A stretch of 64,000 nucleotides of DNA from contig CAMARR010000009.1 in NCBI GenBank assembly GCA_945860915.1, forward strand, positions 41,034 to 105,033, given 5' to 3'. A program made the translations under genes and the position numbers. Of this stretch, positions 1 through 64,000 are shown piece by piece; position 1 is the first letter of the stretch; each line of letters begins with the position of its first letter. The notes beneath the pieces were generated by a model. That model saw only the letters and a list, made by a program, of their open reading frames with translations. It was not told the origin of the DNA and ran no database searches. This DNA comes from Candidatus Kuenenia stuttgartensis. GTDB lineage: Bacteria; Planctomycetota; GCA-002687715; CAIWVZ01.

Positions 1-829
1 ACGGGCCTGCGCCCACACGGGTGCAGTAGGCCTTAACCACGCCGGTGACGGAGTCGAGCGCGCGCGCAGGAAGGCCGCACCCCGCAAGTAGGCCGCCGAT
101 GTGGGTATGGCTTGAGGTCACATAGGGATAGGTTCCATGGTCGATATCGAGCATGGATCCCTGTGCGCCTTCGAGGATGACCTCTTTTCTTGCGGCAACG
201 AGATCGCGCAGCGGAACGAACGAATCGCGGATGTACTGTTTCAGGCGACGACCAGCTTCAAGCAGCGGCTCAATCGCGGCGGTTCGCTCGAGTGTTGGGC
301 GGCCGTACGCGGCGAGTAGCCGATTCTTCGCCGCGAGCTGCGTGTCAAAGAGCCGAATGAAACGCTCCTCATGAAGGAAGTCGCCCGCCTGGATGCCCAG
401 TCGCGAGGCGCGATCTGCGTAGGCCGGGCCGATGCCGCGACCCGTAGTGCCGATCTTTTGATCGCCGCGAGCATCCTCTGCGGCGCGGTCGAGTTCCTTG
501 TGCCACGGCATGACGAGGTGGGCGCGATCAGAGACGATGAGGCGTCCCGTCATGTCGTGCCCAGCAGCCCCTAGCGCAGTGATTTCCTCGACGAGCTTGT
601 TCGCGTCGATCACCACTCCGTTGCCGATGATCCCCGTGACGTGCGCATACAACATGCCGCTCGGCACAAGGTGCAGCACGCGCTTCACTCCGCCGACAAT
701 GACGGTGTGCCCCGCGTTTGCTCCGCCTTGGCATCGGACGACTGCGTCGACCGATGCGGACAGCGCATCGATGACCTTGCCCTTGCCTTCATCTCCCCAC
801 TGGAGGCCCAGAAGTGCCATGACCGGCAT
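1..829 (-). CDS. purA: adenylosuccinate synthetase, N-terminal part (gene continues beyond left edge)
   Basis: Not in the supplied ORF track (no stop inside the window). My translation of the minus strand from ATG 829-827 reads MPVMALLGLQWGDEGKGKVIDALS...QGGANAGHTV...DQKIGTTGRGIGPAYADR...EGAQGSMLDIDHGTYPYVTSS with no stop down to position 1. These are the PurA P-loop, GHT and TTGRGIGP motifs. The ATG shares one base with the carA stop (TAATG). Confidence 0.9.
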   Translation of the reverse strand, partial: MPVMALLGLQWGDEGKGKVIDALSASVDAVVRCQGGANAGHTVIVGGVKRVLHLVPSGMLYAHVTGIIGNGVVIDANKLVEEITALGAAGHDMTGRLIVSDRAHLVMPWHKELDRAAEDARGDQKIGTTGRGIGPAYADRASRLGIQAGDFLHEERFIRLFDTQLAAKNRLLAAYGRPTLERTAAIEPLLEAGRRLKQYIRDSFVPLRDLVAARKEVILEGAQGSMLDIDHGTYPYVTSSHTHIGGLLAGCGLPARALDSVTGVVKAYCTRVGAGP

Positions 830-1974
830 TAGGCTTCTCCCCGGTTGGCGTCCACGAGCTCGCGGAACTGGCGGAAAAGGTAGAGAGAGTCGTGAGGTCC
901 CGGTGCAGACTCGGGATGGTACTGGACGCTGAAAGCCTTAAGCTCCGGAAGTTCCATTCCTTCGCAGGTCATGTCATTGAGATTGATGTGTGTGACCTTC
1001 GCGACGCCATTCGGGATCGAGTCCGGATCCACAGCAAAACCGTGGTTCTGGGACGTGATCTCGATCGCTCCGGACTTCAAGTTCTTGACTGGCTGGTTAC
1101 CGCCGTGGTGACCGAACTTCAGTTTGAAGGTCTTCGCGCCGATTGCCTGTCCCATCAGCTGATGGCCAAGGCAAATTCCGAACATAGGTACTTTTCCCAA
1201 CAACGACTTGACTGTTGCAACTTCGTGGTGAAGCACAGAAGGGTCGCCGGGGCCATTTGACAAAAAGACGCCGTCCGGGCGATGACCCATGACTTGCGCA
1301 GCGGTGGAATTCGAGGGTACGACGGTCAATTTGAAGCCTGCGTCGATGAGGCTCCTGAAGATGTTCTCCTTCGCTCCGTAGTCGATCGCGACCACGTGCG
1401 CGGGCAATTCTCCAGCTGGCTTCGTCCCAAGATCGGGCGCGAAGGCAGGATCACCGCCTTGGGTCCATTCAAATGTCTTCCCGCGAGTGACCTCTTTGAC
1501 GAGGTCGCGCCCAACCAGTTGTGGAGCCTTCTTGACGCGTCGCAGGAGTTCTGCTGTGTCTGCGGTTTCGGTTGTCAGGAGCGCCGTCATCGCACCCTTA
1601 TCTCGAAGGATGCGCGTGAGCTTGCGCGTGTCGATCCCCTCGATCCCAGGAATGCCGTGGCGCGTGAGCCATGAACCAAGATCTTCCGTCGCGCGCCAGT
1701 TGCTGACGACCGGAGAAAGTTCGCGAACGACGAAGCCCGAAAGCCATGGCTTGGGCGATTCGTTGTCTTCGACGTTGATGCCATAGTTCCCGATATGCGG
1801 GTAGGTCATCACGACGATTTGGCCGCGATACGACGGATCGGTCAACACCTCTTGGTATCCCGAGAGAGATGTGTTGAACACGGCCTCGCCACTCGACTCC
1901 ACGAGAGCTCCAAACGCTTGCCCCACGAAGATTGTCCCGTCCTCGAGCACAAGCCTTGCTTCTTTTCGCTTCAT
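829..1974 (-). CDS. carA: carbamoyl-phosphate synthase small (glutamine amidotransferase) subunit
   Basis: 381-aa ORF. N-terminal CPSase small-chain segment (LVLEDGTIFVGQAFGA) and class-I GATase motifs FGICLGHQL and QYHPES. ATGA overlap with the upstream larB-like ORF. Confidence 0.95.
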   Translation of the reverse strand: MKRKEARLVLEDGTIFVGQAFGALVESSGEAVFNTSLSGYQEVLTDPSYRGQIVVMTYPHIGNYGINVEDNESPKPWLSGFVVRELSPVVSNWRATEDLGSWLTRHGIPGIEGIDTRKLTRILRDKGAMTALLTTETADTAELLRRVKKAPQLVGRDLVKEVTRGKTFEWTQGGDPAFAPDLGTKPAGELPAHVVAIDYGAKENIFRSLIDAGFKLTVVPSNSTAAQVMGHRPDGVFLSNGPGDPSVLHHEVATVKSLLGKVPMFGICLGHQLMGQAIGAKTFKLKFGHHGGNQPVKNLKSGAIEITSQNHGFAVDPDSIPNGVAKVTHINLNDMTCEGMELPELKAFSVQYHPESAPGPHDSLYLFRQFRELVDANRGEA

Positions 1975-2654
1975 GAGCGTGCGAACTCCCTGTTGATGAG
2001 TGCGGCCACGTAGCCCGCCCCAAATCCGTTGTCGATGTTTGTCACCGTGATGTTGGGTGCGCAGGCATTGAGCATGCCGAGCAGCGCCGCGATCCCACCG
2101 AGGGAGGCGCCATAGCCCACCGAAGTCGGAACGGCAATCACCGGCCGATCCACGAGCCCACCGACGACAGACGGCAGGGCCCCTTCCATTCCCGCGACCA
2201 CGACGAGAACGTGGGCCCGACGCAACGCCGCCTGTTCCTCAAGAATCCGGTGCAACCCCGCGACTCCAACATCGTTGATTCGTATGACCGACGCGCCGAG
2301 GCACTCGGCCGTGAGCGCGGCTTCCTCAGCCACCGGCAGGTCCGCGGTTCCCGCACAGACGACCGTCACATTCCCCGAACGCACTTGATCGGGAGGGAGC
2401 AGTCGGACGATGCGGGAGCGTGGATGCCATTCTGCCGATGGAACGGCGATGCGCATGAGCTCCGCATGAGCGGGAGTGGCGCGTGTAGCCAAGAAGTACC
2501 CCGACCGCGCCGTGATCCTTGCGGCGATCGCGGCGGCTTCTTCGGGGGTCTTTCGCTCCGCGTAGATCACTTCAGGGAAGCCGCATCGGCGTTCCCTGTC
2601 GTGGTCAATACGTGCGAATCCCAAGATCTCAGTCGGGTCTCCCATCACAGGCAC
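1971..2654 (-). CDS. larB: LarB / PurE-like (NCAIR-mutase-related, COG1691-type) protein
   Basis: 227 aa. PurE-fold motifs VVCAGTADLPVAEEA, VVAGMEGALPSVVGGL and PVIAVPTSVGYG. The first codon at 2654 is GTG; an ATG follows at 2645. The stop overlaps the carA ATG (ATGA). Confidence 0.7.
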   Translation of the reverse strand: MPVMGDPTEILGFARIDHDRERRCGFPEVIYAERKTPEEAAAIAARITARSGYFLATRATPAHAELMRIAVPSAEWHPRSRIVRLLPPDQVRSGNVTVVCAGTADLPVAEEAALTAECLGASVIRINDVGVAGLHRILEEQAALRRAHVLVVVAGMEGALPSVVGGLVDRPVIAVPTSVGYGASLGGIAALLGMLNACAPNITVTNIDNGFGAGYVAALINREFARS

Positions 2655-2715
2655 ATCCGGAGCGCAGCGCGCTCATGGGGCCCGGAGGCGTCACCCGCGG
2701 TCCCGGGGGCACGTT

Positions 2716-3780
2716 TTAACCTTGCGGCGATGACGGAGCAACCGCCGCTTCTCGTCGCCAAACCGCTCGCGGGGCCGTCACCAAGGGCAGTGCGTCCGGC
2801 CCCTGTGCCATGAATCGGAAATAGCCCTGCGAAGCCACCATCGCCGCGTTGTCCGTGCAGAGGCTGGGCGGGGTGAGGTAGACCCGAAACCCCTCCTTTG
2901 CGCCCCGTGCGACCAAGGCGTCTCGCAGAGGCCCGTTGCAGGCAACCCCACCACCAATGGCGAGGCGCGGCGTTTTCCACCGACGGCAGGCGACGGAGGA
3001 CTTGGTAACGAGCGTGTCAACAACGGCGGCCTGAAACGAGGCTGCGACATCTTCTACCCGCACTCCGGGGCGAAGCTGCGGCAAAGGCCTCCCATCGGGG
3101 TCCTGCTCAAAGCAGCGGTAGCGCACGGCGGTCTTGAGACCGGAGAACGAGACATCAAGCCCATTTGGATCGAGCAGGGGCCTCTTGAACGGATACAGCG
3201 CCGCGTCGCCTGACTTCGCGGCGCGCTCAACGGCAGGGCCGCCCGGGTACCCGAGACCCAACGCCGCGGCGACCTTGTCGAAGGCCTCACCTGCCGCGTC
3301 GTCGAGCGTCGCACCAAGCAGTAGATGATCACAAGCGCTCGACGAAAGGAAAAAATGCGTGTGGCCCCCACTCACGACGAGCGAAATAAGTGGGTATTCA
3401 GGAGGATCGCCGGCCGCGAGCCACGGAGCACCGATGTGCGCTTCAATGTGGTTGACCCCGACGATGGGAATCGACGTGGCGCATGAGAGGGCTTCCGCAG
3501 CCGCGACTCCAATGAGAAGTGCGCCAACTAGGCCCGGCTCCCGCGTGACCGCCAGAAGTCCGATGTCAGCCAATGTGACGCCTGCATCCGTCAGCGCCTT
3601 CGTAACGACGGGCAAAATTGCCTTCACGTGCTCGCGGGCCGCGATTTCCGGGACCACGCCCTTCCATGCGCCATGGCGCTGCACTTGACTCGCGATGATC
3701 GACGAACGAATCGTGCGGCCACCTTCGACCACAGCGGCCGCGGTCTCATCGCACGAGGTCTCTATTCCCAAGGTCAGCAT
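2716..3780 (-). CDS. tsaD: tRNA N6-adenosine threonylcarbamoyltransferase (Kae1/TsaD family)
   Basis: 354 aa. Motifs GIETSCDETAAAVV, VNHIEAHI and VSGGHT; ATG start verified. Confidence 0.95.
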   Translation of the reverse strand: MLTLGIETSCDETAAAVVEGGRTIRSSIIASQVQRHGAWKGVVPEIAAREHVKAILPVVTKALTDAGVTLADIGLLAVTREPGLVGALLIGVAAAEALSCATSIPIVGVNHIEAHIGAPWLAAGDPPEYPLISLVVSGGHTHFFLSSSACDHLLLGATLDDAAGEAFDKVAAALGLGYPGGPAVERAAKSGDAALYPFKRPLLDPNGLDVSFSGLKTAVRYRCFEQDPDGRPLPQLRPGVRVEDVAASFQAAVVDTLVTKSSVACRRWKTPRLAIGGGVACNGPLRDALVARGAKEGFRVYLTPPSLCTDNAAMVASQGYFRFMAQGPDALPLVTAPRAVWRREAAVAPSSPQG

Positions 3781-3804
3781 GAATTCCTCTCTACTTCGGA
3801 GATC

Positions 3805-5058
3805 CTAGCGCAGGAGCTTCATCGCGATGTCTCGTGCCTCATCGGCAACATTGGCTCCGTCGTGGCGTTCGACAAGTTCGCGCACGTGAAGGGGCCAGCG
3901 CTCACGGTGGCGTGCCCTTTCGAGCGCTGCTCGATTTCCCGCAGGCACCTTGATGACAACATCGGGTATTAAGCCACCTCCGCCGACACCACGCACAACG
4001 GATGGCAGATGCGATTCAAGAGACCTCCCGCTCGGTGTCAACAGCACTCCCGTCGTGATCTTCATTCCACCTGGAGAGTTGGCGAAGGCCATGACTTCCT
4101 GAATCGCACCTTTGCCATAAGTGCGCTCCCCAATCATCAAGGCACACCCGTGGTCCGAAAGAGCGCCGGCGAGAACCTCAGCTGCTGAAGCTGTTTCGCC
4201 ATTAACCAGCAACAGCGTCCTGCATGAGGCAAGCGGAGATCCGGAAGTTGCGCCAAAGCTCGAATCTTCCGTCCGTCCTACACGTCGATAGATGATGCCT
4301 TCCTCTATCCAACGATCGGCGACCGCGGCCGCAGCATCGAGGTCGCCACCATGGTTATTTCTCACATCAACAATTAGGTGCTGCGGGGGCATCAATGCGA
4401 GCTTCGACCACGCGGCATCGAATTGTGCGGGCGTCGTCGGACGAAACTCCGTAATCACCAGCAGTCCCGTGTGGTCATCAATCCGAGTCGCGTGAACCGT
4501 TGGGCGATCCATATCACGTCGAGGAACAGAAAGTCCTCGACCATCTGCCCCTTCAAGGGTCCCTACAATCAGAGCAACTCGCGACCCAAGCGGCCCATCG
4601 AGAAGGATGTCGACATCTACTGCGTCATCGATCGGCTTGTTGTCGATGCTCAATAGCCGCTCGCCCGGTCGAATTCCGGCTTCTTCCGCCGGACTCCCAG
4701 GAATCACGCTGGCGATTATCGTGCGTCCACCGAGCGCGACAAGGTCGAGCCCAACTCCGGTGAATGCGCCGCGCGCGCGCTGCCGGAAGATTTCCCATTC
4801 AACCGGACCGTACGCCTCCGCGTACGGGTCCACCGCGCCCACCAATCCAGCGACGGCACCCTCGCCAAGTCGCTCCTGATCTAACGGGAGTACCGAATGC
4901 TCACGCGTCATGGCATAGGCCTCGCGCAAGAGGGACTCCCCGGGCAGTGCCTCAGGCCGAACCGGCGGTGGCATCCAAGTCCTCACCGCAATGAACGTGA
5001 CCGAAACAGCGAGCGCAACGGCGACAAGGGCGGGCCAGATTGGTCGAGGCTCGCTCAT
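3805..5058 (-). CDS. S41 family C-terminal processing peptidase with PDZ domain
   Basis: 417 aa. N-terminal TM helix (IWPALVAVALAVSVTFIAV), PDZ-like segment (GIRPGERLLSIDNKPI), and Ser/Lys dyad contexts NGETASAAEVLAGAL and TYGKGAIQ. ATGA overlap with the upstream gene. Confidence 0.85.
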   Translation of the reverse strand: MSEPRPIWPALVAVALAVSVTFIAVRTWMPPPVRPEALPGESLLREAYAMTREHSVLPLDQERLGEGAVAGLVGAVDPYAEAYGPVEWEIFRQRARGAFTGVGLDLVALGGRTIIASVIPGSPAEEAGIRPGERLLSIDNKPIDDAVDVDILLDGPLGSRVALIVGTLEGADGRGLSVPRRDMDRPTVHATRIDDHTGLLVITEFRPTTPAQFDAAWSKLALMPPQHLIVDVRNNHGGDLDAAAAVADRWIEEGIIYRRVGRTEDSSFGATSGSPLASCRTLLLVNGETASAAEVLAGALSDHGCALMIGERTYGKGAIQEVMAFANSPGGMKITTGVLLTPSGRSLESHLPSVVRGVGGGGLIPDVVIKVPAGNRAALERARHRERWPLHVRELVERHDGANVADEARDIAMKLLR

Positions 5059-5585
5059 GGGTCGGAGGCCGCCAACAATGGCGCGATATTAGGTGGGAGT
5101 CTGAGTCGAGCTCCCTTGACTACCCCGAGTCGGTTGGCCTCTCCGGCTCCGACTTCAAACACCATTCGAACCGGTTCCATGGATGCGAATCGAGGTAACG
5201 CATCATCCGGAACCGATGGAGCGGGAGCGTCCATCCGTCCGACATTGACGACGGTTCCGTCGTCACGCAGGTAGGCAATGTCGAGAGAGACGAGGCAGCC
5301 CTTCATCCAGAACCCTCGGACGTCTGCGTCTGAATAGGTGAAGAGCATACCGGTGGATACGGGAACCGACGTGCGCCCCGACATTCCTTTCGCCCGCGAT
5401 TCGAAGTTGGAAGCCACCTCGCACGTCACGGATCCGTTCGGGCATCCAACCGTCACGGTCCCACGGAGAGAAGGAACGACCGCAGGCTTCTTGATCACAC
5501 CCCCGGAGTCGGGTTGCGTCGGCTCTGGAGCCGAACATGCCACGGTGATCGCTGCAAAAAGGATCGCAAGATTTTGGAATCTCAT
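5055..5585 (-). CDS. DUF192 (COG1430) family lipoprotein
   Basis: 176 aa. Lipobox-like signal end (AITVAC). Motif GMSGR..GMLF..FWMKGCLVSLDIAYL is typical of DUF192. ATGA overlaps on both sides. Confidence 0.7.
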   Translation of the reverse strand: MRFQNLAILFAAITVACSAPEPTQPDSGGVIKKPAVVPSLRGTVTVGCPNGSVTCEVASNFESRAKGMSGRTSVPVSTGMLFTYSDADVRGFWMKGCLVSLDIAYLRDDGTVVNVGRMDAPAPSVPDDALPRFASMEPVRMVFEVGAGEANRLGVVKGARLRLPPNIAPLLAASDP

Positions 5586-6154
5586 GAAACGTCCTTCAGG
5601 CCGAGCGCGGCGAGCGCGGCGAGTGCATGTCTCACCGGCAACCCCACGACGTTGTCCAATGGACCTTCCATCGCGATCACGAATTGATCTGCGGTTTCCT
5701 GGATCGCGTACGAGCCTGCTTTCCCTTCATGCTCGCGTGTCGCGATGTACGCTTCGATATCGGCGTCGGTCAACGGACGCATCGTGATGAGTGTTGTGAC
5801 GGATCCAGTCACGAGCGCTCCGTCGGATTGGCGGCCCGCTGTAAATCCGGTCACGACGCGGTGGGTTGAACCTGAGAGCAGCTGCAACATGCGGCGAGCA
5901 TCGTCATCATCCGTCGGCTTTCCGAGGATCTCGCCACCAACGGCCACGACCGTATCCGCGGCAAGAACGTATCCGTCAACGCGCCTCGACAGCACGTCCA
6001 TGGCCTTTAACCTCGCTAGTCGACTCGCGAGTCGAACAGGATCGGTCTCACCATTCGGACTTTCGTCTACATTCGGGGAGACAACTAGAAACGCAACCCC
6101 CCGTTCCACGAGAAGGTCACGACGACGAGGGGATGAGGAGGCGAGGGCCAGCAC
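5582..6154 (-). CDS. maf: Maf-like nucleoside triphosphate pyrophosphatase
   Basis: 190 aa. LASSSPRRRDLL N-terminus and GKAGSYAIQE motif. GTG start codon at 6154. Confidence 0.9.
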   Translation of the reverse strand: MLALASSSPRRRDLLVERGVAFLVVSPNVDESPNGETDPVRLASRLARLKAMDVLSRRVDGYVLAADTVVAVGGEILGKPTDDDDARRMLQLLSGSTHRVVTGFTAGRQSDGALVTGSVTTLITMRPLTDADIEAYIATREHEGKAGSYAIQETADQFVIAMEGPLDNVVGLPVRHALAALAALGLKDVS

Positions 6155-6177
6155 GCGCCCATCCTAACGTCGGGAAC

Positions 6178-7029
6178 TCATGACTTTCGGGGTGAGGCCT
6201 TGGCGCGCGCAGGGGTCTTATCCGCGTTGGATGGCGGCGCCTTCTGCTTCGTCCCCTTCACTGCGACCTTCTGCGTCGAGGCCTTCTCAGTCTTGGATGC
6301 CTTTGCCGAGGACGACTTGGCTAGCTTCGGCGCAGCTTCCTTAGCGGGTGCCGGAGCATGGGAAGAGGGGCAGAATGATCGAGCGACGCATGTGGTGCAT
6401 TCCGGCTTGGGTGAAACACACGTTGTTTCGGCAAGTGTGTGAATGATCGACAGCAGGGCCATCAGATCGGATTCAGGCACCAACCCGCGCACATGCAGTT
6501 TCAGCGCCGTAGCAGCGCCTTTGCCATCAGAGAGCCCGAGACGCTGAAGGACCTTCGGGAAGCCGCCGTCGACGACGACCTCAGGGGAACGGGCCACCCA
6601 AGACTTGAGTGAGACCACATGGGCGAGCGAACGATCGCCCAACCATTTCACCAGTCGGTCCATCTTGCGACCGCCGGTATCCTTCGCAGGGTCCGACAGC
6701 CATTCCAATGAAAGGCGATTGAATCGGAGAAACACCATCGCGAGAAGTTCGACAAGGCGTTCAGCGCGCGCGATCGAGTCCTCGCCGCCAACTTTGGCGG
6801 CGAGTTCCCGGACCGGGGTAACGCGTACGTCGTTCCAATCGACGTAGTCCGACTCAAGGCGGCGCACCGCTGCGCGCGCTCGCTTGGTACCGAGCCCCCG
6901 GCAGATGGTCGTGAGCGCAAGGTGCGACAACGGATGAGTTTCCTCCGTATCGCGTACGCCGCCGATCACGAGCTCTAGTTCGGCGAGGACCTTTTGGGCC
7001 CTCTCCTTCATTGCCGGAGTCACGGGCAT
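6178..7029 (-). CDS. endonuclease III-like HhH-GPD / [4Fe-4S] protein with Lys/Ala-rich C-terminal tail
   Basis: 283 aa. Exact EndoIII/MutY Fe-S loop spacing C-X6-C-X2-C-X5-C (CVSPKPECTTCVARSFC) and a VVDGGFPKVLQRLGL segment resembling VDTHVxRVxxRLGL. The HhH catalytic Lys is not evident (WLGDRSLAHVV). The last ~55 aa are K/A/P/S-rich. Confidence 0.6.
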   Translation of the reverse strand: MPVTPAMKERAQKVLAELELVIGGVRDTEETHPLSHLALTTICRGLGTKRARAAVRRLESDYVDWNDVRVTPVRELAAKVGGEDSIARAERLVELLAMVFLRFNRLSLEWLSDPAKDTGGRKMDRLVKWLGDRSLAHVVSLKSWVARSPEVVVDGGFPKVLQRLGLSDGKGAATALKLHVRGLVPESDLMALLSIIHTLAETTCVSPKPECTTCVARSFCPSSHAPAPAKEAAPKLAKSSSAKASKTEKASTQKVAVKGTKQKAPPSNADKTPARAKASPRKS

Positions 7030-7033
7030 CGGA

Positions 7034-7402
7034 TCACGTCTTCTTGGCGGGCTTCTTGAACGCAGTCTTCTCGACGGTGCGACCCGTCTTCTTGCGCGCA
7101 GCTACGCGACCCTTACGACGCTCGGCGTTGGCCTTGCGCGTTGCGGTTGCATCGCCATAGACGATCTTCTCTGCGCGAAGATGGGCCTTGATGGTTTCCG
7201 AAGGCGTTGCGCCCTTCTTCATCCAATCAAAGAGGCGCTCGAGATCGAGCTTCCAAATCTTGCCAGTCGAATTAATGGGATCGTAATAGCCGAGATGGTC
7301 AAGCACCTTGCCGTCACGGCGGGTGCGAGAGTCATAGACGGCGATACGAAAGAACGGCCGATTTTCACGGCCGATACGGCTGAGACGGATGTGAACTGCC
7401 AT
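7034..7402 (-). CDS. rpsP: 30S ribosomal protein S16 with basic C-terminal extension
   Basis: 122 aa. MAVHIRLSRIGRENRPFFRIAVYDSRTRRDGK..LGYYDP is the S16 core. An extra Lys/Arg-rich tail of ~40 aa follows. Confidence 0.9.
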   Translation of the reverse strand: MAVHIRLSRIGRENRPFFRIAVYDSRTRRDGKVLDHLGYYDPINSTGKIWKLDLERLFDWMKKGATPSETIKAHLRAEKIVYGDATATRKANAERRKGRVAARKKTGRTVEKTAFKKPAKKT

Positions 7403-7431
7403 GGATATCTCCCGGTCGGGGGTGAATCAGT

Positions 7432-8901
7432 CTACCTACGTTTCCGTTGCTTCCGGGCGTCAGCCCGAGCTTTCTGCCCGGAGAACTGCCTCCAGGCCTT
7501 GACTTGGTCCATATCGAGGAGGTTGACACCGGCCTCCTGCATCTTCGAAAGAGCCTGTTCCTTCTCCTTTTGGAGCCCCTTTGTCGGGTCCAAAAGGCGG
7601 CCAAACACGCCCATCTTTCGCAGTTCTCCGAACTGCTTCTTCATTTCCTTGAACGAACGCATGAGGTCATTGACCTGCTCTAGGGTCACGCCCGCGCCCC
7701 GGGCCACCCTTTGTCGTCGGGACACGTTGAGGATGTCCGGTTCCATCCGCTCGACAGAGGTCATCGACAGGATGATCGCTTCCGAGCGCATGAATTCTCG
7801 TTCGTCCAAGGGCATATTGGCCATCTGCTGGCCGAGCCCCGGAATCATGCCGAGAATGTCCTTCATATTCCCCATTCGCTTGATCTGCTGGAGAAGTCGG
7901 AGAAAGTCATCAAGTGAGAACGTGCCGAGGAACATCTTCTCGGCCTGAGCACGCGCCGTCCGCTCGTCAACCACCTCTTGGGCTTTTTCAACGAGCGACA
8001 CAACGTCGCCCATTCCCAGAATGCGATCGGCCATCCGCGAAGGGTAAAACTGGTCGAATTTGTCGAGTTTCTCACCGAGCCCGACGAATCTAATCGGCTT
8101 TCCCGTAACTTCTCGAACCGACAACGCCGCGCCACCGCGGGCATCGCCATCGAGTTTAGTCAAGATGACTCCCGTCAACGGAAGTCGGTCATTGAATGCC
8201 TTCGCTGAATTGACGGCATCCTGACCGGTCATCGCGTCGCATACGAGAAAAACCTCATGCGGCGAAGTCCGACGGGCAACTTCCGCGACTTCCGCCATCA
8301 GGGAATCGTCGATGTGAAGCCGGCCCGCCGTGTCAAGAATGACGACGTCGATGCGCTCGGTCTTCGCCCGCGCGACGGCGCGCTCGCACACGGCCGGCGG
8401 AGGCATTCCCGTTTCGGTGTGCACGGGGATTCCAAGCGATGCGCCCAAGACCTTGAGCTGCTCAACCGCGGCGGGACGCTGCAAGTCGGCCGCCGCAAGC
8501 AGCACCGACTTCTGGTACTTCTTGGCAATGAACGCGGCCAACTTGCCGCATGTCGTCGTTTTGCCCGCGCCCTGAAGTCCGGCCATAAGGATGACCGTCG
8601 GACTTCCAGTGGAGAATTTGATCGGTTCGGCGTCAGCCCCACCCATGAGGGCCGTGAGTTCGTCGTGAATGACCTTGACGATCATCTGGCCTGGGTTGAC
8701 GCCTTCGATGACTTCCCGGCCGAGAGCCTTGATCTTGACACGCTCCATGAAAGCTCTAGCAACGCCGAGATTCACGTCCGCTTCGAGCAAGGCAATACGC
8801 ACCTCGCGGAGAGCGTCTTTGACGTTCTCCTCCGAGAGCTTGCCGTTACCGGCTAGGCGGCTGATGAGGCCTTGGATGCCCTTCGACAGGGATTCGAGCA
8901 T
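7432..8901 (-). CDS. ffh: signal recognition particle protein Ffh
   Basis: The track ORF is 7432..8934. I prefer ATG 8901 (MLESLSKGIQGLISRL) by analogy with Ffh N-termini. GTPase motifs GLQGAGKTTTCGKLA, DTAGR and TKLDGDARGG; Met-rich M domain; basic C-terminal tail (..ARKQRKRR). Confidence 0.93.
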   Translation of the reverse strand: MLESLSKGIQGLISRLAGNGKLSEENVKDALREVRIALLEADVNLGVARAFMERVKIKALGREVIEGVNPGQMIVKVIHDELTALMGGADAEPIKFSTGSPTVILMAGLQGAGKTTTCGKLAAFIAKKYQKSVLLAAADLQRPAAVEQLKVLGASLGIPVHTETGMPPPAVCERAVARAKTERIDVVILDTAGRLHIDDSLMAEVAEVARRTSPHEVFLVCDAMTGQDAVNSAKAFNDRLPLTGVILTKLDGDARGGAALSVREVTGKPIRFVGLGEKLDKFDQFYPSRMADRILGMGDVVSLVEKAQEVVDERTARAQAEKMFLGTFSLDDFLRLLQQIKRMGNMKDILGMIPGLGQQMANMPLDEREFMRSEAIILSMTSVERMEPDILNVSRRQRVARGAGVTLEQVNDLMRSFKEMKKQFGELRKMGVFGRLLDPTKGLQKEKEQALSKMQEAGVNLLDMDQVKAWRQFSGQKARADARKQRKRR

Positions 8902-9134
8902 GCAGTTTGGAGCCCCCGGGCCCCGCGGCGCCATAGGGCACCCGGGGAGGCGGCTTGTGGCGGCCTCCGGGAGGGGGGCAACCTAACTTACAAGGGCCGG
9001 ATGAACAACGAGACGGAACTCAGACCCTCCCCTTCTTGGGGCGGGGCCCTTCGAGACGTAGACTTTTCGCCCTTCCGTGCGCCCCGGACATACCGTCCGG
9101 ACGCCTGCGCAGCATCCTCCGGAGACCTCTTCCC

Positions 9135-10562
9135 ATGACGAACGCGGAACTGGGCGCCTCGGCCCCCACGATCGACGTTTGGAGTTTCGCGACTGAGAAG
9201 TCGCCCTCCCTCGATTCGCTACTTACGACCAAGCAACTAGTTTTGACGGATCGCAGCGCACGACGCGCGATTGACCGTCAGCTTAATTCGCTCGGCGATG
9301 GGAGTTCTGATCCGCGCAACGCCGGAATCGCCCGCTGGATGCTCGGCCAATACCACCTCGCGTTCGGCTTCCTCAAGCAATCAGGCGCAACCGGCCAAGC
9401 GATTGAGTTCATGCTCGCCGAGTGCTGTCTGCGTTCAGAAGTCCAAGAAGGCACTGCACGTCCGATGCGTCGTCCAGACCTCGCCGTGAAGCGCTTATCC
9501 CGACACGAAAAGGCCCAAACCGATATTCGTGTTTGGCGCCTGTGGATGGATGCCCTCCTCTATTCCGAGGACTTCGTTGGACTCGTCAATGCAGTGAAGA
9601 ACTGTCCGAACGCGTTCAAGGATGGCGCTGACATCAATTACTACGACGGTCGCTGCCTCGAAGCGGAGGGCCAACGCATTGAAGCCTCTGGCAAATACGA
9701 CGCCGCGCTCCAGCGCGACCCGGACCACCTTCCATCGTTGTTCCGCCAGGCGTACCTGTGCGACCTAGTCGGCGACGAAGATCGCGCGCTCGCTCTCTAT
9801 GAGGCGGCGGCGCAGCACGAGCCGAAGGACACGCACACTCTGATCAACCTCGGCATCCTGCACGAGGACAGTGGCCGCTACGAACAAGCCGTCGCCTGCT
9901 ACAAGGCGATTCTTGATTCGTTCCCGAACCACCGACGCGCCCGTCAATACATGAAGGACGCTGAATCGTCACTCAACATGCGCGTCGAGGACGAGCATCG
10001 CGGCGGCACCGAGCGTCAGAACCTCATGTTCAAGGTCCCAGTTACGGACCTCGAGTTGTCAGTTCGGGCACGCAACTGCCTCCAGAAGATGAACATCCAG
10101 ACCATCGGCGACCTCGTAGGTCGTACCGACGGCGAACTCCTCGCCTACCGAAATCTTGGCGATACAACGATCCAAGAAATCAAGTCGGTCCTCGCCTCAA
10201 AGGGCCTCCGCCTCGGCATGATCGTCTCCTCGACGCCTTTGCCGCCGCTTGAGATTCCGCAGGACGACGATTTCGATCTCGCGGATCTCGCGGGAGATTT
10301 CCCTGGCGAACCACCCACGGGCATCGGCTCACTTCCGGTTCCAGAAGGCATCAGCGACGAGACTCTGAACATCAACCTCTCGGAATTGGATCTTTCGATC
10401 CGTTGCCGCAAGGCGCTTCAGGCGCTCAAGGTCACCTCAATTCGGGACCTCCTCACCCATAGCGAAGCTGAACTCCTTTCACTCAAGAACTTCGGACTCA
10501 CAAGTCTGACTGAGCTCAAGTCAAAGTTGGCTGAATTCGGCGTCACCGTCCGCGGCGGCTGA
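9135..10562 (+). CDS. TPR-repeat protein with two C-terminal RpoA alpha-CTD-like domains
   Basis: The track ORF starts at 8955. I prefer ATG 9135 (MTNAELGAS), because the upstream 60 codons are Arg/Pro-rich junk. The middle region has TPR-like repeats (YYDGRCLEAEGQRIEASGKYDAALQRDPDH.., LINLGILHEDSGRYEQAVACYKAILDSFPNH). There are two copies of the alpha-CTD motif: DLELSVRARNCLQKMNIQTIGDLVGRTDGELLAYRNLGDTTIQEIKSVLASKGLRLGM and LDLSIRCRKALQALKVTSIRDLLTHSEAELLSLKNFGLTSLTELKSKLAEFGV. Confidence 0.75.
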   Translation: MTNAELGASAPTIDVWSFATEKSPSLDSLLTTKQLVLTDRSARRAIDRQLNSLGDGSSDPRNAGIARWMLGQYHLAFGFLKQSGATGQAIEFMLAECCLRSEVQEGTARPMRRPDLAVKRLSRHEKAQTDIRVWRLWMDALLYSEDFVGLVNAVKNCPNAFKDGADINYYDGRCLEAEGQRIEASGKYDAALQRDPDHLPSLFRQAYLCDLVGDEDRALALYEAAAQHEPKDTHTLINLGILHEDSGRYEQAVACYKAILDSFPNHRRARQYMKDAESSLNMRVEDEHRGGTERQNLMFKVPVTDLELSVRARNCLQKMNIQTIGDLVGRTDGELLAYRNLGDTTIQEIKSVLASKGLRLGMIVSSTPLPPLEIPQDDDFDLADLAGDFPGEPPTGIGSLPVPEGISDETLNINLSELDLSIRCRKALQALKVTSIRDLLTHSEAELLSLKNFGLTSLTELKSKLAEFGVTVRGG

Positions 10563-10577
10563 GACTAAGGACGCGCC

Positions 10578-11177
10578 GTGTACGAGCACCTGCACGGCCG
10601 TGTGATCTCCAAGACCCCTGCGTCTCTCGTCATCGAGACCGCCGGGGTCGGTTGGTTTGTGGAGACCTCGATCAGGACAGCCGGGCGATTCCGCGTCGGC
10701 GAAGACGTGCGTGTGTTTGTCCACCACCGTCAAAACGAAGACTCACAGAGGTTGTTTGGATTCGCTGACGAGGATGAACGCGACCTCTTTCGACGTCTCC
10801 TTCGCATTTCTGGCGTCGGTCCTTCCCACGCGTTGAATCTCCTCTCGGCTTTGGATCCGGCCGCCTTTTGGGCGATCGTGCGCGAAGGATCGGAGAAACG
10901 ACTCTCAGCGTCGAAGGGTATTGGCCCAAAGATTGCCCAACGCGTCCTCACTGAGCTTAAGGACGAAGCGGGCCGACGCACTCCCCGACGCTCGAATGAG
11001 GCGGGTGGGGAATCGGCCACGACACCGTCAGGACTCGAGGGTGACGCCATCGGCGCGTTGATCGTCTTAGGCTACAGCGAGTCTGCCGCAGTCAAGGCGG
11101 TGCTGGCCGCGATTCGCAAGCTTGGCTCCGAGTCCTCAGTGGACGTCGTGGTCCGCGAAGCCCTCAAGTCGTCCTAG
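10578..11177 (+). CDS. ruvA: Holliday junction branch migration complex subunit RuvA
   Basis: 199 aa, GTG start. OB-fold N-terminus (LHGRVISKTPASLVIETAGVGW) and two HhH motifs (LLRISGVGPSHALNLLS, KGIGPKIAQRVLTELK). Confidence 0.9.
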   Translation: MYEHLHGRVISKTPASLVIETAGVGWFVETSIRTAGRFRVGEDVRVFVHHRQNEDSQRLFGFADEDERDLFRRLLRISGVGPSHALNLLSALDPAAFWAIVREGSEKRLSASKGIGPKIAQRVLTELKDEAGRRTPRRSNEAGGESATTPSGLEGDAIGALIVLGYSESAAVKAVLAAIRKLGSESSVDVVVREALKSS

Positions 11178-11197
11178 CCATACTGCGGCCGCGTTTT

Positions 11198-12436
11198 CTA
11201 GCGCCCAGGGCGGGTCGTCGAATCGTCTGGAATCTCGATCGGACGAAGCCCGTCGACTTTCGGCGTCACTGGTTCTGGAGGCTTCAGGTCCGCGAGTTTC
11301 TTCCGGAACTGCGCCACCGTGAAGTCCGAGAGAAGAAACACTTTCGAATCGCCGGCCACGGAGGCATAGCGCGACACGAGGTTTTTCCGTACGGGATCGT
11401 CAGATGGTGGTGCCTTGGCGCCAACCTTCATCGATCGCACCGTGCCGTCCGCGAACGTCAATTCAATCGATACCGATGGGCGGTCGAATCCGAACTGGGC
11501 AAGCGACGGATCGGTTCCCGCAATGTCATCGCAGCGCGCAAACAACAACAACCGTGCGAGGTTGTCCACCATAGGTGTATGAAGCAGTGCCTGCTGATAG
11601 GGCTCTGCCGCCTGATACCGACGCTCCTTCTTAGTCGTTGGCTTAGTATCGGATGGGTTTTCGTCAACCTTCGGGCCAGACGGTGACGCCACAACGGGGA
11701 CATCCTCCTCCTTTGCAGTCATGACAAGCCGCAATCGATCCGGTGGGATTGTGGGGACCGTTTCAGGCTGTGACTCGGGCTGCGAGCCCGGCGGAGGCAG
11801 ATCGTCAAATTCGAGTTGGATCTTGGAGACTTTCCCAACGAGCTCGGCGACGTCTTTCGGCTCAATAGATGGGAAAAGTCGATTGTCCAACCAATACGAG
11901 GCCTTCGGATAGACCAGATGCTGCAGCTTCTTCGAATGCGTCCAAACCGTCTCCGTCCCTGTCACACGAAGATAATTTCCCGCATCGTTGAAACTACGAT
12001 CCCCCGCCTGATCGACGGTACCGACGACGAGGTCTAAGAGAACCTTGGACTGTGCGCCCATGAATCGGAGGCGCTTAGCCTTCACCGGATCCAATCCAAA
12101 CTGAACGTCCATGCGGGTCGAGTCGGCAACTCGCTCAGCCTTGTCGATCTCAGAGAACACACCGGCAAGCTCGTCGGCCCGCTGAGAGTTGACTGGTGCA
12201 TCGAATTTGGCTGGGAAAACCCAGCCTTTCTCGCCGCGACGGAGAAGAATCGTCTCCGTTGCGTCCGAGATCTCGATCTCCACCACGTCGGCAGCCTTCA
12301 GAGCGGCCGGCGGCCTCACGTCATCGCGTACGTTGCGTACACGCTCCGCCTTGGAGGCCGAGAATCGCGGGAGCACTCCGACGACGAGCAGGACAACGAA
12401 TAACAAAGAGAGGATCATCAACGTGCGACGATTCAC
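11198..12436 (-). CDS. DUF4340-like single-pass membrane protein (last gene of the ABC-2/GldG cluster)
   Basis: 412 aa, GTG start, N-terminal TM helix (LMILSLLFVVLLVVGVL). The assignment rests mainly on its position after a GldG-like gene, a recurrent arrangement. No catalytic motif was seen. Confidence 0.5.
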   Translation of the reverse strand: MNRRTLMILSLLFVVLLVVGVLPRFSASKAERVRNVRDDVRPPAALKAADVVEIEISDATETILLRRGEKGWVFPAKFDAPVNSQRADELAGVFSEIDKAERVADSTRMDVQFGLDPVKAKRLRFMGAQSKVLLDLVVGTVDQAGDRSFNDAGNYLRVTGTETVWTHSKKLQHLVYPKASYWLDNRLFPSIEPKDVAELVGKVSKIQLEFDDLPPPGSQPESQPETVPTIPPDRLRLVMTAKEEDVPVVASPSGPKVDENPSDTKPTTKKERRYQAAEPYQQALLHTPMVDNLARLLLFARCDDIAGTDPSLAQFGFDRPSVSIELTFADGTVRSMKVGAKAPPSDDPVRKNLVSRYASVAGDSKVFLLSDFTVAQFRKKLADLKPPEPVTPKVDGLRPIEIPDDSTTRPGR

Positions 12437-12457
12437 GGTGTCATGTCTCCTAAAGAC

Positions 12458-14350
12458 TCAACTTACGGACGGAGTGTCTTCGCCACCCGATGGCGTCGAT
12501 ACGGCTGCGGCTGGCACGATAGGAGCCGTTGCCACGGCAACCGATCTGTGCGACGGCACGAATGTCTGCGCCTTCCTGATGATGAAGACTACGATTCCGA
12601 ACGCAATCAGAGCCAACGGCATCAGGGCAATGTTGTTGAACAAGATCTTGTCGCGGTCGGCCTTGACCTTGACCTCGTCGACGGATCGATCGGCCAATCG
12701 TGGGCGTCGAATTTCGACCATTTCCGGGCCAAGAATCGAAGCGTCCACCATATTAAGCAGCATCACCGAAGAATTGACCAAGGCTCGAGCACCGGTGATG
12801 GCACCGAGGCGCTGACCAAAAAGCGTTGGCCAAACATCGAATGCGAAGTCGGCGTCGGCGATGACCCATAGTTGGGGGTTGATCCCCTCCTTCGAATCAT
12901 CGAGACCTGGAGGGAGCTTCGGCGCTTCAGGCGCTACGTCTCCGGCGACGGGGACGTCCTTCCCAGCGAAATACGACTTTAGTCGGCCATTGGCTCGCAT
13001 GACGAGAGGACGCCGTGCAAACCCCTCTGTTGGCGGTGCTACCGCGAAAGGAATCGCATCCTTCGCGTCAATGACCCACGCATTGGATGAGGACGAAACA
13101 AGTGTCGTGAGCTTGCCCCGCGGATGGGTCTTGGCGAATGCGTCGCTGTTTACTTCAAATGGCGACGGTGCGAGGAATCCAAGTTGCGAGATTCCCGTGA
13201 GGCAAAGTTCGGTGGCGTCAACTTGGCCGGTCGAGTTCGAATCCTTGTCCGACTCGATCACATTGATCAAAGCGGGCAGATCGGTATTCACCGGAGCCAT
13301 CACATACATGGGGACGCCCCCTGGTCCGACGACTTGTTGCCTACCTAAGCGCTGCGACTGGAAGCACGCCTTGTCGAGCAAAGCGCCGGCAGATGGCTTC
13401 ATTCCGAAGTGAGTCAACCAATCGTCAATGCCCGTCTTCACGGCGCGAGGAACGAAATTGCCCTGCTGAAGGCCCGCCGAAATCGGCTGTTCTCGATCGA
13501 AGTCAAGAACCGACACGGAGTCGTGCATCACAATGACGCGACCTCCCCTCATGAGGTACTGGTCGAGTTGATAAACCTCAACCTCCGTGAACGCTTCCGG
13601 GCGAAAGAGGATGAGTGCCTTGACGTCATCGGGTACTGGCACGCCATTTTTCAGCGAGACGTCCTTCACCCGGCAATGAGTAGCAAGCCGATCACGGAAT
13701 CCCTTAAGTCCGTCCATGCCCTCTTGGGGTTGGCCCGGATTCTGCGGGTTCTGCGGCGGGACCTTCTTGTCGCTAATAATGCCAACGGACACATCAGGCT
13801 GAGTTACGCGTAGCAGTCGAGCGGAGATAAACCCGGGCAACGCGGCAAGCGCACGCTCCTCCTTGAGGATGTCCTGCCCGATGTCCGTCATGGGCAACGT
13901 GGCGATCTCCTTCCCATGGCGGAACACCATCGTCATCCAGTAGACACCTGCAACGGCTTCGCCTCCACGAACGTCCTGGAGCGATAGGGGCTGCAGCTTG
14001 AGCTCGCTTAACTTCTTGAGCAGGTCCTGATCTTGACCTGGGTCAACGAACTCCCATTCGATCTTGCCATCCGCGTACCGATTCATCTCCTTAAGCCTCG
14101 TCGAGACAGTCCGACTTAGATGACGAAGGTACGAAGGCATCGGGTCGGAGAGATAGACGGTGACCTTACAGGTGTCTGTGAGGCCTGCACAGATTCGACC
14201 CACTGCTGGAGGAAGCGTGAATCGCTCGTCCTGTGTCAGGTCCTTTTCGAGGCGAATATCAGATACGGCGATATTCAGAACGACGGTGATTCCTGTCATC
14301 AGGACGCCACCAGCCACCCACGACCAAAATCGGCTTCGCGAGACGTTCAT
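12458..14350 (-). CDS. GldG-like ABC-transport auxiliary protein
   Basis: The track ORF runs to 14383. I prefer ATG 14350 (MNVSRSRFWSW), which removes the overlap with the permease gene. There are TM helices at both the N- and C-termini around a large soluble region. The gene sits directly after the ABC-2 permease. Confidence 0.6.
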   Translation of the reverse strand: MNVSRSRFWSWVAGGVLMTGITVVLNIAVSDIRLEKDLTQDERFTLPPAVGRICAGLTDTCKVTVYLSDPMPSYLRHLSRTVSTRLKEMNRYADGKIEWEFVDPGQDQDLLKKLSELKLQPLSLQDVRGGEAVAGVYWMTMVFRHGKEIATLPMTDIGQDILKEERALAALPGFISARLLRVTQPDVSVGIISDKKVPPQNPQNPGQPQEGMDGLKGFRDRLATHCRVKDVSLKNGVPVPDDVKALILFRPEAFTEVEVYQLDQYLMRGGRVIVMHDSVSVLDFDREQPISAGLQQGNFVPRAVKTGIDDWLTHFGMKPSAGALLDKACFQSQRLGRQQVVGPGGVPMYVMAPVNTDLPALINVIESDKDSNSTGQVDATELCLTGISQLGFLAPSPFEVNSDAFAKTHPRGKLTTLVSSSSNAWVIDAKDAIPFAVAPPTEGFARRPLVMRANGRLKSYFAGKDVPVAGDVAPEAPKLPPGLDDSKEGINPQLWVIADADFAFDVWPTLFGQRLGAITGARALVNSSVMLLNMVDASILGPEMVEIRRPRLADRSVDEVKVKADRDKILFNNIALMPLALIAFGIVVFIIRKAQTFVPSHRSVAVATAPIVPAAAVSTPSGGEDTPSVS

Positions 14351-14360
14351 GGGGATCTCC

Positions 14361-15119
14361 TCAGGAAGCTTTCCGAGCTTCAAGTGTGACCACGTTCAGG
14401 AACAGGAAGAGCCCCGTGAACGAAGCGAAGTACACCAAGTCCCGGATGTCGAGGACACCGCGAGCCATACTTTCAAACCGCACGGTGAACGAAATCTGCC
14501 GCGCAATGTCGGAAAACCAGTCCGCCGATTGGATTAAAAAAGCGCTCGTTCCGAGCATGACCAGCATGCCGCACGTGAATAGGGCGACGATGAACGCGGT
14601 CACCTGTTCGCGGCACAACGCGCCTGCGAAGAGTCCGACCGAGAGGAACGCGCCGCCAAGCAGCAAGGAAGCGGCGTAGGACCCCCACACCGGCCCCCAA
14701 TCGAGCCCATGACTTGTCCGCGCATAGGCCTGAACAGTGAGGGGCGTGACAAGAGTCAGAGCAAGAGCGGCGGCGATAAGCGCCAGTCCCGCGAGGAACT
14801 TGCCAAAGACCACTTGCCATGGCCGCACGGGGAACGTCATCAGGAGCTCGAGCGTCCCGAGCTTGATTTCATCGGGCCACAAACGCATCGCGAGCGCCGG
14901 CACGATGATCACGAACGCTGATGGCAAGGCCTGAAATAGCGATTCGAGGCTCGCCTCCTTGACCTGTACGCCCGTGAACGACCCGCCTGCAGCAATGTTG
15001 CCGAAGAAGTAGTTCACTCCTAGCCACAGAAGAAATAGGATCAGAAAGATGTAAGCGAGCGGCGATGTCACAAAGCCGCGAAACTCTTTCCAAAAGATGG
15101 TGCTTATAGGTCCCATCAC
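14361..15119 (-). CDS. ABC-2 type transporter permease
   Basis: 252 aa, about six hydrophobic helices. The start (GTG 15119 or ATG 15116) overlaps the ATPase stop (GTGATG context). Confidence 0.7.
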   Translation of the reverse strand: MMGPISTIFWKEFRGFVTSPLAYIFLILFLLWLGVNYFFGNIAAGGSFTGVQVKEASLESLFQALPSAFVIIVPALAMRLWPDEIKLGTLELLMTFPVRPWQVVFGKFLAGLALIAAALALTLVTPLTVQAYARTSHGLDWGPVWGSYAASLLLGGAFLSVGLFAGALCREQVTAFIVALFTCGMLVMLGTSAFLIQSADWFSDIARQISFTVRFESMARGVLDIRDLVYFASFTGLFLFLNVVTLEARKAS

Positions 15120-15841
15120 GCTGCCCCCCCGGCCGCCGTAAGACGACGGAATGCTTCCTCAAGCGTCGCAACGCCGAGGCCCGACGCGAGGTCTCGCGGC
15201 GTACCGTCGGCGACAATGCGCCCTTCGTTGATGATGAGTGCGCGCCCGCAGGTGGCCTCAACCTCAGACAAAATGTGGCTGCAGAGAATGACTGTTCGTT
15301 CACGCCCAACGCCGCGAATGATCTCACGCACCGGCACGACCTGATTTGGATCAAGTCCAACCGTAGGTTCGTCGAGAATCAGTAACTCGGGCTCATGCAG
15401 CAGCGCCTGAGCTATGCCAAGGCGTTGGCGATACCCCTTCGAGAGCGTCTTCACTGGGGCGCGCCATTTCGGGCCGAGATCGGTCTGTGACACCACGGCA
15501 TCAATGCGTTCTTTCGCTCGGCCCGACGACATACCTCGCAACGACGCTGCGAAGTTAAGGTGCTCCTTGACCGTCATGTCCGCATAGAGAGGCGTGTGCT
15601 CGGGGAGGTATCCGATGCGTCGACGGGCTTCGAGCGAGTTCTCTACGACGTCGAAGCCCGCAACCTTGACGCTTCCCGCCGTTGGCAGAAGCGATCCGGT
15701 CAGGATCTTCATGGTCGTCGACTTGCCCGCACCATTCGGCCCTAGAAAACCCACCACTTCCCCGCGCGCTACGGAGAACGTGATTCCAACGACCGCATGG
15801 AATGAGCCGTAACTCTTCCACAAGTCCTTCACATCAATCAT
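15116..15841 (-). CDS. ABC transporter ATP-binding protein
   Basis: The track ORF starts at TTG 15850; I prefer ATG 15841 (MIDVKDLWKSYG). Walker A GPNGAGKST, signature LSKGYRQRLGIAQAL, Walker B LILDEPTVGLD. Confidence 0.9.
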   Translation of the reverse strand: MIDVKDLWKSYGSFHAVVGITFSVARGEVVGFLGPNGAGKSTTMKILTGSLLPTAGSVKVAGFDVVENSLEARRRIGYLPEHTPLYADMTVKEHLNFAASLRGMSSGRAKERIDAVVSQTDLGPKWRAPVKTLSKGYRQRLGIAQALLHEPELLILDEPTVGLDPNQVVPVREIIRGVGRERTVILCSHILSEVEATCGRALIINEGRIVADGTPRDLASGLGVATLEEAFRRLTAAGGAA

Positions 15842-15924
15842 CGGTTCCAAACGAACTCTCCGAAGAGGCCCATGACATGCGGCCCCCTTATTGCTGTGTT
15901 GTTATCGCTTCCGCCGGCCATGGG

Positions 15925-17094
15925 CTACTCTATCGCGAAAACGGTGCCGGAAAGCCCACATACGATGCAAAGTCCATCGACGATCGCTGCGGACGCAGAG
16001 AAGGCCTCGCCTAAATCGGCGACTTCGCCACCCACCCCGGTTGCGGCATCGAAAACCCATAACTTCGAATCGGCGCCGGGCACGACGATCTTATCTCCGA
16101 CGACCACGGGGGATGCATCCAAAGTCCGCTCGGTTCGCGCGAACCAAAGCTGCTTGCCATCAACGGGATTGAATCCCAGCACGAACGGACCACCTGATGT
16201 GTAGACGCGCTCGTCGTCCGAAGCGCAGGAAGTTCGATACTGTCCAACGCTCTCGGTTTTCCAAAGGACGTTGCGGGAGAATGCATCGACTCCGGTAAAC
16301 TTGCCGCCAGCCGGCCAGAAACAGTACACACCCGCCGCGAGAGTCGGCGTTGAGGTCGAGTGGCCGCCGGTGTCGACCGCCTTCACGAGCGTCCCTGATT
16401 TTAGATTGATGATGTGCAGCTTCTTATCACGCCCAGTGACGGCTGCTTCTTCGCCGAGAATACAAGCCGATCCGCCAATCTCCCCGCCGAGTTTAAGCTT
16501 CCACACCAGATCGCCCTTCTTCGGGTCGATCGCATAGAAGTAACCGTCCAAGCCGCCGACGTAGACATTGCGACCGTCCGTCTTAGGCGAGGACCAAACC
16601 TTGTCGCCCGTTTGGACCTTCCAAGCAACGGATCCGTCTTTTCGCGAAATTCCGTAAATCCGCCCTTCATCACTTCCGATGACGATGACCTCGTCAAGCA
16701 CGAGTGGCGTGCTCCAGCCGAAGCCCCTCGGAGATTCCTTCGGAAGATCTTGGGGCGAAATCTTCTTTTCCCAGCGACGATTTCCAGTCGCGAAATCCAG
16801 TGCGTGGACCGAACCTTCCTTGGTCGCGACATAGACCACCCCATCCGCGACAACAGGCGACGACTGCATCCCGCTCTCTGCGACGTACTTCCACCGAACG
16901 GCCTTGAACGTTGGAACCTTGCCGTAGGATCGAGCAAGATTCGTTGCGTTGCCACGCCATTCTCGCCAGCCGCCATCGGCTGTTCCAACGAGGGCCGGCC
17001 GTGAAGCGGGTCGGCTCGCGGGTACTTGCGCAAACGCGGTCGCCGACATGGCAAGAACGAGAAAGGCGAGGGCGATGTGGCGAATGGGGTTCAT
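15925..17094 (-). CDS. secreted PQQ-like beta-propeller repeat protein (BamB-like fold)
   Basis: The track ORF starts at TTG 17100. ATG 17094 gives the signal peptide MNPIRHIALAFLVLAMSATAFAQ. Repeated propeller-blade motifs are present (GVVYVATKEGSVHALDFATGNRRW, NVYVGGLDGYFYAIDPKKGDLVW, RIYGISRKDGSVAW). Confidence 0.7.
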   Translation of the reverse strand: MNPIRHIALAFLVLAMSATAFAQVPASRPASRPALVGTADGGWREWRGNATNLARSYGKVPTFKAVRWKYVAESGMQSSPVVADGVVYVATKEGSVHALDFATGNRRWEKKISPQDLPKESPRGFGWSTPLVLDEVIVIGSDEGRIYGISRKDGSVAWKVQTGDKVWSSPKTDGRNVYVGGLDGYFYAIDPKKGDLVWKLKLGGEIGGSACILGEEAAVTGRDKKLHIINLKSGTLVKAVDTGGHSTSTPTLAAGVYCFWPAGGKFTGVDAFSRNVLWKTESVGQYRTSCASDDERVYTSGGPFVLGFNPVDGKQLWFARTERTLDASPVVVGDKIVVPGADSKLWVFDAATGVGGEVADLGEAFSASAAIVDGLCIVCGLSGTVFAIE

Positions 17095-17250
17095 AAGCAA
17101 GGTAGGGAACTATACCGGGAAACTCGGGCTAGGCGACGTGGGTTTCTGCCCTACGCCTGACTTACGCATCTGGCTCGACAGGGCTCCGTTTGGGCTAGCC
17201 CTTGTCCTTCGAGCCACCGCTGCTAATAACTCCCTTCTGGAATTCATGCC

Positions 17251-17388
17251 ATGAAGACGAACGTACGTAACAGCAGGCTCAAGTGGCTCAAGAAAGTCGG
17301 CTTCCTCACTCGGATGAAGACGAAGGGCGGACGCAACATCATCAAGCGTCGTCGCCGCATCGGGCGCACCTTGACTTCAAAGGGCTAA
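17251..17388 (+). CDS. rpmH: 50S ribosomal protein L34
   Basis: Below the 60-aa cutoff of the ORF track. My translation is MKTNVRNSRLKWLKKVGFLTRMKTKGGRNIIKRRRRIGRTLTSKG (45 aa), which matches the L34 pattern (..GFxxRMxTxxGRxxxxRRRxxGR..). Its stop TAA interlocks with the stop of the convergent sensor gene (CTAA, 17385-17388). Confidence 0.85.
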   Translation: MKTNVRNSRLKWLKKVGFLTRMKTKGGRNIIKRRRRIGRTLTSKG

Positions 17389-20300
17389 CTTAGCCGCGGG
17401 CGCCCCGCTTGGGGCGGCTCTCCCTCCACGGTCGCTATCCATAGAGCGGCCGTGAATGGTTTTTGTAGGGACTGAATCCCATCACCGTCGAAGCCAACCG
17501 CATTGGGGTCGCCACATAGGCGAATGTACCTCGGTCGCTTTGCGCCTCGCATGTCGATGGTGCGTCCGAATATCTGCTCGCCGTTTCCGACCCCGTCGTC
17601 CACCACGGCAACGTCGATTCCCCCGCGCTCCAGTATTGCCTTGGCGCCAGCAACGTCGGAACTGAGGACCACCGAGTGTCCTCGCATGCAGAGTCGCTCG
17701 GCAAGGACCCCTCGGGTCGATGCGTCGTCGCCAACGATCAGAATCGACAAGACTCGATCCGCAGCCCTCGATTCGTCCACTTGGCGCGCCGGAGGAGCAT
17801 CGACGGTGGAGACCGGGACGGCGGGTAGCCGGATCTCAAACGTCGCCCCTTCGCCGGGACGACTTCGGACGCAGAGAGTCCCGCCGTGCTCGAGAATGAT
17901 CGACTGGGCGAGGGAAAGTCCAAGCCCTGTTCCTGACGGTGCTCCGTCCTGTCGAACGGCCTTTGTCGTAAAGAAGGGATCAAAGACCAAAGACTGCATC
18001 GCCTCGGGTATTCCGGGTCCTGTGTCTGTGATGGTCATGATCGCATCGCCATCTTCACGCGTCGTCGTAACTGTGAGTTCCCGCGTGCTCGACTTCGCCA
18101 TCGCATGCCGAGCATTCGTTACAAGGTTCAGGATGACCTGCAGAATGCACGTCTGATCGACTCTCGCGGCAACCGCGCGGTCGCTGCGCACGTTCACGCG
18201 ACATCCTTCAGCCTCGAGTCCCCGCGAGACGAGTCGGAGGGTCTCCTCAACCAAATCCGCCAATCGAGTTGGAACACGCACGTCCCCGCGTGGCCTGGCA
18301 AACGCCTGCAGTCGATGGGTGACCTCGGACGCACGAGACGCTGCGCCAAGTGCCGTGGCTGTGGCCCGACGAACAGCACCTCGATCATCGACCGATAGAG
18401 CATATTCAAGCCAACCCATGATGCCCTGCAAGAGGTTGTTGAATTCGTGGGCCACGCCCGCGCTCAATGTCCCTAACGCCGCAAGTCGCTCAGATAACAA
18501 CGTCCGGTGGCGCGCATCGATCTCCTGAGTTAGGTCGCGTGAAACCTCCACCCAACCGCGCACATCGCCGCCCTGTCCGAGTAGAGGACTCAACACGAGC
18601 TGAATCGGAAGCACCGTTCCGTCGATCGCTCGACGGTTCGTCTCAATAGAAACACGTTCGCCGCGTGCCGCATCATGAACAAGATCCGCGAATCTCGGAG
18701 TCCCGTCCGTTGCTAGCGCATCAAAGTGAAGCGGCATCGGCGAGTCCTTAGCTCCAAGTAGCGACGCTGCCGCAGCGTTGCGGGCGCCCGCATGGCCATC
18801 TAGCCCCCACGCAATCACCATGTGCCCCGTCAGAGCGTCGAAGAGGGCTTTCAAAGATGCCGTAGCCGTCTCGAGGTCATCGGTTCGCAAGCGGAGCTTG
18901 TCGTGAAGTGTGCGGAGGCGCTCACTTTCGCTTGCCGCCCGGCGCGAATGGTCGCGGAGCCATGTGTTTTCTAGGCTCACGATCTCAGCGTCGCGCCGAC
19001 GTGCTTCGGTGCGGATCATCGCAAGGGCCTGCCCCGTCTGCATTGAAGCAAGTGCGACGAGATGGGACCTCCCCAATGAACCAGGGACCGCAGGGTCTAA
19101 GCCGCCAAGAATCGCGACTCCGCGTCCAACGGGACCATTCGGAAACGGAAACACCGTGATCCCGTTCGCTGGATCGGCGACGGGGACTATCGATCCTGTT
19201 GCACATGTGCGAAGGAGATTCCGCGCACCTAAGGCGAACGAGTCGGACTCTTCGACCTGTTTGATTCCATCACAATCGCCCCGCTCGACGAATGTGGCGC
19301 CCTCATCGAGAAGCGCTGCCGCAATGGCTCCTGAGACCTGACGCATTCTGGGCAGCGCGACGCGAACAACGTCATCCTCCGATGCCGACGCCGCGAGTTG
19401 TTCCGCGAGATTCGATAAGAACCGAATGCCAGCCTCATCTGTTGACACCGAGGGCTGGACCGGAGATCGAGGCGCGACAACGGGCATGGGTGCAGTCACC
19501 TTTGGCTCCTTGGCCGAAAGGAACGGCGTGACGACTCCCGTGAATGCTCCCGTAAGACGACGGGCGACGGTCGCCGGAAGGTACCCGCCACCATCATCGA
19601 ACGAGCCAAGCAACTGTGTCAGCGGCAGTCGGCCGAGCCCGGTCGCCGCAATCCACGTCTGAACATCGGAGGGACGAAGGCCGCGCAACCGTTCGGTTGG
19701 ACAGGCGCCAGCAATCCCATGCCCGACGGTGCTGAGTCCCCCACTGCATTCAGGGATCGCCATGACGACAGCGATTGGAAGTTCCTTTGGAAGCTCCAGC
19801 AGCCGGCGCAACGAAACGACATCTGCCGATGTAAGTCGGTCGGCGTCGTCAACAACCAGCACAAGTGGTGCATGATCAGACGAGTCCCGGTTCTCTTCTG
19901 CCCACGCAAGCGGATCGAAATCCGCCGAAGTTTGACTGTCGAGCAACGGCGTGCCGTCGCCAAGCGCAACACAGCGCGCAACCCGCACGCCTTCCCACTC
20001 AAGCATGAGGGCCACTTCGTTAAGCAACGTCGATAGCCCGGCCCCCCTTTGGCCACTGATCGCAATACGCCGCTCCCCACCTGAGTTCAATGCGGATCGA
20101 ACGGCGCCAAGGACACGGTCGAGAGATTGTTCGCGACCAATAAAATGCCCGCTCACATTAGGGGTAGGAAGAGGGACGCGCGACACAGGGCGCGGACGGC
20201 GACCAAGAATGGACGCCATGGCGGCGATGGCCGCATGGGCGTCGATCGTTGCGTCGCCGGCTGCGTGGGACAGCACGCCCATCGCGGCGCTTGCTGCTGA

Positions 20301-20873
20301 TCCTTCCAAAATGTTGGCCGAGCGCATAAGCAGGTGCAAGTCGACCAAGTCGGCTGTCGCACTCCCATCGCCCCCAAGCCCGTTCCGGCGCGGCTCGATT
20401 CCGACGAGGCGTGCGACAACTCCCGTGGGATCATCCGAGACCATGACGTGATTGGAGTCCACGGAGCCGTGCGCGAGTCCGATGTCGTGGAGATGCGCCA
20501 ACCCGATCAGAATATGACCGATGACGCTATCTAGCTCTGCCGGCGTGAGGCGCAGCAGCATATCGGCGATCGGTCTACCTGACGGCTTCGATTCAGTCAA
20601 TCGCGCGATGCCGGTCCCTGACATCGCAATCACGATCGGAAACTGGAGATGGGGATGACTGACTCGAGTCTTGATTATCACATCGCGAACAAAACGCCGC
20701 GCTTCGGCCGCGTCGAGAGAGCGAACATTGACTTCACGGACAAATGAGCCCTCCTCTGCGGCGAGAGCCGCGGGATCAGCGTCCAACCCGGCTGACAGCC
20801 GATGGAGAGAGTCCGATGTTGAATGTCGTCGCGGCATTGACCGCACCAATTCCCAGTGGTGGGCACGCCGCAA
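17385..20873 (-). CDS. multidomain hybrid sensor: kinase-like (degenerate) / P-loop NTPase-like (degenerate) / PAS / histidine kinase / receiver
   Basis: 1162 aa from TTG 20873; the first ATG is at 20837. The kinase-like N-terminus has LAHGSVDSNHVMV where HRDLKPxN is expected. The P-loop reads ISGQRGAGLST (no Lys), followed by LVLVVDDAD. H-box GVAHEFNNLLQGI; HATPase boxes LNLVTNARHAM, DTGPGI and GTGLGLSLA; receiver ILIVGDDAS..DVAVVDD..LQKPF. Confidence 0.8.
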   Translation of the reverse strand: MRRAHHWELVRSMPRRHSTSDSLHRLSAGLDADPAALAAEEGSFVREVNVRSLDAAEARRFVRDVIIKTRVSHPHLQFPIVIAMSGTGIARLTESKPSGRPIADMLLRLTPAELDSVIGHILIGLAHLHDIGLAHGSVDSNHVMVSDDPTGVVARLVGIEPRRNGLGGDGSATADLVDLHLLMRSANILEGSAASAAMGVLSHAAGDATIDAHAAIAAMASILGRRPRPVSRVPLPTPNVSGHFIGREQSLDRVLGAVRSALNSGGERRIAISGQRGAGLSTLLNEVALMLEWEGVRVARCVALGDGTPLLDSQTSADFDPLAWAEENRDSSDHAPLVLVVDDADRLTSADVVSLRRLLELPKELPIAVVMAIPECSGGLSTVGHGIAGACPTERLRGLRPSDVQTWIAATGLGRLPLTQLLGSFDDGGGYLPATVARRLTGAFTGVVTPFLSAKEPKVTAPMPVVAPRSPVQPSVSTDEAGIRFLSNLAEQLAASASEDDVVRVALPRMRQVSGAIAAALLDEGATFVERGDCDGIKQVEESDSFALGARNLLRTCATGSIVPVADPANGITVFPFPNGPVGRGVAILGGLDPAVPGSLGRSHLVALASMQTGQALAMIRTEARRRDAEIVSLENTWLRDHSRRAASESERLRTLHDKLRLRTDDLETATASLKALFDALTGHMVIAWGLDGHAGARNAAAASLLGAKDSPMPLHFDALATDGTPRFADLVHDAARGERVSIETNRRAIDGTVLPIQLVLSPLLGQGGDVRGWVEVSRDLTQEIDARHRTLLSERLAALGTLSAGVAHEFNNLLQGIMGWLEYALSVDDRGAVRRATATALGAASRASEVTHRLQAFARPRGDVRVPTRLADLVEETLRLVSRGLEAEGCRVNVRSDRAVAARVDQTCILQVILNLVTNARHAMAKSSTRELTVTTTREDGDAIMTITDTGPGIPEAMQSLVFDPFFTTKAVRQDGAPSGTGLGLSLAQSIILEHGGTLCVRSRPGEGATFEIRLPAVPVSTVDAPPARQVDESRAADRVLSILIVGDDASTRGVLAERLCMRGHSVVLSSDVAGAKAILERGGIDVAVVDDGVGNGEQIFGRTIDMRGAKRPRYIRLCGDPNAVGFDGDGIQSLQKPFTAALWIATVEGEPPQAGRPRLS

Positions 20874-20927
20874 AACGCAGTACGCCCTTCATCCTGTTTA
20901 TCGGACGAAGGGCGCACAGCGTAGGAA

Positions 20928-22577
20928 TCAGGAGTCGTCGCGCGGAGTCGCGAAGCTCATCAGGAATTCTGCGTTGGTACGCGTCTTTCCGAGCTTGTCG
21001 ATCAGGAGCTGCATAGCTTCGGCCGGCCTCATCTGGGACAAAACGCGCCGTAGAAGCTTGATTCGCTCGCCCTCATCGGGGTGAAAGAGCTTCTCTTCCT
21101 TGCGCGTTCCGGAAGCAGCGACATCAATGGCGGGGAAAACCCGGGCATTCGAGAGATCGCGCGAGAGCACGACTTCGCTGTTGCCCGTGCCTTTGAACTC
21201 CTCGAAGATCACTTGGTCCATTCGAGAACCGGTGTCGATCAAGGCCGTCGCGATGATGGTCAAACTGCCGCCGCCCTCAATGTTTCGGGCCGCCCCGAAG
21301 AACGCCTTGGGCTTAAGCAAGACCTTCGCGTCGAGTCCGCCCGACATAATGCGCCCCGAACCGCGGGTTTCGTTGTTGTAGGCGCGCCCGAGACGTGTGA
21401 TTGAGTCCAACAGCACCACCATGTGGTGGCCTGCTTCGACTTGTCGCCTCATCTTCTCGAGAACAAGCTCGGTCACTCTGACGTGATTGCCTGTTCCTTC
21501 ATCGAGGCACGAAGCGATAATCTCGGCCTTAGTGTTCCGTTTGAAGTCGGTGACCTCTTCCGGTCTTTCGTCAACAAGCAACACCAGCAGCTTGACGTCA
21601 GGGTAGTTGTGCGAGATCGCATTGCACATCTTCTGCATCAGGATCGTCTTGCCTGTGCGTGGAGGCGCAACGATAAGGGCGCGTTGACCACGACCCACCG
21701 GACAAAGTAAGTCCACGATTCGCATCGACACATCGTTGTTCGGATGCGTCTCGAGAATGAACCTCGAATCGGGGTCGCAAGGAAGAAGGTTCTTGAACGG
21801 GACTTCCGACCCGTGCAGTTCCGGATCCTTGTCGTTGATCGTCTTGACCGAGGCGAGCGCGGGCTTTTGGCCGGGCTTGCGTGACGGTTGAACTTCACCG
21901 TCAATCATGACGCCTGGGCGCATGCGATATCGACGAACCAGTCCTGCCGGAACGTAAACGTCTTCGGCCTCCGGAAGGTAGTTGTTTTCAGCGAACCTCA
22001 GGAACCCGAAGCCGTCAGGCATGAGCTCTAGGAGGCCAGGCGTGCGCATAGGCTCCGTCGGAAGAGCCTGCACTGGCGCGGGTCGATACCCTGGCTGAGG
22101 GCGAAATCCGCGGTCGCCGCCGCCCTGATTGAACCCCTGTTGGAATTCGCGCTCGCGATCATCGTTCATGGGTGGGCCGTCATCGCGATGATGACCGCGT
22201 CCCTGTTGATGCGGATGGTGGCCTTCGTGATGATGGGGCATCTGGGACGACTCGTGCGGCGAAAACTCTTCGCGCGACGATCCATGGTCACCCTCATTGC
22301 CGTAACCATCGCCGTCCGGGCCGTCTTCGAACGAGTTGTTCTCGTAGCCTTCCGGCGCACCTTCAAAGACCTGACCAGCCTGACCAGCCTGATCGGGTGG
22401 GAATCCGGGCCCGCCCATGGGGGGGCCTGCTCGGCCCCGTCCTCGGCCTCTACCGCGTCCGCGACCACGTCGCCGACGGCCTCGAGGGCCGCCGCCGGGT
22501 CCAGCACCACTTGGGGGCCCACCACTACCAGGGTTAGGGCCATCTCCACCACGCCTCGATCCGCGAGGGTTCATCAT
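20928..22577 (-). CDS. rho: transcription termination factor Rho with ~178-aa low-complexity N-terminal region
   Basis: 549 aa. Residues 1-178 are Gly/Arg/Pro/His-rich (GPRGRRRRGRGRGRGRGRGRAGPP, HHHEGHHPHQQGRGHH). Then comes the Rho CSD-like RNA-binding domain (LLELMPDGFGFLRF), Walker A PPRTGKT, LLVDERPEEVTDF and the RecA-type core through to ..GTRKEE.. Confidence 0.95.
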   Translation of the reverse strand: MMNPRGSRRGGDGPNPGSGGPPSGAGPGGGPRGRRRRGRGRGRGRGRGRAGPPMGGPGFPPDQAGQAGQVFEGAPEGYENNSFEDGPDGDGYGNEGDHGSSREEFSPHESSQMPHHHEGHHPHQQGRGHHRDDGPPMNDDREREFQQGFNQGGGDRGFRPQPGYRPAPVQALPTEPMRTPGLLELMPDGFGFLRFAENNYLPEAEDVYVPAGLVRRYRMRPGVMIDGEVQPSRKPGQKPALASVKTINDKDPELHGSEVPFKNLLPCDPDSRFILETHPNNDVSMRIVDLLCPVGRGQRALIVAPPRTGKTILMQKMCNAISHNYPDVKLLVLLVDERPEEVTDFKRNTKAEIIASCLDEGTGNHVRVTELVLEKMRRQVEAGHHMVVLLDSITRLGRAYNNETRGSGRIMSGGLDAKVLLKPKAFFGAARNIEGGGSLTIIATALIDTGSRMDQVIFEEFKGTGNSEVVLSRDLSNARVFPAIDVAASGTRKEEKLFHPDEGERIKLLRRVLSQMRPAEAMQLLIDKLGKTRTNAEFLMSFATPRDDS

Positions 22578-23048
22578 CTCTCCTCAATCACGGGAAGGGC
22601 CACAGAATCCAATGGACTCCGAGCACCGATTTCCGCCGAAGCGGCTGTTCCCAACAAAAATCAGCCGAGACCTCTCAAGCCAGATACGACAAGTGCAGGC
22701 ACCGAAAATCGGTGAGCGCACGGGGGCTTCGCGTCGAACCATGGCGGATAACTACGGAAACCGGTCCGCCTCCCGCCACGAAGCGGGGCGAGCTCGCGAG
22801 GGCTCGCAGGGAGTTGGCGACGGCCTCGGGACACGCCAACTGTGCCTATTATGCACCCCGGTTATCGGCACGCAAGCCTACGCAGGCACAAAACTTCTGA
22901 ACAATGGGGCTTCCACCCCGTGCTTTTCTGTCGCTTGATCGAACCGCAGCAGCGGGCTAACTATGACCCCAAGCCGAATATTAGGTCATGCTTCTCGCGT
23001 GCCATAATGCACGACCGGCCATCGTCATTGCACAGGCCACCCACCATC

Positions 23049-24332
23049 ATGAGCGACACCAAAACCAGCACCGAAGCCCCCATGAATCTTTACGAGATGG
23101 CCACTGCGCAGTTCCAGCGCGCTGCGGATGCCATCGCCCTTGAGCCGTCGATTCGATCAATCCTGACGGAGCCCAAGAACGAGATTAGTTTCAACTTCCC
23201 GGTGCGCATGGACAACGGCGTGGTCCGGATGTTCAAGGGCTACCGCGTTCAACACAACAACATCCTTGGACCATACAAGGGTGGCATCCGCTTTCACCAC
23301 GACGTTGATGTGCACGAAGTCAAGGCCCTCGCGGCTTGGATGACTTGGAAGACAAGCCTCGCCGGCCTCCCATTTGGCGGAGCCAAAGGCGGCGTGACAT
23401 GCCGTCCCAATGAACTGTCACGCCCGGAGCTTGAGCGGTTGACGCGTCGGTTCACACACGCGCTCGGCACGAGCATCGGTACGGAGTACGACATCCCGGC
23501 CCCCGACGTCGGCACGAACAGTCAGATCATGGACTGGATGATGGATACTCACGTCAACACGGTCTCCATCTTGGATCGCACCCGAGGCAAGGGCGTAGTC
23601 ACCGGCAAGTCGCTTGCCTGCGGTGGCTCAAAAGGTCGCGAAAAAGCCACCGGTCAAGGCGTTTGCCACATTATTGATGCGTGGGCCAAGGACTCGGGAC
23701 GTTCGGTAAAAGGCCTGAAAGTCGCTATCCAGGGTTTTGGCAACGTCGGCTATTGGACTGCCAAGATCATCGTCGACATGGGCGCCACTGTCGTCGCCGT
23801 GATGGATCACACAGGTGCGGTCGGCAATCCTCAAGGCATCGATGTCGCAGGCCTCAAGGCCTATATGGACGCCAACAAGAAGCTTCCGGGCTTCGCGGGC
23901 GCAAAGACCATCACGCCTAACGAGTTCTGGGGAAGCGAATGCGACGTCATGGTTCCCGCGGCGATTGAGAATCAAATCACCGGCGTGACTGCGCCACTCA
24001 TCAAAGCAAAAGTCGTCGTCGAAGGCGCAAACGGCCCAACCACGACCGCCGGCGATGCCGACCTCGCGCGTCGTGGCATTACCGTTATTCCCGACATCCT
24101 TGCCAACTCCGGCGGAGTGATCGTGTCGTTCTTCGAGTGGCTCCAAAACCGAGCGTCCGAATACTGGGAATTGGAAGAAGTCGACGCTCGGCTCAAGCGT
24201 CAAATTTTGGAGGCCTACTCGAACGTCACCGCGACTGCCCGGGAACGAAAGCTCGACTTCCGCACAGCGGCCTACGCCGTCGCATTGCTCCGTATCGCGG
24301 AAGCCTACAAGGCTCGAGGTGTTTTCCCGTAA
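23049..24332 (+). CDS. gdhA: Glu/Leu/Phe/Val-type glutamate dehydrogenase
   Basis: The track ORF starts at 22842. I prefer ATG 23049 (MSDTKTSTEAP..); 23082 is also possible. Catalytic-Lys motif PFGGAKGGV and dinucleotide fold QGFGNVG. Confidence 0.9.
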   Translation: MSDTKTSTEAPMNLYEMATAQFQRAADAIALEPSIRSILTEPKNEISFNFPVRMDNGVVRMFKGYRVQHNNILGPYKGGIRFHHDVDVHEVKALAAWMTWKTSLAGLPFGGAKGGVTCRPNELSRPELERLTRRFTHALGTSIGTEYDIPAPDVGTNSQIMDWMMDTHVNTVSILDRTRGKGVVTGKSLACGGSKGREKATGQGVCHIIDAWAKDSGRSVKGLKVAIQGFGNVGYWTAKIIVDMGATVVAVMDHTGAVGNPQGIDVAGLKAYMDANKKLPGFAGAKTITPNEFWGSECDVMVPAAIENQITGVTAPLIKAKVVVEGANGPTTTAGDADLARRGITVIPDILANSGGVIVSFFEWLQNRASEYWELEEVDARLKRQILEAYSNVTATARERKLDFRTAAYAVALLRIAEAYKARGVFP

Positions 24333-24357
24333 GACGTTTCACCTCCAGACCGACACA

Positions 24358-24392
24358 ACACCCTCGAATTGCCATAGGGCCTTCGAGGGTGT
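24358..24392 (+). terminator. hairpin 26 nt after the gdh stop (possible intrinsic terminator, no clear U-tract)
   Basis: ACACCCTCGAA (24358-24368) pairs with TTCGAGGGTGT (24382-24392): an 11-bp perfect stem with a 13-nt loop. The downstream sequence, cgcatttgcgg, is not U-rich. Confidence 0.4.
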
Positions 24393-24484
24393 CGCATTTG
24401 CGGAGGGATTGCACCCGAGGGCCGTCTCCGCGATGATGACGGGCGCAGCGATTGCTCGTCCATTCGCGCTTGAGGAGTCCACCT

Positions 24485-25501
24485 ATGAAGAAGTCCATAC
24501 TGTCCGTCGCAGCGATTTGCGCCTTCACCACGCTTGCGCAGGAGGTGCCTGTCCCGGCCTCCCGCCCTATGACGCCGGCTACGCCTACGATGTCGCCTGC
24601 TGCGGCGGCCAAGCGCGCCGATAAGGGCCCGAAGGCGCCAACCTACGACGAGAAGGCCGATGCCGCCGCTGACATCAAGGCCGCATTGGCGCGCGCCAAG
24701 AAGAACAACAAGCGCGTCCTCGTCCAATGGGGCGCGAACTGGTGTGGATGGTGCGTTGTCCTCGCCGACACGATGAAGTCGGACGGGAAAATCTCGCGCG
24801 AGATGCTCTACGAATATGAACTGGTGAAGGTCGACATGGGGCGCTTCGACAAGCACCTCGATGTTGCCAAGGCCTACGGTGCCGAGTTTAAAGCCATCCC
24901 CTACCTCACCATCCTAGATGCGGACGGCAAGCCGATCGTCCAGCAGAACACCGAACCACTTGAGCTCAAGGCCGAAGCCAACGCCAAACCGAAGTTGGGT
25001 CATGACACCGCGAAGGTGCTCGAGTTCCTCAAGACTCACGAGGCAAAGCCATGGGTCGCGGCTGATCTCGAGAAGGCTGCGCTCGATAAGGCGAAAGCCG
25101 AAGGCAAGCAAGTGTTCCTTCACTTTGGCGCGCCGTGGTGCGGATGGTGCCACCGACTTGAAGACTGGATGGCGCGACCGGAGATCAACGCAATCCTCTC
25201 AAAGGAATTCGTCGATCTCAAAATCGACACCGATCGGATGACAGGCGCTGCGGATCTCGTCACGCGCTGGCGCGGATCGGAAAAGGGTGGGATTCCCTGG
25301 TTCTGCTTCATTGCCGCAGATGGGACCAAAGGCCCCGTCAGCGAAAGCGATAAGGGCCAAAACATTGGATTCCCCGCGCAACCGGACGAGGTGGCTTTGT
25401 TCCGCGCAATGCTCACCAAGTCATGCAAAATCCTGACGGCCGAAGAAATCAAAACACTCGGCGATTCGCTCGAAGCACCCAAGACGGCTGCGGGACGCTG
25501 A
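24485..25501 (+). CDS. secreted tandem thioredoxin-fold protein (two WCGWC motifs)
   Basis: The track ORF starts at 24452. ATG 24485 gives the signal peptide MKKSILSVAAICAFTTLAQE. There are two thioredoxin-like units, with VLVQWGANWCGWCVVL and VFLHFGAPWCGWCHRL. Confidence 0.7.
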   Translation: MKKSILSVAAICAFTTLAQEVPVPASRPMTPATPTMSPAAAAKRADKGPKAPTYDEKADAAADIKAALARAKKNNKRVLVQWGANWCGWCVVLADTMKSDGKISREMLYEYELVKVDMGRFDKHLDVAKAYGAEFKAIPYLTILDADGKPIVQQNTEPLELKAEANAKPKLGHDTAKVLEFLKTHEAKPWVAADLEKAALDKAKAEGKQVFLHFGAPWCGWCHRLEDWMARPEINAILSKEFVDLKIDTDRMTGAADLVTRWRGSEKGGIPWFCFIAADGTKGPVSESDKGQNIGFPAQPDEVALFRAMLTKSCKILTAEEIKTLGDSLEAPKTAAGR

Positions 25502-25515
25502 GCGCGGTGATCAAC

Positions 25516-25559
25516 AAGAAAGGGCGCCCGGGATTAGCCCGGCGCCCTTTCTTCTTTCT
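25516..25559. terminator. strong hairpin terminator between convergent thioredoxin-like gene and typA
   Basis: AAGAAAGGGCGCCCGGG / ATTAG loop / CCCGGCGCCCTTTCTT forms 16 bp with one bulged C. It is followed on the plus strand by CTTTCT. It sits in the 67-nt gap between the two stops. Confidence 0.7.
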
Positions 25560-25568
25560 ACCGATCGC

Positions 25569-27392
25569 TCAGGAGTCGGAGGATTTGCGCATCCGTTCGC
25601 GATCGTTCGGTCGAAGTGACGCTTTGCGAATGCGCACGGCATCTGGCGTAATCTCGACGAGCTCATCATCTTCGATGTACTCAAGCGCCGCTTCAACCGT
25701 ATAACGCCTCGGCGGCGGGAGCACGAGTTTCTCATCCGCCGAAGTCGTGCGGATATTGGTGAGTTTCTTCGCCTTGCAGACATTGACGTCGAGGTCGTTG
25801 TCCTTGGAATTCTCGCCGACAACCATCCCCTCATAGACCTTGTCCTGAGGATCGATGAAGAACGTGCCGCGGTCTTTCAGCTTGAACAGCGCGTAGGCGT
25901 TCGCATCTCCGCTTTCGGTAGACACCAACACGCCGTTGATGCGCGTCGGAAGATCGCCCTTCCACGGCTCGTATGCAGCGAAGATATGGTGAATCTGGGC
26001 TTCCCCCGCCGTGAGGTTGAGAGCCTTGGTTCGGATGCCGATGAGCCCACGCGATGGGCAGCGGAATTCCATTAGGACGTGGCCCTCATGGCTTTCCATC
26101 GTCGCAAGTTCGCCTCGGCGTTGGCCGAGGAGCTCGATGATCTTGCCTGCGCTGACTTCGGGCACTTCGACTGTGACCGTCTCAATCGGTTCGCACTTCT
26201 GGCCGTCGATTGTCTTAATGACGACCTTAGGCTTTGCGACGCAGATTTCGAATCCCTCACGACGCATGTTCTCGATCAGCACCCCAAGGTGCAGAACTCC
26301 GCGCCCATACACCTTGATGACCTCTGGGCGGTCCGTGTCTTCGACTCGTAGCGCAACGTTGCGGAGCAACTCCTTCGCGAGGCGGTCGCGAATCTGGCGG
26401 CTGGTGACGTACTTGCCGGCCTGGCCGACAAAGGGGCCATCGTTTACCGAGAACAACATCGAAATTGTGGGTTCGTCCACGCCGACATGCGGAAGCGCCT
26501 CGGGATTAATCGGGCACGCGATGGTGTCACCGATATCGCAATCCTCGATGCCTTCGATTGCGCAGATATCTCCGCAATAAACGACTGGGCGCTGATCACG
26601 CCGCAAGCCTTCAAAAACCATGACGCGCTTGACGGAAGCCGACTTCACTGAACCGTCGCGCTTCATGACCTTAACCTGACCAGGCTTCATCACGCCGCGA
26701 CGGACGCGACCCACGGCGACGCGCCCCGTGAAGTCGTTGTACTCAAGGCTTGTCACTTGGAACTGAAGCGGACCTTCGATGTCGACTAGAGGCTGCGGGA
26801 CTCGCTCAACGATGGCATCAAACAGCGGGAGCAGATTGACGTTCTCGTCGTGAAGCTCACGCTTCGCCCAACCCGCGCGGCCCGAGGCAAAGAGGACTGG
26901 GAAATCGAGTTGACGATCGGTCGCGCCGAGCTCGACCATGAGATCGAACACTTCGTTGACGACCTCTTCCGGACGCGCGTCCGGTCGATCCAATTTATTG
27001 ACAACCAAGATTGGCAACAGGCCGGCAGCGAGTGCCTTGCGAGTCACGAAGCGAGTCTGTGGCATCGGGCCTTCTGCGGCATCCACCAGCAGCACTACAC
27101 CGTCTGCCATGCCGAGAACGCGCTCGACTTCACCGCCGAAATCGGCGTGTCCCGGCGTGTCGATCAGGTTGATCTTTACGTCCTTGTAGGGGACCGAGAT
27201 GTTTTTCGCGAGGATGGTGATTCCTCGCTCGCGCTCGAGGTCGTTAGAGTCCATGAAACAGTCGGGGAGCGCTTGATTGGAGCGCAAGATGCCGGACTGC
27301 TCCACGAGGCGATCCACCAATGTGGTTTTACCGTGGTCTACGTGGGCGATGATCGCCACATTGCGAATGGCGGAAGCGGACGTCGTGATCAT
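25569..27392 (-). CDS. typA: translational GTPase TypA/BipA
   Basis: The track ORF runs to 27464. I prefer ATG 27392 ([27 protein letters not shown]). G-motifs [16 protein letters not shown] and NKLDR. Confidence 0.95.
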
Positions 27393-27494
27393 GGAGGGGT
27401 TTCCCGGCACGGAGCGGGGCCGCATCCGGAGGGAACAACATGCACCTTCCCGCCCTTCGTTCAAGGCGACGCCCCATCGAAAGTCCCGAATCCC

Positions 27495-28337
27495 CTACCG
27501 ACGTTTGGTCTTTCGACGCACCCGACCCGTCCCTTCGGGGGCAGGCGGGCCCTCCCATGCAGGGGGGGGGGCATCGGCGACACGAGGGTCTAAAACGCTC
27601 GATCGCGGCGCAGGACGGGGCCTCGGAGCACGCGAGGGAATCTCACGATTCGCCCCGTCCAACCCCTCGCGAGTCCCCGCGCCCGAGGATTGGTCACTCT
27701 CGCCGGCCTTCGCGCGCGCTTCACGGAGAATTGCCACGACTTCCTCCGCGCTGTCAGCCATCTTCCAGAGGACGAGATCCTTCTCGCTGATGGTCTTTCG
27801 AACGAGCAACGTGTCCTTGATCCATGAAATCAGGCCCGCCCAAAATGGGCTATCGACCAAAATGACCGGAAAATTCTTGATCTTCGCTGTCTGTATAAGT
27901 GTGAGCGCCTCGAACATCTCGTCGAGAGTCCCGAATCCACCGGGCATCACGACATACGCTTGCGCGTAGCGCATGAACATGACCTTACGCGCGAAGAAGT
28001 AATCAAAGTCAACCTGGACATTGACGAATGGGTTCGCCGATGTCTCCCACGGAAGCTCGATCAGGAGTCCGACAGATGGGGCATCCGCCATTGCCGCGCC
28101 ACGATTCGCAGCTTCCATAATCCCGGGACCTCCGCCCGTAATGACCGCGTAGCCCTCGCGGGCAAGCGCTTCTGCAACTTCCAAGGCCAGCCGGTACTCG
28201 CGACTATCTTCTGGAAATCGGGCCCCGCCAAACATAGAAACCGCCGGCCCCAGTTTGCGAAGAGTCTCAAACCCATCCACAAATTCGCCGAGGATCTTGA
28301 ACACCATCCACGTGTCTTCAGTCTTGAAGTCTTTCAC
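27495..28337 (-). CDS. LOG family (TIGR00730-type) nucleotide phosphoribohydrolase with Pro/Arg-rich C-terminal tail
   Basis: 280 aa, GTG start overlapping the upstream stop (GTGA). Motifs VITGGGPGIMEAANRGA and PGGFGTLDEMFEALTLIQT. The last ~75 aa are low complexity. Confidence 0.85.
   Translation of the reverse strand: MKDFKTEDTWMVFKILGEFVDGFETLRKLGPAVSMFGGARFPEDSREYRLALEVAEALAREGYAVITGGGPGIMEAANRGAAMADAPSVGLLIELPWETSANPFVNVQVDFDYFFARKVMFMRYAQAYVVMPGGFGTLDEMFEALTLIQTAKIKNFPVILVDSPFWAGLISWIKDTLLVRKTISEKDLVLWKMADSAEEVVAILREARAKAGESDQSSGAGTREGLDGANREIPSRAPRPRPAPRSSVLDPRVADAPPPAWEGPPAPEGTGRVRRKTKRR
27562..27571. repeat. G10/C10 homopolymer tract
   Basis: Ten consecutive G on the plus strand (aGGGGGGGGGGc). 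On the minus strand this encodes APPPA in the LOG tail. It lies about 170 nt upstream of the typA start. Confidence 0.9.
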
Positions 28338-29224
28338 GATTCACTCCGCGGCAGTTCCATCTTGAGGCAGAACACCGAACCACCCGACTTGCGAAACTCG
28401 GTCATCGGCAGTCGAACCACATTCCATCCGAGCTCCTCCAGAAGCACGGCGGTCCGCGGCGAGGCATCATCGATAATCACCGATTCGCCTCCGACGACAT
28501 GAAGATTACATGCAAAGCCACGCTCGCCCTCGTCCTCGACGGGCGAAATCCAATCGGGAAATAGATCTTCGATCGCATCCCACGACACAGGGTCGAATGC
28601 CTTCGGGCAGACCAAAGCGCGCGAGCCATCAAGCGGTGCAAGGCAAGTATCGAGGTGATACCACCGCGGATCGACAAGTCGCAGCGGCACCACGGGAACA
28701 CCGACGAGAGCTTCAATTTCGATAAGCGCACGTTCGGACGTGCGAAACCCGTGCCCCCCAAGAAGCGCCGGGCGAGTCGGATGCCACAAGAGATCACCCA
28801 TACCTTCGAGAAGTCCCCAGCTCGGGTCCGGGACATGGATCGTGTAGCCACGTTCTTCGTACCACCGCCGGAAGTACGGCACCTCGGGGCGACGCTCCAC
28901 CGACGCCATGCTTGAAAGGAGTACATGCAACGAGCCATCGGCGGTTCGCCAAGGGAATGTCTGATTCGCGGTGAACACCATGTCGGGAAGGCCCGCCACC
29001 CCCGGAATCACGTTGACCTCGACGCCAAGCCGCTCATAAGCGTTCTTCAGGCCATGCCATTGAGCAACCGCCCGGGGTCGATCGACTTCTGAAAGTCTCC
29101 CATCGTCTCCAACCATGTGAGGGTTGATTGCATAGACCACATCGAAATGGTCCGGTGAGCAGAGCAAAACTCGAGGACTCCCCATCCAACCGATCCTTTC
29201 GGTGCACGAAGCGGCCCGTAGCAT
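28334..29224 (-). CDS. amidinotransferase / DDAH-like guanidino-group-modifying enzyme
   Basis: 296 aa. VLLCSPDHFDVVYAINPHM N-terminus, GHGFRTS, WYHLDTCLAPL (HLDT motif) and a C-terminal GGSVFCLK (candidate catalytic Cys). An alternative start is at ATG 29185. Confidence 0.7.
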   Translation of the reverse strand: MLRAASCTERIGWMGSPRVLLCSPDHFDVVYAINPHMVGDDGRLSEVDRPRAVAQWHGLKNAYERLGVEVNVIPGVAGLPDMVFTANQTFPWRTADGSLHVLLSSMASVERRPEVPYFRRWYEERGYTIHVPDPSWGLLEGMGDLLWHPTRPALLGGHGFRTSERALIEIEALVGVPVVPLRLVDPRWYHLDTCLAPLDGSRALVCPKAFDPVSWDAIEDLFPDWISPVEDEGERGFACNLHVVGGESVIIDDASPRTAVLLEELGWNVVRLPMTEFRKSGGSVFCLKMELPRSES

Positions 29225-29253
29225 AGCCCTCTCGGCAATGCCGGACGATCCCC

Positions 29254-31131
29254 ATGACTGACATCCTTGAACTCATCTCCGGCCTCACGCGGCAAGCGGT
29301 GCAAAAGACTTTCGGAACCGACGTCGGCCCTTTGGCTTTGGAGTTCGCTGAGAACGCCGCACACGGCGACCTCACGGTGAATGCCTTTCATCTTGCCAAG
29401 GCGCTCCGCAAGCCGCCCCCCGCACTTGCCGCATCGCTCGCGGCCGCCCTCTCCGGGCAGGGCCCCATCACGAAGGCCGAGGCGGTGGGCGGCTATGTCA
29501 ACCTGACTCTTGACCGCGCGACACTGGTGGACAGCGCCGTGCGACCGGTTCTTGACGACGCCGCGAATGCCGGTCGCAACAATCTCCTAAATGGCAGAAG
29601 CATGCTGGTGGAGTTCTCGGCGCCCAACACCAATAAGCCACAGCACCTTGGCCATCTCCGCAATAACTTCCTCGGCGATACGGTCGCACGAATTCTCGCG
29701 AATGCGGGCGCAAAAGTGAACCGGGTCAACCTGATCAATGATCGCGGCATTCACATCTGCAAGTCAATGCTTGCCTACCAGCAGTTCGGCAACGGCGAAA
29801 CCCCAAAGACGGTCGGGCGCAAGGGAGACCACTTCGTCGGCGAGTGGTATGTCCGTTTCGAGAAGGAATTTCAACTAGAAGTTGACGCGTATATCGAGTC
29901 GAACGAAGCTGCATTCCAGTCCTATTTTGAGACCCACCGTCTCGACAGAAAGGGCCAGCCGCGCGTTGAAGCCGACGTCCGAAAGGAATGGCGTGCGACG
30001 TTCAAGGAAGAGAACTTTGGCAAGATCCCCATGGGAGCCGCGGCGCAGGAAATGCTGCGCCAATGGGAAGCCGGCGATTCTTCGACAGTCGCCCTGTGGA
30101 AAGAGATGAACTCGTGGGTGTTCGAGGGATTCGACTCGACATATCGCCGGCTCGGAATTTCGTTCGACAAGATCTACTACGAGAGCGAGGCGTACAAACT
30201 CGGACGCAATCTCATCCTCGATGGTCTCGAAAAGGGCATCTTCTCTAGGCGCGCCGATGGCGCGGTCGAAATTGATTTGTCGGACAAAGGTCTTGGCAAG
30301 AAGGTCGTCCTACGATCCGACGGAACGTCGATTTACATCACCCAAGACATCGGCACGACAGTTGCGAAAGCAGAGGAATGGAAGGCCGACGGCCAGATTT
30401 GGGTCGTGGCCGACGAACAACGCCACCACTTTGCAAATCTCTTCGCCATCTTAGTGAAGATGGGCTACCCCTGGGCGGGCAATCTTCACCATTTAGCCTA
30501 TGGGATGGTGAATCTCCCAGAGGGGCGCATGAAGTCCCGCGAAGGAACGGTAGTCGACGCCGACGACCTGCTCGACGAGGTCGTCGCCCTGGCTTCCGAG
30601 GAGATTCGTCGCCGTGACGACCAGGCGACGGATGCCGACATCGCGCGACGCGCCGAGTCCATCGCACTCGCGGCCTTGCGATTCATGTTGCTTAAAGTTT
30701 TGCCATCGACAACGATGATCTACAATCCGAAGGAATCCATCGCCTTTGACGGAGAGACTGGCCCATATCTGCTCTACACACATGCGAGAATGACCCGCAT
30801 GTTCGCGGAGTCAGGGCAATCGGAGCATGGTGGGGCGACAAAATTCGACGCGGGGCTCTTAGTCGAGCCGAGCGAGATCGCGATCGCACGCGTGCTCTTG
30901 CAATTCCGTCAGGCAACCGAGCGCGCCGCTCGTGATTACGCGCCGTCAGCCGTTGCCAAATGGCTGGTGGACATCGCCCAAGCGGCGAACACGTGGTACC
31001 AAGAGGTTCCGATCCTCAAAGCCGCTGACCCTGCTCTTCGCGAGTCTCGTCTGGTCTTGGCAAAAGCCATCGCAGAAGCCATCGCCGCCGGCTCCGCTCT
31101 ACTCGGCATCCAAATGGTCGGCCGCATGTGA
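29254..31131 (+). CDS. argS: arginine--tRNA ligase
   Basis: 625 aa. Class I HIGH-type motif PQHLGHLRN, KMSKS-like RMKSREGT, and a C-terminal anticodon-binding (DALR) region. Confidence 0.95.
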   Translation: MTDILELISGLTRQAVQKTFGTDVGPLALEFAENAAHGDLTVNAFHLAKALRKPPPALAASLAAALSGQGPITKAEAVGGYVNLTLDRATLVDSAVRPVLDDAANAGRNNLLNGRSMLVEFSAPNTNKPQHLGHLRNNFLGDTVARILANAGAKVNRVNLINDRGIHICKSMLAYQQFGNGETPKTVGRKGDHFVGEWYVRFEKEFQLEVDAYIESNEAAFQSYFETHRLDRKGQPRVEADVRKEWRATFKEENFGKIPMGAAAQEMLRQWEAGDSSTVALWKEMNSWVFEGFDSTYRRLGISFDKIYYESEAYKLGRNLILDGLEKGIFSRRADGAVEIDLSDKGLGKKVVLRSDGTSIYITQDIGTTVAKAEEWKADGQIWVVADEQRHHFANLFAILVKMGYPWAGNLHHLAYGMVNLPEGRMKSREGTVVDADDLLDEVVALASEEIRRRDDQATDADIARRAESIALAALRFMLLKVLPSTTMIYNPKESIAFDGETGPYLLYTHARMTRMFAESGQSEHGGATKFDAGLLVEPSEIAIARVLLQFRQATERAARDYAPSAVAKWLVDIAQAANTWYQEVPILKAADPALRESRLVLAKAIAEAIAAGSALLGIQMVGRM

Positions 31132-31136
31132 TCGCA

Positions 31137-31161
31137 TCGAGGCCCCTCTGCGAGGCCTCGA
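31137..31161. terminator. hairpin between convergent argS and speA stops
   Basis: TCGAGGCC (31137-31144) pairs with GGCCTCGA (31154-31161): an 8-bp GC-rich stem with a 9-nt loop and no U-tract on either side. Confidence 0.35.
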
Positions 31162-31174
31162 CCGAGACTATGCG

Positions 31175-33154
31175 TCAACGCTTGAGGTAAGTGCCGGAAG
31201 AGACGATGCGCATGAAGCAGTCGCGGTAGCGCACAGCTTCAAGAGAGTCATCGCCACCCCAACGCTCGTCGAAGCGGGCGCGCAAGAGCGACAGTGGATA
31301 GCCGAATACTTCCATGGCCTCGGCAACAGTCGTGCCACGGTACTGATTTATGATCGAGAAACTGCCGTCGTCATCGATGATGATGCTGGCTTCGTTTGCA
31401 GCGCCGAACAGGTTGTGAAAATCGCCAAGCGTGTCCTGATAGGCACCGACCAAAAAGAGGCCGAGGTGGAATGGCTCGTCGGTATTCAGAGTCGGAAGCG
31501 GCAACGTCCGCTTGATGCCGGCGCAACCCACGAAATCGTCGATGCGCCCGTCGGAATCGCACGTGATGTCGCCAATCGTCGCCTCCGTCACGGGATCGTC
31601 CAGAAGGCGCGTCAGCGGCATCATCGGAAAGACCTGACGGAACGCCCACGTGTCGGGCACGCTCTGAAAGATCGAGAAGTTGCAAATGAACCGAGGCGCG
31701 GTCATCTCAACTAGGTCTGCGATTTCCTTTTCCGCAGCATCTTCGCGATCCCAAATCTGTGCGGCGCGCGAGCAGATGTCGTGAAACAGAGCCTCGCCGG
31801 CGGCGCGATCTTCGAGCGTCACGAACCCGAGCTTGAAGCTCGAGATCAGCTCGGCATGAAGGGATCGCGCGTCGTTGATGAGTTCGCGGCAATTATTCTT
31901 GCGCAGTTCATCCAACGTCGACTTGAGCTCCTTCACCTGGTGGCAAGCATCTTTGGCGATGTGAACTGGCCTAGATGAATCGCGGCCGATCACCTTGAGT
32001 GGCGTAACGACGGTTACTGCGTGGTACGCAAGCACGGCGCGACCCGACTCCGATACCAAAACCGGTGGCTCAACTTCTTCCTGCTCGCAAACAGTCTTCA
32101 CATTGTAGACCGCATCGCGGCAGTACTCCTCGAGCGTGTAGTTGAGCGACCAGTCCGTCGCGGTCGACGTTCCGTCGTAATCCACAGCAAGACCGCCACC
32201 CATGTCCAGGAACTCAAGCGACGGCGCACGTCGTTTGATGTGGCAGAACATGCGCGTCGCTTCCTTAATCGCTTCCTTCCATGCACGGATATCGCAAATC
32301 TGCGAACCAATGTGGAAGTGGATGAGCGACACCGAATCCATGCGACCTTCAGCCTGAAGGTAGTCGAGTGCTTCGAGGATTTCCGCTGTGGTTAAGCCGA
32401 ATTTCGCGTGCGAACCGCCGGACTCTTCCCACTTGCCGACGCCCGATGAATGAAGACGAACGCGGAAACCGATCTGAGGCTTGACGCCGATGTCTCGCGC
32501 CACTGTGATGATGTCCCGAACTTCGTGAATCGTCTCCGAAATCAATACAACACGTGAGCCTGCGGCCTGTCCGCGCAAAGCGAGTTCTATGAAGTCGCGA
32601 TCCTTGAATCCGTTGCAAAGCAACAAGGCTTCCGGATGAATCGTCATCGTGAGGGCGAGTGCGAGCTCACCTTTGGATCCCACTTCTAGCCCATAGCGAT
32701 GCCGGCCGCTCTGCTCAACCGCGGCTTCGACAACAACACGTTGTTGATTCACTTTGACGGGGAGAACGCCCTGATAGTGCTTTGGGTAGTCGAACTCCCG
32801 AATGGCAGCAGCGAAAGCATCATGAAGCCGTGTGACACGATGCTTGAGGATCTGAGGAAAGCGAAGAAGGAAGGGAGACCGAAAGCCCCGACGTTTGACT
32901 TCGTCGACGATGTCCGCAAGGCGAACGGCAGCTCCGGGCCGTTGGAGCGGATTTACGGTTGCACACCCCCCGTCATCCATCGTGAAGTAGCCGCCCCCCC
33001 ACTCGTTGACATTGTAGCGAGCGAGAGCCTCCTGTCGCTTTTTGTCACTGACAATCGGCGCCGAGACAATTGCGGTGCGATCGGACGATGCCGATGCCTG
33101 CGCAGGTGAAACAGGAGGTGTCGATGCCGGTGTCCCGGCCACGGGAGGATTCAT
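31175..33154 (-). CDS. speA: biosynthetic arginine decarboxylase
   Basis: 659 aa. LLRFPQIL and the PLP-lysine context LPVKVNQQRVV (compare E. coli YPIKVNQ, from memory). Group IV decarboxylase length and C-terminal domain. Confidence 0.9.
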   Translation of the reverse strand: MNPPVAGTPASTPPVSPAQASASSDRTAIVSAPIVSDKKRQEALARYNVNEWGGGYFTMDDGGCATVNPLQRPGAAVRLADIVDEVKRRGFRSPFLLRFPQILKHRVTRLHDAFAAAIREFDYPKHYQGVLPVKVNQQRVVVEAAVEQSGRHRYGLEVGSKGELALALTMTIHPEALLLCNGFKDRDFIELALRGQAAGSRVVLISETIHEVRDIITVARDIGVKPQIGFRVRLHSSGVGKWEESGGSHAKFGLTTAEILEALDYLQAEGRMDSVSLIHFHIGSQICDIRAWKEAIKEATRMFCHIKRRAPSLEFLDMGGGLAVDYDGTSTATDWSLNYTLEEYCRDAVYNVKTVCEQEEVEPPVLVSESGRAVLAYHAVTVVTPLKVIGRDSSRPVHIAKDACHQVKELKSTLDELRKNNCRELINDARSLHAELISSFKLGFVTLEDRAAGEALFHDICSRAAQIWDREDAAEKEIADLVEMTAPRFICNFSIFQSVPDTWAFRQVFPMMPLTRLLDDPVTEATIGDITCDSDGRIDDFVGCAGIKRTLPLPTLNTDEPFHLGLFLVGAYQDTLGDFHNLFGAANEASIIIDDDGSFSIINQYRGTTVAEAMEVFGYPLSLLRARFDERWGGDDSLEAVRYRDCFMRIVSSGTYLKR

Positions 33155-33216
33155 GCGGGAATCCTACGGATCTCGCCACACAAGTCCAACCCTTTTCGCC
33201 AGCCTACGAGCGGCCT

Positions 33217-33645
33217 TCATCGCGGCGGCGCTTCGTCTCCCCCGAGTTTCCTGAAAAGCGTTCCCATGGAATCGGTAACCCGCTGTTGAACGGAACGACT
33301 TTTTCGCCGAACTTCAGGGTTTTCTGCCGATTTGGCTTCGAAGTCCCGCGCCACGCACGACCGACAGCCAAGCACCGTGGTGTGGAAATCGATGTAATCC
33401 CTGACTGCAGTGTCTCCAAGAGCCGCCGCTGCATCCGCAAGTTCCGCCTCGGTCGGGCAAGAAATCCGCTCACGGAACCAAAGTCCCGAGATTGAATATT
33501 GCATGGCGAGGACTTCGTTCTCGAGAGAATCGAGCGCAATCTGGCAGGTCTTACAATCGCGCAGGTGCTCAGAGACGGTCGCGTCCGCGCGACCCGACTC
33601 GATGAATGCCGAAATCTCGGCAGCACGCAAACAGGACCGGCTCAT
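33217..33645 (-). CDS. putative soluble zinc-binding (ZAS-type) anti-sigma factor
   Basis: 142 aa. ATGA overlap with the ECF sigma stop. H-x3-C-x2-C motif (HLRDCKTCQ) plus a second His/Cys-x2-Cys element (FHTTVLGCRSC). No TM helix is evident. Confidence 0.55.
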   Translation of the reverse strand: MSRSCLRAAEISAFIESGRADATVSEHLRDCKTCQIALDSLENEVLAMQYSISGLWFRERISCPTEAELADAAAALGDTAVRDYIDFHTTVLGCRSCVARDFEAKSAENPEVRRKSRSVQQRVTDSMGTLFRKLGGDEAPPR

Positions 33646-34274
33646 GTGTCCCTCCAGAGCCCGGCGAAAAGATCTCGGCCTGGATCCTTCGCTTTGAGTC
33701 GTTCTTGCAGGTCTTTAATCGCTCGAAACTTAACGCCGGCGATCGACTTCTCGTCGTCGATCCCCAGTCTGTCGGCGATCTCTCGGTGCCTCCACGGTTT
33801 TAGGAAGCAGAGTTCGATGGTCTTAAGCTTGCGCCATTCTCCCTGCGCCTTGAGATCGGAGACCATTTCCCGAAGCGCCTCGACGAGCATGGCGCGTTGG
33901 CGCGACGCGAGTTCTCGTGTGGATTCGATCTGACTCGGCCGAGCGTGCCCGCTATCGACCGTCGAGAAGTAGGCCTCTCCATCGTCGGAATCGGGCAAGT
34001 TGACTTCTAGCTTCTTCTTGCGGAAGTGGTCGATCAACTTGTTGCGTGCAATGCCGACTAGATACTGCTCGACGTTGTAGCGATCATCGAAACGAGAGAT
34101 TCCTCGAATCGCGCCATGAAAGGTGTCTTGGACGAATTCCTCAACCAAACCGTCGTCCTGCACCTGCCGTCGTATGTAGCAATAGAGCCGATTGTTGTAA
34201 GCCTCGACCACGCGCGTCCATTCGGCGTCGTCGAGTGCCTTGAGTCGATCCAAGTCGAATTCTTCGCTCCCCAT
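33642..34274 (-). CDS. ECF-type RNA polymerase sigma factor
   Basis: The track ORF runs to 34769, but its first 165 codons are low complexity and overlap the divergent CDF gene. ATG 34274 (MGSEEFDLDRL) gives 210 aa, with region 2 (VEEFVQDTFHGAIRGISRFD) and region 4 HTH (HREIADRLGIDDEKSIAGVKFRAIKDL). Confidence 0.8.
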   Translation of the reverse strand: MGSEEFDLDRLKALDDAEWTRVVEAYNNRLYCYIRRQVQDDGLVEEFVQDTFHGAIRGISRFDDRYNVEQYLVGIARNKLIDHFRKKKLEVNLPDSDDGEAYFSTVDSGHARPSQIESTRELASRQRAMLVEALREMVSDLKAQGEWRKLKTIELCFLKPWRHREIADRLGIDDEKSIAGVKFRAIKDLQERLKAKDPGRDLFAGLWRDT

Positions 34275-34350
34275 TCTGAGAAAGTCTATCAGCGAAGCCC
34301 GGTCGAGGACGTACCTTGCATTACCCCTACCGCCCGTCGATACTCCCTGC

Positions 34351-35274
34351 ATGCCCTCCGAGCCCCCAACCAATACGCTTTCCCGAGATCGACCCGCCTT
34401 GATTGCCGCGGGAATCTCCGTTGGTTTGGCCGTGCTCAAGTTCGCCGGTTGGGGTATCACTGGATCAAGCGCGCTGCTCGCGGCCGCCGTTGATTCGGCG
34501 ACCGATGTGGTTGTCAGTTTGCTCAGCGCCTGGTCGGTTCGCGCTGCCGATGCTCCGCCTGATAAGGACCACCCGTATGGCCACGGAAAGCTCGAGCACA
34601 TGGCGTCCCTCGGGCAGGCCCTGCTGCTTCTCGGCTCCGCATTTGCGGTGCTGTCATCTGTCATTCGGCGCGGTGGCGAGTCGGCACCGCTCACCTCGCC
34701 ATATCTCGGGATCGGCATCGCGGTGGTCGGCGTTATTACACCGACTCTGCTCGCGCGCTTCTTAACCAAACGAGGAGCCGAGTTGCATTCACCTGCAACC
34801 GAAGCTGACGGCGCTCACTATGCGTCGGACTACTGGGTTAACGCGGGCGTCATCGTAGCGTTCGTCTCCGACATGTGGCTTGGATGGAAGATGGTCGACA
34901 ACATCATCGCCGTCATCATTTCCGTCGCCATCCTCCGACTCGCGGCACTCACCGGCGCGACCGCCCTGCGTGGGCTTATGGACGAGCAGATCGGGTCCGA
35001 CCATCTCAACGTCGTCGATGGGATCATCAAATCCCACCATCCCGACGTGCGGGGGTACCACGATCTCCTCTCTCGCCGGTCCGGTCCAAATCGCTTTATC
35101 CAATTCCACATGGAAATCGACGCGACGCTGTCTTTTCGCGACGCCCACCGCCTCGTCGAAACCGTATCGGCTGCCATTTCAGAGGCAATCCCCTACGCTC
35201 AAGTCACGATCCACGCCGACCCGTGGCCCCTTGAAGATGATGACCTAGAAGCCCCGAAAGTTCGGCTGGAGTGA
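34351..35274 (+). CDS. cation diffusion facilitator (CDF) family metal efflux transporter
   Basis: The track ORF starts at 34240; I prefer ATG 34351. TM2 has the DSATD site, TM5 has HYASD, and there is a C-terminal cytoplasmic domain (HDLLSRRSGPNRFIQFHMEID). Confidence 0.85.
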   Translation: MPSEPPTNTLSRDRPALIAAGISVGLAVLKFAGWGITGSSALLAAAVDSATDVVVSLLSAWSVRAADAPPDKDHPYGHGKLEHMASLGQALLLLGSAFAVLSSVIRRGGESAPLTSPYLGIGIAVVGVITPTLLARFLTKRGAELHSPATEADGAHYASDYWVNAGVIVAFVSDMWLGWKMVDNIIAVIISVAILRLAALTGATALRGLMDEQIGSDHLNVVDGIIKSHHPDVRGYHDLLSRRSGPNRFIQFHMEIDATLSFRDAHRLVETVSAAISEAIPYAQVTIHADPWPLEDDDLEAPKVRLE

Positions 35275-35310
35275 AATCCTGATGGGTCTGCGGTAGACTT
35301 CGCTCCCCCT

Positions 35311-35394
35311 GCCGGGGTGGCGAAATGGCAGCCGCAGCGGATTCAAAATCCGCCGTCCTAAACAGACATGAGGGTTCGAGTCCCTCTCCCGGTA
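35311..35394 (+). tRNA. tRNA-Leu (anticodon CAA), type II with long variable arm; CCA not encoded
   Basis: Hand fold: acceptor GCCGGGG/TCCCGGT (two G-U pairs), anticodon stem GCGGA/TCCGC with loop TTCAAAA, 16-nt variable region, T arm GAGGG-TTCGAGT-CCCTC, discriminator A. Confidence 0.9.
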
Positions 35395-35494
35395 CTTCTG
35401 AGGATCGCGCCCTGACTTGTTTGTCACTCCGACGTGATCGCTCAAAAGGCGACAGCGCGTCTCGAGTCACCCGTCTGATCGCCCGAGGCAGACG

Positions 35495-35881
35495 CTAGCC
35501 CGGCGGCCACGACAATGGCCTGCCTCCCATCACATGCACGTGAAGATGGAAGACAGATTGACCGGCTGATTCCCCGTTATTGACGACCAATCGGAATCCA
35601 TCTCCAATCCCCTCAGACTTGGCGACGCGCGCGGCAACCACGAGAAGATGGCCCAATAGAAGTGCGTCTTCATCCGAGGTGCCAACTACGTTGATGAGTT
35701 GGCCCTTCGGAATCACGAGAAGGTGGGTTGGTGCTCGGGGAGAAATGTCACGAATGACGATGCATCGGTCGTCTTCGAAGATTCGGGGAGCCAGAATTTC
35801 TCCACGGAGGATCTTGGCGAAGACGTTCGATGTGTCGTACGTCACATTCGTACCCCATGTCGAGTCATCAGGGCGGTCCAT
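35495..35881 (-). CDS. HIT (histidine triad) family nucleotide hydrolase
   Basis: Histidine triad HLHVHVMGG and an FAKILRGEI N-terminal motif. ATG 35881 overlaps the Trm112-like gene by 40 nt. An in-frame GTG at 35845 would instead give a GTGA overlap with that stop and a typical HIT N-terminus. Confidence 0.85.
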   Translation of the reverse strand: MDRPDDSTWGTNVTYDTSNVFAKILRGEILAPRIFEDDRCIVIRDISPRAPTHLLVIPKGQLINVVGTSDEDALLLGHLLVVAARVAKSEGIGDGFRLVVNNGESAGQSVFHLHVHVMGGRPLSWPPG

Positions 35882-36060
35882 TCTGTAATGTCCAGCACCG
35901 AAGACTCTTCGAGGACCATGACGGCGAGGTCTCCATCCTCGATGCGATAGGCCCGACGCGTCGCGGGATCAGTCGAAACAAGCCTGTCCCCGTCTACCAC
36001 CAGAGTGGCCCGAGATTCGGGACAGCGCAAGATCGCAAGAAGGCCAGTGTCGATAGGCAT
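35842..36060 (-). CDS. Trm112/UPF0434 family small zinc-ribbon-like protein
   Basis: The track ORF runs to 36093; I prefer ATG 36060 (MPIDTGLLAILRCPESRATL...YRIEDGDLAVMVLEES), 72 aa. Confidence 0.7.
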   Translation of the reverse strand: MPIDTGLLAILRCPESRATLVVDGDRLVSTDPATRRAYRIEDGDLAVMVLEESSVLDITEWTALMTRHGVRM

Positions 36061-36211
36061 TGCCAGTCTCCAAACCCTGTGGCCAAGGGCCAATGGGGCA
36101 GAAGGAAGTTACCGGGCGCCGAATACCGGGCAAGGACTCCTAACTAGACCCGTTCGCCTCGCCGTTTCCGCTGCTAGGATACCCCCCCAACGAGGCGAGG
36201 GTTCATATCAC

Positions 36212-38449
36212 GTGAGTACCGACATCAGGATGAAGCAACTCCGCGAACACGCGGAGCGCGGCCGGGTCCAGCTCTTCGACGCGCTTTGGTCCGAAGTAAC
36301 GGAAGCAGGACACGACGACGTCCATGCGCTCGTCACAGCTATCGGCGGTTGGGAGACCGTCGGCAATTTCGGCAAAGCGGGAGAACTCCTTTCAACGCTT
36401 GCGAATCGCCTAGTCGAGCATCAACGCTTCGACCACGCGCTCGTGCCGCTCAGGCGAATGGCCGACATCGCACCAAAGGAACGATTCCTGCGGTACGGCC
36501 TCCTTACGATTTTCAACTGCCTCTACAAAGACGACCCGCGACTCCCGATCTACCTGCGCCATTCGGCGCTCGAAGAATCACTGGACATCAAGTCGTCTCT
36601 AGCCAAGATCGAAACCTACTTCGCCTACGACGTAGGGCGTTATGTCCATCACCTCACAGGATGGGGCGCGGGCCGGATCGTGGATGTAGACGCAGAAAAC
36701 GTGTCGGTTCTCGTCGACTTCCACGAGAAGAAGAGTCACCGCCTCACCATGGAGATGGCTCGTCGCATCTGCGACTTCATTGAAGCCAACGAACTCCGCG
36801 CCATGCGTCTCGATCGCATTGAGCAACTGCGCGCCATGGTCGAAGACGATCCAGTCGAGCTGATCCGCGTTGCGCTCCGATCGAAGCGCGGCAAGTCACC
36901 GCTTAAGGACATCAAAGAGCGACTGACCGATGGCATCATCCCCGGATCTGACTGGTCAAAATGGTGGACCAAAGCAAAAGTCAGGCTCAAGTCGGTACCC
37001 GACATCACCCTCGCACCTGGAACAAATCCGGTGGTCGAGCTCACGGCCGGCACCCGAAATTACCCAGAAAACTGCCTTCGCGACCTTCGCATGCTCGATG
37101 GCGACGGGAAGCGGGTCAAGTATCTGCGAGACCTCATCAAGGAGGCCCAGACACACGAAACCGACGGCGAGATCGCGCTGAAGGGTGTCGCGGCACTTCT
37201 CGTCGCCGAAGCCCCGATCATGTCGCTCGGATCCCGCATCTCACTTGCTTGTCTATTGCGCGACGCCAAAGCTGTCTACCCATCCGTCGAAGTTCCGGAG
37301 TCCCTCACGCTCGCCCAAGTTGCGACGGATCAGGCAGCGGTTCTCGTCGCGCTCCCAAGCATCCCGGTCGTCTCGCACCGCATCGAAGCACTTCGCGTGC
37401 TGCGTGAGCGCGGCGTCCGTGACTGGCAAGACCTTTATAAAGAAGTCATCCTGCGGGGCGAGTCCGAAACCGCCGAGGAGTGCCTCTCGGATCTCACGCG
37501 TTCGGGCAAGACGGAGTTCGTTAACAGTCTCGTCGATGCCATCGTCGCGAGATACCGCGACTTCCCCATGGCGTTTACAGCGCTCGTCAAGGCTCAGCTC
37601 TCGGACCGACTCCCAGAGGGCATTCACCGCCTACCGAAGACTGTAATCCTTGAGAGAGTCCTTCACCTTCACGATGCCGTGTGGCGACGTGACTTGCGCA
37701 ATCCGGATTCGGAGCTCAAACGCGCGCTGAAGATCCTCGAAGGCATCTTGACTTCAAAGAACTTCGAGCTCGTTCGCGATGCCATCGCCACATCGACCGA
37801 GCCGGAGGGAACAAACCTCGCGACGGTGCTCCGTTCCAACCGGAGCATCTCGGAGGACATTCAGAACAAGTCCTTCGCTGCCATGCTGCGAACACGCCCG
37901 TCGCTCGGCCGCATCACGACCGAGGAGGCTCCCGAGACCGATCTCGTCGCTCTCGACCCGAACGTCCTTTACACAACGGAAGTCGGATTGGCTCGCCGCC
38001 AACGTGAATACGAGCACATTTCGAGCGTCGAATTGCCCGAAGCCGCAGCAGACAAAGGTCGCGCCGCCGAACAGGGTGACTTGAGCGAGAACTTCGCGTA
38101 CACCGCAGCGATAGAGAAGATGGGGCAGTTGTCACGCAAGGCTGAGGAGATCGCGAGCGAACTTTCGAAGGCCCGAATTGTGAACGAACCGCTCACGGAC
38201 TTCGACCGAGTCACGATCGGCGCAAAAGTCGCGCTAAGCGACGGCGAGCGCAAGATCGCCTATACCATCCTTGGTCCATGGGAAGCCGACCCCGAGCACG
38301 GGATCCTCTCGTATCAATCGCCCCTCGGTCGTGCGATGCTCGGCAAGGAAGTTGGTGCCACGTTCAACGTCGAAGGCAACGCGACCCAGTGGAAGGTCGA
38401 TGCAATCGCTGACGGACTCGCAGCATTCCTCTCTCGCTCAAATAGCTAA
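36212..38449 (+). CDS. long-form GreA-like transcript cleavage factor (~580-aa N-terminal extension + complete GreA module)
   Basis: The track ORF starts at 36005; the likely start is GTG 36212 or ATG 36230 (MKQLREHAERG). The C-terminal ~160 aa carry the GreA coiled-coil tip motif GDLSENFAYTAAIEKMGQL and the FKBP-like CTD (VTIGAKVAL..ILGPWEADPEHGILSYQSPLGRAMLGKEVG). Confidence 0.7.
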   Translation: MSTDIRMKQLREHAERGRVQLFDALWSEVTEAGHDDVHALVTAIGGWETVGNFGKAGELLSTLANRLVEHQRFDHALVPLRRMADIAPKERFLRYGLLTIFNCLYKDDPRLPIYLRHSALEESLDIKSSLAKIETYFAYDVGRYVHHLTGWGAGRIVDVDAENVSVLVDFHEKKSHRLTMEMARRICDFIEANELRAMRLDRIEQLRAMVEDDPVELIRVALRSKRGKSPLKDIKERLTDGIIPGSDWSKWWTKAKVRLKSVPDITLAPGTNPVVELTAGTRNYPENCLRDLRMLDGDGKRVKYLRDLIKEAQTHETDGEIALKGVAALLVAEAPIMSLGSRISLACLLRDAKAVYPSVEVPESLTLAQVATDQAAVLVALPSIPVVSHRIEALRVLRERGVRDWQDLYKEVILRGESETAEECLSDLTRSGKTEFVNSLVDAIVARYRDFPMAFTALVKAQLSDRLPEGIHRLPKTVILERVLHLHDAVWRRDLRNPDSELKRALKILEGILTSKNFELVRDAIATSTEPEGTNLATVLRSNRSISEDIQNKSFAAMLRTRPSLGRITTEEAPETDLVALDPNVLYTTEVGLARRQREYEHISSVELPEAAADKGRAAEQGDLSENFAYTAAIEKMGQLSRKAEEIASELSKARIVNEPLTDFDRVTIGAKVALSDGERKIAYTILGPWEADPEHGILSYQSPLGRAMLGKEVGATFNVEGNATQWKVDAIADGLAAFLSRSNS

Positions 38450-38470
38450 CCTCGGGTGCGAGCTGCGACG

Positions 38471-39133
38471 TCACACGGACGTCGCGGCTTGCCGCACGTG
38501 ATTCGCAGCCCGATTAGGTGCGAAACTCCTTCGCAGTGTGGTGAGAGCCTCGGCGAACCCGCCACACAGCACTGCTCCCGCTGGCAGAATCGCCCCGCGG
38601 TGATTCGATACGGCACTCCCACCGACCATGATGAGCGCCCGAGGCGCCCGACGCCGCAATTTAAGCAGCGTGTCAGGCAGTCCGCGCCATTCAGATTCAA
38701 GGCCTATCGACACGGCGACGACATCGGGTACCGCCCCGCAGAAAATGTCTCCATCGAAATCCGTCGGATGAAGGGAATCGGCGCGATACCCCTCCGCCAA
38801 AAGAAGGTGAGACAGTAGATCCGCCGCGAGTGTGTGACCGTTTGCTGGTGTCACTAGGACCACCGCGCTTCGTCCGTTAATTTGCGTCGATTTTCTTGGT
38901 GCGACGGCCCGAGCAAGTTTGGCTAGTCGACGGTAGATAGCACCGACTTTCACCCCGCGGATCTCGTCGAGGGCCGCTGCCTCACCTAATCGTGCGAGCG
39001 AAGTGACCAGCGCGTTGTCGACCCATGTAGTGAATCCAACCGAGGCTACCGACGCCTCGACGCGCGCTCGGAGCAACGAGTCATCTCCTGCTTCGGCCAA
39101 TTCGAGAAGTTGCGAGGTTTTGGTCAGGGGCAT
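38471..39133 (-). CDS. B12-binding-domain-like (Rossmann) protein with helical N-terminal cap; motif degenerate
   Basis: 220 aa. The pattern AVVLVTPANGHTLAADLLSHLLLAEGYRADSL..PDVVAVSIGLES..LLKLRRRAPRALIMVGGSAV follows the cobalamin-binding domain layout, but the DxHxxG motif reads NGHTLA. The N-terminal ~90 aa are helical but lack the usual W/EH residues. Confidence 0.4.
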   Translation of the reverse strand: MPLTKTSQLLELAEAGDDSLLRARVEASVASVGFTTWVDNALVTSLARLGEAAALDEIRGVKVGAIYRRLAKLARAVAPRKSTQINGRSAVVLVTPANGHTLAADLLSHLLLAEGYRADSLHPTDFDGDIFCGAVPDVVAVSIGLESEWRGLPDTLLKLRRRAPRALIMVGGSAVSNHRGAILPAGAVLCGGFAEALTTLRRSFAPNRAANHVRQAATSV

Positions 39134-39202
39134 CCTAGGCTCGTCGGCCTAAACCGGCCCGACCAAACACCTTTCGACCAAACGACCGTCGAAACTTGAC
39201 TT

Positions 39203-41224
39203 TCAGCGCAGGAAGTACCCCTGGGCGCGCAGAGAGTCGGCAATGCGAACTGCCGTCGGGTCGTCTTGGACCTCGATGATGGTGTCGGTGATGCGTTCAC
39301 CCGCAATCGCTCGAAACTCGCGAATTCGCAGGGCAGAATCGAGCGCCTGCTTAGACAGGGCGCGGACGAGGATGACGCGCCGAACCTCCAACACTGTCAC
39401 GGCGTTGCCCCATGATTCGATCGACGCCGACACGCCCTGTGGCACCGGATATCGAGCGTGTTTGCGCAACGTCGCCAACATGTCTTCCACCGATGTACCT
39501 GCCGCGATCGCCTCCTGAACGGATCGCTCCGAAATGCGGTAATGGAGAGTCACGTCAGACTTTTCGCGACGCGCAAAACGGCCTAGGCGATGCAAGGTCT
39601 CGATCTCGACTCCCTCGGGATAGACAATGACCTCAAAGTCCGCCATGACAATCAGGCCGCCACCGACCGGTGCGGCGGCGTCGCTTGCCGCTCCGAGAAC
39701 ACCCGCACCGAGGCGGCTCAGTCGAACCCCAATCGGACCCATCTCAGGGACATACGTGTCCGAGAGTCCGGCGAGGGACAGGCGCTCAGTCGCGAATTGA
39801 ACAAGCTCGCGCGACAGAACTCCGGGAGTCACCAGAGGTGGAACCGGCGCGTATTGGTACCGACGTTGGAATCGTTCTGCGGAACTTCGCTGGTCGATCG
39901 TCGCGAAGTAGTGATTGCGAGCGAGATGTGCCACGCGACGCACATCCACCCATCGGCCCGCAGCCACATCGCGCAACATCGTCAAGAAAATGCGCCTAAG
40001 GCGCGTCTGGTGAAACTCACTACGAGTCCCCCGCAGGTCCTCCTGAACCTGCTGCAACAAGAGGTGCGCCCGCTCGATTGGACCCTGCTCCTCAAACTGC
40101 TCCCACGCCGGACGGGCGCGTAGCCGCTGGTCCTCGTCGACCTTCGTAAACCCCCGCGCAGCGAGGAAGCCGAAGAGGAAATCCATGACGTCTTCCGGCG
40201 GCAACGGTCTGGCCCCCGGACTCAAGATCTCAGACTCCATCTTGCGCACCGTCGCACGATAGAGCGCTCCTTCGAGCGTACACCGAACACTGTGGTGATC
40301 TAGGAACGCGCGAATACTGGTGAGGTCCGAGAGCGGATCAGCAGATCCCTCGGGTTCCTCGTCGAGGACGAGTTCAAGACCGTCGGCGGTCCACCCACGA
40401 GCCACTTCGCCGAAGATGATGAGCGATCCGGGCTTGAACTGGACGCCGATGTCGGCGAGGTCGCCTGTGAATATCGTCCCAAGAAATCGTGATTCGAGCG
40501 CCTCCTGCCATGCAACGACCTCCTGCGGGCGAAGTTCCATGCGTTCGAGCTGAGCGATGTCGAGCAGGCCGCCGTGTTCATCGAGGGCCCGGGTAACCGC
40601 GTCCCGAATCGCAGAGTCGTCAATGCTCGCGATCGCTGCCTCAACGCGGGGACGCAATGCGAGCTCTGCACAGACCTTTGCACGGTCGGAGACCAATCCT
40701 GCATCTACACCAGCAACACGCAGTCTCGCCACAACCGTATCGCGGGACATTGTCTTCAGAAAACCCCGCAGCGTGAACCACCCCTCAAGGGTCCTAGGTG
40801 ATCCATCCAACACCGATGACAACGTCGGAATAAGTCCTTCAGGAATGCGCCACACGGACTCCTGATACCGCACCCAGCTCTTATCGCGCTCCTCCGATAG
40901 AAAACCGCGCGCGCGAAGTTCGGCAGCGGCCGCTTCGGGTTCGAGCCCTCGGAATGAATCAGGTGCGTTGCGGTCGCGGAGTGCCTTCGCGGCGATGGCG
41001 TGGTCATCTTGTGAAAGCACGTGGGCCAGAAGATCACGAAGCGGCTTCGCCAAATCCTTGACACGACTCGCCACGATGTCGGCATCGGACATGAGACGAA
41101 GGACAGCGTCTTTGAGGTCAACGTCGTCGCGCGGTCGCTCTTCACCGGGCGGTGCCCAATATCTCCACGCTTCCCGCAGGTCGGCGCGGCTGAGCTTGTC
41201 CAAGGGTGAAGGAGGAGGAGTCAT
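39203..41224 (-). CDS. XPB-associated large protein (helicase-associated, Helicase_C_3-like C-terminal domain)
   Basis: The track ORF begins at TTG 41233, overlapping the XPB stop; the first ATG is at 41224, 5 nt after the stop. No catalytic motif was recognised. The C-terminal segment ..HYRISERSVQEAIAAGTSVEDMLATLRKHARYPVPQGV.. parallels the XPB N-terminal ..TYRITPLSLWNAAGVGLDAAAILDFLDIHAIARVPREV.. Confidence 0.55.
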   Translation of the reverse strand: MTPPPSPLDKLSRADLREAWRYWAPPGEERPRDDVDLKDAVLRLMSDADIVASRVKDLAKPLRDLLAHVLSQDDHAIAAKALRDRNAPDSFRGLEPEAAAAELRARGFLSEERDKSWVRYQESVWRIPEGLIPTLSSVLDGSPRTLEGWFTLRGFLKTMSRDTVVARLRVAGVDAGLVSDRAKVCAELALRPRVEAAIASIDDSAIRDAVTRALDEHGGLLDIAQLERMELRPQEVVAWQEALESRFLGTIFTGDLADIGVQFKPGSLIIFGEVARGWTADGLELVLDEEPEGSADPLSDLTSIRAFLDHHSVRCTLEGALYRATVRKMESEILSPGARPLPPEDVMDFLFGFLAARGFTKVDEDQRLRARPAWEQFEEQGPIERAHLLLQQVQEDLRGTRSEFHQTRLRRIFLTMLRDVAAGRWVDVRRVAHLARNHYFATIDQRSSAERFQRRYQYAPVPPLVTPGVLSRELVQFATERLSLAGLSDTYVPEMGPIGVRLSRLGAGVLGAASDAAAPVGGGLIVMADFEVIVYPEGVEIETLHRLGRFARREKSDVTLHYRISERSVQEAIAAGTSVEDMLATLRKHARYPVPQGVSASIESWGNAVTVLEVRRVILVRALSKQALDSALRIREFRAIAGERITDTIIEVQDDPTAVRIADSLRAQGYFLR

Positions 41225-41229
41225 CGCAT

Positions 41230-42939
41230 TCAACTACCGATTCGCGACTTCGCAACGAGTGCATCGCCGCTGACAACTTCGTAAGGATACCCCTGCTCGG
41301 CAAGAAAGAGCTGACGGTGTGCCGCGAACTCAAGGTCCCGCGAAGCCTCTGTCACCACAGCGTAAAACACCGCGCCGCCCCCGTCTTTCTTCTTCCGAAG
41401 AATACGCCCTAAACGCTGCGCCTCCTCTTGACGCGAACCGAACGTTCCGCTTACTTCAATTGCGACATTTGCGTCGGGAAGATCGATCGCAAAATTTGCG
41501 ACTTTCGAGACCAGAAGAACCGGGATCTCGCCGTCACGAAATGCGGCGTAAAGGCGGTCCCGTTCGGGATGTGGAGTCTTGCTTGTAATGAGTGGGACTC
41601 CGAGGATCCCCTTCAAAAGATGAAGCTGCCGTAGGAAGAGCCCGATTACCAACACTCTGTCACCGGCATGGCGAGCAATCAGTTCTCGAATGACTGGGAT
41701 CTTCCCTTCATTCTCTGATGCAATGCGAAACTGCTCCCTTCGGTCGGCCAGTGCATATCGATCGCACAACTCCTCGGCGAGTGACACCCGCACCTCAACG
41801 CAGCGCGCCTCGGCGATGTGCCCCTTGCGTTCGAGTTCCTTCCACGGCAGGTCATAACGACACGGGCCGACAAGGCTGTACACATCCGCCTCTTTCCCAT
41901 CCTCGCGGAGGAGGGTTGCGGTCAGACCAAGTCGTCGTCGCGCCTGGAGTTCTGCTGTGACACGAAACACCGGTGCCGGAAGCAAATGGACTTCGTCGTA
42001 AATGACCAATCCCCAATTGTTCCGGTGGAATAGGTCAAAGTGCGTAAATGGGTCCGACTGAGACTTCCGCCAAGTAAGGATCTGATAGGTCGACACCGTG
42101 ACAGGGCGAATCTCCTTGGCCTCACCCGTGTACTCGCCAATCTCGGATGGCTCGAGCGTCGTGCGTTCGGTGAGCTCACGTATCCACTGGGCCACGGAGG
42201 TCCGATTGCTGGTCAACACTAAGGTCTGGGTCTGGTAACGCTCCATAACAAGCAACCCGACGAGCGTCTTCCCCGCACCGCACGGCAACACGATGACCCC
42301 CGATCCCCCACGCTCCGTTCCACCACACCAAAACGCATCCGCTGATGTATGTTGATAGTCCCGCGCTTCGAAGGGTTCGCGTGAGGCTCTGAGCTCCTTA
42401 CGCAGTTGGAACGGGAGTGCATCACCTGCGGTGTACCCAGCCAAATCGTCGACGGGAAATCCAGCCTTGACCAAGGCCTGCTTGATTTCGCCACGATGAG
42501 ACGGGGGAACCAGCACATGGCCGTCCTCAAGTATCGCCACCATTTCGCGAACGCGGGGTGCATCAAGGACGGCAGATCGGAGGTCAGGATCGATGTCGAG
42601 GAGGAGTGCGCCCTCTTTTCGAATTAGCCGCACACGTCCGGTTCTGGACAAGATGTCCTCGACGAACATCCGGACTTCCCTCGGGACCCTCGCGATAGCG
42701 TGGATATCCAAGAAGTCGAGGATCGCTGCCGCGTCGAGCCCAACTCCTGCGGCATTCCAGAGGGAAAGCGGAGTGATTCGATAGGTGTGGAGGTGATCAG
42801 GACTCTTGAGAAGATCGGCAAAACGAGCAAGCCCACGCCGGCAGGCCTCCGCGCCCTTGGCGTGAAGGTCGAGAAGCACAGACCGGTCGCGCTGAACGAC
42901 CAGAGGCTTTGAATCAAGACTTGTTGGCGCCTCGTCCAT
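41230..42939 (-). CDS. XPB/Rad25/Ssl2-type SF2 DNA helicase
   Basis: 569 aa. N-terminal damage-recognition-like domain, Walker A LPCGAGKT, DEVH box IYDEVHLL, TATLLREDGKE (the RED motif characteristic of XPB), and a C-terminal helicase lobe. The ATG at 42939 lies 26 nt inside the 3' end of the UvrA-fusion gene. Confidence 0.85.
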   Translation of the reverse strand: MDEAPTSLDSKPLVVQRDRSVLLDLHAKGAEACRRGLARFADLLKSPDHLHTYRITPLSLWNAAGVGLDAAAILDFLDIHAIARVPREVRMFVEDILSRTGRVRLIRKEGALLLDIDPDLRSAVLDAPRVREMVAILEDGHVLVPPSHRGEIKQALVKAGFPVDDLAGYTAGDALPFQLRKELRASREPFEARDYQHTSADAFWCGGTERGGSGVIVLPCGAGKTLVGLLVMERYQTQTLVLTSNRTSVAQWIRELTERTTLEPSEIGEYTGEAKEIRPVTVSTYQILTWRKSQSDPFTHFDLFHRNNWGLVIYDEVHLLPAPVFRVTAELQARRRLGLTATLLREDGKEADVYSLVGPCRYDLPWKELERKGHIAEARCVEVRVSLAEELCDRYALADRREQFRIASENEGKIPVIRELIARHAGDRVLVIGLFLRQLHLLKGILGVPLITSKTPHPERDRLYAAFRDGEIPVLLVSKVANFAIDLPDANVAIEVSGTFGSRQEEAQRLGRILRKKKDGGGAVFYAVVTEASRDLEFAAHRQLFLAEQGYPYEVVSGDALVAKSRIGS

Positions 42940-45900
42940 GACGTTGCTTCGGTCTGACTTTCACGGGTGTGACTTTGGGATCAACAAGAAAGCGGCCCGT
43001 GTGAGAATTTGGATTTTGCGCGATGTCTTCCGGTGTTCCACATGCAACGACATAGCCGCCCGCGTGACCACCTTCCGGTCCAAGATCAATCACATGATCG
43101 CAGGCGCGGATGACATCCATGTTGTGTTCAATCACTAGCACCGTATTCCCCGCCTCTACGAGTCGTCGCAGCACGACAACCAACTTGGCAACGTCGTCCA
43201 TATGAAGACCTGTAGTCGGTTCATCGAGTAGATACAGCGTACGCCCGGAAGAACGGCGCGCGAGTTCACGAGCAAGTTTGATTCGCTGAGCCTCCCCACC
43301 AGACAACGTCGTCGCGGACTGCCCCAATTCGATATACCCCAAACCCACGTCCTCTAGCAACTGCATCGGACCTGCCACTCGGCGGTGGTTGGCGAAGAAG
43401 GCCACAGCCTCTGAAACTTCCAAGCATAGAACGTCGGCGATTGTCTTGCCTTTGAATTCGACGGCGAGAGTCTCGGCGTTGTATCTCTTTCCCCTGCAAG
43501 CATCACAGACGATCCAGACGTCGGGCAGAAAGTGCATCTCCACCTTAATACTGCCACGTCCATCGCACGCCTCGCAGCGACCGGCTCCAACGTTGAACGA
43601 GAACCTACCCGGTCCATATCCACGTTGCCGTGCAAGCGGGACTTCGGCAAAGATCGCTCGAATTTCATCAAACACCTTGGTGTACGAGGCGGGGTTGGAC
43701 TTCGGAGAAGACCCAATCGGTGCTTGGTCCACGACGATGCAATCTTCAATGTGCTCTGCGCCTCGAAGACCGCCCAACCCTTCCAACTTGACTCGCCGAC
43801 GACCTGTCGACTGTGCAAGGGCGGGCGCAAGGGTATCCATGACGAGCGAAGACTTGCCCGACCCGGAGACGCCCGTCACGGCGACAAGTACGCCGAGCGG
43901 TATCTCGACGTCGATCCCCTTAAGATTGTTTGCGGTGACGTTTTCCAGAATCAACTTATTGCCGTTGCCGACAAGTCGCTCGGCAGGACGCCGAATCGAT
44001 TCGGTCCCGCGCAGGTAGCGTCCGGTTAGCGTGTCGGCTTCGTCGATGAGCTGGCGTGGTGTCCCGGTAAACACGACGGCGCCGCCGTGCTTGCCCGCTC
44101 CTGGTCCGATGTCGATCACATGATCAGCGCGTTCGATCGTGTCGCGATCGTGCTCAACCATGACCACCGTGTTCCCAAGGTCACGAAGCCCCTCTAGGGT
44201 TGAGATAAGTCGGTCACTGTCTCGGGGATGTAATCCGATCGTCGGTTCGTCTAGGACATAGATGACGCCGGTCAAGCGATTACCAATCTGCGTGGCAAGC
44301 CTGATGCGCTGAGCCTCACCGCCCGACAGGGTTCCTGCACCACGAGACAACTCGAGGTAGCCAAGCCCGACATCCTTGAGGAACTTCAGACGATTCCGGA
44401 CCTCACGAAGAGGTTGTTCGGCGATGATTGACTCGTTGGCATCAAGCACAAGTGTCTCAAACCACGACGCGGCGCCCTCGACCGTCATCGAGCTCACGTC
44501 TGCCAATACCCTCGACGCAAATCGCACCGACCGGTAAGCCGGCTTGAGCCGTTCGCCGTTGCATGATCGACAACGTTCACTTCGCATCACGCGCCCAAGG
44601 ATCTCTCGCCATTCCTCGTCCTCTGACGTCGAGAACCATTCCTCTATGTAGGCGCAAAATCCCTTCCACTTTGTGGTCACAGACCACGAGGACTCGGACG
44701 TTTCGGACTTCGACGCAAATGTCACGTCTAGCGGGTCCTCGCTGCCCTTTAACACCGCCTTCTTGAAAGCGGCAGGTAGCGCACTCCATGGCTTCTTGAG
44801 GTTGACTCCGCGAGCTTTGGCGAGCCGCTCGACGACTCCGCGAAACCAGCCGTCACTTCGAGCAAGGAAATCTCCCGGCTTCTCAATGAGGGCGCCATCG
44901 AACAATGGTCGATCCGGATTGGCGATCAGTAGATCGGTATTGCAGCTGAGTTCGACTCCGAGTCCGTGACAGGTCTCGCACGCTCCGCTGTGGCTGTTGA
45001 AAGAGAAATGCCGCGGCGTCAGGTCGTCGCCGAGAATGAAACCGCACTCGACGCACGCCGGGCGTAGCGCGAACCAAGACCGCTTGTCGTCGGTCGACTC
45101 GAATGCTGCATATCCCCTTCCTTGATGAAACGCCTGGGCAAACGAGTCAAGGAGCCGTGACTTGCCCTTTTCCGAAATGACCGCGCGGTCGATGACGAGA
45201 AAGACTTCCTTCGCCTTGGCAAATGACGGCAACTTCTCGTCCAGACGAACTTCAGATCCATCCACCTGCAGGCGCATGAAGCCCGCTTCGACCGCGGGTT
45301 TCACCAACGCGACGACATCCGAAGGCTTCTTTGCGGCGAGCCCGAGTGGGGAGCCCTTCATGTAGAGCGGACTCAAGATCCGCCCCTTGACGCCAGAAGA
45401 AGTCATCAACGACTTGACCACACGATCGGGAGACCATGACCTCGCTTCCTTGGAACACGTCGGGCAATGCGGGACGCCTACGCGTGACCAAAGCAATCGG
45501 AAGTAGTCGTGAATTTCCGTCGTGGTGGATACCGTCGACCTCGGATTACGACTCGCGTTCTTCTGGTCGATCGCGATTGCCGGCGCCAACCCTTCAAGTG
45601 AGTCGATGGGAGGTCGGTCCATGCGACCTAGGAACTGGCGTGCATAGGTCGAGAGGCACTCGACAAATCGTCGCTGTCCTTCTGCGAACAACGTGTCGAA
45701 AACGAGCGACGTCTTCCCGGACCCCGAAGGGCCCGTCACGACTGTCATACGACCTGCCGGGAAGCTGACATCGATGTTCTTGAGATTATGAAGGCGTGCT
45801 CCCTTCAAGATGATGTCGCCATCGATCGCAGTGTCTCGAACCTCTCGCACGCCTTTTTTCTTTTGCTCCGGAGGACAAATTGCTTCCCGCAGCATGGCAG

Positions 45901-48742
45901 CCGTCGCACTCTCGGTATGCCGAAGCATGGCATGGTAGGGCCCGGAGAAAATGAGCTGCCCGCCTCCGCGCCCACCTTCGGGCCCCATGTCGATGATCCA
46001 GTCGGCACTCGCAATCACGTCGAGATGGTGCTCGATGACCACTACGGAGTTTCCTGCATCCACGAGCGCGTGCAGCGCCTCGAGAAGGCGGCGCACATCG
46101 ACGAAGTGCAACCCGGTCGTCGGCTCGTCTAGAACGTAGATGGTCCGTCCGGTGGGTGGTCTCTGAAGTTGACTCGCGAGCTTGACGCGTTGAGCTTCTC
46201 CTCCGGACAACGTCGTCGAAGGCTGTCCTAGGGCGACATATCCTAGTCCGACTTTCGACAACATCTCAAGACCACGACGAATCTTCGGGTGATTTCCGAA
46301 GAACGCTAGGGCCTCGTCAATCGTCATTTCGAGGACATCGGTGATCGACTTCTCGCGATACTGGATTTCAAGAGTCTCGGGATTGAATCGCCGTCCCTCA
46401 CATAAGTCGCAAGGAACCTCGACGTCGGCGAGAAACTGCATCTCGACAACTTTGACTCCAGCTCCCCCACAGGTTTCACATCGACCACCCTTTACGTTGA
46501 AGGAGAAACGCCCCGGCGCATAGCCGCGCGCCTTGGCCTCCGGGAGTTCCGAGAACAATCCGCGAATTTCATCGAAGATCTTGGTGTAGGTCGCGGGATT
46601 CGACCTCGGAGTCCGGCCAATGGGAGACTGATCAATTTCGATGACCTTGTCGAGGTGCTCGACACCGTCAATTCCGTCGTGCTCACCGGGAGTGTCCTCG
46701 GCTCGATGCAGGGTGTGAGCAAGCGACTTCCGGAGAATGTCATTGATGAGCGTGCTCTTGCCAGACCCAGAGACACCTGTCACTGCGACGAGGACCCCGA
46801 GCGGGATCGGGACATCAATGTCCTTGAGGTTGTTGGCGCGGGCGCCCCGAACAACCAATCGCTTCTCTCCCGCGACGCGTCGCACTGCTGGAGGCGTGAT
46901 GGCCTCACGCCCCGACAGGAATGCGCCGGTGATGCTCCGAGGCGCGTTCATGACGGCGGCTAGGTCGCCTGCCGCGACGATTTCGCCGCCATTGCGGCCA
47001 GCACCGGGTCCAACGTCTACGACCCAATCGGAGGCTTCCATCGTCTCGCGGTCATGCTCAACGACAATCACCGTATTGCCCACGTCGCGCAATCGCTCGA
47101 GAGTATCGATCAAGCGCCTGTTGTCACGCTGATGGAGGCCGATAGACGGTTCATCGAGAACATACAGAATTCCACGCAACCCGGCGCCAACCTGAGTTGC
47201 CAATCGGATGCGTTGAGACTCGCCGCCCGACAGCGTCGACACTCCTCGATCCATCGAAAGGTAGCCAAGTCCCACGTTGGTTAGAAACCGCAGCCGAGCC
47301 TTGATCTCTTTAAGAATCGGATCGCCGACAGGAGCCTCGCGCGAATCAAACTGAAGCGTTGCAAAGAACTCCGTTAGGTCCTCGACGGTGAGTCGCCCCA
47401 AATCGCCGATGTGGCGTCCTCGGAAGCTGACGGCTAGCGCCTCCTTGCGCAAACGCGTACCAAGACAGTCCGTGCACGGGGTCTCGGCCATGTACGCTTT
47501 GATGGACTGTCCCTTCAATCGTGCGTACACAGCGCGCAGAATCGGCATGATTCCTCGCCACGGCTTGCGCTCAACGCTACGGACCTTCAGGCGCTCTCCG
47601 TCGATCGAGCGCTGGAAGGTAATGGGGGTGTCGGGATCACCCTGCAAGATCACCTTCCGCTGCTTTTCCGTGAGTTTGCGCCAAGGGACATCCCACGGGA
47701 CATTCAGCCCTTCGCAGACGGCTTCGAGAATATCCGCTCCCATATGGTGACGCAGCGACCACGATGCGCCATGACTTGGTGCAATGGCCCCCTGGGCGAG
47801 ACTCAAGGTGGTGTCGGGAATAACGAGCCTCGGATCAACGTCCTCGCGTTCTCCCAAGCCGTCGCACGATGGACATGCCCCATGCGGACTATTGAACGAA
47901 AACGTTCGCGGTTCCATCTCAGGGAGACTGACGTCGCAATCAGGACAGGCTGCTCGCGACGAAAATGACTCCGGGACGCCATCATCGGTCTCAAGAACTC
48001 CGACGACACCGCCACCGAGTTTGAGTCCGTTTTCGACCGCCTCGGCGAGACGTGAACGGCGTTCCTCTTCGATCTTGATGCGATCGAGGACAACTTCGAT
48101 CGTGTGACGTTCGAACCGCGCAAGTTCAATCGGTTCGTCGAGTCGCCGAACGAGTCCGTCGATGCGCGCACGGACGTACCCTTTCATCCGCAGTTCCTCG
48201 AGTTCCTTGCGGTACTCGCCCTTGCGGTCCTTCACGATGGGCGCCAGCACCATGACGGATTTACCAGCGCGGCTCGCCATCACTCGGTCGGTGATGCGGT
48301 CCGATGTTTGGGCCGCCACCGGCTTCCCACAGGAGGGGCAGTGAGGTGTGCCCATGCGGGCGAACATGAGGCGCAGGTGATCGTGGATCTCGGTGACTGT
48401 GCCAACCGTCGACCGTGGGCTCCGATTGACGGTCTTCTGATCGATTGAAATCGTCGGGGATAATCCCTCAATATGCTCCACTTTGGGCTTCTCGGTCCGG
48501 CCCAAAAACTGGCGCGCATAGGAAGAGAGCGATTCGACGAAACGACGCTGTCCCTCCTGGAAAATCGTGTCAAAGGCCAAGGATGACTTCCCGGACCCCG
48601 AGACACCCGTCATCGCGATCAACGCCCCACGAGGCAGACGGATGTCCACCCCTTTCAGGTTGTGTTCACGCGCACCAATGACCACGATCTCGCGCTGAGA
48701 GTTCTTCAACGGTCCACCTAGAGGGAATCTGCGGCGCCACAC
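42914..48742 (-). CDS. tandem UvrA-UvrA fusion protein (two complete excinuclease ABC subunit A units in one 1942-aa chain)
   Basis: GTG start. Four Walker A motifs (GVSGSGKSS, GVSGSGKST, GPSGSGKTS, GVSGSGKSS) and four LSGGE signature motifs. Each unit has the UvrA zinc modules (unit 1 CPSC..CPDC, CPSCDG, CETCGG..CDLCEG; unit 2 CPTC..CVEC, CETCHG, CEACDG..CDACRG). The junction is near nt 45850-45900 (PPEQKKKGVREVRDTAIDGDIILKGARLHNLK). Confidence 0.9.
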   Translation of the reverse strand: MWRRRFPLGGPLKNSQREIVVIGAREHNLKGVDIRLPRGALIAMTGVSGSGKSSLAFDTIFQEGQRRFVESLSSYARQFLGRTEKPKVEHIEGLSPTISIDQKTVNRSPRSTVGTVTEIHDHLRLMFARMGTPHCPSCGKPVAAQTSDRITDRVMASRAGKSVMVLAPIVKDRKGEYRKELEELRMKGYVRARIDGLVRRLDEPIELARFERHTIEVVLDRIKIEEERRSRLAEAVENGLKLGGGVVGVLETDDGVPESFSSRAACPDCDVSLPEMEPRTFSFNSPHGACPSCDGLGEREDVDPRLVIPDTTLSLAQGAIAPSHGASWSLRHHMGADILEAVCEGLNVPWDVPWRKLTEKQRKVILQGDPDTPITFQRSIDGERLKVRSVERKPWRGIMPILRAVYARLKGQSIKAYMAETPCTDCLGTRLRKEALAVSFRGRHIGDLGRLTVEDLTEFFATLQFDSREAPVGDPILKEIKARLRFLTNVGLGYLSMDRGVSTLSGGESQRIRLATQVGAGLRGILYVLDEPSIGLHQRDNRRLIDTLERLRDVGNTVIVVEHDRETMEASDWVVDVGPGAGRNGGEIVAAGDLAAVMNAPRSITGAFLSGREAITPPAVRRVAGEKRLVVRGARANNLKDIDVPIPLGVLVAVTGVSGSGKSTLINDILRKSLAHTLHRAEDTPGEHDGIDGVEHLDKVIEIDQSPIGRTPRSNPATYTKIFDEIRGLFSELPEAKARGYAPGRFSFNVKGGRCETCGGAGVKVVEMQFLADVEVPCDLCEGRRFNPETLEIQYREKSITDVLEMTIDEALAFFGNHPKIRRGLEMLSKVGLGYVALGQPSTTLSGGEAQRVKLASQLQRPPTGRTIYVLDEPTTGLHFVDVRRLLEALHALVDAGNSVVVIEHHLDVIASADWIIDMGPEGGRGGGQLIFSGPYHAMLRHTESATAAMLREAICPPEQKKKGVREVRDTAIDGDIILKGARLHNLKNIDVSFPAGRMTVVTGPSGSGKTSLVFDTLFAEGQRRFVECLSTYARQFLGRMDRPPIDSLEGLAPAIAIDQKNASRNPRSTVSTTTEIHDYFRLLWSRVGVPHCPTCSKEARSWSPDRVVKSLMTSSGVKGRILSPLYMKGSPLGLAAKKPSDVVALVKPAVEAGFMRLQVDGSEVRLDEKLPSFAKAKEVFLVIDRAVISEKGKSRLLDSFAQAFHQGRGYAAFESTDDKRSWFALRPACVECGFILGDDLTPRHFSFNSHSGACETCHGLGVELSCNTDLLIANPDRPLFDGALIEKPGDFLARSDGWFRGVVERLAKARGVNLKKPWSALPAAFKKAVLKGSEDPLDVTFASKSETSESSWSVTTKWKGFCAYIEEWFSTSEDEEWREILGRVMRSERCRSCNGERLKPAYRSVRFASRVLADVSSMTVEGAASWFETLVLDANESIIAEQPLREVRNRLKFLKDVGLGYLELSRGAGTLSGGEAQRIRLATQIGNRLTGVIYVLDEPTIGLHPRDSDRLISTLEGLRDLGNTVVMVEHDRDTIERADHVIDIGPGAGKHGGAVVFTGTPRQLIDEADTLTGRYLRGTESIRRPAERLVGNGNKLILENVTANNLKGIDVEIPLGVLVAVTGVSGSGKSSLVMDTLAPALAQSTGRRRVKLEGLGGLRGAEHIEDCIVVDQAPIGSSPKSNPASYTKVFDEIRAIFAEVPLARQRGYGPGRFSFNVGAGRCEACDGRGSIKVEMHFLPDVWIVCDACRGKRYNAETLAVEFKGKTIADVLCLEVSEAVAFFANHRRVAGPMQLLEDVGLGYIELGQSATTLSGGEAQRIKLARELARRSSGRTLYLLDEPTTGLHMDDVAKLVVVLRRLVEAGNTVLVIEHNMDVIRACDHVIDLGPEGGHAGGYVVACGTPEDIAQNPNSHTGRFLVDPKVTPVKVRPKQRHGRGANKS

Positions 48743-48800
48743 CTGGGATCCCGACCCACCATCGTGAATCGTGAGATGCTACAAGATCCGCGAGGCCGCG

Positions 48801-51731
48801 TCACTTTGATTCGGGAGGCAAAACCGGCGCGTCCATCACCACGCTCCGGAGGACCGTCCCGGGCGGAAGTCGAAGATCGATGCCTGGATTCGCTCCGATT
48901 ACCGGGAGTCCAGATGCCCGTAGAACGGCATCGCCTATGCGCAGCCTCGTCAGTGCAGGGTCCTTGCCGGCGTCCATGCGGATGGTCACAGGCATTCCCC
49001 GCGCCGGAATGACGAAAGGATCACCCCTTTGGAGCACATTGGATCGCAAGTCCTTCCAAGAGATTCCTGCGACCGCCCCCTTCGCCACGGTTCGCACGGC
49101 GACCAAGTGCTTCTCCAAACCATGAAGTGACATTCCGGCGAATGGAGCGCCATCACGAAGCTCGCCAATCAGGAGCGCGCTATACCCGCCGCATCGCAAC
49201 GCAAAAAACGGAAACGCAACTTCTGCGGGAGGCATCTCGAATGTCACTTCGACCGATACTGCCGCGTCTCTTACCGGGTCGGGCAACGGAATGCGCAATG
49301 CAGGCGCCTCTTCCGGAATCAACGCCAGATCGCCCCAGCGGCCGGGCCACAAGAGACCCGTCGCAGTGGTGGTCGCACCATCGGGGAGCACGACACCATC
49401 GCGCGCGCCGCCCTCCTTGAAATCGAATTCTAGGCGCACCCGACCGGTCGCCACGTCAATGTGCGTCGCGGCACGTCCGAAGGGCCGCAGACGCGAGCCC
49501 CTTGCTTCGAGATCCCTTGCCCGAGTGGCCAAAGCGACGATCTCGTCGCGATGCTCCTTGAGAAACGAGGTTCCCGCGAGCACCGGCCGCGTGAGCAGTC
49601 CTGCCGCCGCCTCGGCCGCGGCAAGATAGGCGCCCGAATCCAGCAGCCGTCGAGCCGATAGGAGCGACGACATCGCCTCCTTTTCGAAAGCAGTTCGGTA
49701 GTTTGATGTCGCGCCGGCAATCCCGGCTTCGACAAGACTCGCGACCGCCTCTCGCACGACACCGACCGCCGCGTCTTTCAGACGATCACGGGCAGCGAGA
49801 TCATCACCATCCCAATGAAGGAGAAGCGCCACGGCGACGGGGTCAGGCGTCCTTCCGAACAGGGCGAGCCCAGCCTCCGCGTTGACTGCGGACAGATCCT
49901 CGGGACTCCATGTCTCTTCAAGTCCGTCGGTGGTTTTTCTGAACACGAGTAAACCGCCGCGTCGTCCGATCAACTCACGCGGGGTCGGCAACGCCCCGGG
50001 TGCGCCGGACTTGCGTGACACCAAAGTCATCATTGATTTTGGAGGAACGCCATTTCCGACGGCCTGAATCCAAGCGTCTCGCATAGAGGCGGCCTCCTCG
50101 GCGCGCATAAGCAATGCGACCGCAATTGCCCTCGACGACATCGTCTCCTCGAGGGGGCCCGCCGCTTCTGCTCGTGCAATTCCACTTCGTATGGCCGCGA
50201 TGATCGCGCCCCGCCGCGCAGTATCGACGGGCCTCTCTCCTCGGGCGAGAACCGAGGGAAGCCCATCGAGAACTGCTGCGAGTCCCACGGCAGCTTCACG
50301 CACGGATTCTCTCAGGTTTCCAAGTCGAGCCACTGCTCCCGGCACGCGCTCGTCATCGGTAATCGACGTAAGCCGACGCTCCGCGGCCCGGGCCTCCGCG
50401 AGTTTCCCTTCTCCAAGAAGCGTCCTCACCTGTAGCAGCGCTGTAGTAAATGAGCCAATTGCGGACTCGGCGAGGGCGGACTCGGCCCGTCGGCGGGCAG
50501 TATCGACCCTTCGCCGACGCACGACTCCCGCGTCGTCAGGCAAGGACGCCGTGATCGCGTCAAGCCTCGATGTTAAATCGTGAGCCTTCCACGTCGGAGC
50601 CTGCGGGTTCGTCACGAGACCATCCAATCGAACGACAGTCTCCTCAACCCAGTCATCGAGGATTGCGGCGCGATCTCCCGGCTCCGCCTCGTCGGCTCGC
50701 GATTCGGGTGCCGCTCGCGAGTCCGGAACCGCTTGCATGGACGTCGGCCCGGCCAAAGGCGCAGACTTCGGAGCGATGCTCGGTTTGGGATCGACTCGAG
50801 GGCGATTCCATGGCGACCACCACACGAGGCCGGCGACGACCGCTAGCGTCGTTGCGACCGCTGCGATTCGCCGTCGCCGTCCGGCGGGCGACAGAATCGT
50901 CTTCCCCTCGAGGGCCCCGCGCAACGCCTCGGCCATCATGAGGGCTTCGGGAAACCGATCGGAAGGGTTTTTTGCGAGCGCCCGGGTCACAACCGCAATG
51001 AATGCCCTCGGGACATGCGGAACGATGTCGCTTAACGGCCGGGGAGAGTCGTAAAGAAGGTGCGTGAGGGTTTCGGCAACTGTCGCGCCCCCGAAGGGCG
51101 GAACGCCCGACACCGCCGCGTAGAGCGTGGCTCCGAGGCTAAAGAGATCCGCTCGCCCATCCACTGCCTGTGGGTGGAGTGCCTGCTCCGGCGCCATGTA
51201 GCGAGGCGTCCCGACAGTACCCCCTTCGTGGGTCATCTTCGGGTCGCTCTCGCGACGTGCCATCCCGAGATCGAGGACCCGAGTGCGACCATCGGGGCCG
51301 ACAATGAGGTTCGATGGTTTAAGGTCTCGATGCACGACGCCTCGTATGTGAGCGTGCGCGAGTGCGTCGAGAACATCGAGCGCCAACCCTACAGCCCGTC
51401 TCCAAGGCAGTCGGCGCTCGGCCTTCAGCACGTCCTCGAGAGTCTTCCCCTCGACAAGCTCCATAGCGAACCAGCAGAGCGGTCCGGCCTCGCCGGCATC
51501 GATCCCGCGCGCGATCAGCGGATGATCCAAGGCACCCGCAGTCCGCGCTTCGCGGAACAGCCTCAGCGCACGACGTCGCCCTTCGGGACCCTCTGAATCG
51601 AGCACCTTGAGCGCAACAAGACGGCCGAGCGCAACTTGAGTGGCCCGATACACGGTCGCGCTCGCACCCTTCCCGAGCACCGCTTCAATGCGGAATCCTG
51701 GAATGTCGGGAAAGGGGTGCGAAGTCGTCAT
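48801..51731 (-). CDS. membrane Ser/Thr protein kinase with large non-cytoplasmic C-terminal region
   Basis: The track ORF runs to 51767. I prefer ATG 51731 (MTTSHPF), 5 nt after the upstream stop. Hanks motifs GKGASATVY, VALKVL, HRDLKPSNL, DLGMAR and GTPRYMAPE. One TM helix (IAAVATTLAVVAGLVWW) is followed by ~650 aa with no motif I recognise. Confidence 0.85.
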   Translation of the reverse strand: MTTSHPFPDIPGFRIEAVLGKGASATVYRATQVALGRLVALKVLDSEGPEGRRRALRLFREARTAGALDHPLIARGIDAGEAGPLCWFAMELVEGKTLEDVLKAERRLPWRRAVGLALDVLDALAHAHIRGVVHRDLKPSNLIVGPDGRTRVLDLGMARRESDPKMTHEGGTVGTPRYMAPEQALHPQAVDGRADLFSLGATLYAAVSGVPPFGGATVAETLTHLLYDSPRPLSDIVPHVPRAFIAVVTRALAKNPSDRFPEALMMAEALRGALEGKTILSPAGRRRRIAAVATTLAVVAGLVWWSPWNRPRVDPKPSIAPKSAPLAGPTSMQAVPDSRAAPESRADEAEPGDRAAILDDWVEETVVRLDGLVTNPQAPTWKAHDLTSRLDAITASLPDDAGVVRRRRVDTARRRAESALAESAIGSFTTALLQVRTLLGEGKLAEARAAERRLTSITDDERVPGAVARLGNLRESVREAAVGLAAVLDGLPSVLARGERPVDTARRGAIIAAIRSGIARAEAAGPLEETMSSRAIAVALLMRAEEAASMRDAWIQAVGNGVPPKSMMTLVSRKSGAPGALPTPRELIGRRGGLLVFRKTTDGLEETWSPEDLSAVNAEAGLALFGRTPDPVAVALLLHWDGDDLAARDRLKDAAVGVVREAVASLVEAGIAGATSNYRTAFEKEAMSSLLSARRLLDSGAYLAAAEAAAGLLTRPVLAGTSFLKEHRDEIVALATRARDLEARGSRLRPFGRAATHIDVATGRVRLEFDFKEGGARDGVVLPDGATTTATGLLWPGRWGDLALIPEEAPALRIPLPDPVRDAAVSVEVTFEMPPAEVAFPFFALRCGGYSALLIGELRDGAPFAGMSLHGLEKHLVAVRTVAKGAVAGISWKDLRSNVLQRGDPFVIPARGMPVTIRMDAGKDPALTRLRIGDAVLRASGLPVIGANPGIDLRLPPGTVLRSVVMDAPVLPPESK

Positions 51732-51736
51732 CTTCC

Positions 51737-52804
51737 TTAGTACTTCGCCATCACATACGCACGCCACTGTTCTTCGAATCCAGCGACTTCGACTCCGAAC
51801 ACTTCGAGAATCGCTTTCTCCTGAGCCGCTGTTTTCGCGGGCGTGTGTTCATAAACAACGGCCGCCGGCCAGAGACGTTTGACCGCCCCGATGAAGGCGC
51901 CGACCTTGCCAGGTCCTAGGCTCGCCATGTAGTCGATCATCGACCATGCCTTGCCGACTTCACCTGCGCCAAGCTCCGAAAGTTGCAAGGGAATGAAGTT
52001 CGCGAACGTCTTCAGTTGTCGCGACTTTGCAGCGGCTTTCACTGCGGTCTTCCATTTGGCGAACTGCAGGTCCGACAATTTTTCCAGTACCGCACCCGCA
52101 TCTGCGGCTCCGTAACGCTGCGCGCCGCCGGGCGAGAAGCAATAGCAGTTGGTGATGCCAAACACCCTCGCTTCGAGATAGGCGCCCATTCCTTCGCAAA
52201 GCCACGGTGGCGAGTAGTTCGAATTGAACTTGTACCGCTGGACGCAAAGATGCCCCGTCTCGTGTGCAGCAACATGCGCAAGTCCGACTGCATCCGAGGG
52301 CTTAAGATGCATGCCGATTAAACATCGCGGCGAATCGAACGGGAAGTAGGTCGAATTCGCCACCGCATCGCCCATTCCTGGGCGCCCCTTCGCCTTCTCA
52401 TACCAGTACCCAAGTTTCTTGTAGGATTCGGCCCCCGGCAGAATGACAAGGAGCGGCTTCTTGATGCCGAACATTTCCGCCGGGCCAGACACACCTGAGA
52501 TCTCCTTGAAGACTGCGAATGCCTTCTCGGCGCCATCGACAACAATCAATGTCTCATCTCGTGAGAGCGACGATGCGCAGTCGAAGACAGGGTGTTCAGA
52601 TGCCGACAGGCGCGCGCCGGTAGCCGCCGCAATTGAAGCGACTTCCTCTTCCAGCTCTTTCGCTATAGGCGGGGGCGGGGGTGGAGGAGCCGGCTTCGAC
52701 GCTAGTCCCTTGCCGACTGGAGGCTTCGTCTTCGGATCGGGCTTCTTGGGCGTTTGGGCAAGGACACCGCTTGCGAAGCTCGCAAGAACGACGAGCAGTG
52801 CCAT
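51737..52804 (-). CDS. secreted HExxH (gluzincin/MA-clan-like, DUF1570-reminiscent) protein
   Basis: The track ORF starts at TTG 52819. ATG 52804 gives the signal peptide MALLVVLASFASGVLAQ, followed by a Pro/Lys-rich linker. HVAAHETGHL with a downstream Glu (WLCEGMGAYLE). Confidence 0.55.
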   Translation of the reverse strand: MALLVVLASFASGVLAQTPKKPDPKTKPPVGKGLASKPAPPPPPPPIAKELEEEVASIAAATGARLSASEHPVFDCASSLSRDETLIVVDGAEKAFAVFKEISGVSGPAEMFGIKKPLLVILPGAESYKKLGYWYEKAKGRPGMGDAVANSTYFPFDSPRCLIGMHLKPSDAVGLAHVAAHETGHLCVQRYKFNSNYSPPWLCEGMGAYLEARVFGITNCYCFSPGGAQRYGAADAGAVLEKLSDLQFAKWKTAVKAAAKSRQLKTFANFIPLQLSELGAGEVGKAWSMIDYMASLGPGKVGAFIGAVKRLWPAAVVYEHTPAKTAAQEKAILEVFGVEVAGFEEQWRAYVMAKY

Positions 52805-52815
52805 GGTGCGATGGG

Positions 52816-54645
52816 TCAAGGTTCGAGCTCCCCGGCCTCCGAGAGGCCATGTTTTTCCATTTTCCGCTGAAGGGCAAAACGCGTGATGCCGAGGAGGGCG
52901 GCCGCACGTGACTTGTTGCCTTCCGCTTCATCCAACGCGCGACGAATCTCGCGGATTTCGATGGCAGCAACGAGTCCGGTCAGATCGTTGCAGGTCGCGT
53001 CTGCCCCACGCCGCGCTTCACGGAGTGAGTCGGAAAGGTCGCAAAGTCGAAGGTTCCCGTCAGAAACCGCTGTGATTCGTCGAATTTCGTTCTCGAGCTC
53101 GCGGACATTTCCTCGCCACGGCGCGCCCACAAGACGCTCTAGTGCCTCGGGTTCGACTTCGAGCGCCGGCTTACCCCACTTCACGAGAAAGTACCGAACG
53201 AGCGACGGGATGTCATCGCGCCTATCCCGAAGCGGTGGGACATCGATGGTCAGAACGCGGAGGCGATACCAAAGATCGTCCCGAAAACGCCCCTCGGCAA
53301 CTTCCTGTGCCAAGTTGCGATTGGTCGCGGCGACGACACGAACATCCACTTTGCGAGGGCGGGGCGCCCCGACAGGGCGTATCTCACCGGATTCGAGTGC
53401 TCTGAGGAGTCGCGCCTGCAGCGACGGCGACATCGCTTCGACTTCATCGAGGAAAAGCGTCCCACCAGTGGCGGATTCAAGGAGTCCTGTTCGAGCACGG
53501 TCTGCTCCGGTGAAGGCCCCGCGAACGTGGCCAAACAATTCGGATTCGATGAGAGTCTCAGGAATCGCGGCGACATTGACGGGAATCCAGGGCCCGGCCG
53601 CCCGACGGCTCTGGGCGTGAACCGCGCGAGCGACGAGCTCCTTCCCGCTCCCTGATTCCCCCGTGATCAACACAGGATGTTCCGATGCTGCGACTTTCGC
53701 GATCATACTCCGCAGACTCTCCATGGCGTCCGAATGCCCGACGAGGGCTGGCGCTGGGAGAACCTCCGCTACGAGCAACGGATCCTTGCTTTCTGCAGCA
53801 CGACGCGCGCGTTCACGCTCGAGTGCAATTCCGGCCTGGTGTGCCAAAACCTCGAGAACTACAAGGTCATCGCTCGAAAACCGGCCAGCGCCGCCCCGAT
53901 GATCAACGTACAGAACGCCGAGAACTCCGCCTGGAGCTCGAATCGGGACACACGCAACGGATCGAAGTCGAAGGTCCTCAACGCTCTTTGAAGCCGAGAA
54001 TCGTTGATCAGATGCTGCGTCGACCAACAGCACGGACTCACCGGTCATCCCGGCTCGAAGCGCGATACTCCACGACACTTCGAATTCGGGTCCTCTGCGG
54101 TCCTCTTCGGCGACGTTTCGCGCAGCGCGGAATTCCATTCCGGCCATCGTCCGAGTAATGACGAAGCCTCGCTCCGCACCGGAGAGTCGCACCGCCGCGT
54201 CAACGAGTGCAATCAAAAATGCAGACTCCGACTCTGGAGTTCCTAGGCGACGCATGAGACTTGCCACTTCACCGAATCGCGCGTCAAGGGGATCCGGAAC
54301 CGCCACCGCGGACGCAGGGCTCTTGTCTTGCTCGGAGGGCATTTCGACCTGCACCACCACACCCCCGACGCGCACCGTCATCCCGTCCATGAGCACGACG
54401 GAATCAACTCGCTGATCCTCAAGCCAAATCCCATTGGCACTTTCTTCGTCGATCAGCTTCCAACCGCCCGCCACGCGCTCAAGCCGCGCATGAAGACGAC
54501 TTACACTCGGGTCATCGATGACAATTGCGCAAGCGATTGATCTCCCCAACGTGAGCGTCGACGCCCCCTGAAGGGGGACTGTGGTCTGACCGGACGCCCG
54601 CGAGATGAGCAGGCGAGGGCCGGAATGGGCCGGGACGTTCGACAT
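52816..54645 (-). CDS. sigma-54-dependent transcriptional activator with N-terminal FHA and GAF-like domains
   Basis: 609 aa. FHA (TLGRS..DPSVSRLHARLE..WKLIDEESANGIWL), a GAF-like middle region, AAA+ Walker A GESGSGKELVA, the sigma54-contact loop GAFTGA, and a Fis-type HTH (NKSRAAALLGITRFALQRKM). Confidence 0.9.
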   Translation of the reverse strand: MSNVPAHSGPRLLISRASGQTTVPLQGASTLTLGRSIACAIVIDDPSVSRLHARLERVAGGWKLIDEESANGIWLEDQRVDSVVLMDGMTVRVGGVVVQVEMPSEQDKSPASAVAVPDPLDARFGEVASLMRRLGTPESESAFLIALVDAAVRLSGAERGFVITRTMAGMEFRAARNVAEEDRRGPEFEVSWSIALRAGMTGESVLLVDAASDQRFSASKSVEDLRLRSVACVPIRAPGGVLGVLYVDHRGGAGRFSSDDLVVLEVLAHQAGIALERERARRAAESKDPLLVAEVLPAPALVGHSDAMESLRSMIAKVAASEHPVLITGESGSGKELVARAVHAQSRRAAGPWIPVNVAAIPETLIESELFGHVRGAFTGADRARTGLLESATGGTLFLDEVEAMSPSLQARLLRALESGEIRPVGAPRPRKVDVRVVAATNRNLAQEVAEGRFRDDLWYRLRVLTIDVPPLRDRRDDIPSLVRYFLVKWGKPALEVEPEALERLVGAPWRGNVRELENEIRRITAVSDGNLRLCDLSDSLREARRGADATCNDLTGLVAAIEIREIRRALDEAEGNKSRAAALLGITRFALQRKMEKHGLSEAGELEP

Positions 54646-54705
54646 GGGGAGCGAAGAAAGGAGGCAGCCGGGAGGGACGACTCTCTGTTATACGGACTTG
54701 TGTTC

Positions 54706-55623
54706 CTACGAGGCAACTCCCTCGGGCCGTGTCTTCCACCTGCGGTGCGTCCAAAGCCAGCACCCTGGGTGCTCACGAATGCGTATTTCGATCACTTTGG
54801 CGACGCATTGAAGGATTCGGTGGACTTCCTCGTCGAACGGCGCGAGTGGGTCCGGCACGATTGCATCCCCAACGTCGATGCCAAACTGCCCATTGGGTAG
54901 CCGGTGGCAGAAGATCGGAACGACTGGACGCTTCGCCCGCAAGGCGAGGACGGCAATGGTGCGGGCGGTCGCAGCAGGGATTCCAAAGAAGTCGATGAAC
55001 TCTGCGCCTCGCCCCCGGTGATTGAGATCGGCGAGGACGGCTACTTGCCGACCCGCCTCCAAGCTCCCGATCAAATCGGCGAGCCCGCCTCGGCTCGCGG
55101 CAAGTCGAGCACCGAACCGTGTTCGACGACGCGCGACCCAAGACTCCAACAGCGGATTATCGAGAGGACGCACGAGTGTCGTCACGTCGAATCCCATCAA
55201 GGGACCGGCCGACCCGAGCACCTCCCACGCACCGAAATGCGATGCGGCCCATATGAACGGGCCTCCCCCGTGCCGTGCGACAAGACCATGCAGTTCGGGT
55301 CCGACGATCTGGACAATTTGTGATCTCACTCGGTCCTCGTCGTCCGACATAAGGAACAGTTCAAGAAACGACTGGAGGAGATTCGCGATCGACGACTTAC
55401 CAATCACGGATGCTGACGGACGCGTTACAGGATCCGGGTACGCCAGTACGAGGTTGTGTTGGACGACTTTCCGTCGACTTGGGACGAGAGCCCAAGCGAT
55501 GGATGCCAGCATGCGACAAAGCAACGGCAGACCAGCTGCGGGAAGACACCAGGCAATCCCCACGACGAGCTTGGCAAACGCGAATTCCAATGCGTTTCGT
55601 ATCGGAGCCTCTCGGGTTCTCAT
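54706..55623 (-). CDS. lipid A biosynthesis (LpxL/HtrB-type) lysophospholipid acyltransferase
   Basis: 305 aa. N-terminal membrane anchor and the HX4E/D acyltransferase motif (ASHFGAWE). ATGA overlap with the lpxK stop. Confidence 0.75.
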   Translation of the reverse strand: MRTREAPIRNALEFAFAKLVVGIAWCLPAAGLPLLCRMLASIAWALVPSRRKVVQHNLVLAYPDPVTRPSASVIGKSSIANLLQSFLELFLMSDDEDRVRSQIVQIVGPELHGLVARHGGGPFIWAASHFGAWEVLGSAGPLMGFDVTTLVRPLDNPLLESWVARRRTRFGARLAASRGGLADLIGSLEAGRQVAVLADLNHRGRGAEFIDFFGIPAATARTIAVLALRAKRPVVPIFCHRLPNGQFGIDVGDAIVPDPLAPFDEEVHRILQCVAKVIEIRIREHPGCWLWTHRRWKTRPEGVAS

Positions 55624-56678
55624 CTTCCCGCCGTCCGGGCAAGCCGCGTTCGCAAGATCCCAACTAGGGCCTGATTATCTCCGACGAATTCAACGTCGAC
55701 ATCGAGCGCAACGATGGGAATCCCATAGGCCTCGCTGGAAATCTTGGGCAGGTCTTTCGATGTGACAACAATCAACGTGACATCCCTCTTGCCGGCTCGG
55801 GATGCGATACCTGAGATAAGGGCGGATGGGATCGGCGCGTGATCCGGCAAAATCGTGACTCCTATAACTTTGGCGCCGCATTCAACGACGGTTCGATGAA
55901 ATTCCGAAGGGTGACCTATCGCGGATAACAACCAGACGGACCGCCCATTCAACTCCGAAACCGGTCGGTCTCCGGGTAGAAGTCGGGTGGGTACATGCCG
56001 CTGAAGTTGGACGATCTGACCCGGGTTCTTCCTTTGGATATCGTCGCACAGACCCGAAGCGACCCGAGGATCGGCATCCGACCGAGTAACGACCACGACG
56101 TCCGCACGCGCGATCGAGCCTAGCCACTCACGCAGCGGCCCCGCAGGGAGCGGCCAGCCGTTTCCAAACGGACGCGTGGCGTCTACCAGAACAATGTCGA
56201 GATCGCGTTCCATTTGCAAGCGCTGAAACCCATCGTCGAGGATGACAACGGCACCAGCCTTCGCGGCAAAAGACCAATCTCCGCGCCCCGATCGCACCTC
56301 CGTACTCTGAATGACCGTGATTCCCGGCACGGATGCGCGAAGCAACGCGCCTTCTTCATCGACGTCGCTGTCATGGGCGCGCGTTCCGTATCCACGCTGA
56401 AGTACGATCGGGTGAAACCCCTCGGCGATGAGCCAATTTGCAAGCCATTTCACCGTAGGCGTCTTACCCGTTCCCCCGACGGTGATGTTGCCTACACTCA
56501 GTACCGGCACCGGCGCTCTGAACCCGCGACGCCAACCTCGTCGGTAGATCAGCGATCTGATCGCAACCAATCCGCCAAAGATCACACCGAACGGAACGAG
56601 CAAGATACGCGCGAGCAGTCCACCGACCGTCGGGGTTCTGCTCCACCAAAGGGACTGAAGGGCATCAGGTTCCGCCAC
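55620..56678 (-). CDS. lpxK: tetraacyldisaccharide 4'-kinase
   Basis: 352 aa, GTG start. N-terminal TM helix and P-loop VGNITVGGTGKTP. Confidence 0.9.
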   Translation of the reverse strand: MAEPDALQSLWWSRTPTVGGLLARILLVPFGVIFGGLVAIRSLIYRRGWRRGFRAPVPVLSVGNITVGGTGKTPTVKWLANWLIAEGFHPIVLQRGYGTRAHDSDVDEEGALLRASVPGITVIQSTEVRSGRGDWSFAAKAGAVVILDDGFQRLQMERDLDIVLVDATRPFGNGWPLPAGPLREWLGSIARADVVVVTRSDADPRVASGLCDDIQRKNPGQIVQLQRHVPTRLLPGDRPVSELNGRSVWLLSAIGHPSEFHRTVVECGAKVIGVTILPDHAPIPSALISGIASRAGKRDVTLIVVTSKDLPKISSEAYGIPIVALDVDVEFVGDNQALVGILRTRLARTAGR

Positions 56679-56882
56679 GACGGCACGTTAGCAGACCGGT
56701 CGAGAATCGCGGTCGCACGAGGAAGGCGACCTGACGCTCAGATCCATCGATTGGGGAAGGTGTTACGGAACGCCGACCGCGACTGTTGTGGCGCGGATTA
56801 CCGTTGAAACGGAGCCTCGTCATCAATGTCACGCGCCAACCGTAGAAGCCATGGGCCGCTGTTTCGCCCATGAGCTCGATTC

Positions 56883-57854
56883 ATGACTCAACGTGCCGTT
56901 CTTTTCGCAATACTCAGCGGCCTATGCGCCCTCGTGGTCGTTCAATCGACTGCGGTGAGTGATATCCGCGAGCCCACGGCAATCCCGTCTCCGTCCGCAG
57001 AGTTCGTCCTGCAGGCTGCATCACAGCAGGACGAAACCGACATGAAGCTCTTCATCGCTGAGCTCGAGCACGACCTCGGAATTCACCAACGCGAAGTCGA
57101 GCGTGCAATCGAGTCATCGCTCGACGAAGCTACCGACATCACATCGTGTGGACGGCTCGTTGGATATCTGACCTATGACCTCATTTCTAACTCGCACTCA
57201 ACCGAAGACTACCTGCGAGGCGAAACGAACGACGCACTCGACCCCGCCATCGAGAGGCTTGCTACGGTCGGGCGATCCGCATCACACCGCCTCCTTCATC
57301 GGCTGGAAACGACGAGCACGCAAACCGCATTTGATCTATGCGCAAAGGCGCCGACCGTACTCGTTCCACACGTAGGCGATCCATCTAAAGATCTAACGCA
57401 CGCCGAATGCGGCGCGCTTCTCCGTCAATTTGGATTCGGAGCCACTGTCCTGGTGCCCGCCGGCATCCTTGACGCATTCATGATTCGCGGAATTCTACGG
57501 CGCCAATTCTCCGAGTTCGCAGTTCAGGCTGGCGCGCGTAGCGCTTCGAAGATACTTGCCGTTCCGGTTGCGAGAACCTCTGCATCTGCATTAGCGGCAG
57601 CGGCAGATGGACCACTCCCGATTGGTGACATCTTCGCCCTCGGTTGTAGCTTGTGGACGATTCACGACATTGCGTGCCTTCGATCGGAACTCAGGGACCA
57701 TCTCCGCATCGCCCTGTTGCGCGCCTCCGATCAGTCACGCATCGACATTCACTCACAAGCGTTGTCGATGGCAAGAAACGCCGCTTCGAGACACGCACAC
57801 GCAAGAAGGCAGATGGCAGAGAAGCTCGGCTATTGCGTCTTACAGGCACAATGA
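56883..57854 (+). CDS. hypothetical protein with N-terminal signal/anchor
   Basis: 323 aa. Hydrophobic N-terminus (AVLFAILSGLCALVVV). No recognisable motif. Codon usage is consistent with neighbouring genes. Confidence 0.45.
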   Translation: MTQRAVLFAILSGLCALVVVQSTAVSDIREPTAIPSPSAEFVLQAASQQDETDMKLFIAELEHDLGIHQREVERAIESSLDEATDITSCGRLVGYLTYDLISNSHSTEDYLRGETNDALDPAIERLATVGRSASHRLLHRLETTSTQTAFDLCAKAPTVLVPHVGDPSKDLTHAECGALLRQFGFGATVLVPAGILDAFMIRGILRRQFSEFAVQAGARSASKILAVPVARTSASALAAAADGPLPIGDIFALGCSLWTIHDIACLRSELRDHLRIALLRASDQSRIDIHSQALSMARNAASRHAHARRQMAEKLGYCVLQAQ

Positions 57855-57855
57855 C

Positions 57856-58704
57856 ATGACAAAAAAACCACGGTTCAGTTTCTCGGCGCTCTTCATTGCG
57901 ATGTTCCTGTTCGGATTGAGCATCGACTCCATCGCGCAAGGAGGGATGGTTGCCCACGTAGCGGATGAAGCCGTGGAGCTCTTCGCTAAGCGCGCGGCGC
58001 GTGCTTCTGTCCTTGATTCATCGAGTGTAGGGGTCAGAGCGTTCACCGAGCGTCTCGCTTCGAAGTTCGGTGACGATGCTGTGCGTCTCGCCATGAGGGA
58101 CGGTGGCCCCGAACTTATCGAGGCCGTGGCAATCCACGGCGACGACTTGATGGAGCTGGCGATGAAGGCGTCACCGGCCGGGCGTCGCGCGCTCGCTGGG
58201 TGCGCCAGCGAACTTCTCCCCCATATCCGGCGTGTGGGTATTTCCGTTCTTGAGCTTGAGGCAAACGCTCCCGGCCTCGCTTCGCGATTCATCCGAGTCT
58301 TTGGAGACGAGACCACCGTCGCCCTTGCGAAGTCTGTGCCGAAAGAGGACCTGCCGCGCCTTCTGCGCATGGCCGAATCCGCCGACAGCCCCGCGACTAG
58401 GGACCTTCTTGTCAAAGGCTACGCGGATCGCGGGGCGGCCCTGCTCGATAAAATTCCACCGAAACTTGTAGTTGCATCAGGTCTCAGCGCGGCGATGGTC
58501 ATCGTCGCATGGGAAGGCACGTCCCCATTCCGCTCTATTGCGAGTTCGATTGAGGAAAACCCGGATCTCGCAAGGGAGGCGATTAACGAGTTCGCAGGCG
58601 CTTCGGTCCTTCTCATCAGTGTGATCGGATTAACCATCATCGGAGCGATCTCTGCGGTCGCATACCTTGGATTGAGGCGCTTTGCTGGAAGGCGAGCGAG
58701 TTGA
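57856..58704 (+). CDS. hypothetical membrane protein (N- and C-terminal TM helices)
   Basis: The track ORF starts at 57607, inside the previous gene. ATG 57856 (MTKKPRFSFSALFIAMFLFGL) lies 1 nt after the upstream stop. There are C-terminal hydrophobic helices (GASVLLISVIGLTIIGAISAVAYLGL). Confidence 0.45.
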   Translation: MTKKPRFSFSALFIAMFLFGLSIDSIAQGGMVAHVADEAVELFAKRAARASVLDSSSVGVRAFTERLASKFGDDAVRLAMRDGGPELIEAVAIHGDDLMELAMKASPAGRRALAGCASELLPHIRRVGISVLELEANAPGLASRFIRVFGDETTVALAKSVPKEDLPRLLRMAESADSPATRDLLVKGYADRGAALLDKIPPKLVVASGLSAAMVIVAWEGTSPFRSIASSIEENPDLAREAINEFAGASVLLISVIGLTIIGAISAVAYLGLRRFAGRRAS

Positions 58705-58712
58705 TTGTCGCT

Positions 58713-59333
58713 TCACTCACGCAACGGGGACGAGATGGCTGGCTTCGATGGCTTCGCGGCTTCAGCTTTGTCGTACGCAGTTCGGAACTCATCGAATCGA
58801 TCGACAAATTCCTGTTCCTTCTTGGTGGGATTGATGTGCAACACGATCCGACGGCGCTGGATCTCTCCAAACCGTTCAGGGTTCCACCCCTCATCGATGG
58901 GGAACTCCTTCAAAATTGCTGCGTCGGCCGGATCGGGCGTGGGTTCCGCCGGGCGTGACTCCGGGACCGGAACGGACTCGGTGACTCGCGTCGGCCGCGA
59001 TGCCGGGGTGCGAGTCACTGTCATCGCTTTCAACAATGCGGCTGACTCCTCGACACTCAGTTCACCCAAGATCGACGTAGATTTGATTCGGGAGTACTCA
59101 AGAAAAACATAGCCGTCGAGATCTCGCCAGTACCAAAGGCGAATCCCCGCGCCCTTGGCCTTCTTGTCATCACCCTTCGTGAATTGCCCTCGTCGGCTTA
59201 CCTCGACGGTGACACCTCCCCGCGCAATACCCGTGAAGGGCTCCCCCTTTAAGTCGGTCACTTGGACGCGGACATCAGCCTGCGCGTGGACGACCGAGAC
59301 GAAGACACAGAGCAAGACCAGCGTGATGCGCAT
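58713..59333 (-). CDS. hypothetical secreted protein
   Basis: 206 aa. Signal peptide MRITLVLLCVFVSVVHAQA. No recognisable motif. Confidence 0.45.
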   Translation of the reverse strand: MRITLVLLCVFVSVVHAQADVRVQVTDLKGEPFTGIARGGVTVEVSRRGQFTKGDDKKAKGAGIRLWYWRDLDGYVFLEYSRIKSTSILGELSVEESAALLKAMTVTRTPASRPTRVTESVPVPESRPAEPTPDPADAAILKEFPIDEGWNPERFGEIQRRRIVLHINPTKKEQEFVDRFDEFRTAYDKAEAAKPSKPAISSPLRE

Positions 59334-59419
59334 AAAGACCCTCTTCTCAGTGTGAATGATCGGGATCTTGGTGCTACGACCTTGAACCTGCGCTTGCGGG
59401 ACTGAATAGTCATGCGGTT

Positions 59420-61237
59420 ATGACCGTGTGGTTCCCGCGCCGGGCGGGGGCCACGAAATCGCCCCAGAGGCCCCGATCCGTGAATTTCCTCCGCGACCCT
59501 GACCTCATCGCCTACCTCCGGTCCGACCGGAGGACCCTGCTACGAGGAGGGGTCGCCCTGATAGGCCGGACGGCCTTCGCGGTGCTTGTTCCTTGGCTGG
59601 TCGGCCGGGCATTCGACGCCGCCGTTACCGCCGCCCCGGGTAACGTATTTGCCAAGGGAATCCTGCTTCTGATTGCCGCTGCGACCATCGCGGGACTTTG
59701 CCAATGGTGGATGCGCTCACTGCTCGTCGGAGCCAGCCGGCACTTCGAACAACGCGCCCGAGAGAATCTCTTCTCGCGATTGCTCAAGCTTGGGCCAGGC
59801 TGGTTCTCGCGCCAAAAAACCGGCGATCTTCTTTCGCGGCTCACCAGCGACCTCGAAGCCGTCAGAATGGGCGCTGGCCCTGCCGTCATGTACCTCGCCG
59901 ACACTGGACTTCGCGCCATTGCCATCACGATCACGATGTACGGAGTGTCGCCCCTGCTTGCGACCTGTACCCTCATTCCCATTACCCTAGTCTTTCTTGG
60001 ACTTAAAGCATCACTCAAGAAAGTCCACGATCGCTCTCTCGTTGTACAGGAACAACAGGGAGCCTTGTCGTCGCGAGCTCAGGAGTCCTTTGCTGGAGCC
60101 CGTGTCATCAAGGCATTCGGACGTGAAGACGACGAGGCCCGGCGATTCGAAGGACTGTCACGACAGTACATCGATGCCAATGTCAGTCTGTCACGTGCCC
60201 GCGCGGTCACGTCGGGACTCATCGAATGCGGCGGTGATTGCGTGGTCGCCGTCATCATTCTCGTCGGCGGAAATGAAGTCTTGGGCGGTCGAATGACGCT
60301 CGGAAGTTTGGTCGCATTCCTCGGCTACGTCGAGATGCTGGTATGGCCAGTCATCGCCATCGGGTGGGTGATGAGTCTATGGCAACGCGCCAAGGCATCG
60401 GAGGGCCGTCTTCAGGAGATTCGACAGGCGACCCCGGAGATCGTCGAATCAACGGCCACCGAATCTCCCGCAAAAACTACGGGACGGGTCTCCGTGCGAA
60501 ACCTTAGTTGGAAGCCTAAGGGTGCGAGTCGTCCTGTTCTCCATGATGTTTCTTTTGAACTCAAATCGGGCGAAAGATTGGGGATTGTCGGCAGAATCGG
60601 CAGTGGGAAGTCCTCCCTCCTCCACCTTGTTGCACGCTTGGAAGAACCGCCCCCGGGGACAATTTTCGTCGACGGAATCGACGTACGGAATTGGAAGATC
60701 TCGGAACTTCGAAGGGCGATTACTCTTGCGCCTCAAGATGGGTTCCTCTTCTCGGAGACTCTGAAGGCCAATGTGCTCTACGGCAATCCGGGAGCATCGG
60801 AGACAGACATCACGCGCGCTGTCGATGACGCTGGGCTTACGGAAGCCGTAGATTCATTTCCAGATCGCTTGGAGACCATGCTAGGAGAGCGCGGGGTGAC
60901 CCTCTCTGGTGGCCAACGCCAACGCACCGCACTTGCGCGGGCGATCCTCACGGATCCCGCCTTGCTTCTCATCGACGACGGCCTCTCAGCTGTTGACGCC
61001 GACACCGAGGAGAAAATCCTCGCCAGTTTAATGCTGCGACTTAAGGGGCGCACATCCATCATTGTCTCGCATCGAGTATCGGCGATTCGCAATCTCGATC
61101 GTGTCTTGGTGCTAGAGGCAGGCCGTGTTGTCGAATTCGGCTCCCCGGGCGAGTTACTCACGCAGTCGGGCCCCTTGGCCCACCTCGAGAAGCTCCAGCA
61201 AGACGTTGAAGCGCTTGAGGGTGGAGAGGCTGCATGA
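59420..61237 (+). CDS. ABC exporter, fused permease/ATPase (half-transporter 1)
   Basis: 605 aa. Six-helix type I exporter TMD. Walker A GRIGSGKSS, signature LSGGQRQRTALARAI, Walker B LLLIDDGLSAVD. Confidence 0.9.
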   Translation: MTVWFPRRAGATKSPQRPRSVNFLRDPDLIAYLRSDRRTLLRGGVALIGRTAFAVLVPWLVGRAFDAAVTAAPGNVFAKGILLLIAAATIAGLCQWWMRSLLVGASRHFEQRARENLFSRLLKLGPGWFSRQKTGDLLSRLTSDLEAVRMGAGPAVMYLADTGLRAIAITITMYGVSPLLATCTLIPITLVFLGLKASLKKVHDRSLVVQEQQGALSSRAQESFAGARVIKAFGREDDEARRFEGLSRQYIDANVSLSRARAVTSGLIECGGDCVVAVIILVGGNEVLGGRMTLGSLVAFLGYVEMLVWPVIAIGWVMSLWQRAKASEGRLQEIRQATPEIVESTATESPAKTTGRVSVRNLSWKPKGASRPVLHDVSFELKSGERLGIVGRIGSGKSSLLHLVARLEEPPPGTIFVDGIDVRNWKISELRRAITLAPQDGFLFSETLKANVLYGNPGASETDITRAVDDAGLTEAVDSFPDRLETMLGERGVTLSGGQRQRTALARAILTDPALLLIDDGLSAVDADTEEKILASLMLRLKGRTSIIVSHRVSAIRNLDRVLVLEAGRVVEFGSPGELLTQSGPLAHLEKLQQDVEALEGGEAA

Positions 61238-63033
61238 CCAGCTTAAGTTCCGACCCGACAACGAAGCCACCGCCCCGGGTCTTGGTTCGAATCTTCTCCT
61301 TCGCGCGTCCCTACGCGGGCCGCTTGGCTGCATCTGCGCTCCTGCTTGCGGTCCTCGCAGTAACTTCAGCATGCGTCCCGGCGCTTGTGCGCACGGCGAT
61401 CAACGACCATATCAAGCCGGCCCTCGACGCGTCGAACGTCAAGCTTCCCGAAGGCGTGGCGTTTCTCGCCGCCGCCATCTTTGGCCTCGGAATCGCAGGG
61501 ATGCTGGCGCGTATTGGACAACTTCTTCTCATCACAGTGACCTCGCAGCGTGCCATGCATGACCTTCGCATGGCGCTGTTCCGTCATCTCATGTCCCGCA
61601 ACCTTCGGTTCTTCGATGCCAACCCTTCGGGGCGCCTCGTGACACGCGTGACCAACGACATTGAAGCGCTCAACGAGCTTTTCAGCTCGGGCCTCGACGT
61701 CATGGCCTTCGATTTCCTGCGCATTCTGATTGCCGCAGCGCTCTTGTTCTGGCAAGACTGGCGACTGGCACTTGCGGCATTCGTCGCAGTACCGCTGCTC
61801 GTCGCCGTTTCATGGCAGTTCCAACGAGCAGCACGCAACCTCTTCCGAGACGTTCGCTCGAAGGTCGCGGCTGTCAATGCCCGACTCGCAGAACGCCTCG
61901 CAGGCGTCCGTACGATCGTCGCATTCCACCGTGAAGAGTCCGAGCAGGAGAAGTTTGCGCAGGCGAATGTGGAGCTCCGGGACGCGCATCTAGCGACTGT
62001 CAATAACTACGCTTGGTTTTATCCGGTGATGGAATGGTCGGTGACGATCGGCACCGTGTCGATCCTAGTTGCAGGATGGTGGATTTCCGGAGGAAAAGGC
62101 GCATCTGCTGGCGACCTCGTCTTCACGTGGATGCTCTTCGGGATGTTCGTGGATCCGCTTCGTCAGCTTGCAGACCGCTTCAACGTCGCGCAGGCTGCCA
62201 TCGCCGCAGCAGAACGCATCGTAGCGACACTCGACGACGATCGCACCCTTCCGATTCGACAGCCTCAGACCCCACTGCCAGACCGACCGCGTTCCGTTCG
62301 ATTCGAACGCATCCGGTTCTCCTACGACGCGCGCAAGCCCGTCATCAAGGACATCACCCTCGACGTCCCACCTGGATCGAGTGTGGCCATCGTAGGCGCA
62401 ACCGGTTCTGGAAAATCGACTCTTATCAATCTACTCCTGCGCTTCTACGATCCCGATGAAGGGCGAGTTCTCGTCGACGGAGTGGACATCCGGGATGTCA
62501 ACCCGTCCGACCTGCGAAGGAAGATTGGTGTTGTCCTTCAGGATGTCGTGCTGTTCGGAGGAACCCTGCGCGACAATCTGGCACTCGGCGATACCGCTCG
62601 TCGCGACGACGTTCTCATGCGCGCACTCACAACGGTCGGGGCTGCCGGACTTGTGGACCGTCTAGGAGGTCTCGATGCAGTCATTGCAGAGCGAGGCGCA
62701 ACTCTCTCTGCGGGGGAACGGCAACTCATCGCATTTGCACGAACTTTGGTTCATGATCCATCGATTCTCGTGCTCGACGAGGCGACCGCATCTATTGACA
62801 CGGAGACCGAGCGCGCTCTTCAGAGCGCACTGTCTGTCGCACTGAAAGGCCGGACATCCATCTTGATCGCGCACCGACTCTCGACCATCCGACACGCCGA
62901 TCGCATCGTGGTCATGCATCACGGAGAAATTCGCGAGTCCGGGACCCACGCGCAATTGCTTGCCGCCGAAGGAATGTACGCTCGACTTCACCGCCTCCAG
63001 TTCGCGCCAGAGTCTCCCGCGAATGACGGATAG
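61234..63033 (+). CDS. ABC exporter, fused permease/ATPase (half-transporter 2)
   Basis: 599 aa. ATGA overlap with half-transporter 1. Walker A GATGSGKST, signature LSAGERQLIAFARTL, Walker B LVLDEATASID. Confidence 0.9.
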   Translation: MTSLSSDPTTKPPPRVLVRIFSFARPYAGRLAASALLLAVLAVTSACVPALVRTAINDHIKPALDASNVKLPEGVAFLAAAIFGLGIAGMLARIGQLLLITVTSQRAMHDLRMALFRHLMSRNLRFFDANPSGRLVTRVTNDIEALNELFSSGLDVMAFDFLRILIAAALLFWQDWRLALAAFVAVPLLVAVSWQFQRAARNLFRDVRSKVAAVNARLAERLAGVRTIVAFHREESEQEKFAQANVELRDAHLATVNNYAWFYPVMEWSVTIGTVSILVAGWWISGGKGASAGDLVFTWMLFGMFVDPLRQLADRFNVAQAAIAAAERIVATLDDDRTLPIRQPQTPLPDRPRSVRFERIRFSYDARKPVIKDITLDVPPGSSVAIVGATGSGKSTLINLLLRFYDPDEGRVLVDGVDIRDVNPSDLRRKIGVVLQDVVLFGGTLRDNLALGDTARRDDVLMRALTTVGAAGLVDRLGGLDAVIAERGATLSAGERQLIAFARTLVHDPSILVLDEATASIDTETERALQSALSVALKGRTSILIAHRLSTIRHADRIVVMHHGEIRESGTHAQLLAAEGMYARLHRLQFAPESPANDG

Positions 63034-63049
63034 GTGGTAGATTCACGAC

Positions 63050-63217
63050 ATGCGGTTTTACCTTGGAAGAGGTCTACAAGTCCTAGGACTCCTCCTGACG
63101 GGTTACGCTGTCGCCATGGCGTTTGTTGACATGCGGATGAGCGAGGGATCCATGTTCCTTTTCGGATTTGGTGGGCTCGCGGTCTTCGTGGTCGGCACCA
63201 AGATCCTAGGCGGATGA
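63050..63217 (+). CDS. 55-aa two-helix membrane peptide (hypothetical)
   Basis: Below the track cutoff. My translation is MRFYLGRGLQVLGLLLTGYAVAMAFVDMRMSEGSMFLFGFGGLAVFVVGTKILGG. It starts 17 nt after the ABC stop, and its stop overlaps the next ATG (ATGA). Confidence 0.4.
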   Translation: MRFYLGRGLQVLGLLLTGYAVAMAFVDMRMSEGSMFLFGFGGLAVFVVGTKILGG

Positions 63218-64000
63218 CTCACCCGCCACCATCCGCGCGCGAACGGACCGCCTGGTGCCTATTCGATTTCGCGAATTCATCATTTACGACGGTCATTATC
63301 ACCGTCGTGTTTGGCCGCGTGTTCGTGGACTCTATTGCGCGTGATCACCCCAATCCGAATATGTTGTGGGCCGTTTCCATTGCCGTCGCGAATCTGATCT
63401 CCCTTGTCGTCGGCCCGGTGCTCGGGACATGGGTAGACGCGGGGATGGGCAAGAGACGCCCCCTGCTGTTCTCATGGGCTGCCTGCTGCGTCCTCACGGC
63501 CGCGCTTGGGTGTTTCGGCGAGGGCGACGCAACTCTCGCAATCATCGTCGTCACGGCCGCGAACCTCGCGTTCTGTCTTGGCGAAAATTTAATCGCCTCG
63601 TTTCTTCCCGAGCTCGCGCCTCCCGACAAGATCGGCCGGCTTTCGGCACGTGGATGGGCGACGGGCTACGTCGGTGGGCTCTTGGCGCTCCTTCTCGCGC
63701 TATTCCTCGTGCGCGACTCCCGCGTTGCATGGGTGCCTGCCGCGACGGCACTCTTCTTCTTCATCGGCGGCCTTCCGACCGCGATTTTCCTGCGCGACCG
63801 CGGTCGCGTCTCCCAAGGGCCGTTGCCCAGAATCAGCGCGGCCTTCGATGGGCTTCGGAAGACCTGGCGCGACCGAAAGCAGTATCCGGACCTAGGCATC
63901 CTTCTGCTCACACTTTTTCTGGTGCAAGGTGGGGTCTCCCTCGTCATCGGATTTTCCGCTCTTTTCGCGCGCGACGCCATCAACATGGGCAACGAAGAGG
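63214..64000 (+). CDS. MFS transporter, UMF1/Atg22-like family (N-terminal part; continues beyond right edge)
   Basis: Not in the track (no stop in the window). My translation is MTHPPPSARERTAWCLFDFANSSFTTVIITVVFGRVF...GPVLGTWVDAGMGKRRPLL..., with no stop to position 64000. The WxLxDxANSxF motif and multiple TM helices are present. Confidence 0.75.
   Translation, partial: MTHPPPSARERTAWCLFDFANSSFTTVIITVVFGRVFVDSIARDHPNPNMLWAVSIAVANLISLVVGPVLGTWVDAGMGKRRPLLFSWAACCVLTAALGCFGEGDATLAIIVVTAANLAFCLGENLIASFLPELAPPDKIGRLSARGWATGYVGGLLALLLALFLVRDSRVAWVPAATALFFFIGGLPTAIFLRDRGRVSQGPLPRISAAFDGLRKTWRDRKQYPDLGILLLTLFLVQGGVSLVIGFSALFARDAINMGNEE

Follow-up and report, generated by a model that had tools for sequence, protein, structure and literature searches.

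The fused UvrA of a Candidatus Kuenenia stuttgartensis genome: a probable housekeeping planctomycete repair protein with two non-equivalent halves

The window analysed here, a stretch of 64,000 nucleotides from contig CAMARR010000009.1 of Candidatus Kuenenia stuttgartensis (assembly GCA_945860915.1), carries a gene in which two UvrA units are joined in one reading frame. This fused UvrA is genuine but not new, being the usual and already published UvrA of many planctomycete bacteria. In Tuwongella immobilis and the relatives of Gemmata, two uvrA genes are fused, and the product is about twice as long as the UvrA of E. coli (PMC8567305; Front Microbiol 2021, Fig. 13). The Tuwongella proteome was found to contain the whole set of four UvrABCD proteins (PMC8567305). 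Similar to the window protein, the published Planctomycetes forms have two units per ORF, come from the same phylum and are annotated simply as UvrA; relatives of the window protein likewise carry Planctomycetota names. An earlier note on this DNA, made from the sequence alone, had mentioned tandem UvrA paralogues as noted in some genome surveys, with no defined function. Far from being an obscure item, the fusion is the common form of UvrA in much of the phylum (at least 41 of 151 genomes), bears the plain UvrA label in routine annotation and has been described in the literature (PMC8567305). The gene is probably an ordinary housekeeping repair gene, and the single-chain dimer is not to be counted as a discovery. 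The gene and its parts are as follows.

42914..48742, minus strand: tandem-fused uvrA, 1,942 amino acids plus stop, GTG start, one ORF without internal stop
45881..48697, minus strand: N-terminal UvrA unit, canonical class I half (residues 16-954; TIGR00630 1300 bits)
45812..45880, minus strand: inter-unit linker (residues 955-977, between both profile matches)
42986..45811, minus strand: C-terminal UvrA unit, faster-evolving half (residues 978-1919; TIGR00630 1158 bits)

The whole protein scores 2551 bits with NF001503 and 2454 bits with TIGR00630, each in two full-length stretches. Scored separately with TIGR00630, the N half reaches 1300.3 bits and the C half 1158.1 bits, the curated equivalog cut-off being 729.8. 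Because each half exceeds the UvrA equivalog cut-offs, the two-unit assignment is far beyond chance. The ORF listing, the translation and the profile scores together confirm the uninterrupted 5.8-kb ORF with two UvrA units described earlier, and the junction expected at nt 45800-45950 was placed inside that interval, at nt 45812-45880. The N and C units are 44% identical across 956 residues; at the DNA level the likeness of the two halves is limited to patchy matches of 64-75%.

The duplicated ATPase and zinc motifs of the earlier description were all located by a motif scan. Walker A motifs lie at residues 46, 656, 1004 and 1624 (GVSGSGKS, GVSGSGKS, GPSGSGKT and GVSGSGKS, respectively) and LSGGE signatures at residues 504, 845, 1472 and 1813. 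Walker B motifs ending in DE lie near residues 531, 873, 1499 and 1841, with the H-loop histidines at residues 563, 905, 1531 and 1873. Six CxxC pairs were found, at 135/266, 290/423 and 755/778 in the N half and at 1093/1230, 1255/1391 and 1723/1746 in the C half; the chain has six zinc modules, three (Zn1, Zn2 and Zn3) per half. The distance between the first Cys pair and its partner, estimated earlier at roughly 125-150 residues, measures 131 in the N half and 137 in the C half.

All four ATPase sites and the DNA-binding arginines are intact across both halves. Conservation was assessed in 107 type A tandem proteins, the N and C halves of which were scored separately. In N and C halves alike, conservation is 100% for the Walker A lysine, Walker B Asp-Glu, H-loop histidine, signature Gly832, the Zn2 and Zn3 cysteines, Gly502, Arg712 and Arg216, 96-99% for signature Ser488 and 96-100% for the Zn1 cysteines Cys120/Cys253. 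The Walker B and H-loop residues, which the earlier note had proposed to score in each of the four NBDs, are present in all of them, and every catalytic or zinc residue that was checked shows 96-100% conservation.

Each half possesses the full class I set, which includes NBD-I, NBD-II, the signature domains, three zinc modules and the UvrB-binding and insertion domains. This domain set is shared with the class I UvrA of E. coli, Geobacillus stearothermophilus (2R6F/3UWX), M. tuberculosis (3ZQJ) and T. maritima (3PIH). Each half also has the functional E. coli UvrA residues K37, K646, G502, R712, R724, R730 and R216 (named in PMC3025350). Unlike in class I UvrA, the "protomers" are covalently joined and differ at more than half of their positions, and the docking domain of the C half has no RKGE motif and, in the window protein, no Glu222. 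The class II UvrA proteins (Deinococcus UvrA2 2VF7, DrrC and Ecm16 7SH1) share the double ABC ATPase, the insertion domain and Zn3, while having neither the UvrB-binding domain nor Zn1 (PMC5128194, PMC9328131). Both window halves carry a UvrB-binding domain with the Zn1 cysteines, which places them outside class II. With 2r6f_A, the N half aligns at 1109 bits (residues 16-952 against 21-953) and the C half at 952 bits in a single end-to-end stretch, whereas the class II structure 2VF7 aligns from about residue 280 only and with about half the score. The class-I-like architecture suggested for both units is borne out by this contrast. Literature searches for a classification of UvrA that includes the tandem forms brought up mostly UVRAG papers or gave no result.

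The double length is also represented by NF001885 / PRK00635, a curated model of 1,809 positions named "excinuclease ABC subunit A", which we take to be the chlamydial UvrA. Since a curated double-length family exists, the architecture is recognised in annotation pipelines. The window protein does not belong to this family, as it scores 1,318.9 bits against a cut-off of 3,054. Shorter "type B" relatives, in which the C half has no insertion domain, score 1,213-1,333 bits with the same model. A literature search on chlamydial UvrA returned nothing relevant.

The earlier note had pointed to an insert at the UvrB-binding position in both units, and the Pfam profiles UvrA_inter and UvrA_DNA-bind indeed match in each half.

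47936..48340, minus strand: N-half UvrB-binding domain with Zn1 cysteines (residues 135-269; UvrA_inter 119.7 bits)
47465..47875, minus strand: N-half insertion (DNA-binding) domain with Zn2 (residues 290-426; UvrA_DNA-bind 73.2 bits, cysteines invariant)
45044..45466, minus strand: C-half UvrB-binding-like domain (residues 1093-1233; UvrA_inter 40.8 bits)
44561..44980, minus strand: C-half insertion domain with Zn2 (residues 1255-1394; UvrA_DNA-bind 49.9 bits)

Judged by alignment and structural modelling, the two halves are not equivalent: the docking domain of the N half is canonical, and that of the C half keeps its predicted fold but has a diverged surface. In the N half, the UvrA_inter match spans profile positions 1-107 of 109, the isolated-domain chains 4dfc_B and 3fpn_A are matched at 97.5 and 69.6 bits, and the RKGE motif is kept together with the equivalents of Arg216 and Glu222. 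These two E. coli residues, R216 and E222, belong to the UvrB/Mfd interaction surface (PMC3025350). In the C half, the match is restricted to profile positions 29-107 of 109 (the Pfam cut-off for its 40.8 bits being 23.3), a longer loop stands in place of the RKGE motif, the equivalent of Arg216 is retained and the Glu222 position is occupied by Ala. Among the relatives, the C half has the Arg216 equivalent in 107 of 107 and Glu at the Glu222 position in 47 of 107. The AF2 model of the C-half domain has a pLDDT of 90.7, and Foldseek relates it to 3uwx_A (E 1.4e-11) and 3fpn_A (TM 0.87, rmsd 2.2 A, 19% identity). The supposition that the inserts are intact holds for the N half, with its 119.7 bits and canonical residues, but not, in the canonical sense, for the C half, where the score is 40.8 bits, RKGE is gone and Ala stands for Glu222.

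The specialisation of the halves supposed earlier is visible as an asymmetry concentrated in the C-half UvrB-binding domain. The identity of this domain to single UvrAs is 0.38 in the N half versus 0.26 in the C half, and the identity within the set is 0.51 versus 0.37, while for most other domains the N and C identities are about equal. Among close relatives, the protein P0006 is 82% identical to the window protein. Substitution ratios were computed against the same-genus genome G048, with a dS of 1.6-2.0 that is near saturation and renders the ratios rough; dN/dS amounts to 0.07 in the N part and 0.09 in the C part, to 0.17 in the C-half UvrB-binding-like domain and to 0.07 in the C-half insertion domain. 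The linker, at 0.40, is the least constrained stretch. On these rough ratios, both halves are under purifying selection.

The fused protein is the sole UvrA found in this 87%-complete genome, and the relatives G099, G011 and G074 gave no strong UvrA matches besides the two halves. UvrB (985 bits) and UvrC (499 bits) are encoded elsewhere in the genome, both canonical, as is a Mfd-like frame of 1,088 amino acids matching the UvrB homology region. The protein is probably the housekeeping damage sensor of UvrABC, in the tandem-fused form common in Planctomycetota and presumably folded as a single-chain pseudo-dimer. Ordinary UvrA consists of two protomers packed head to head as a dimer. The N and C units of the fused protein, connected by a linker of about 20 residues, would pack in the same manner, and the single chain would do the work of the UvrA2 dimer. 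Such a chain would need no concentration-dependent dimerisation step, and its "protomers" would be permanently non-equivalent. The N half, with the canonical UvrB/Mfd docking domain, would be the main UvrB recruiter. The C-half docking domain, with its remodelled, faster-evolving surface, probably has a weaker or altered interaction with UvrB or Mfd, or may be partly dispensable, which fits the type B relatives whose C half dropped the insertion domain.

The gene is followed by two others on the same strand.

41230..42939, minus strand: XPB-type SF2 helicase gene (NF045503 779.8 bits against a cut-off of 610)
39203..41233, minus strand: XPB partner of 676 amino acids with a TFIIH p52/Tfb2-like predicted fold (PF13625 56.7 bits, residues 527-648)

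The C-terminal domain of the partner is XPB-NTD-like (PF13625). This is the only Pfam match of the protein, so that p52/Tfb2 membership was not found at the sequence level, and a comparison of the sequence with the PDB gave no match at E<=10. The best Foldseek matches of the AF2 model (pLDDT 90.7) are p52/Tfb2 chains, with E 5e-10 and a probability of 1.0 over 520-555 aligned columns, but a global TM of only 0.23-0.34. The pair resembles XPB-p52 (Ssl2-Tfb2) of TFIIH, since here too an XPB equivalog is followed by a predicted p52-like protein; no further TFIIH subunits turned up in the neighbourhood covered. According to a paper of 2012 on the XPB of M. tuberculosis, bacteria had until then yielded no homologue of p52 (PMC3353954). 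A search for literature linking UvrA, XPB and Planctomycetes returned nothing relevant. The partner lies directly 3' of XPB in nearly all sampled XPB-bearing genomes, whether or not uvrA is adjacent, and XPB belongs to a separate conserved pair with this predicted TFIIH-p52-like protein. Scanning of positions 38000-52500 for promoters and terminators gave fewer sites than expected by chance and was uninformative on operon limits. In the genomes G004 and G044, long open frames around XPB were judged to be overlapping high-GC frames and not fusions.

A reading that ties this pair to UvrA is that the remodelled docking domain of the C half recruits XPB or the p52-like partner, instead of or besides UvrB, and that a TFIIH-like translocase then opens the lesions which UvrA detects. 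It is considered unlikely. No part of the protein is more diverged than the docking surface of the C half, and uvrA, xpb and the partner gene overlap, the start of xpb lying within uvrA by 26 nt and the partner gene overlapping xpb by 4 nt. XPB is found directly downstream of fused uvrA in 16-17 other sampled genomes of the phylum from at least nine families, and beside single uvrA in none of the 11 genomes checked. It is also commoner in genomes with fused UvrA (27/41) than in the others (34/110), with an odds ratio of 4.3 when phylogeny is ignored. One MAG even encodes uvrA-uvrA-xpb as a single ORF of 2,512 amino acids (P0052, the one such case among 120 long homologues), yet this Rosetta-stone evidence is weak, as the start Met of XPB is kept and the fusion could stem from the loss of a stop codon or from misassembly. 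The earlier note had suggested that the inserts may have been repurposed for the adjacent XPB, which the comparison of genomes speaks against. No specific signature of a rebuilt C-half insert was found across XPB-adjacent, XPB-distant and XPB-less genomes, and the loss of Glu222 is not tied to XPB adjacency (7/18 versus about 2/12, p about 0.2). Similarly diverged C halves, without RKGE and with a variable loop, occur in the XPB-less genomes G008, G020, G040, G119 and Alistipes. Moreover, the XPB-partner pair is conserved in many genomes where uvrA is located elsewhere, at least 14 fused-UvrA genomes have no XPB, and UvrB and UvrC are intact in the present genome. A division of labour, in this branch of Planctomycetota, in which N-half docking loads UvrB (or takes over from Mfd) and the C half recruits the XPB/p52-like pair, putatively co-transcribed with it, is given a low probability. 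If it were true, bacterial lesion sensing would be coupled to a TFIIH-like DNA opener, and bacterial XPB would gain its long-missing function. Given the tight uvrA/xpb overlap and the higher frequency of XPB among fused-UvrA genomes, there is room for an additional partner.

The chains could also pair between molecules (N:N, C:C or domain-swapped), giving assemblies of four UvrA units, and higher-order packing was seen in crystals of M. tuberculosis UvrA, where it was deemed non-physiological (PMC3167621). Such pairing is very improbable here. The asymmetry is consistently confined to the C half in more than 100 sequences, including the loss of the insertion domain in type B, which is the pattern predicted by an obligate N:C pair and counts against pairing between chains; the conserved linker length (14-40 residues, median 20, across the long homologues) argues in the same direction. 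That the source genome is a MAG might raise the suspicion that an assembly or frameshift error has joined two adjacent uvrA genes, or that one half is a duplicate in the course of degeneration. This explanation is effectively refuted. An independent assembly of the same genus has an open frame across the junction (residues 416-1422, 81% identity). Of 121 long homologues, which come from independent assemblies, 120 have two complete units, and the fusion with a short conserved linker recurs in more than 100 independent assemblies. A decayed half, which the earlier note had named as evidence against its own view, was looked for in the ATPase and zinc residues; they are kept in both halves, at the 96-100% conservation given above, and the dN/dS of 0.07-0.09 is likewise at odds with degeneration.

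The fused family can serve as a natural experiment on the asymmetry of UvrA, with the docking domain relaxed in the C half only in more than 100 sequences. Because it is only the C half that relaxes docking or, in type B, drops the insertion domain, a "dimer" may need no more than a single docking domain and a single insertion domain. This touches on the loading of UvrB, for which UvrA2B2 and UvrA2B1 are still debated. In many lineages, though not in all, uvrA heads a putative operon with bacterial XPB and its p52-like partner, and this putative operon is a testable lead on the role of bacterial XPB.

In trees of the halves, the N halves and the C halves form separate clades, the window protein falling into clade N1 with its N half (support 99) and into clade C1 with its C half (support 100). 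This agrees with the earlier view that the duplication was not recent; as read from these sequences, the duplication is old. In the free trees, group 1 comprises the window protein, many Planctomycetota MAGs, type B and proteins of Alistipes and Fibrobacteres, while the fused UvrA of Gemmata, Fimbriiglobus and Pirellulales constitutes group 2, in which the N and C halves are sisters. The free trees thus suggest two independent fusion events. Two origins are not claimed, since a single origin is compatible with the AU test on all-N and all-C clades (p 0.40 and 0.49).

In the window, the uvrA gene of Candidatus Kuenenia stuttgartensis lies among the following genes:

39203-41233, minus strand: XPB partner, 676 aa, p52-like, with a C-terminal XPB-NTD-like domain; 4-nt overlap with the XPB gene
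41230-42939, minus strand: XPB equivalog (780 bits; cut-off 610), downstream of uvrA and overlapping its stop by 26 nt
42914-48742, minus strand: tandem-fused uvrA, 1,942 aa, uninterrupted
48801-51767, minus strand: Ser/Thr protein kinase, 988 aa, upstream of uvrA and ending 59 nt short of it
52816-54645, minus strand: FHA-GAF-sigma54-activator protein, farther upstream of uvrA

The motifs that the earlier note had read from this frame were all recovered by a motif scan. Four Walker A motifs (residues 46, 656, 1004 and 1624), four LSGGE signatures (504, 845, 1472 and 1813), four Walker B motifs ending in DE and four H-loop histidines are present. Six CxxC pairs make up three zinc modules in either half, and the spacing of the first Cys pairs, 131 residues in the N half and 137 in the C half, agrees with that noticed earlier. 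UvrA equivalog models cover both halves end to end: residues 16-954 of the N half correspond to positions 3-940 of the 943 in NF001503, and TIGR00630 scores 1300 bits (N) and 1158 bits (C) against a cut-off of 730. The class I protein 2r6f_A aligns with each half in a single stretch (1109 bits for N, 952 bits for C), whereas the alignment of the class II protein 2vf7_A starts only at about residue 280 and scores 646 and 598 bits. The Pfam insertion domain UvrA_DNA-bind (73.2 bits N, 49.9 bits C) and the UvrB-interaction domain UvrA_inter (119.7 bits N; 40.8 bits C, a partial match) are found in both halves. Thus, judging from these matches, both units are of class I architecture, as had been proposed, and neither is class II.

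A merged-gene artefact is effectively excluded. In an independently assembled genome of the same genus, a single open frame with 81% identity covers residues 416-1422 and crosses the junction, where the linker is unchanged in length and diverged in sequence. Among 121 long homologues in public assemblies, 120 have two complete UvrA units, joined by linkers of 14-40 residues (median 20) past the equivalents of E. coli residues 1-940. Decay of one half, considered earlier as a possible refutation, is ruled out by residue conservation and low dN/dS. Functional E. coli residues (PMC3025350) were followed through 107 aligned tandem relatives, all with two complete halves. The equivalents of Lys37, Lys646, Gly502, Arg712 and Arg216 are invariant in N and C halves, and the Walker B Asp-Glu, the H-loop His and the Zn2 and Zn3 cysteines are conserved at 100% in both. 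The positions of Arg724 and Arg730 nearly always hold Arg or Lys; the signature Ser and Gly positions and the Zn1 cysteines are each 96-100% conserved. Compared with the same-genus genome, dN/dS comes to about 0.07 (N part), 0.09 (C part), 0.17 (C-half UvrB-binding-like domain) and 0.40 (linker); these values are rough, dS being near saturation.

In all but two domains, the N half resembles single UvrAs about as closely as the C half does. The UvrB-binding domain has an identity to single UvrAs of 0.38 (N) and 0.26 (C), and of 0.51 and 0.37, respectively, within the set; a narrower difference separates the halves in the first part of NBD-II (0.49 vs 0.39). The C halves carry a variable, longer loop in place of the docking domain's conserved RKGE motif. 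While Arg216 is invariant there, the Glu222 position is Glu in 47 of the 107 relatives and Ala in the protein of the window. In a search of solved structures by sequence only, the N-half domain matched the isolated-domain chains 4dfc_B and 3fpn_A, and the C-half domain matched neither. The AlphaFold2 model of the C-half domain (residues 1080-1253, pLDDT 90.7) matched the UvrB-binding domain of 3UWX (E 1.4e-11), 3FPN (TM 0.87, rmsd 2.2 A, 19% identity) and 4DFC. The domain is therefore predicted to keep its fold despite the divergence of its sequence. This systematic asymmetry, together with the existence of the shorter type B relatives, is what is new here, and it is modest.

Trees of UvrA units (FastTree, n=133; IQ-TREE with LG+C20, n=48) separate the tandem proteins into two groups. 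In group 1, which includes the protein of the window, either set of halves is a clade of its own in both trees (support 99 for N, 100 for C), so the duplication is older than the spread of the group. The halves of the window's protein are 44% identical across 956 residues (N about 1-962, C about 963-1942), and just patchy 64-75% matches are left between their DNA sequences; the earlier view that the duplication is not recent is borne out. In the type B proteins of group 1 (about 1,770-1,820 aa), the C half has no insertion domain (E. coli residues about 286-403). Besides other planctomycetes, records of Alistipes and Fibrobacteres carry such proteins (loci L103-L106 in genomes G008, G038, G069 and G140; L022 of a Fibrobacteres MAG; L045 of Alistipes onderdonkii; L019). 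A 1,766-aa tandem UvrA of a 'Senegalimassilia sp.' bin (L020, 8001-13283) is 89% identical to that of A. onderdonkii; the contig probably comes from Bacteroidota and was binned wrongly with an actinobacterial genome. Group 2 comprises the tandem UvrAs of Gemmata, Fimbriiglobus and Pirellulales, whose N and C halves are sisters, which would suggest a second fusion event. In the AU test, neither the grouping of all N halves (p 0.40) nor that of all C halves (p 0.49) was rejected, and a single origin fits too.

The fused UvrA of the window belongs to a kind already known and published. The NCBIfam model NF001885 (1,809 positions) already describes a double-length architecture, although the protein of the window falls outside that family (1,319 bits; cut-off 3,054) and the type B proteins do not reach its cut-off either. 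The paper that describes the fused form in Planctomycetes (PMC8567305) also records all four UvrABCD proteins in the Tuwongella proteome. Publicly, the long homologues are named just 'excinuclease ABC subunit UvrA [Planctomycetota bacterium]'. In at least 41 of the 151 phylum genomes sampled, UvrA matches fall within open frames of at least 1,500 aa; the others among those listed have a single UvrA of about 940-1,100 aa. G008 holds a fused (1,779 aa) and a single (958 aa) UvrA together, and G094 appears to hold two fused copies and one single. The extra single copies L098 and L100 have very long tree branches.

The source genome is a 2.37-Mb MAG, 87% complete, in which the two halves are the only strong UvrA matches; its relatives G099, G011 and G074 (92-97% complete) likewise have two each. 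A different contig carries canonical uvrB (985 bits) and uvrC (499 bits) together, and an Mfd-like frame of 1,088 aa has a match to the UvrB homology region. On the simplest reading, the fused UvrA serves as the housekeeping NER sensor. At the sequence level, one chain holds two class I units, both catalytically complete and under selection, with one canonical docking domain and one remodelled. The two units may pack head to head as in the UvrA2 dimer, which one chain would then replace, with its two 'protomers' permanently different. The N half would be the main recruiter of UvrB and Mfd, and the C-half docking domain could bind more weakly, bind differently or be partly dispensable. Loss of the insertion domain from the C half only, as in type B, fits such an obligate N:C asymmetry.

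A dedicated UvrA-XPB machine acting in a hybrid pathway is improbable. XPB lies directly downstream of fused uvrA in 16-17 genomes of at least nine families and beside single uvrA in none of the 11 cases checked; it was found in 61 of the 151 phylum genomes, more often in those with fused UvrA (27/41) than in the others (34/110; odds ratio 4.3, uncorrected for phylogeny). However, at least 14 fused-UvrA genomes lack XPB, and C halves from such genomes show like divergence. Loss of Glu222 also shows no significant association with XPB adjacency, and the earlier suggestion that the inserts may have been repurposed for XPB finds no support in these two points. Moreover, the partner follows XPB directly nearly everywhere in the phylum sample, and the pair stays together in about 57-61 of the 151 genomes, in many of them without an adjoining uvrA. 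The sole frame joining uvrA-uvrA and xpb comes from a single MAG and retains the XPB start Met. Downstream of this 2,512-aa ORF (L134; GCA_046349655.1, JAXMBY010000086.1, 5001-12539) comes the p52-like partner; the fusion could be genuine, or it could stem from an assembly error or the loss of a stop codon.

The XPB/p52-like pair itself may be tied functionally to UvrA; it is the more interesting biology and lies outside the fused UvrA coordinates. According to a 2012 paper (PMC3353954), bacteria had until then yielded no p52 homologue. The best matches of the partner model (pLDDT 90.7) are TFIIH p52/Tfb2 chains (8EBT_D, E 5e-10; 6TRS, 7ZS9, 6NMI), at a probability of 1.0 with low global TM.

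Among the other neighbours, the kinase has no Pfam match in its long C-terminal region, and no kinase was seen beside uvrA in the related loci checked, except for a weak opposite-strand match in L023 (Gemmata). An 814-aa ORF at 36005-38449 (plus strand) has a long N-terminal extension without a Pfam match and carries GreA/GreB N- and C-terminal domains just in its last ~160 residues.
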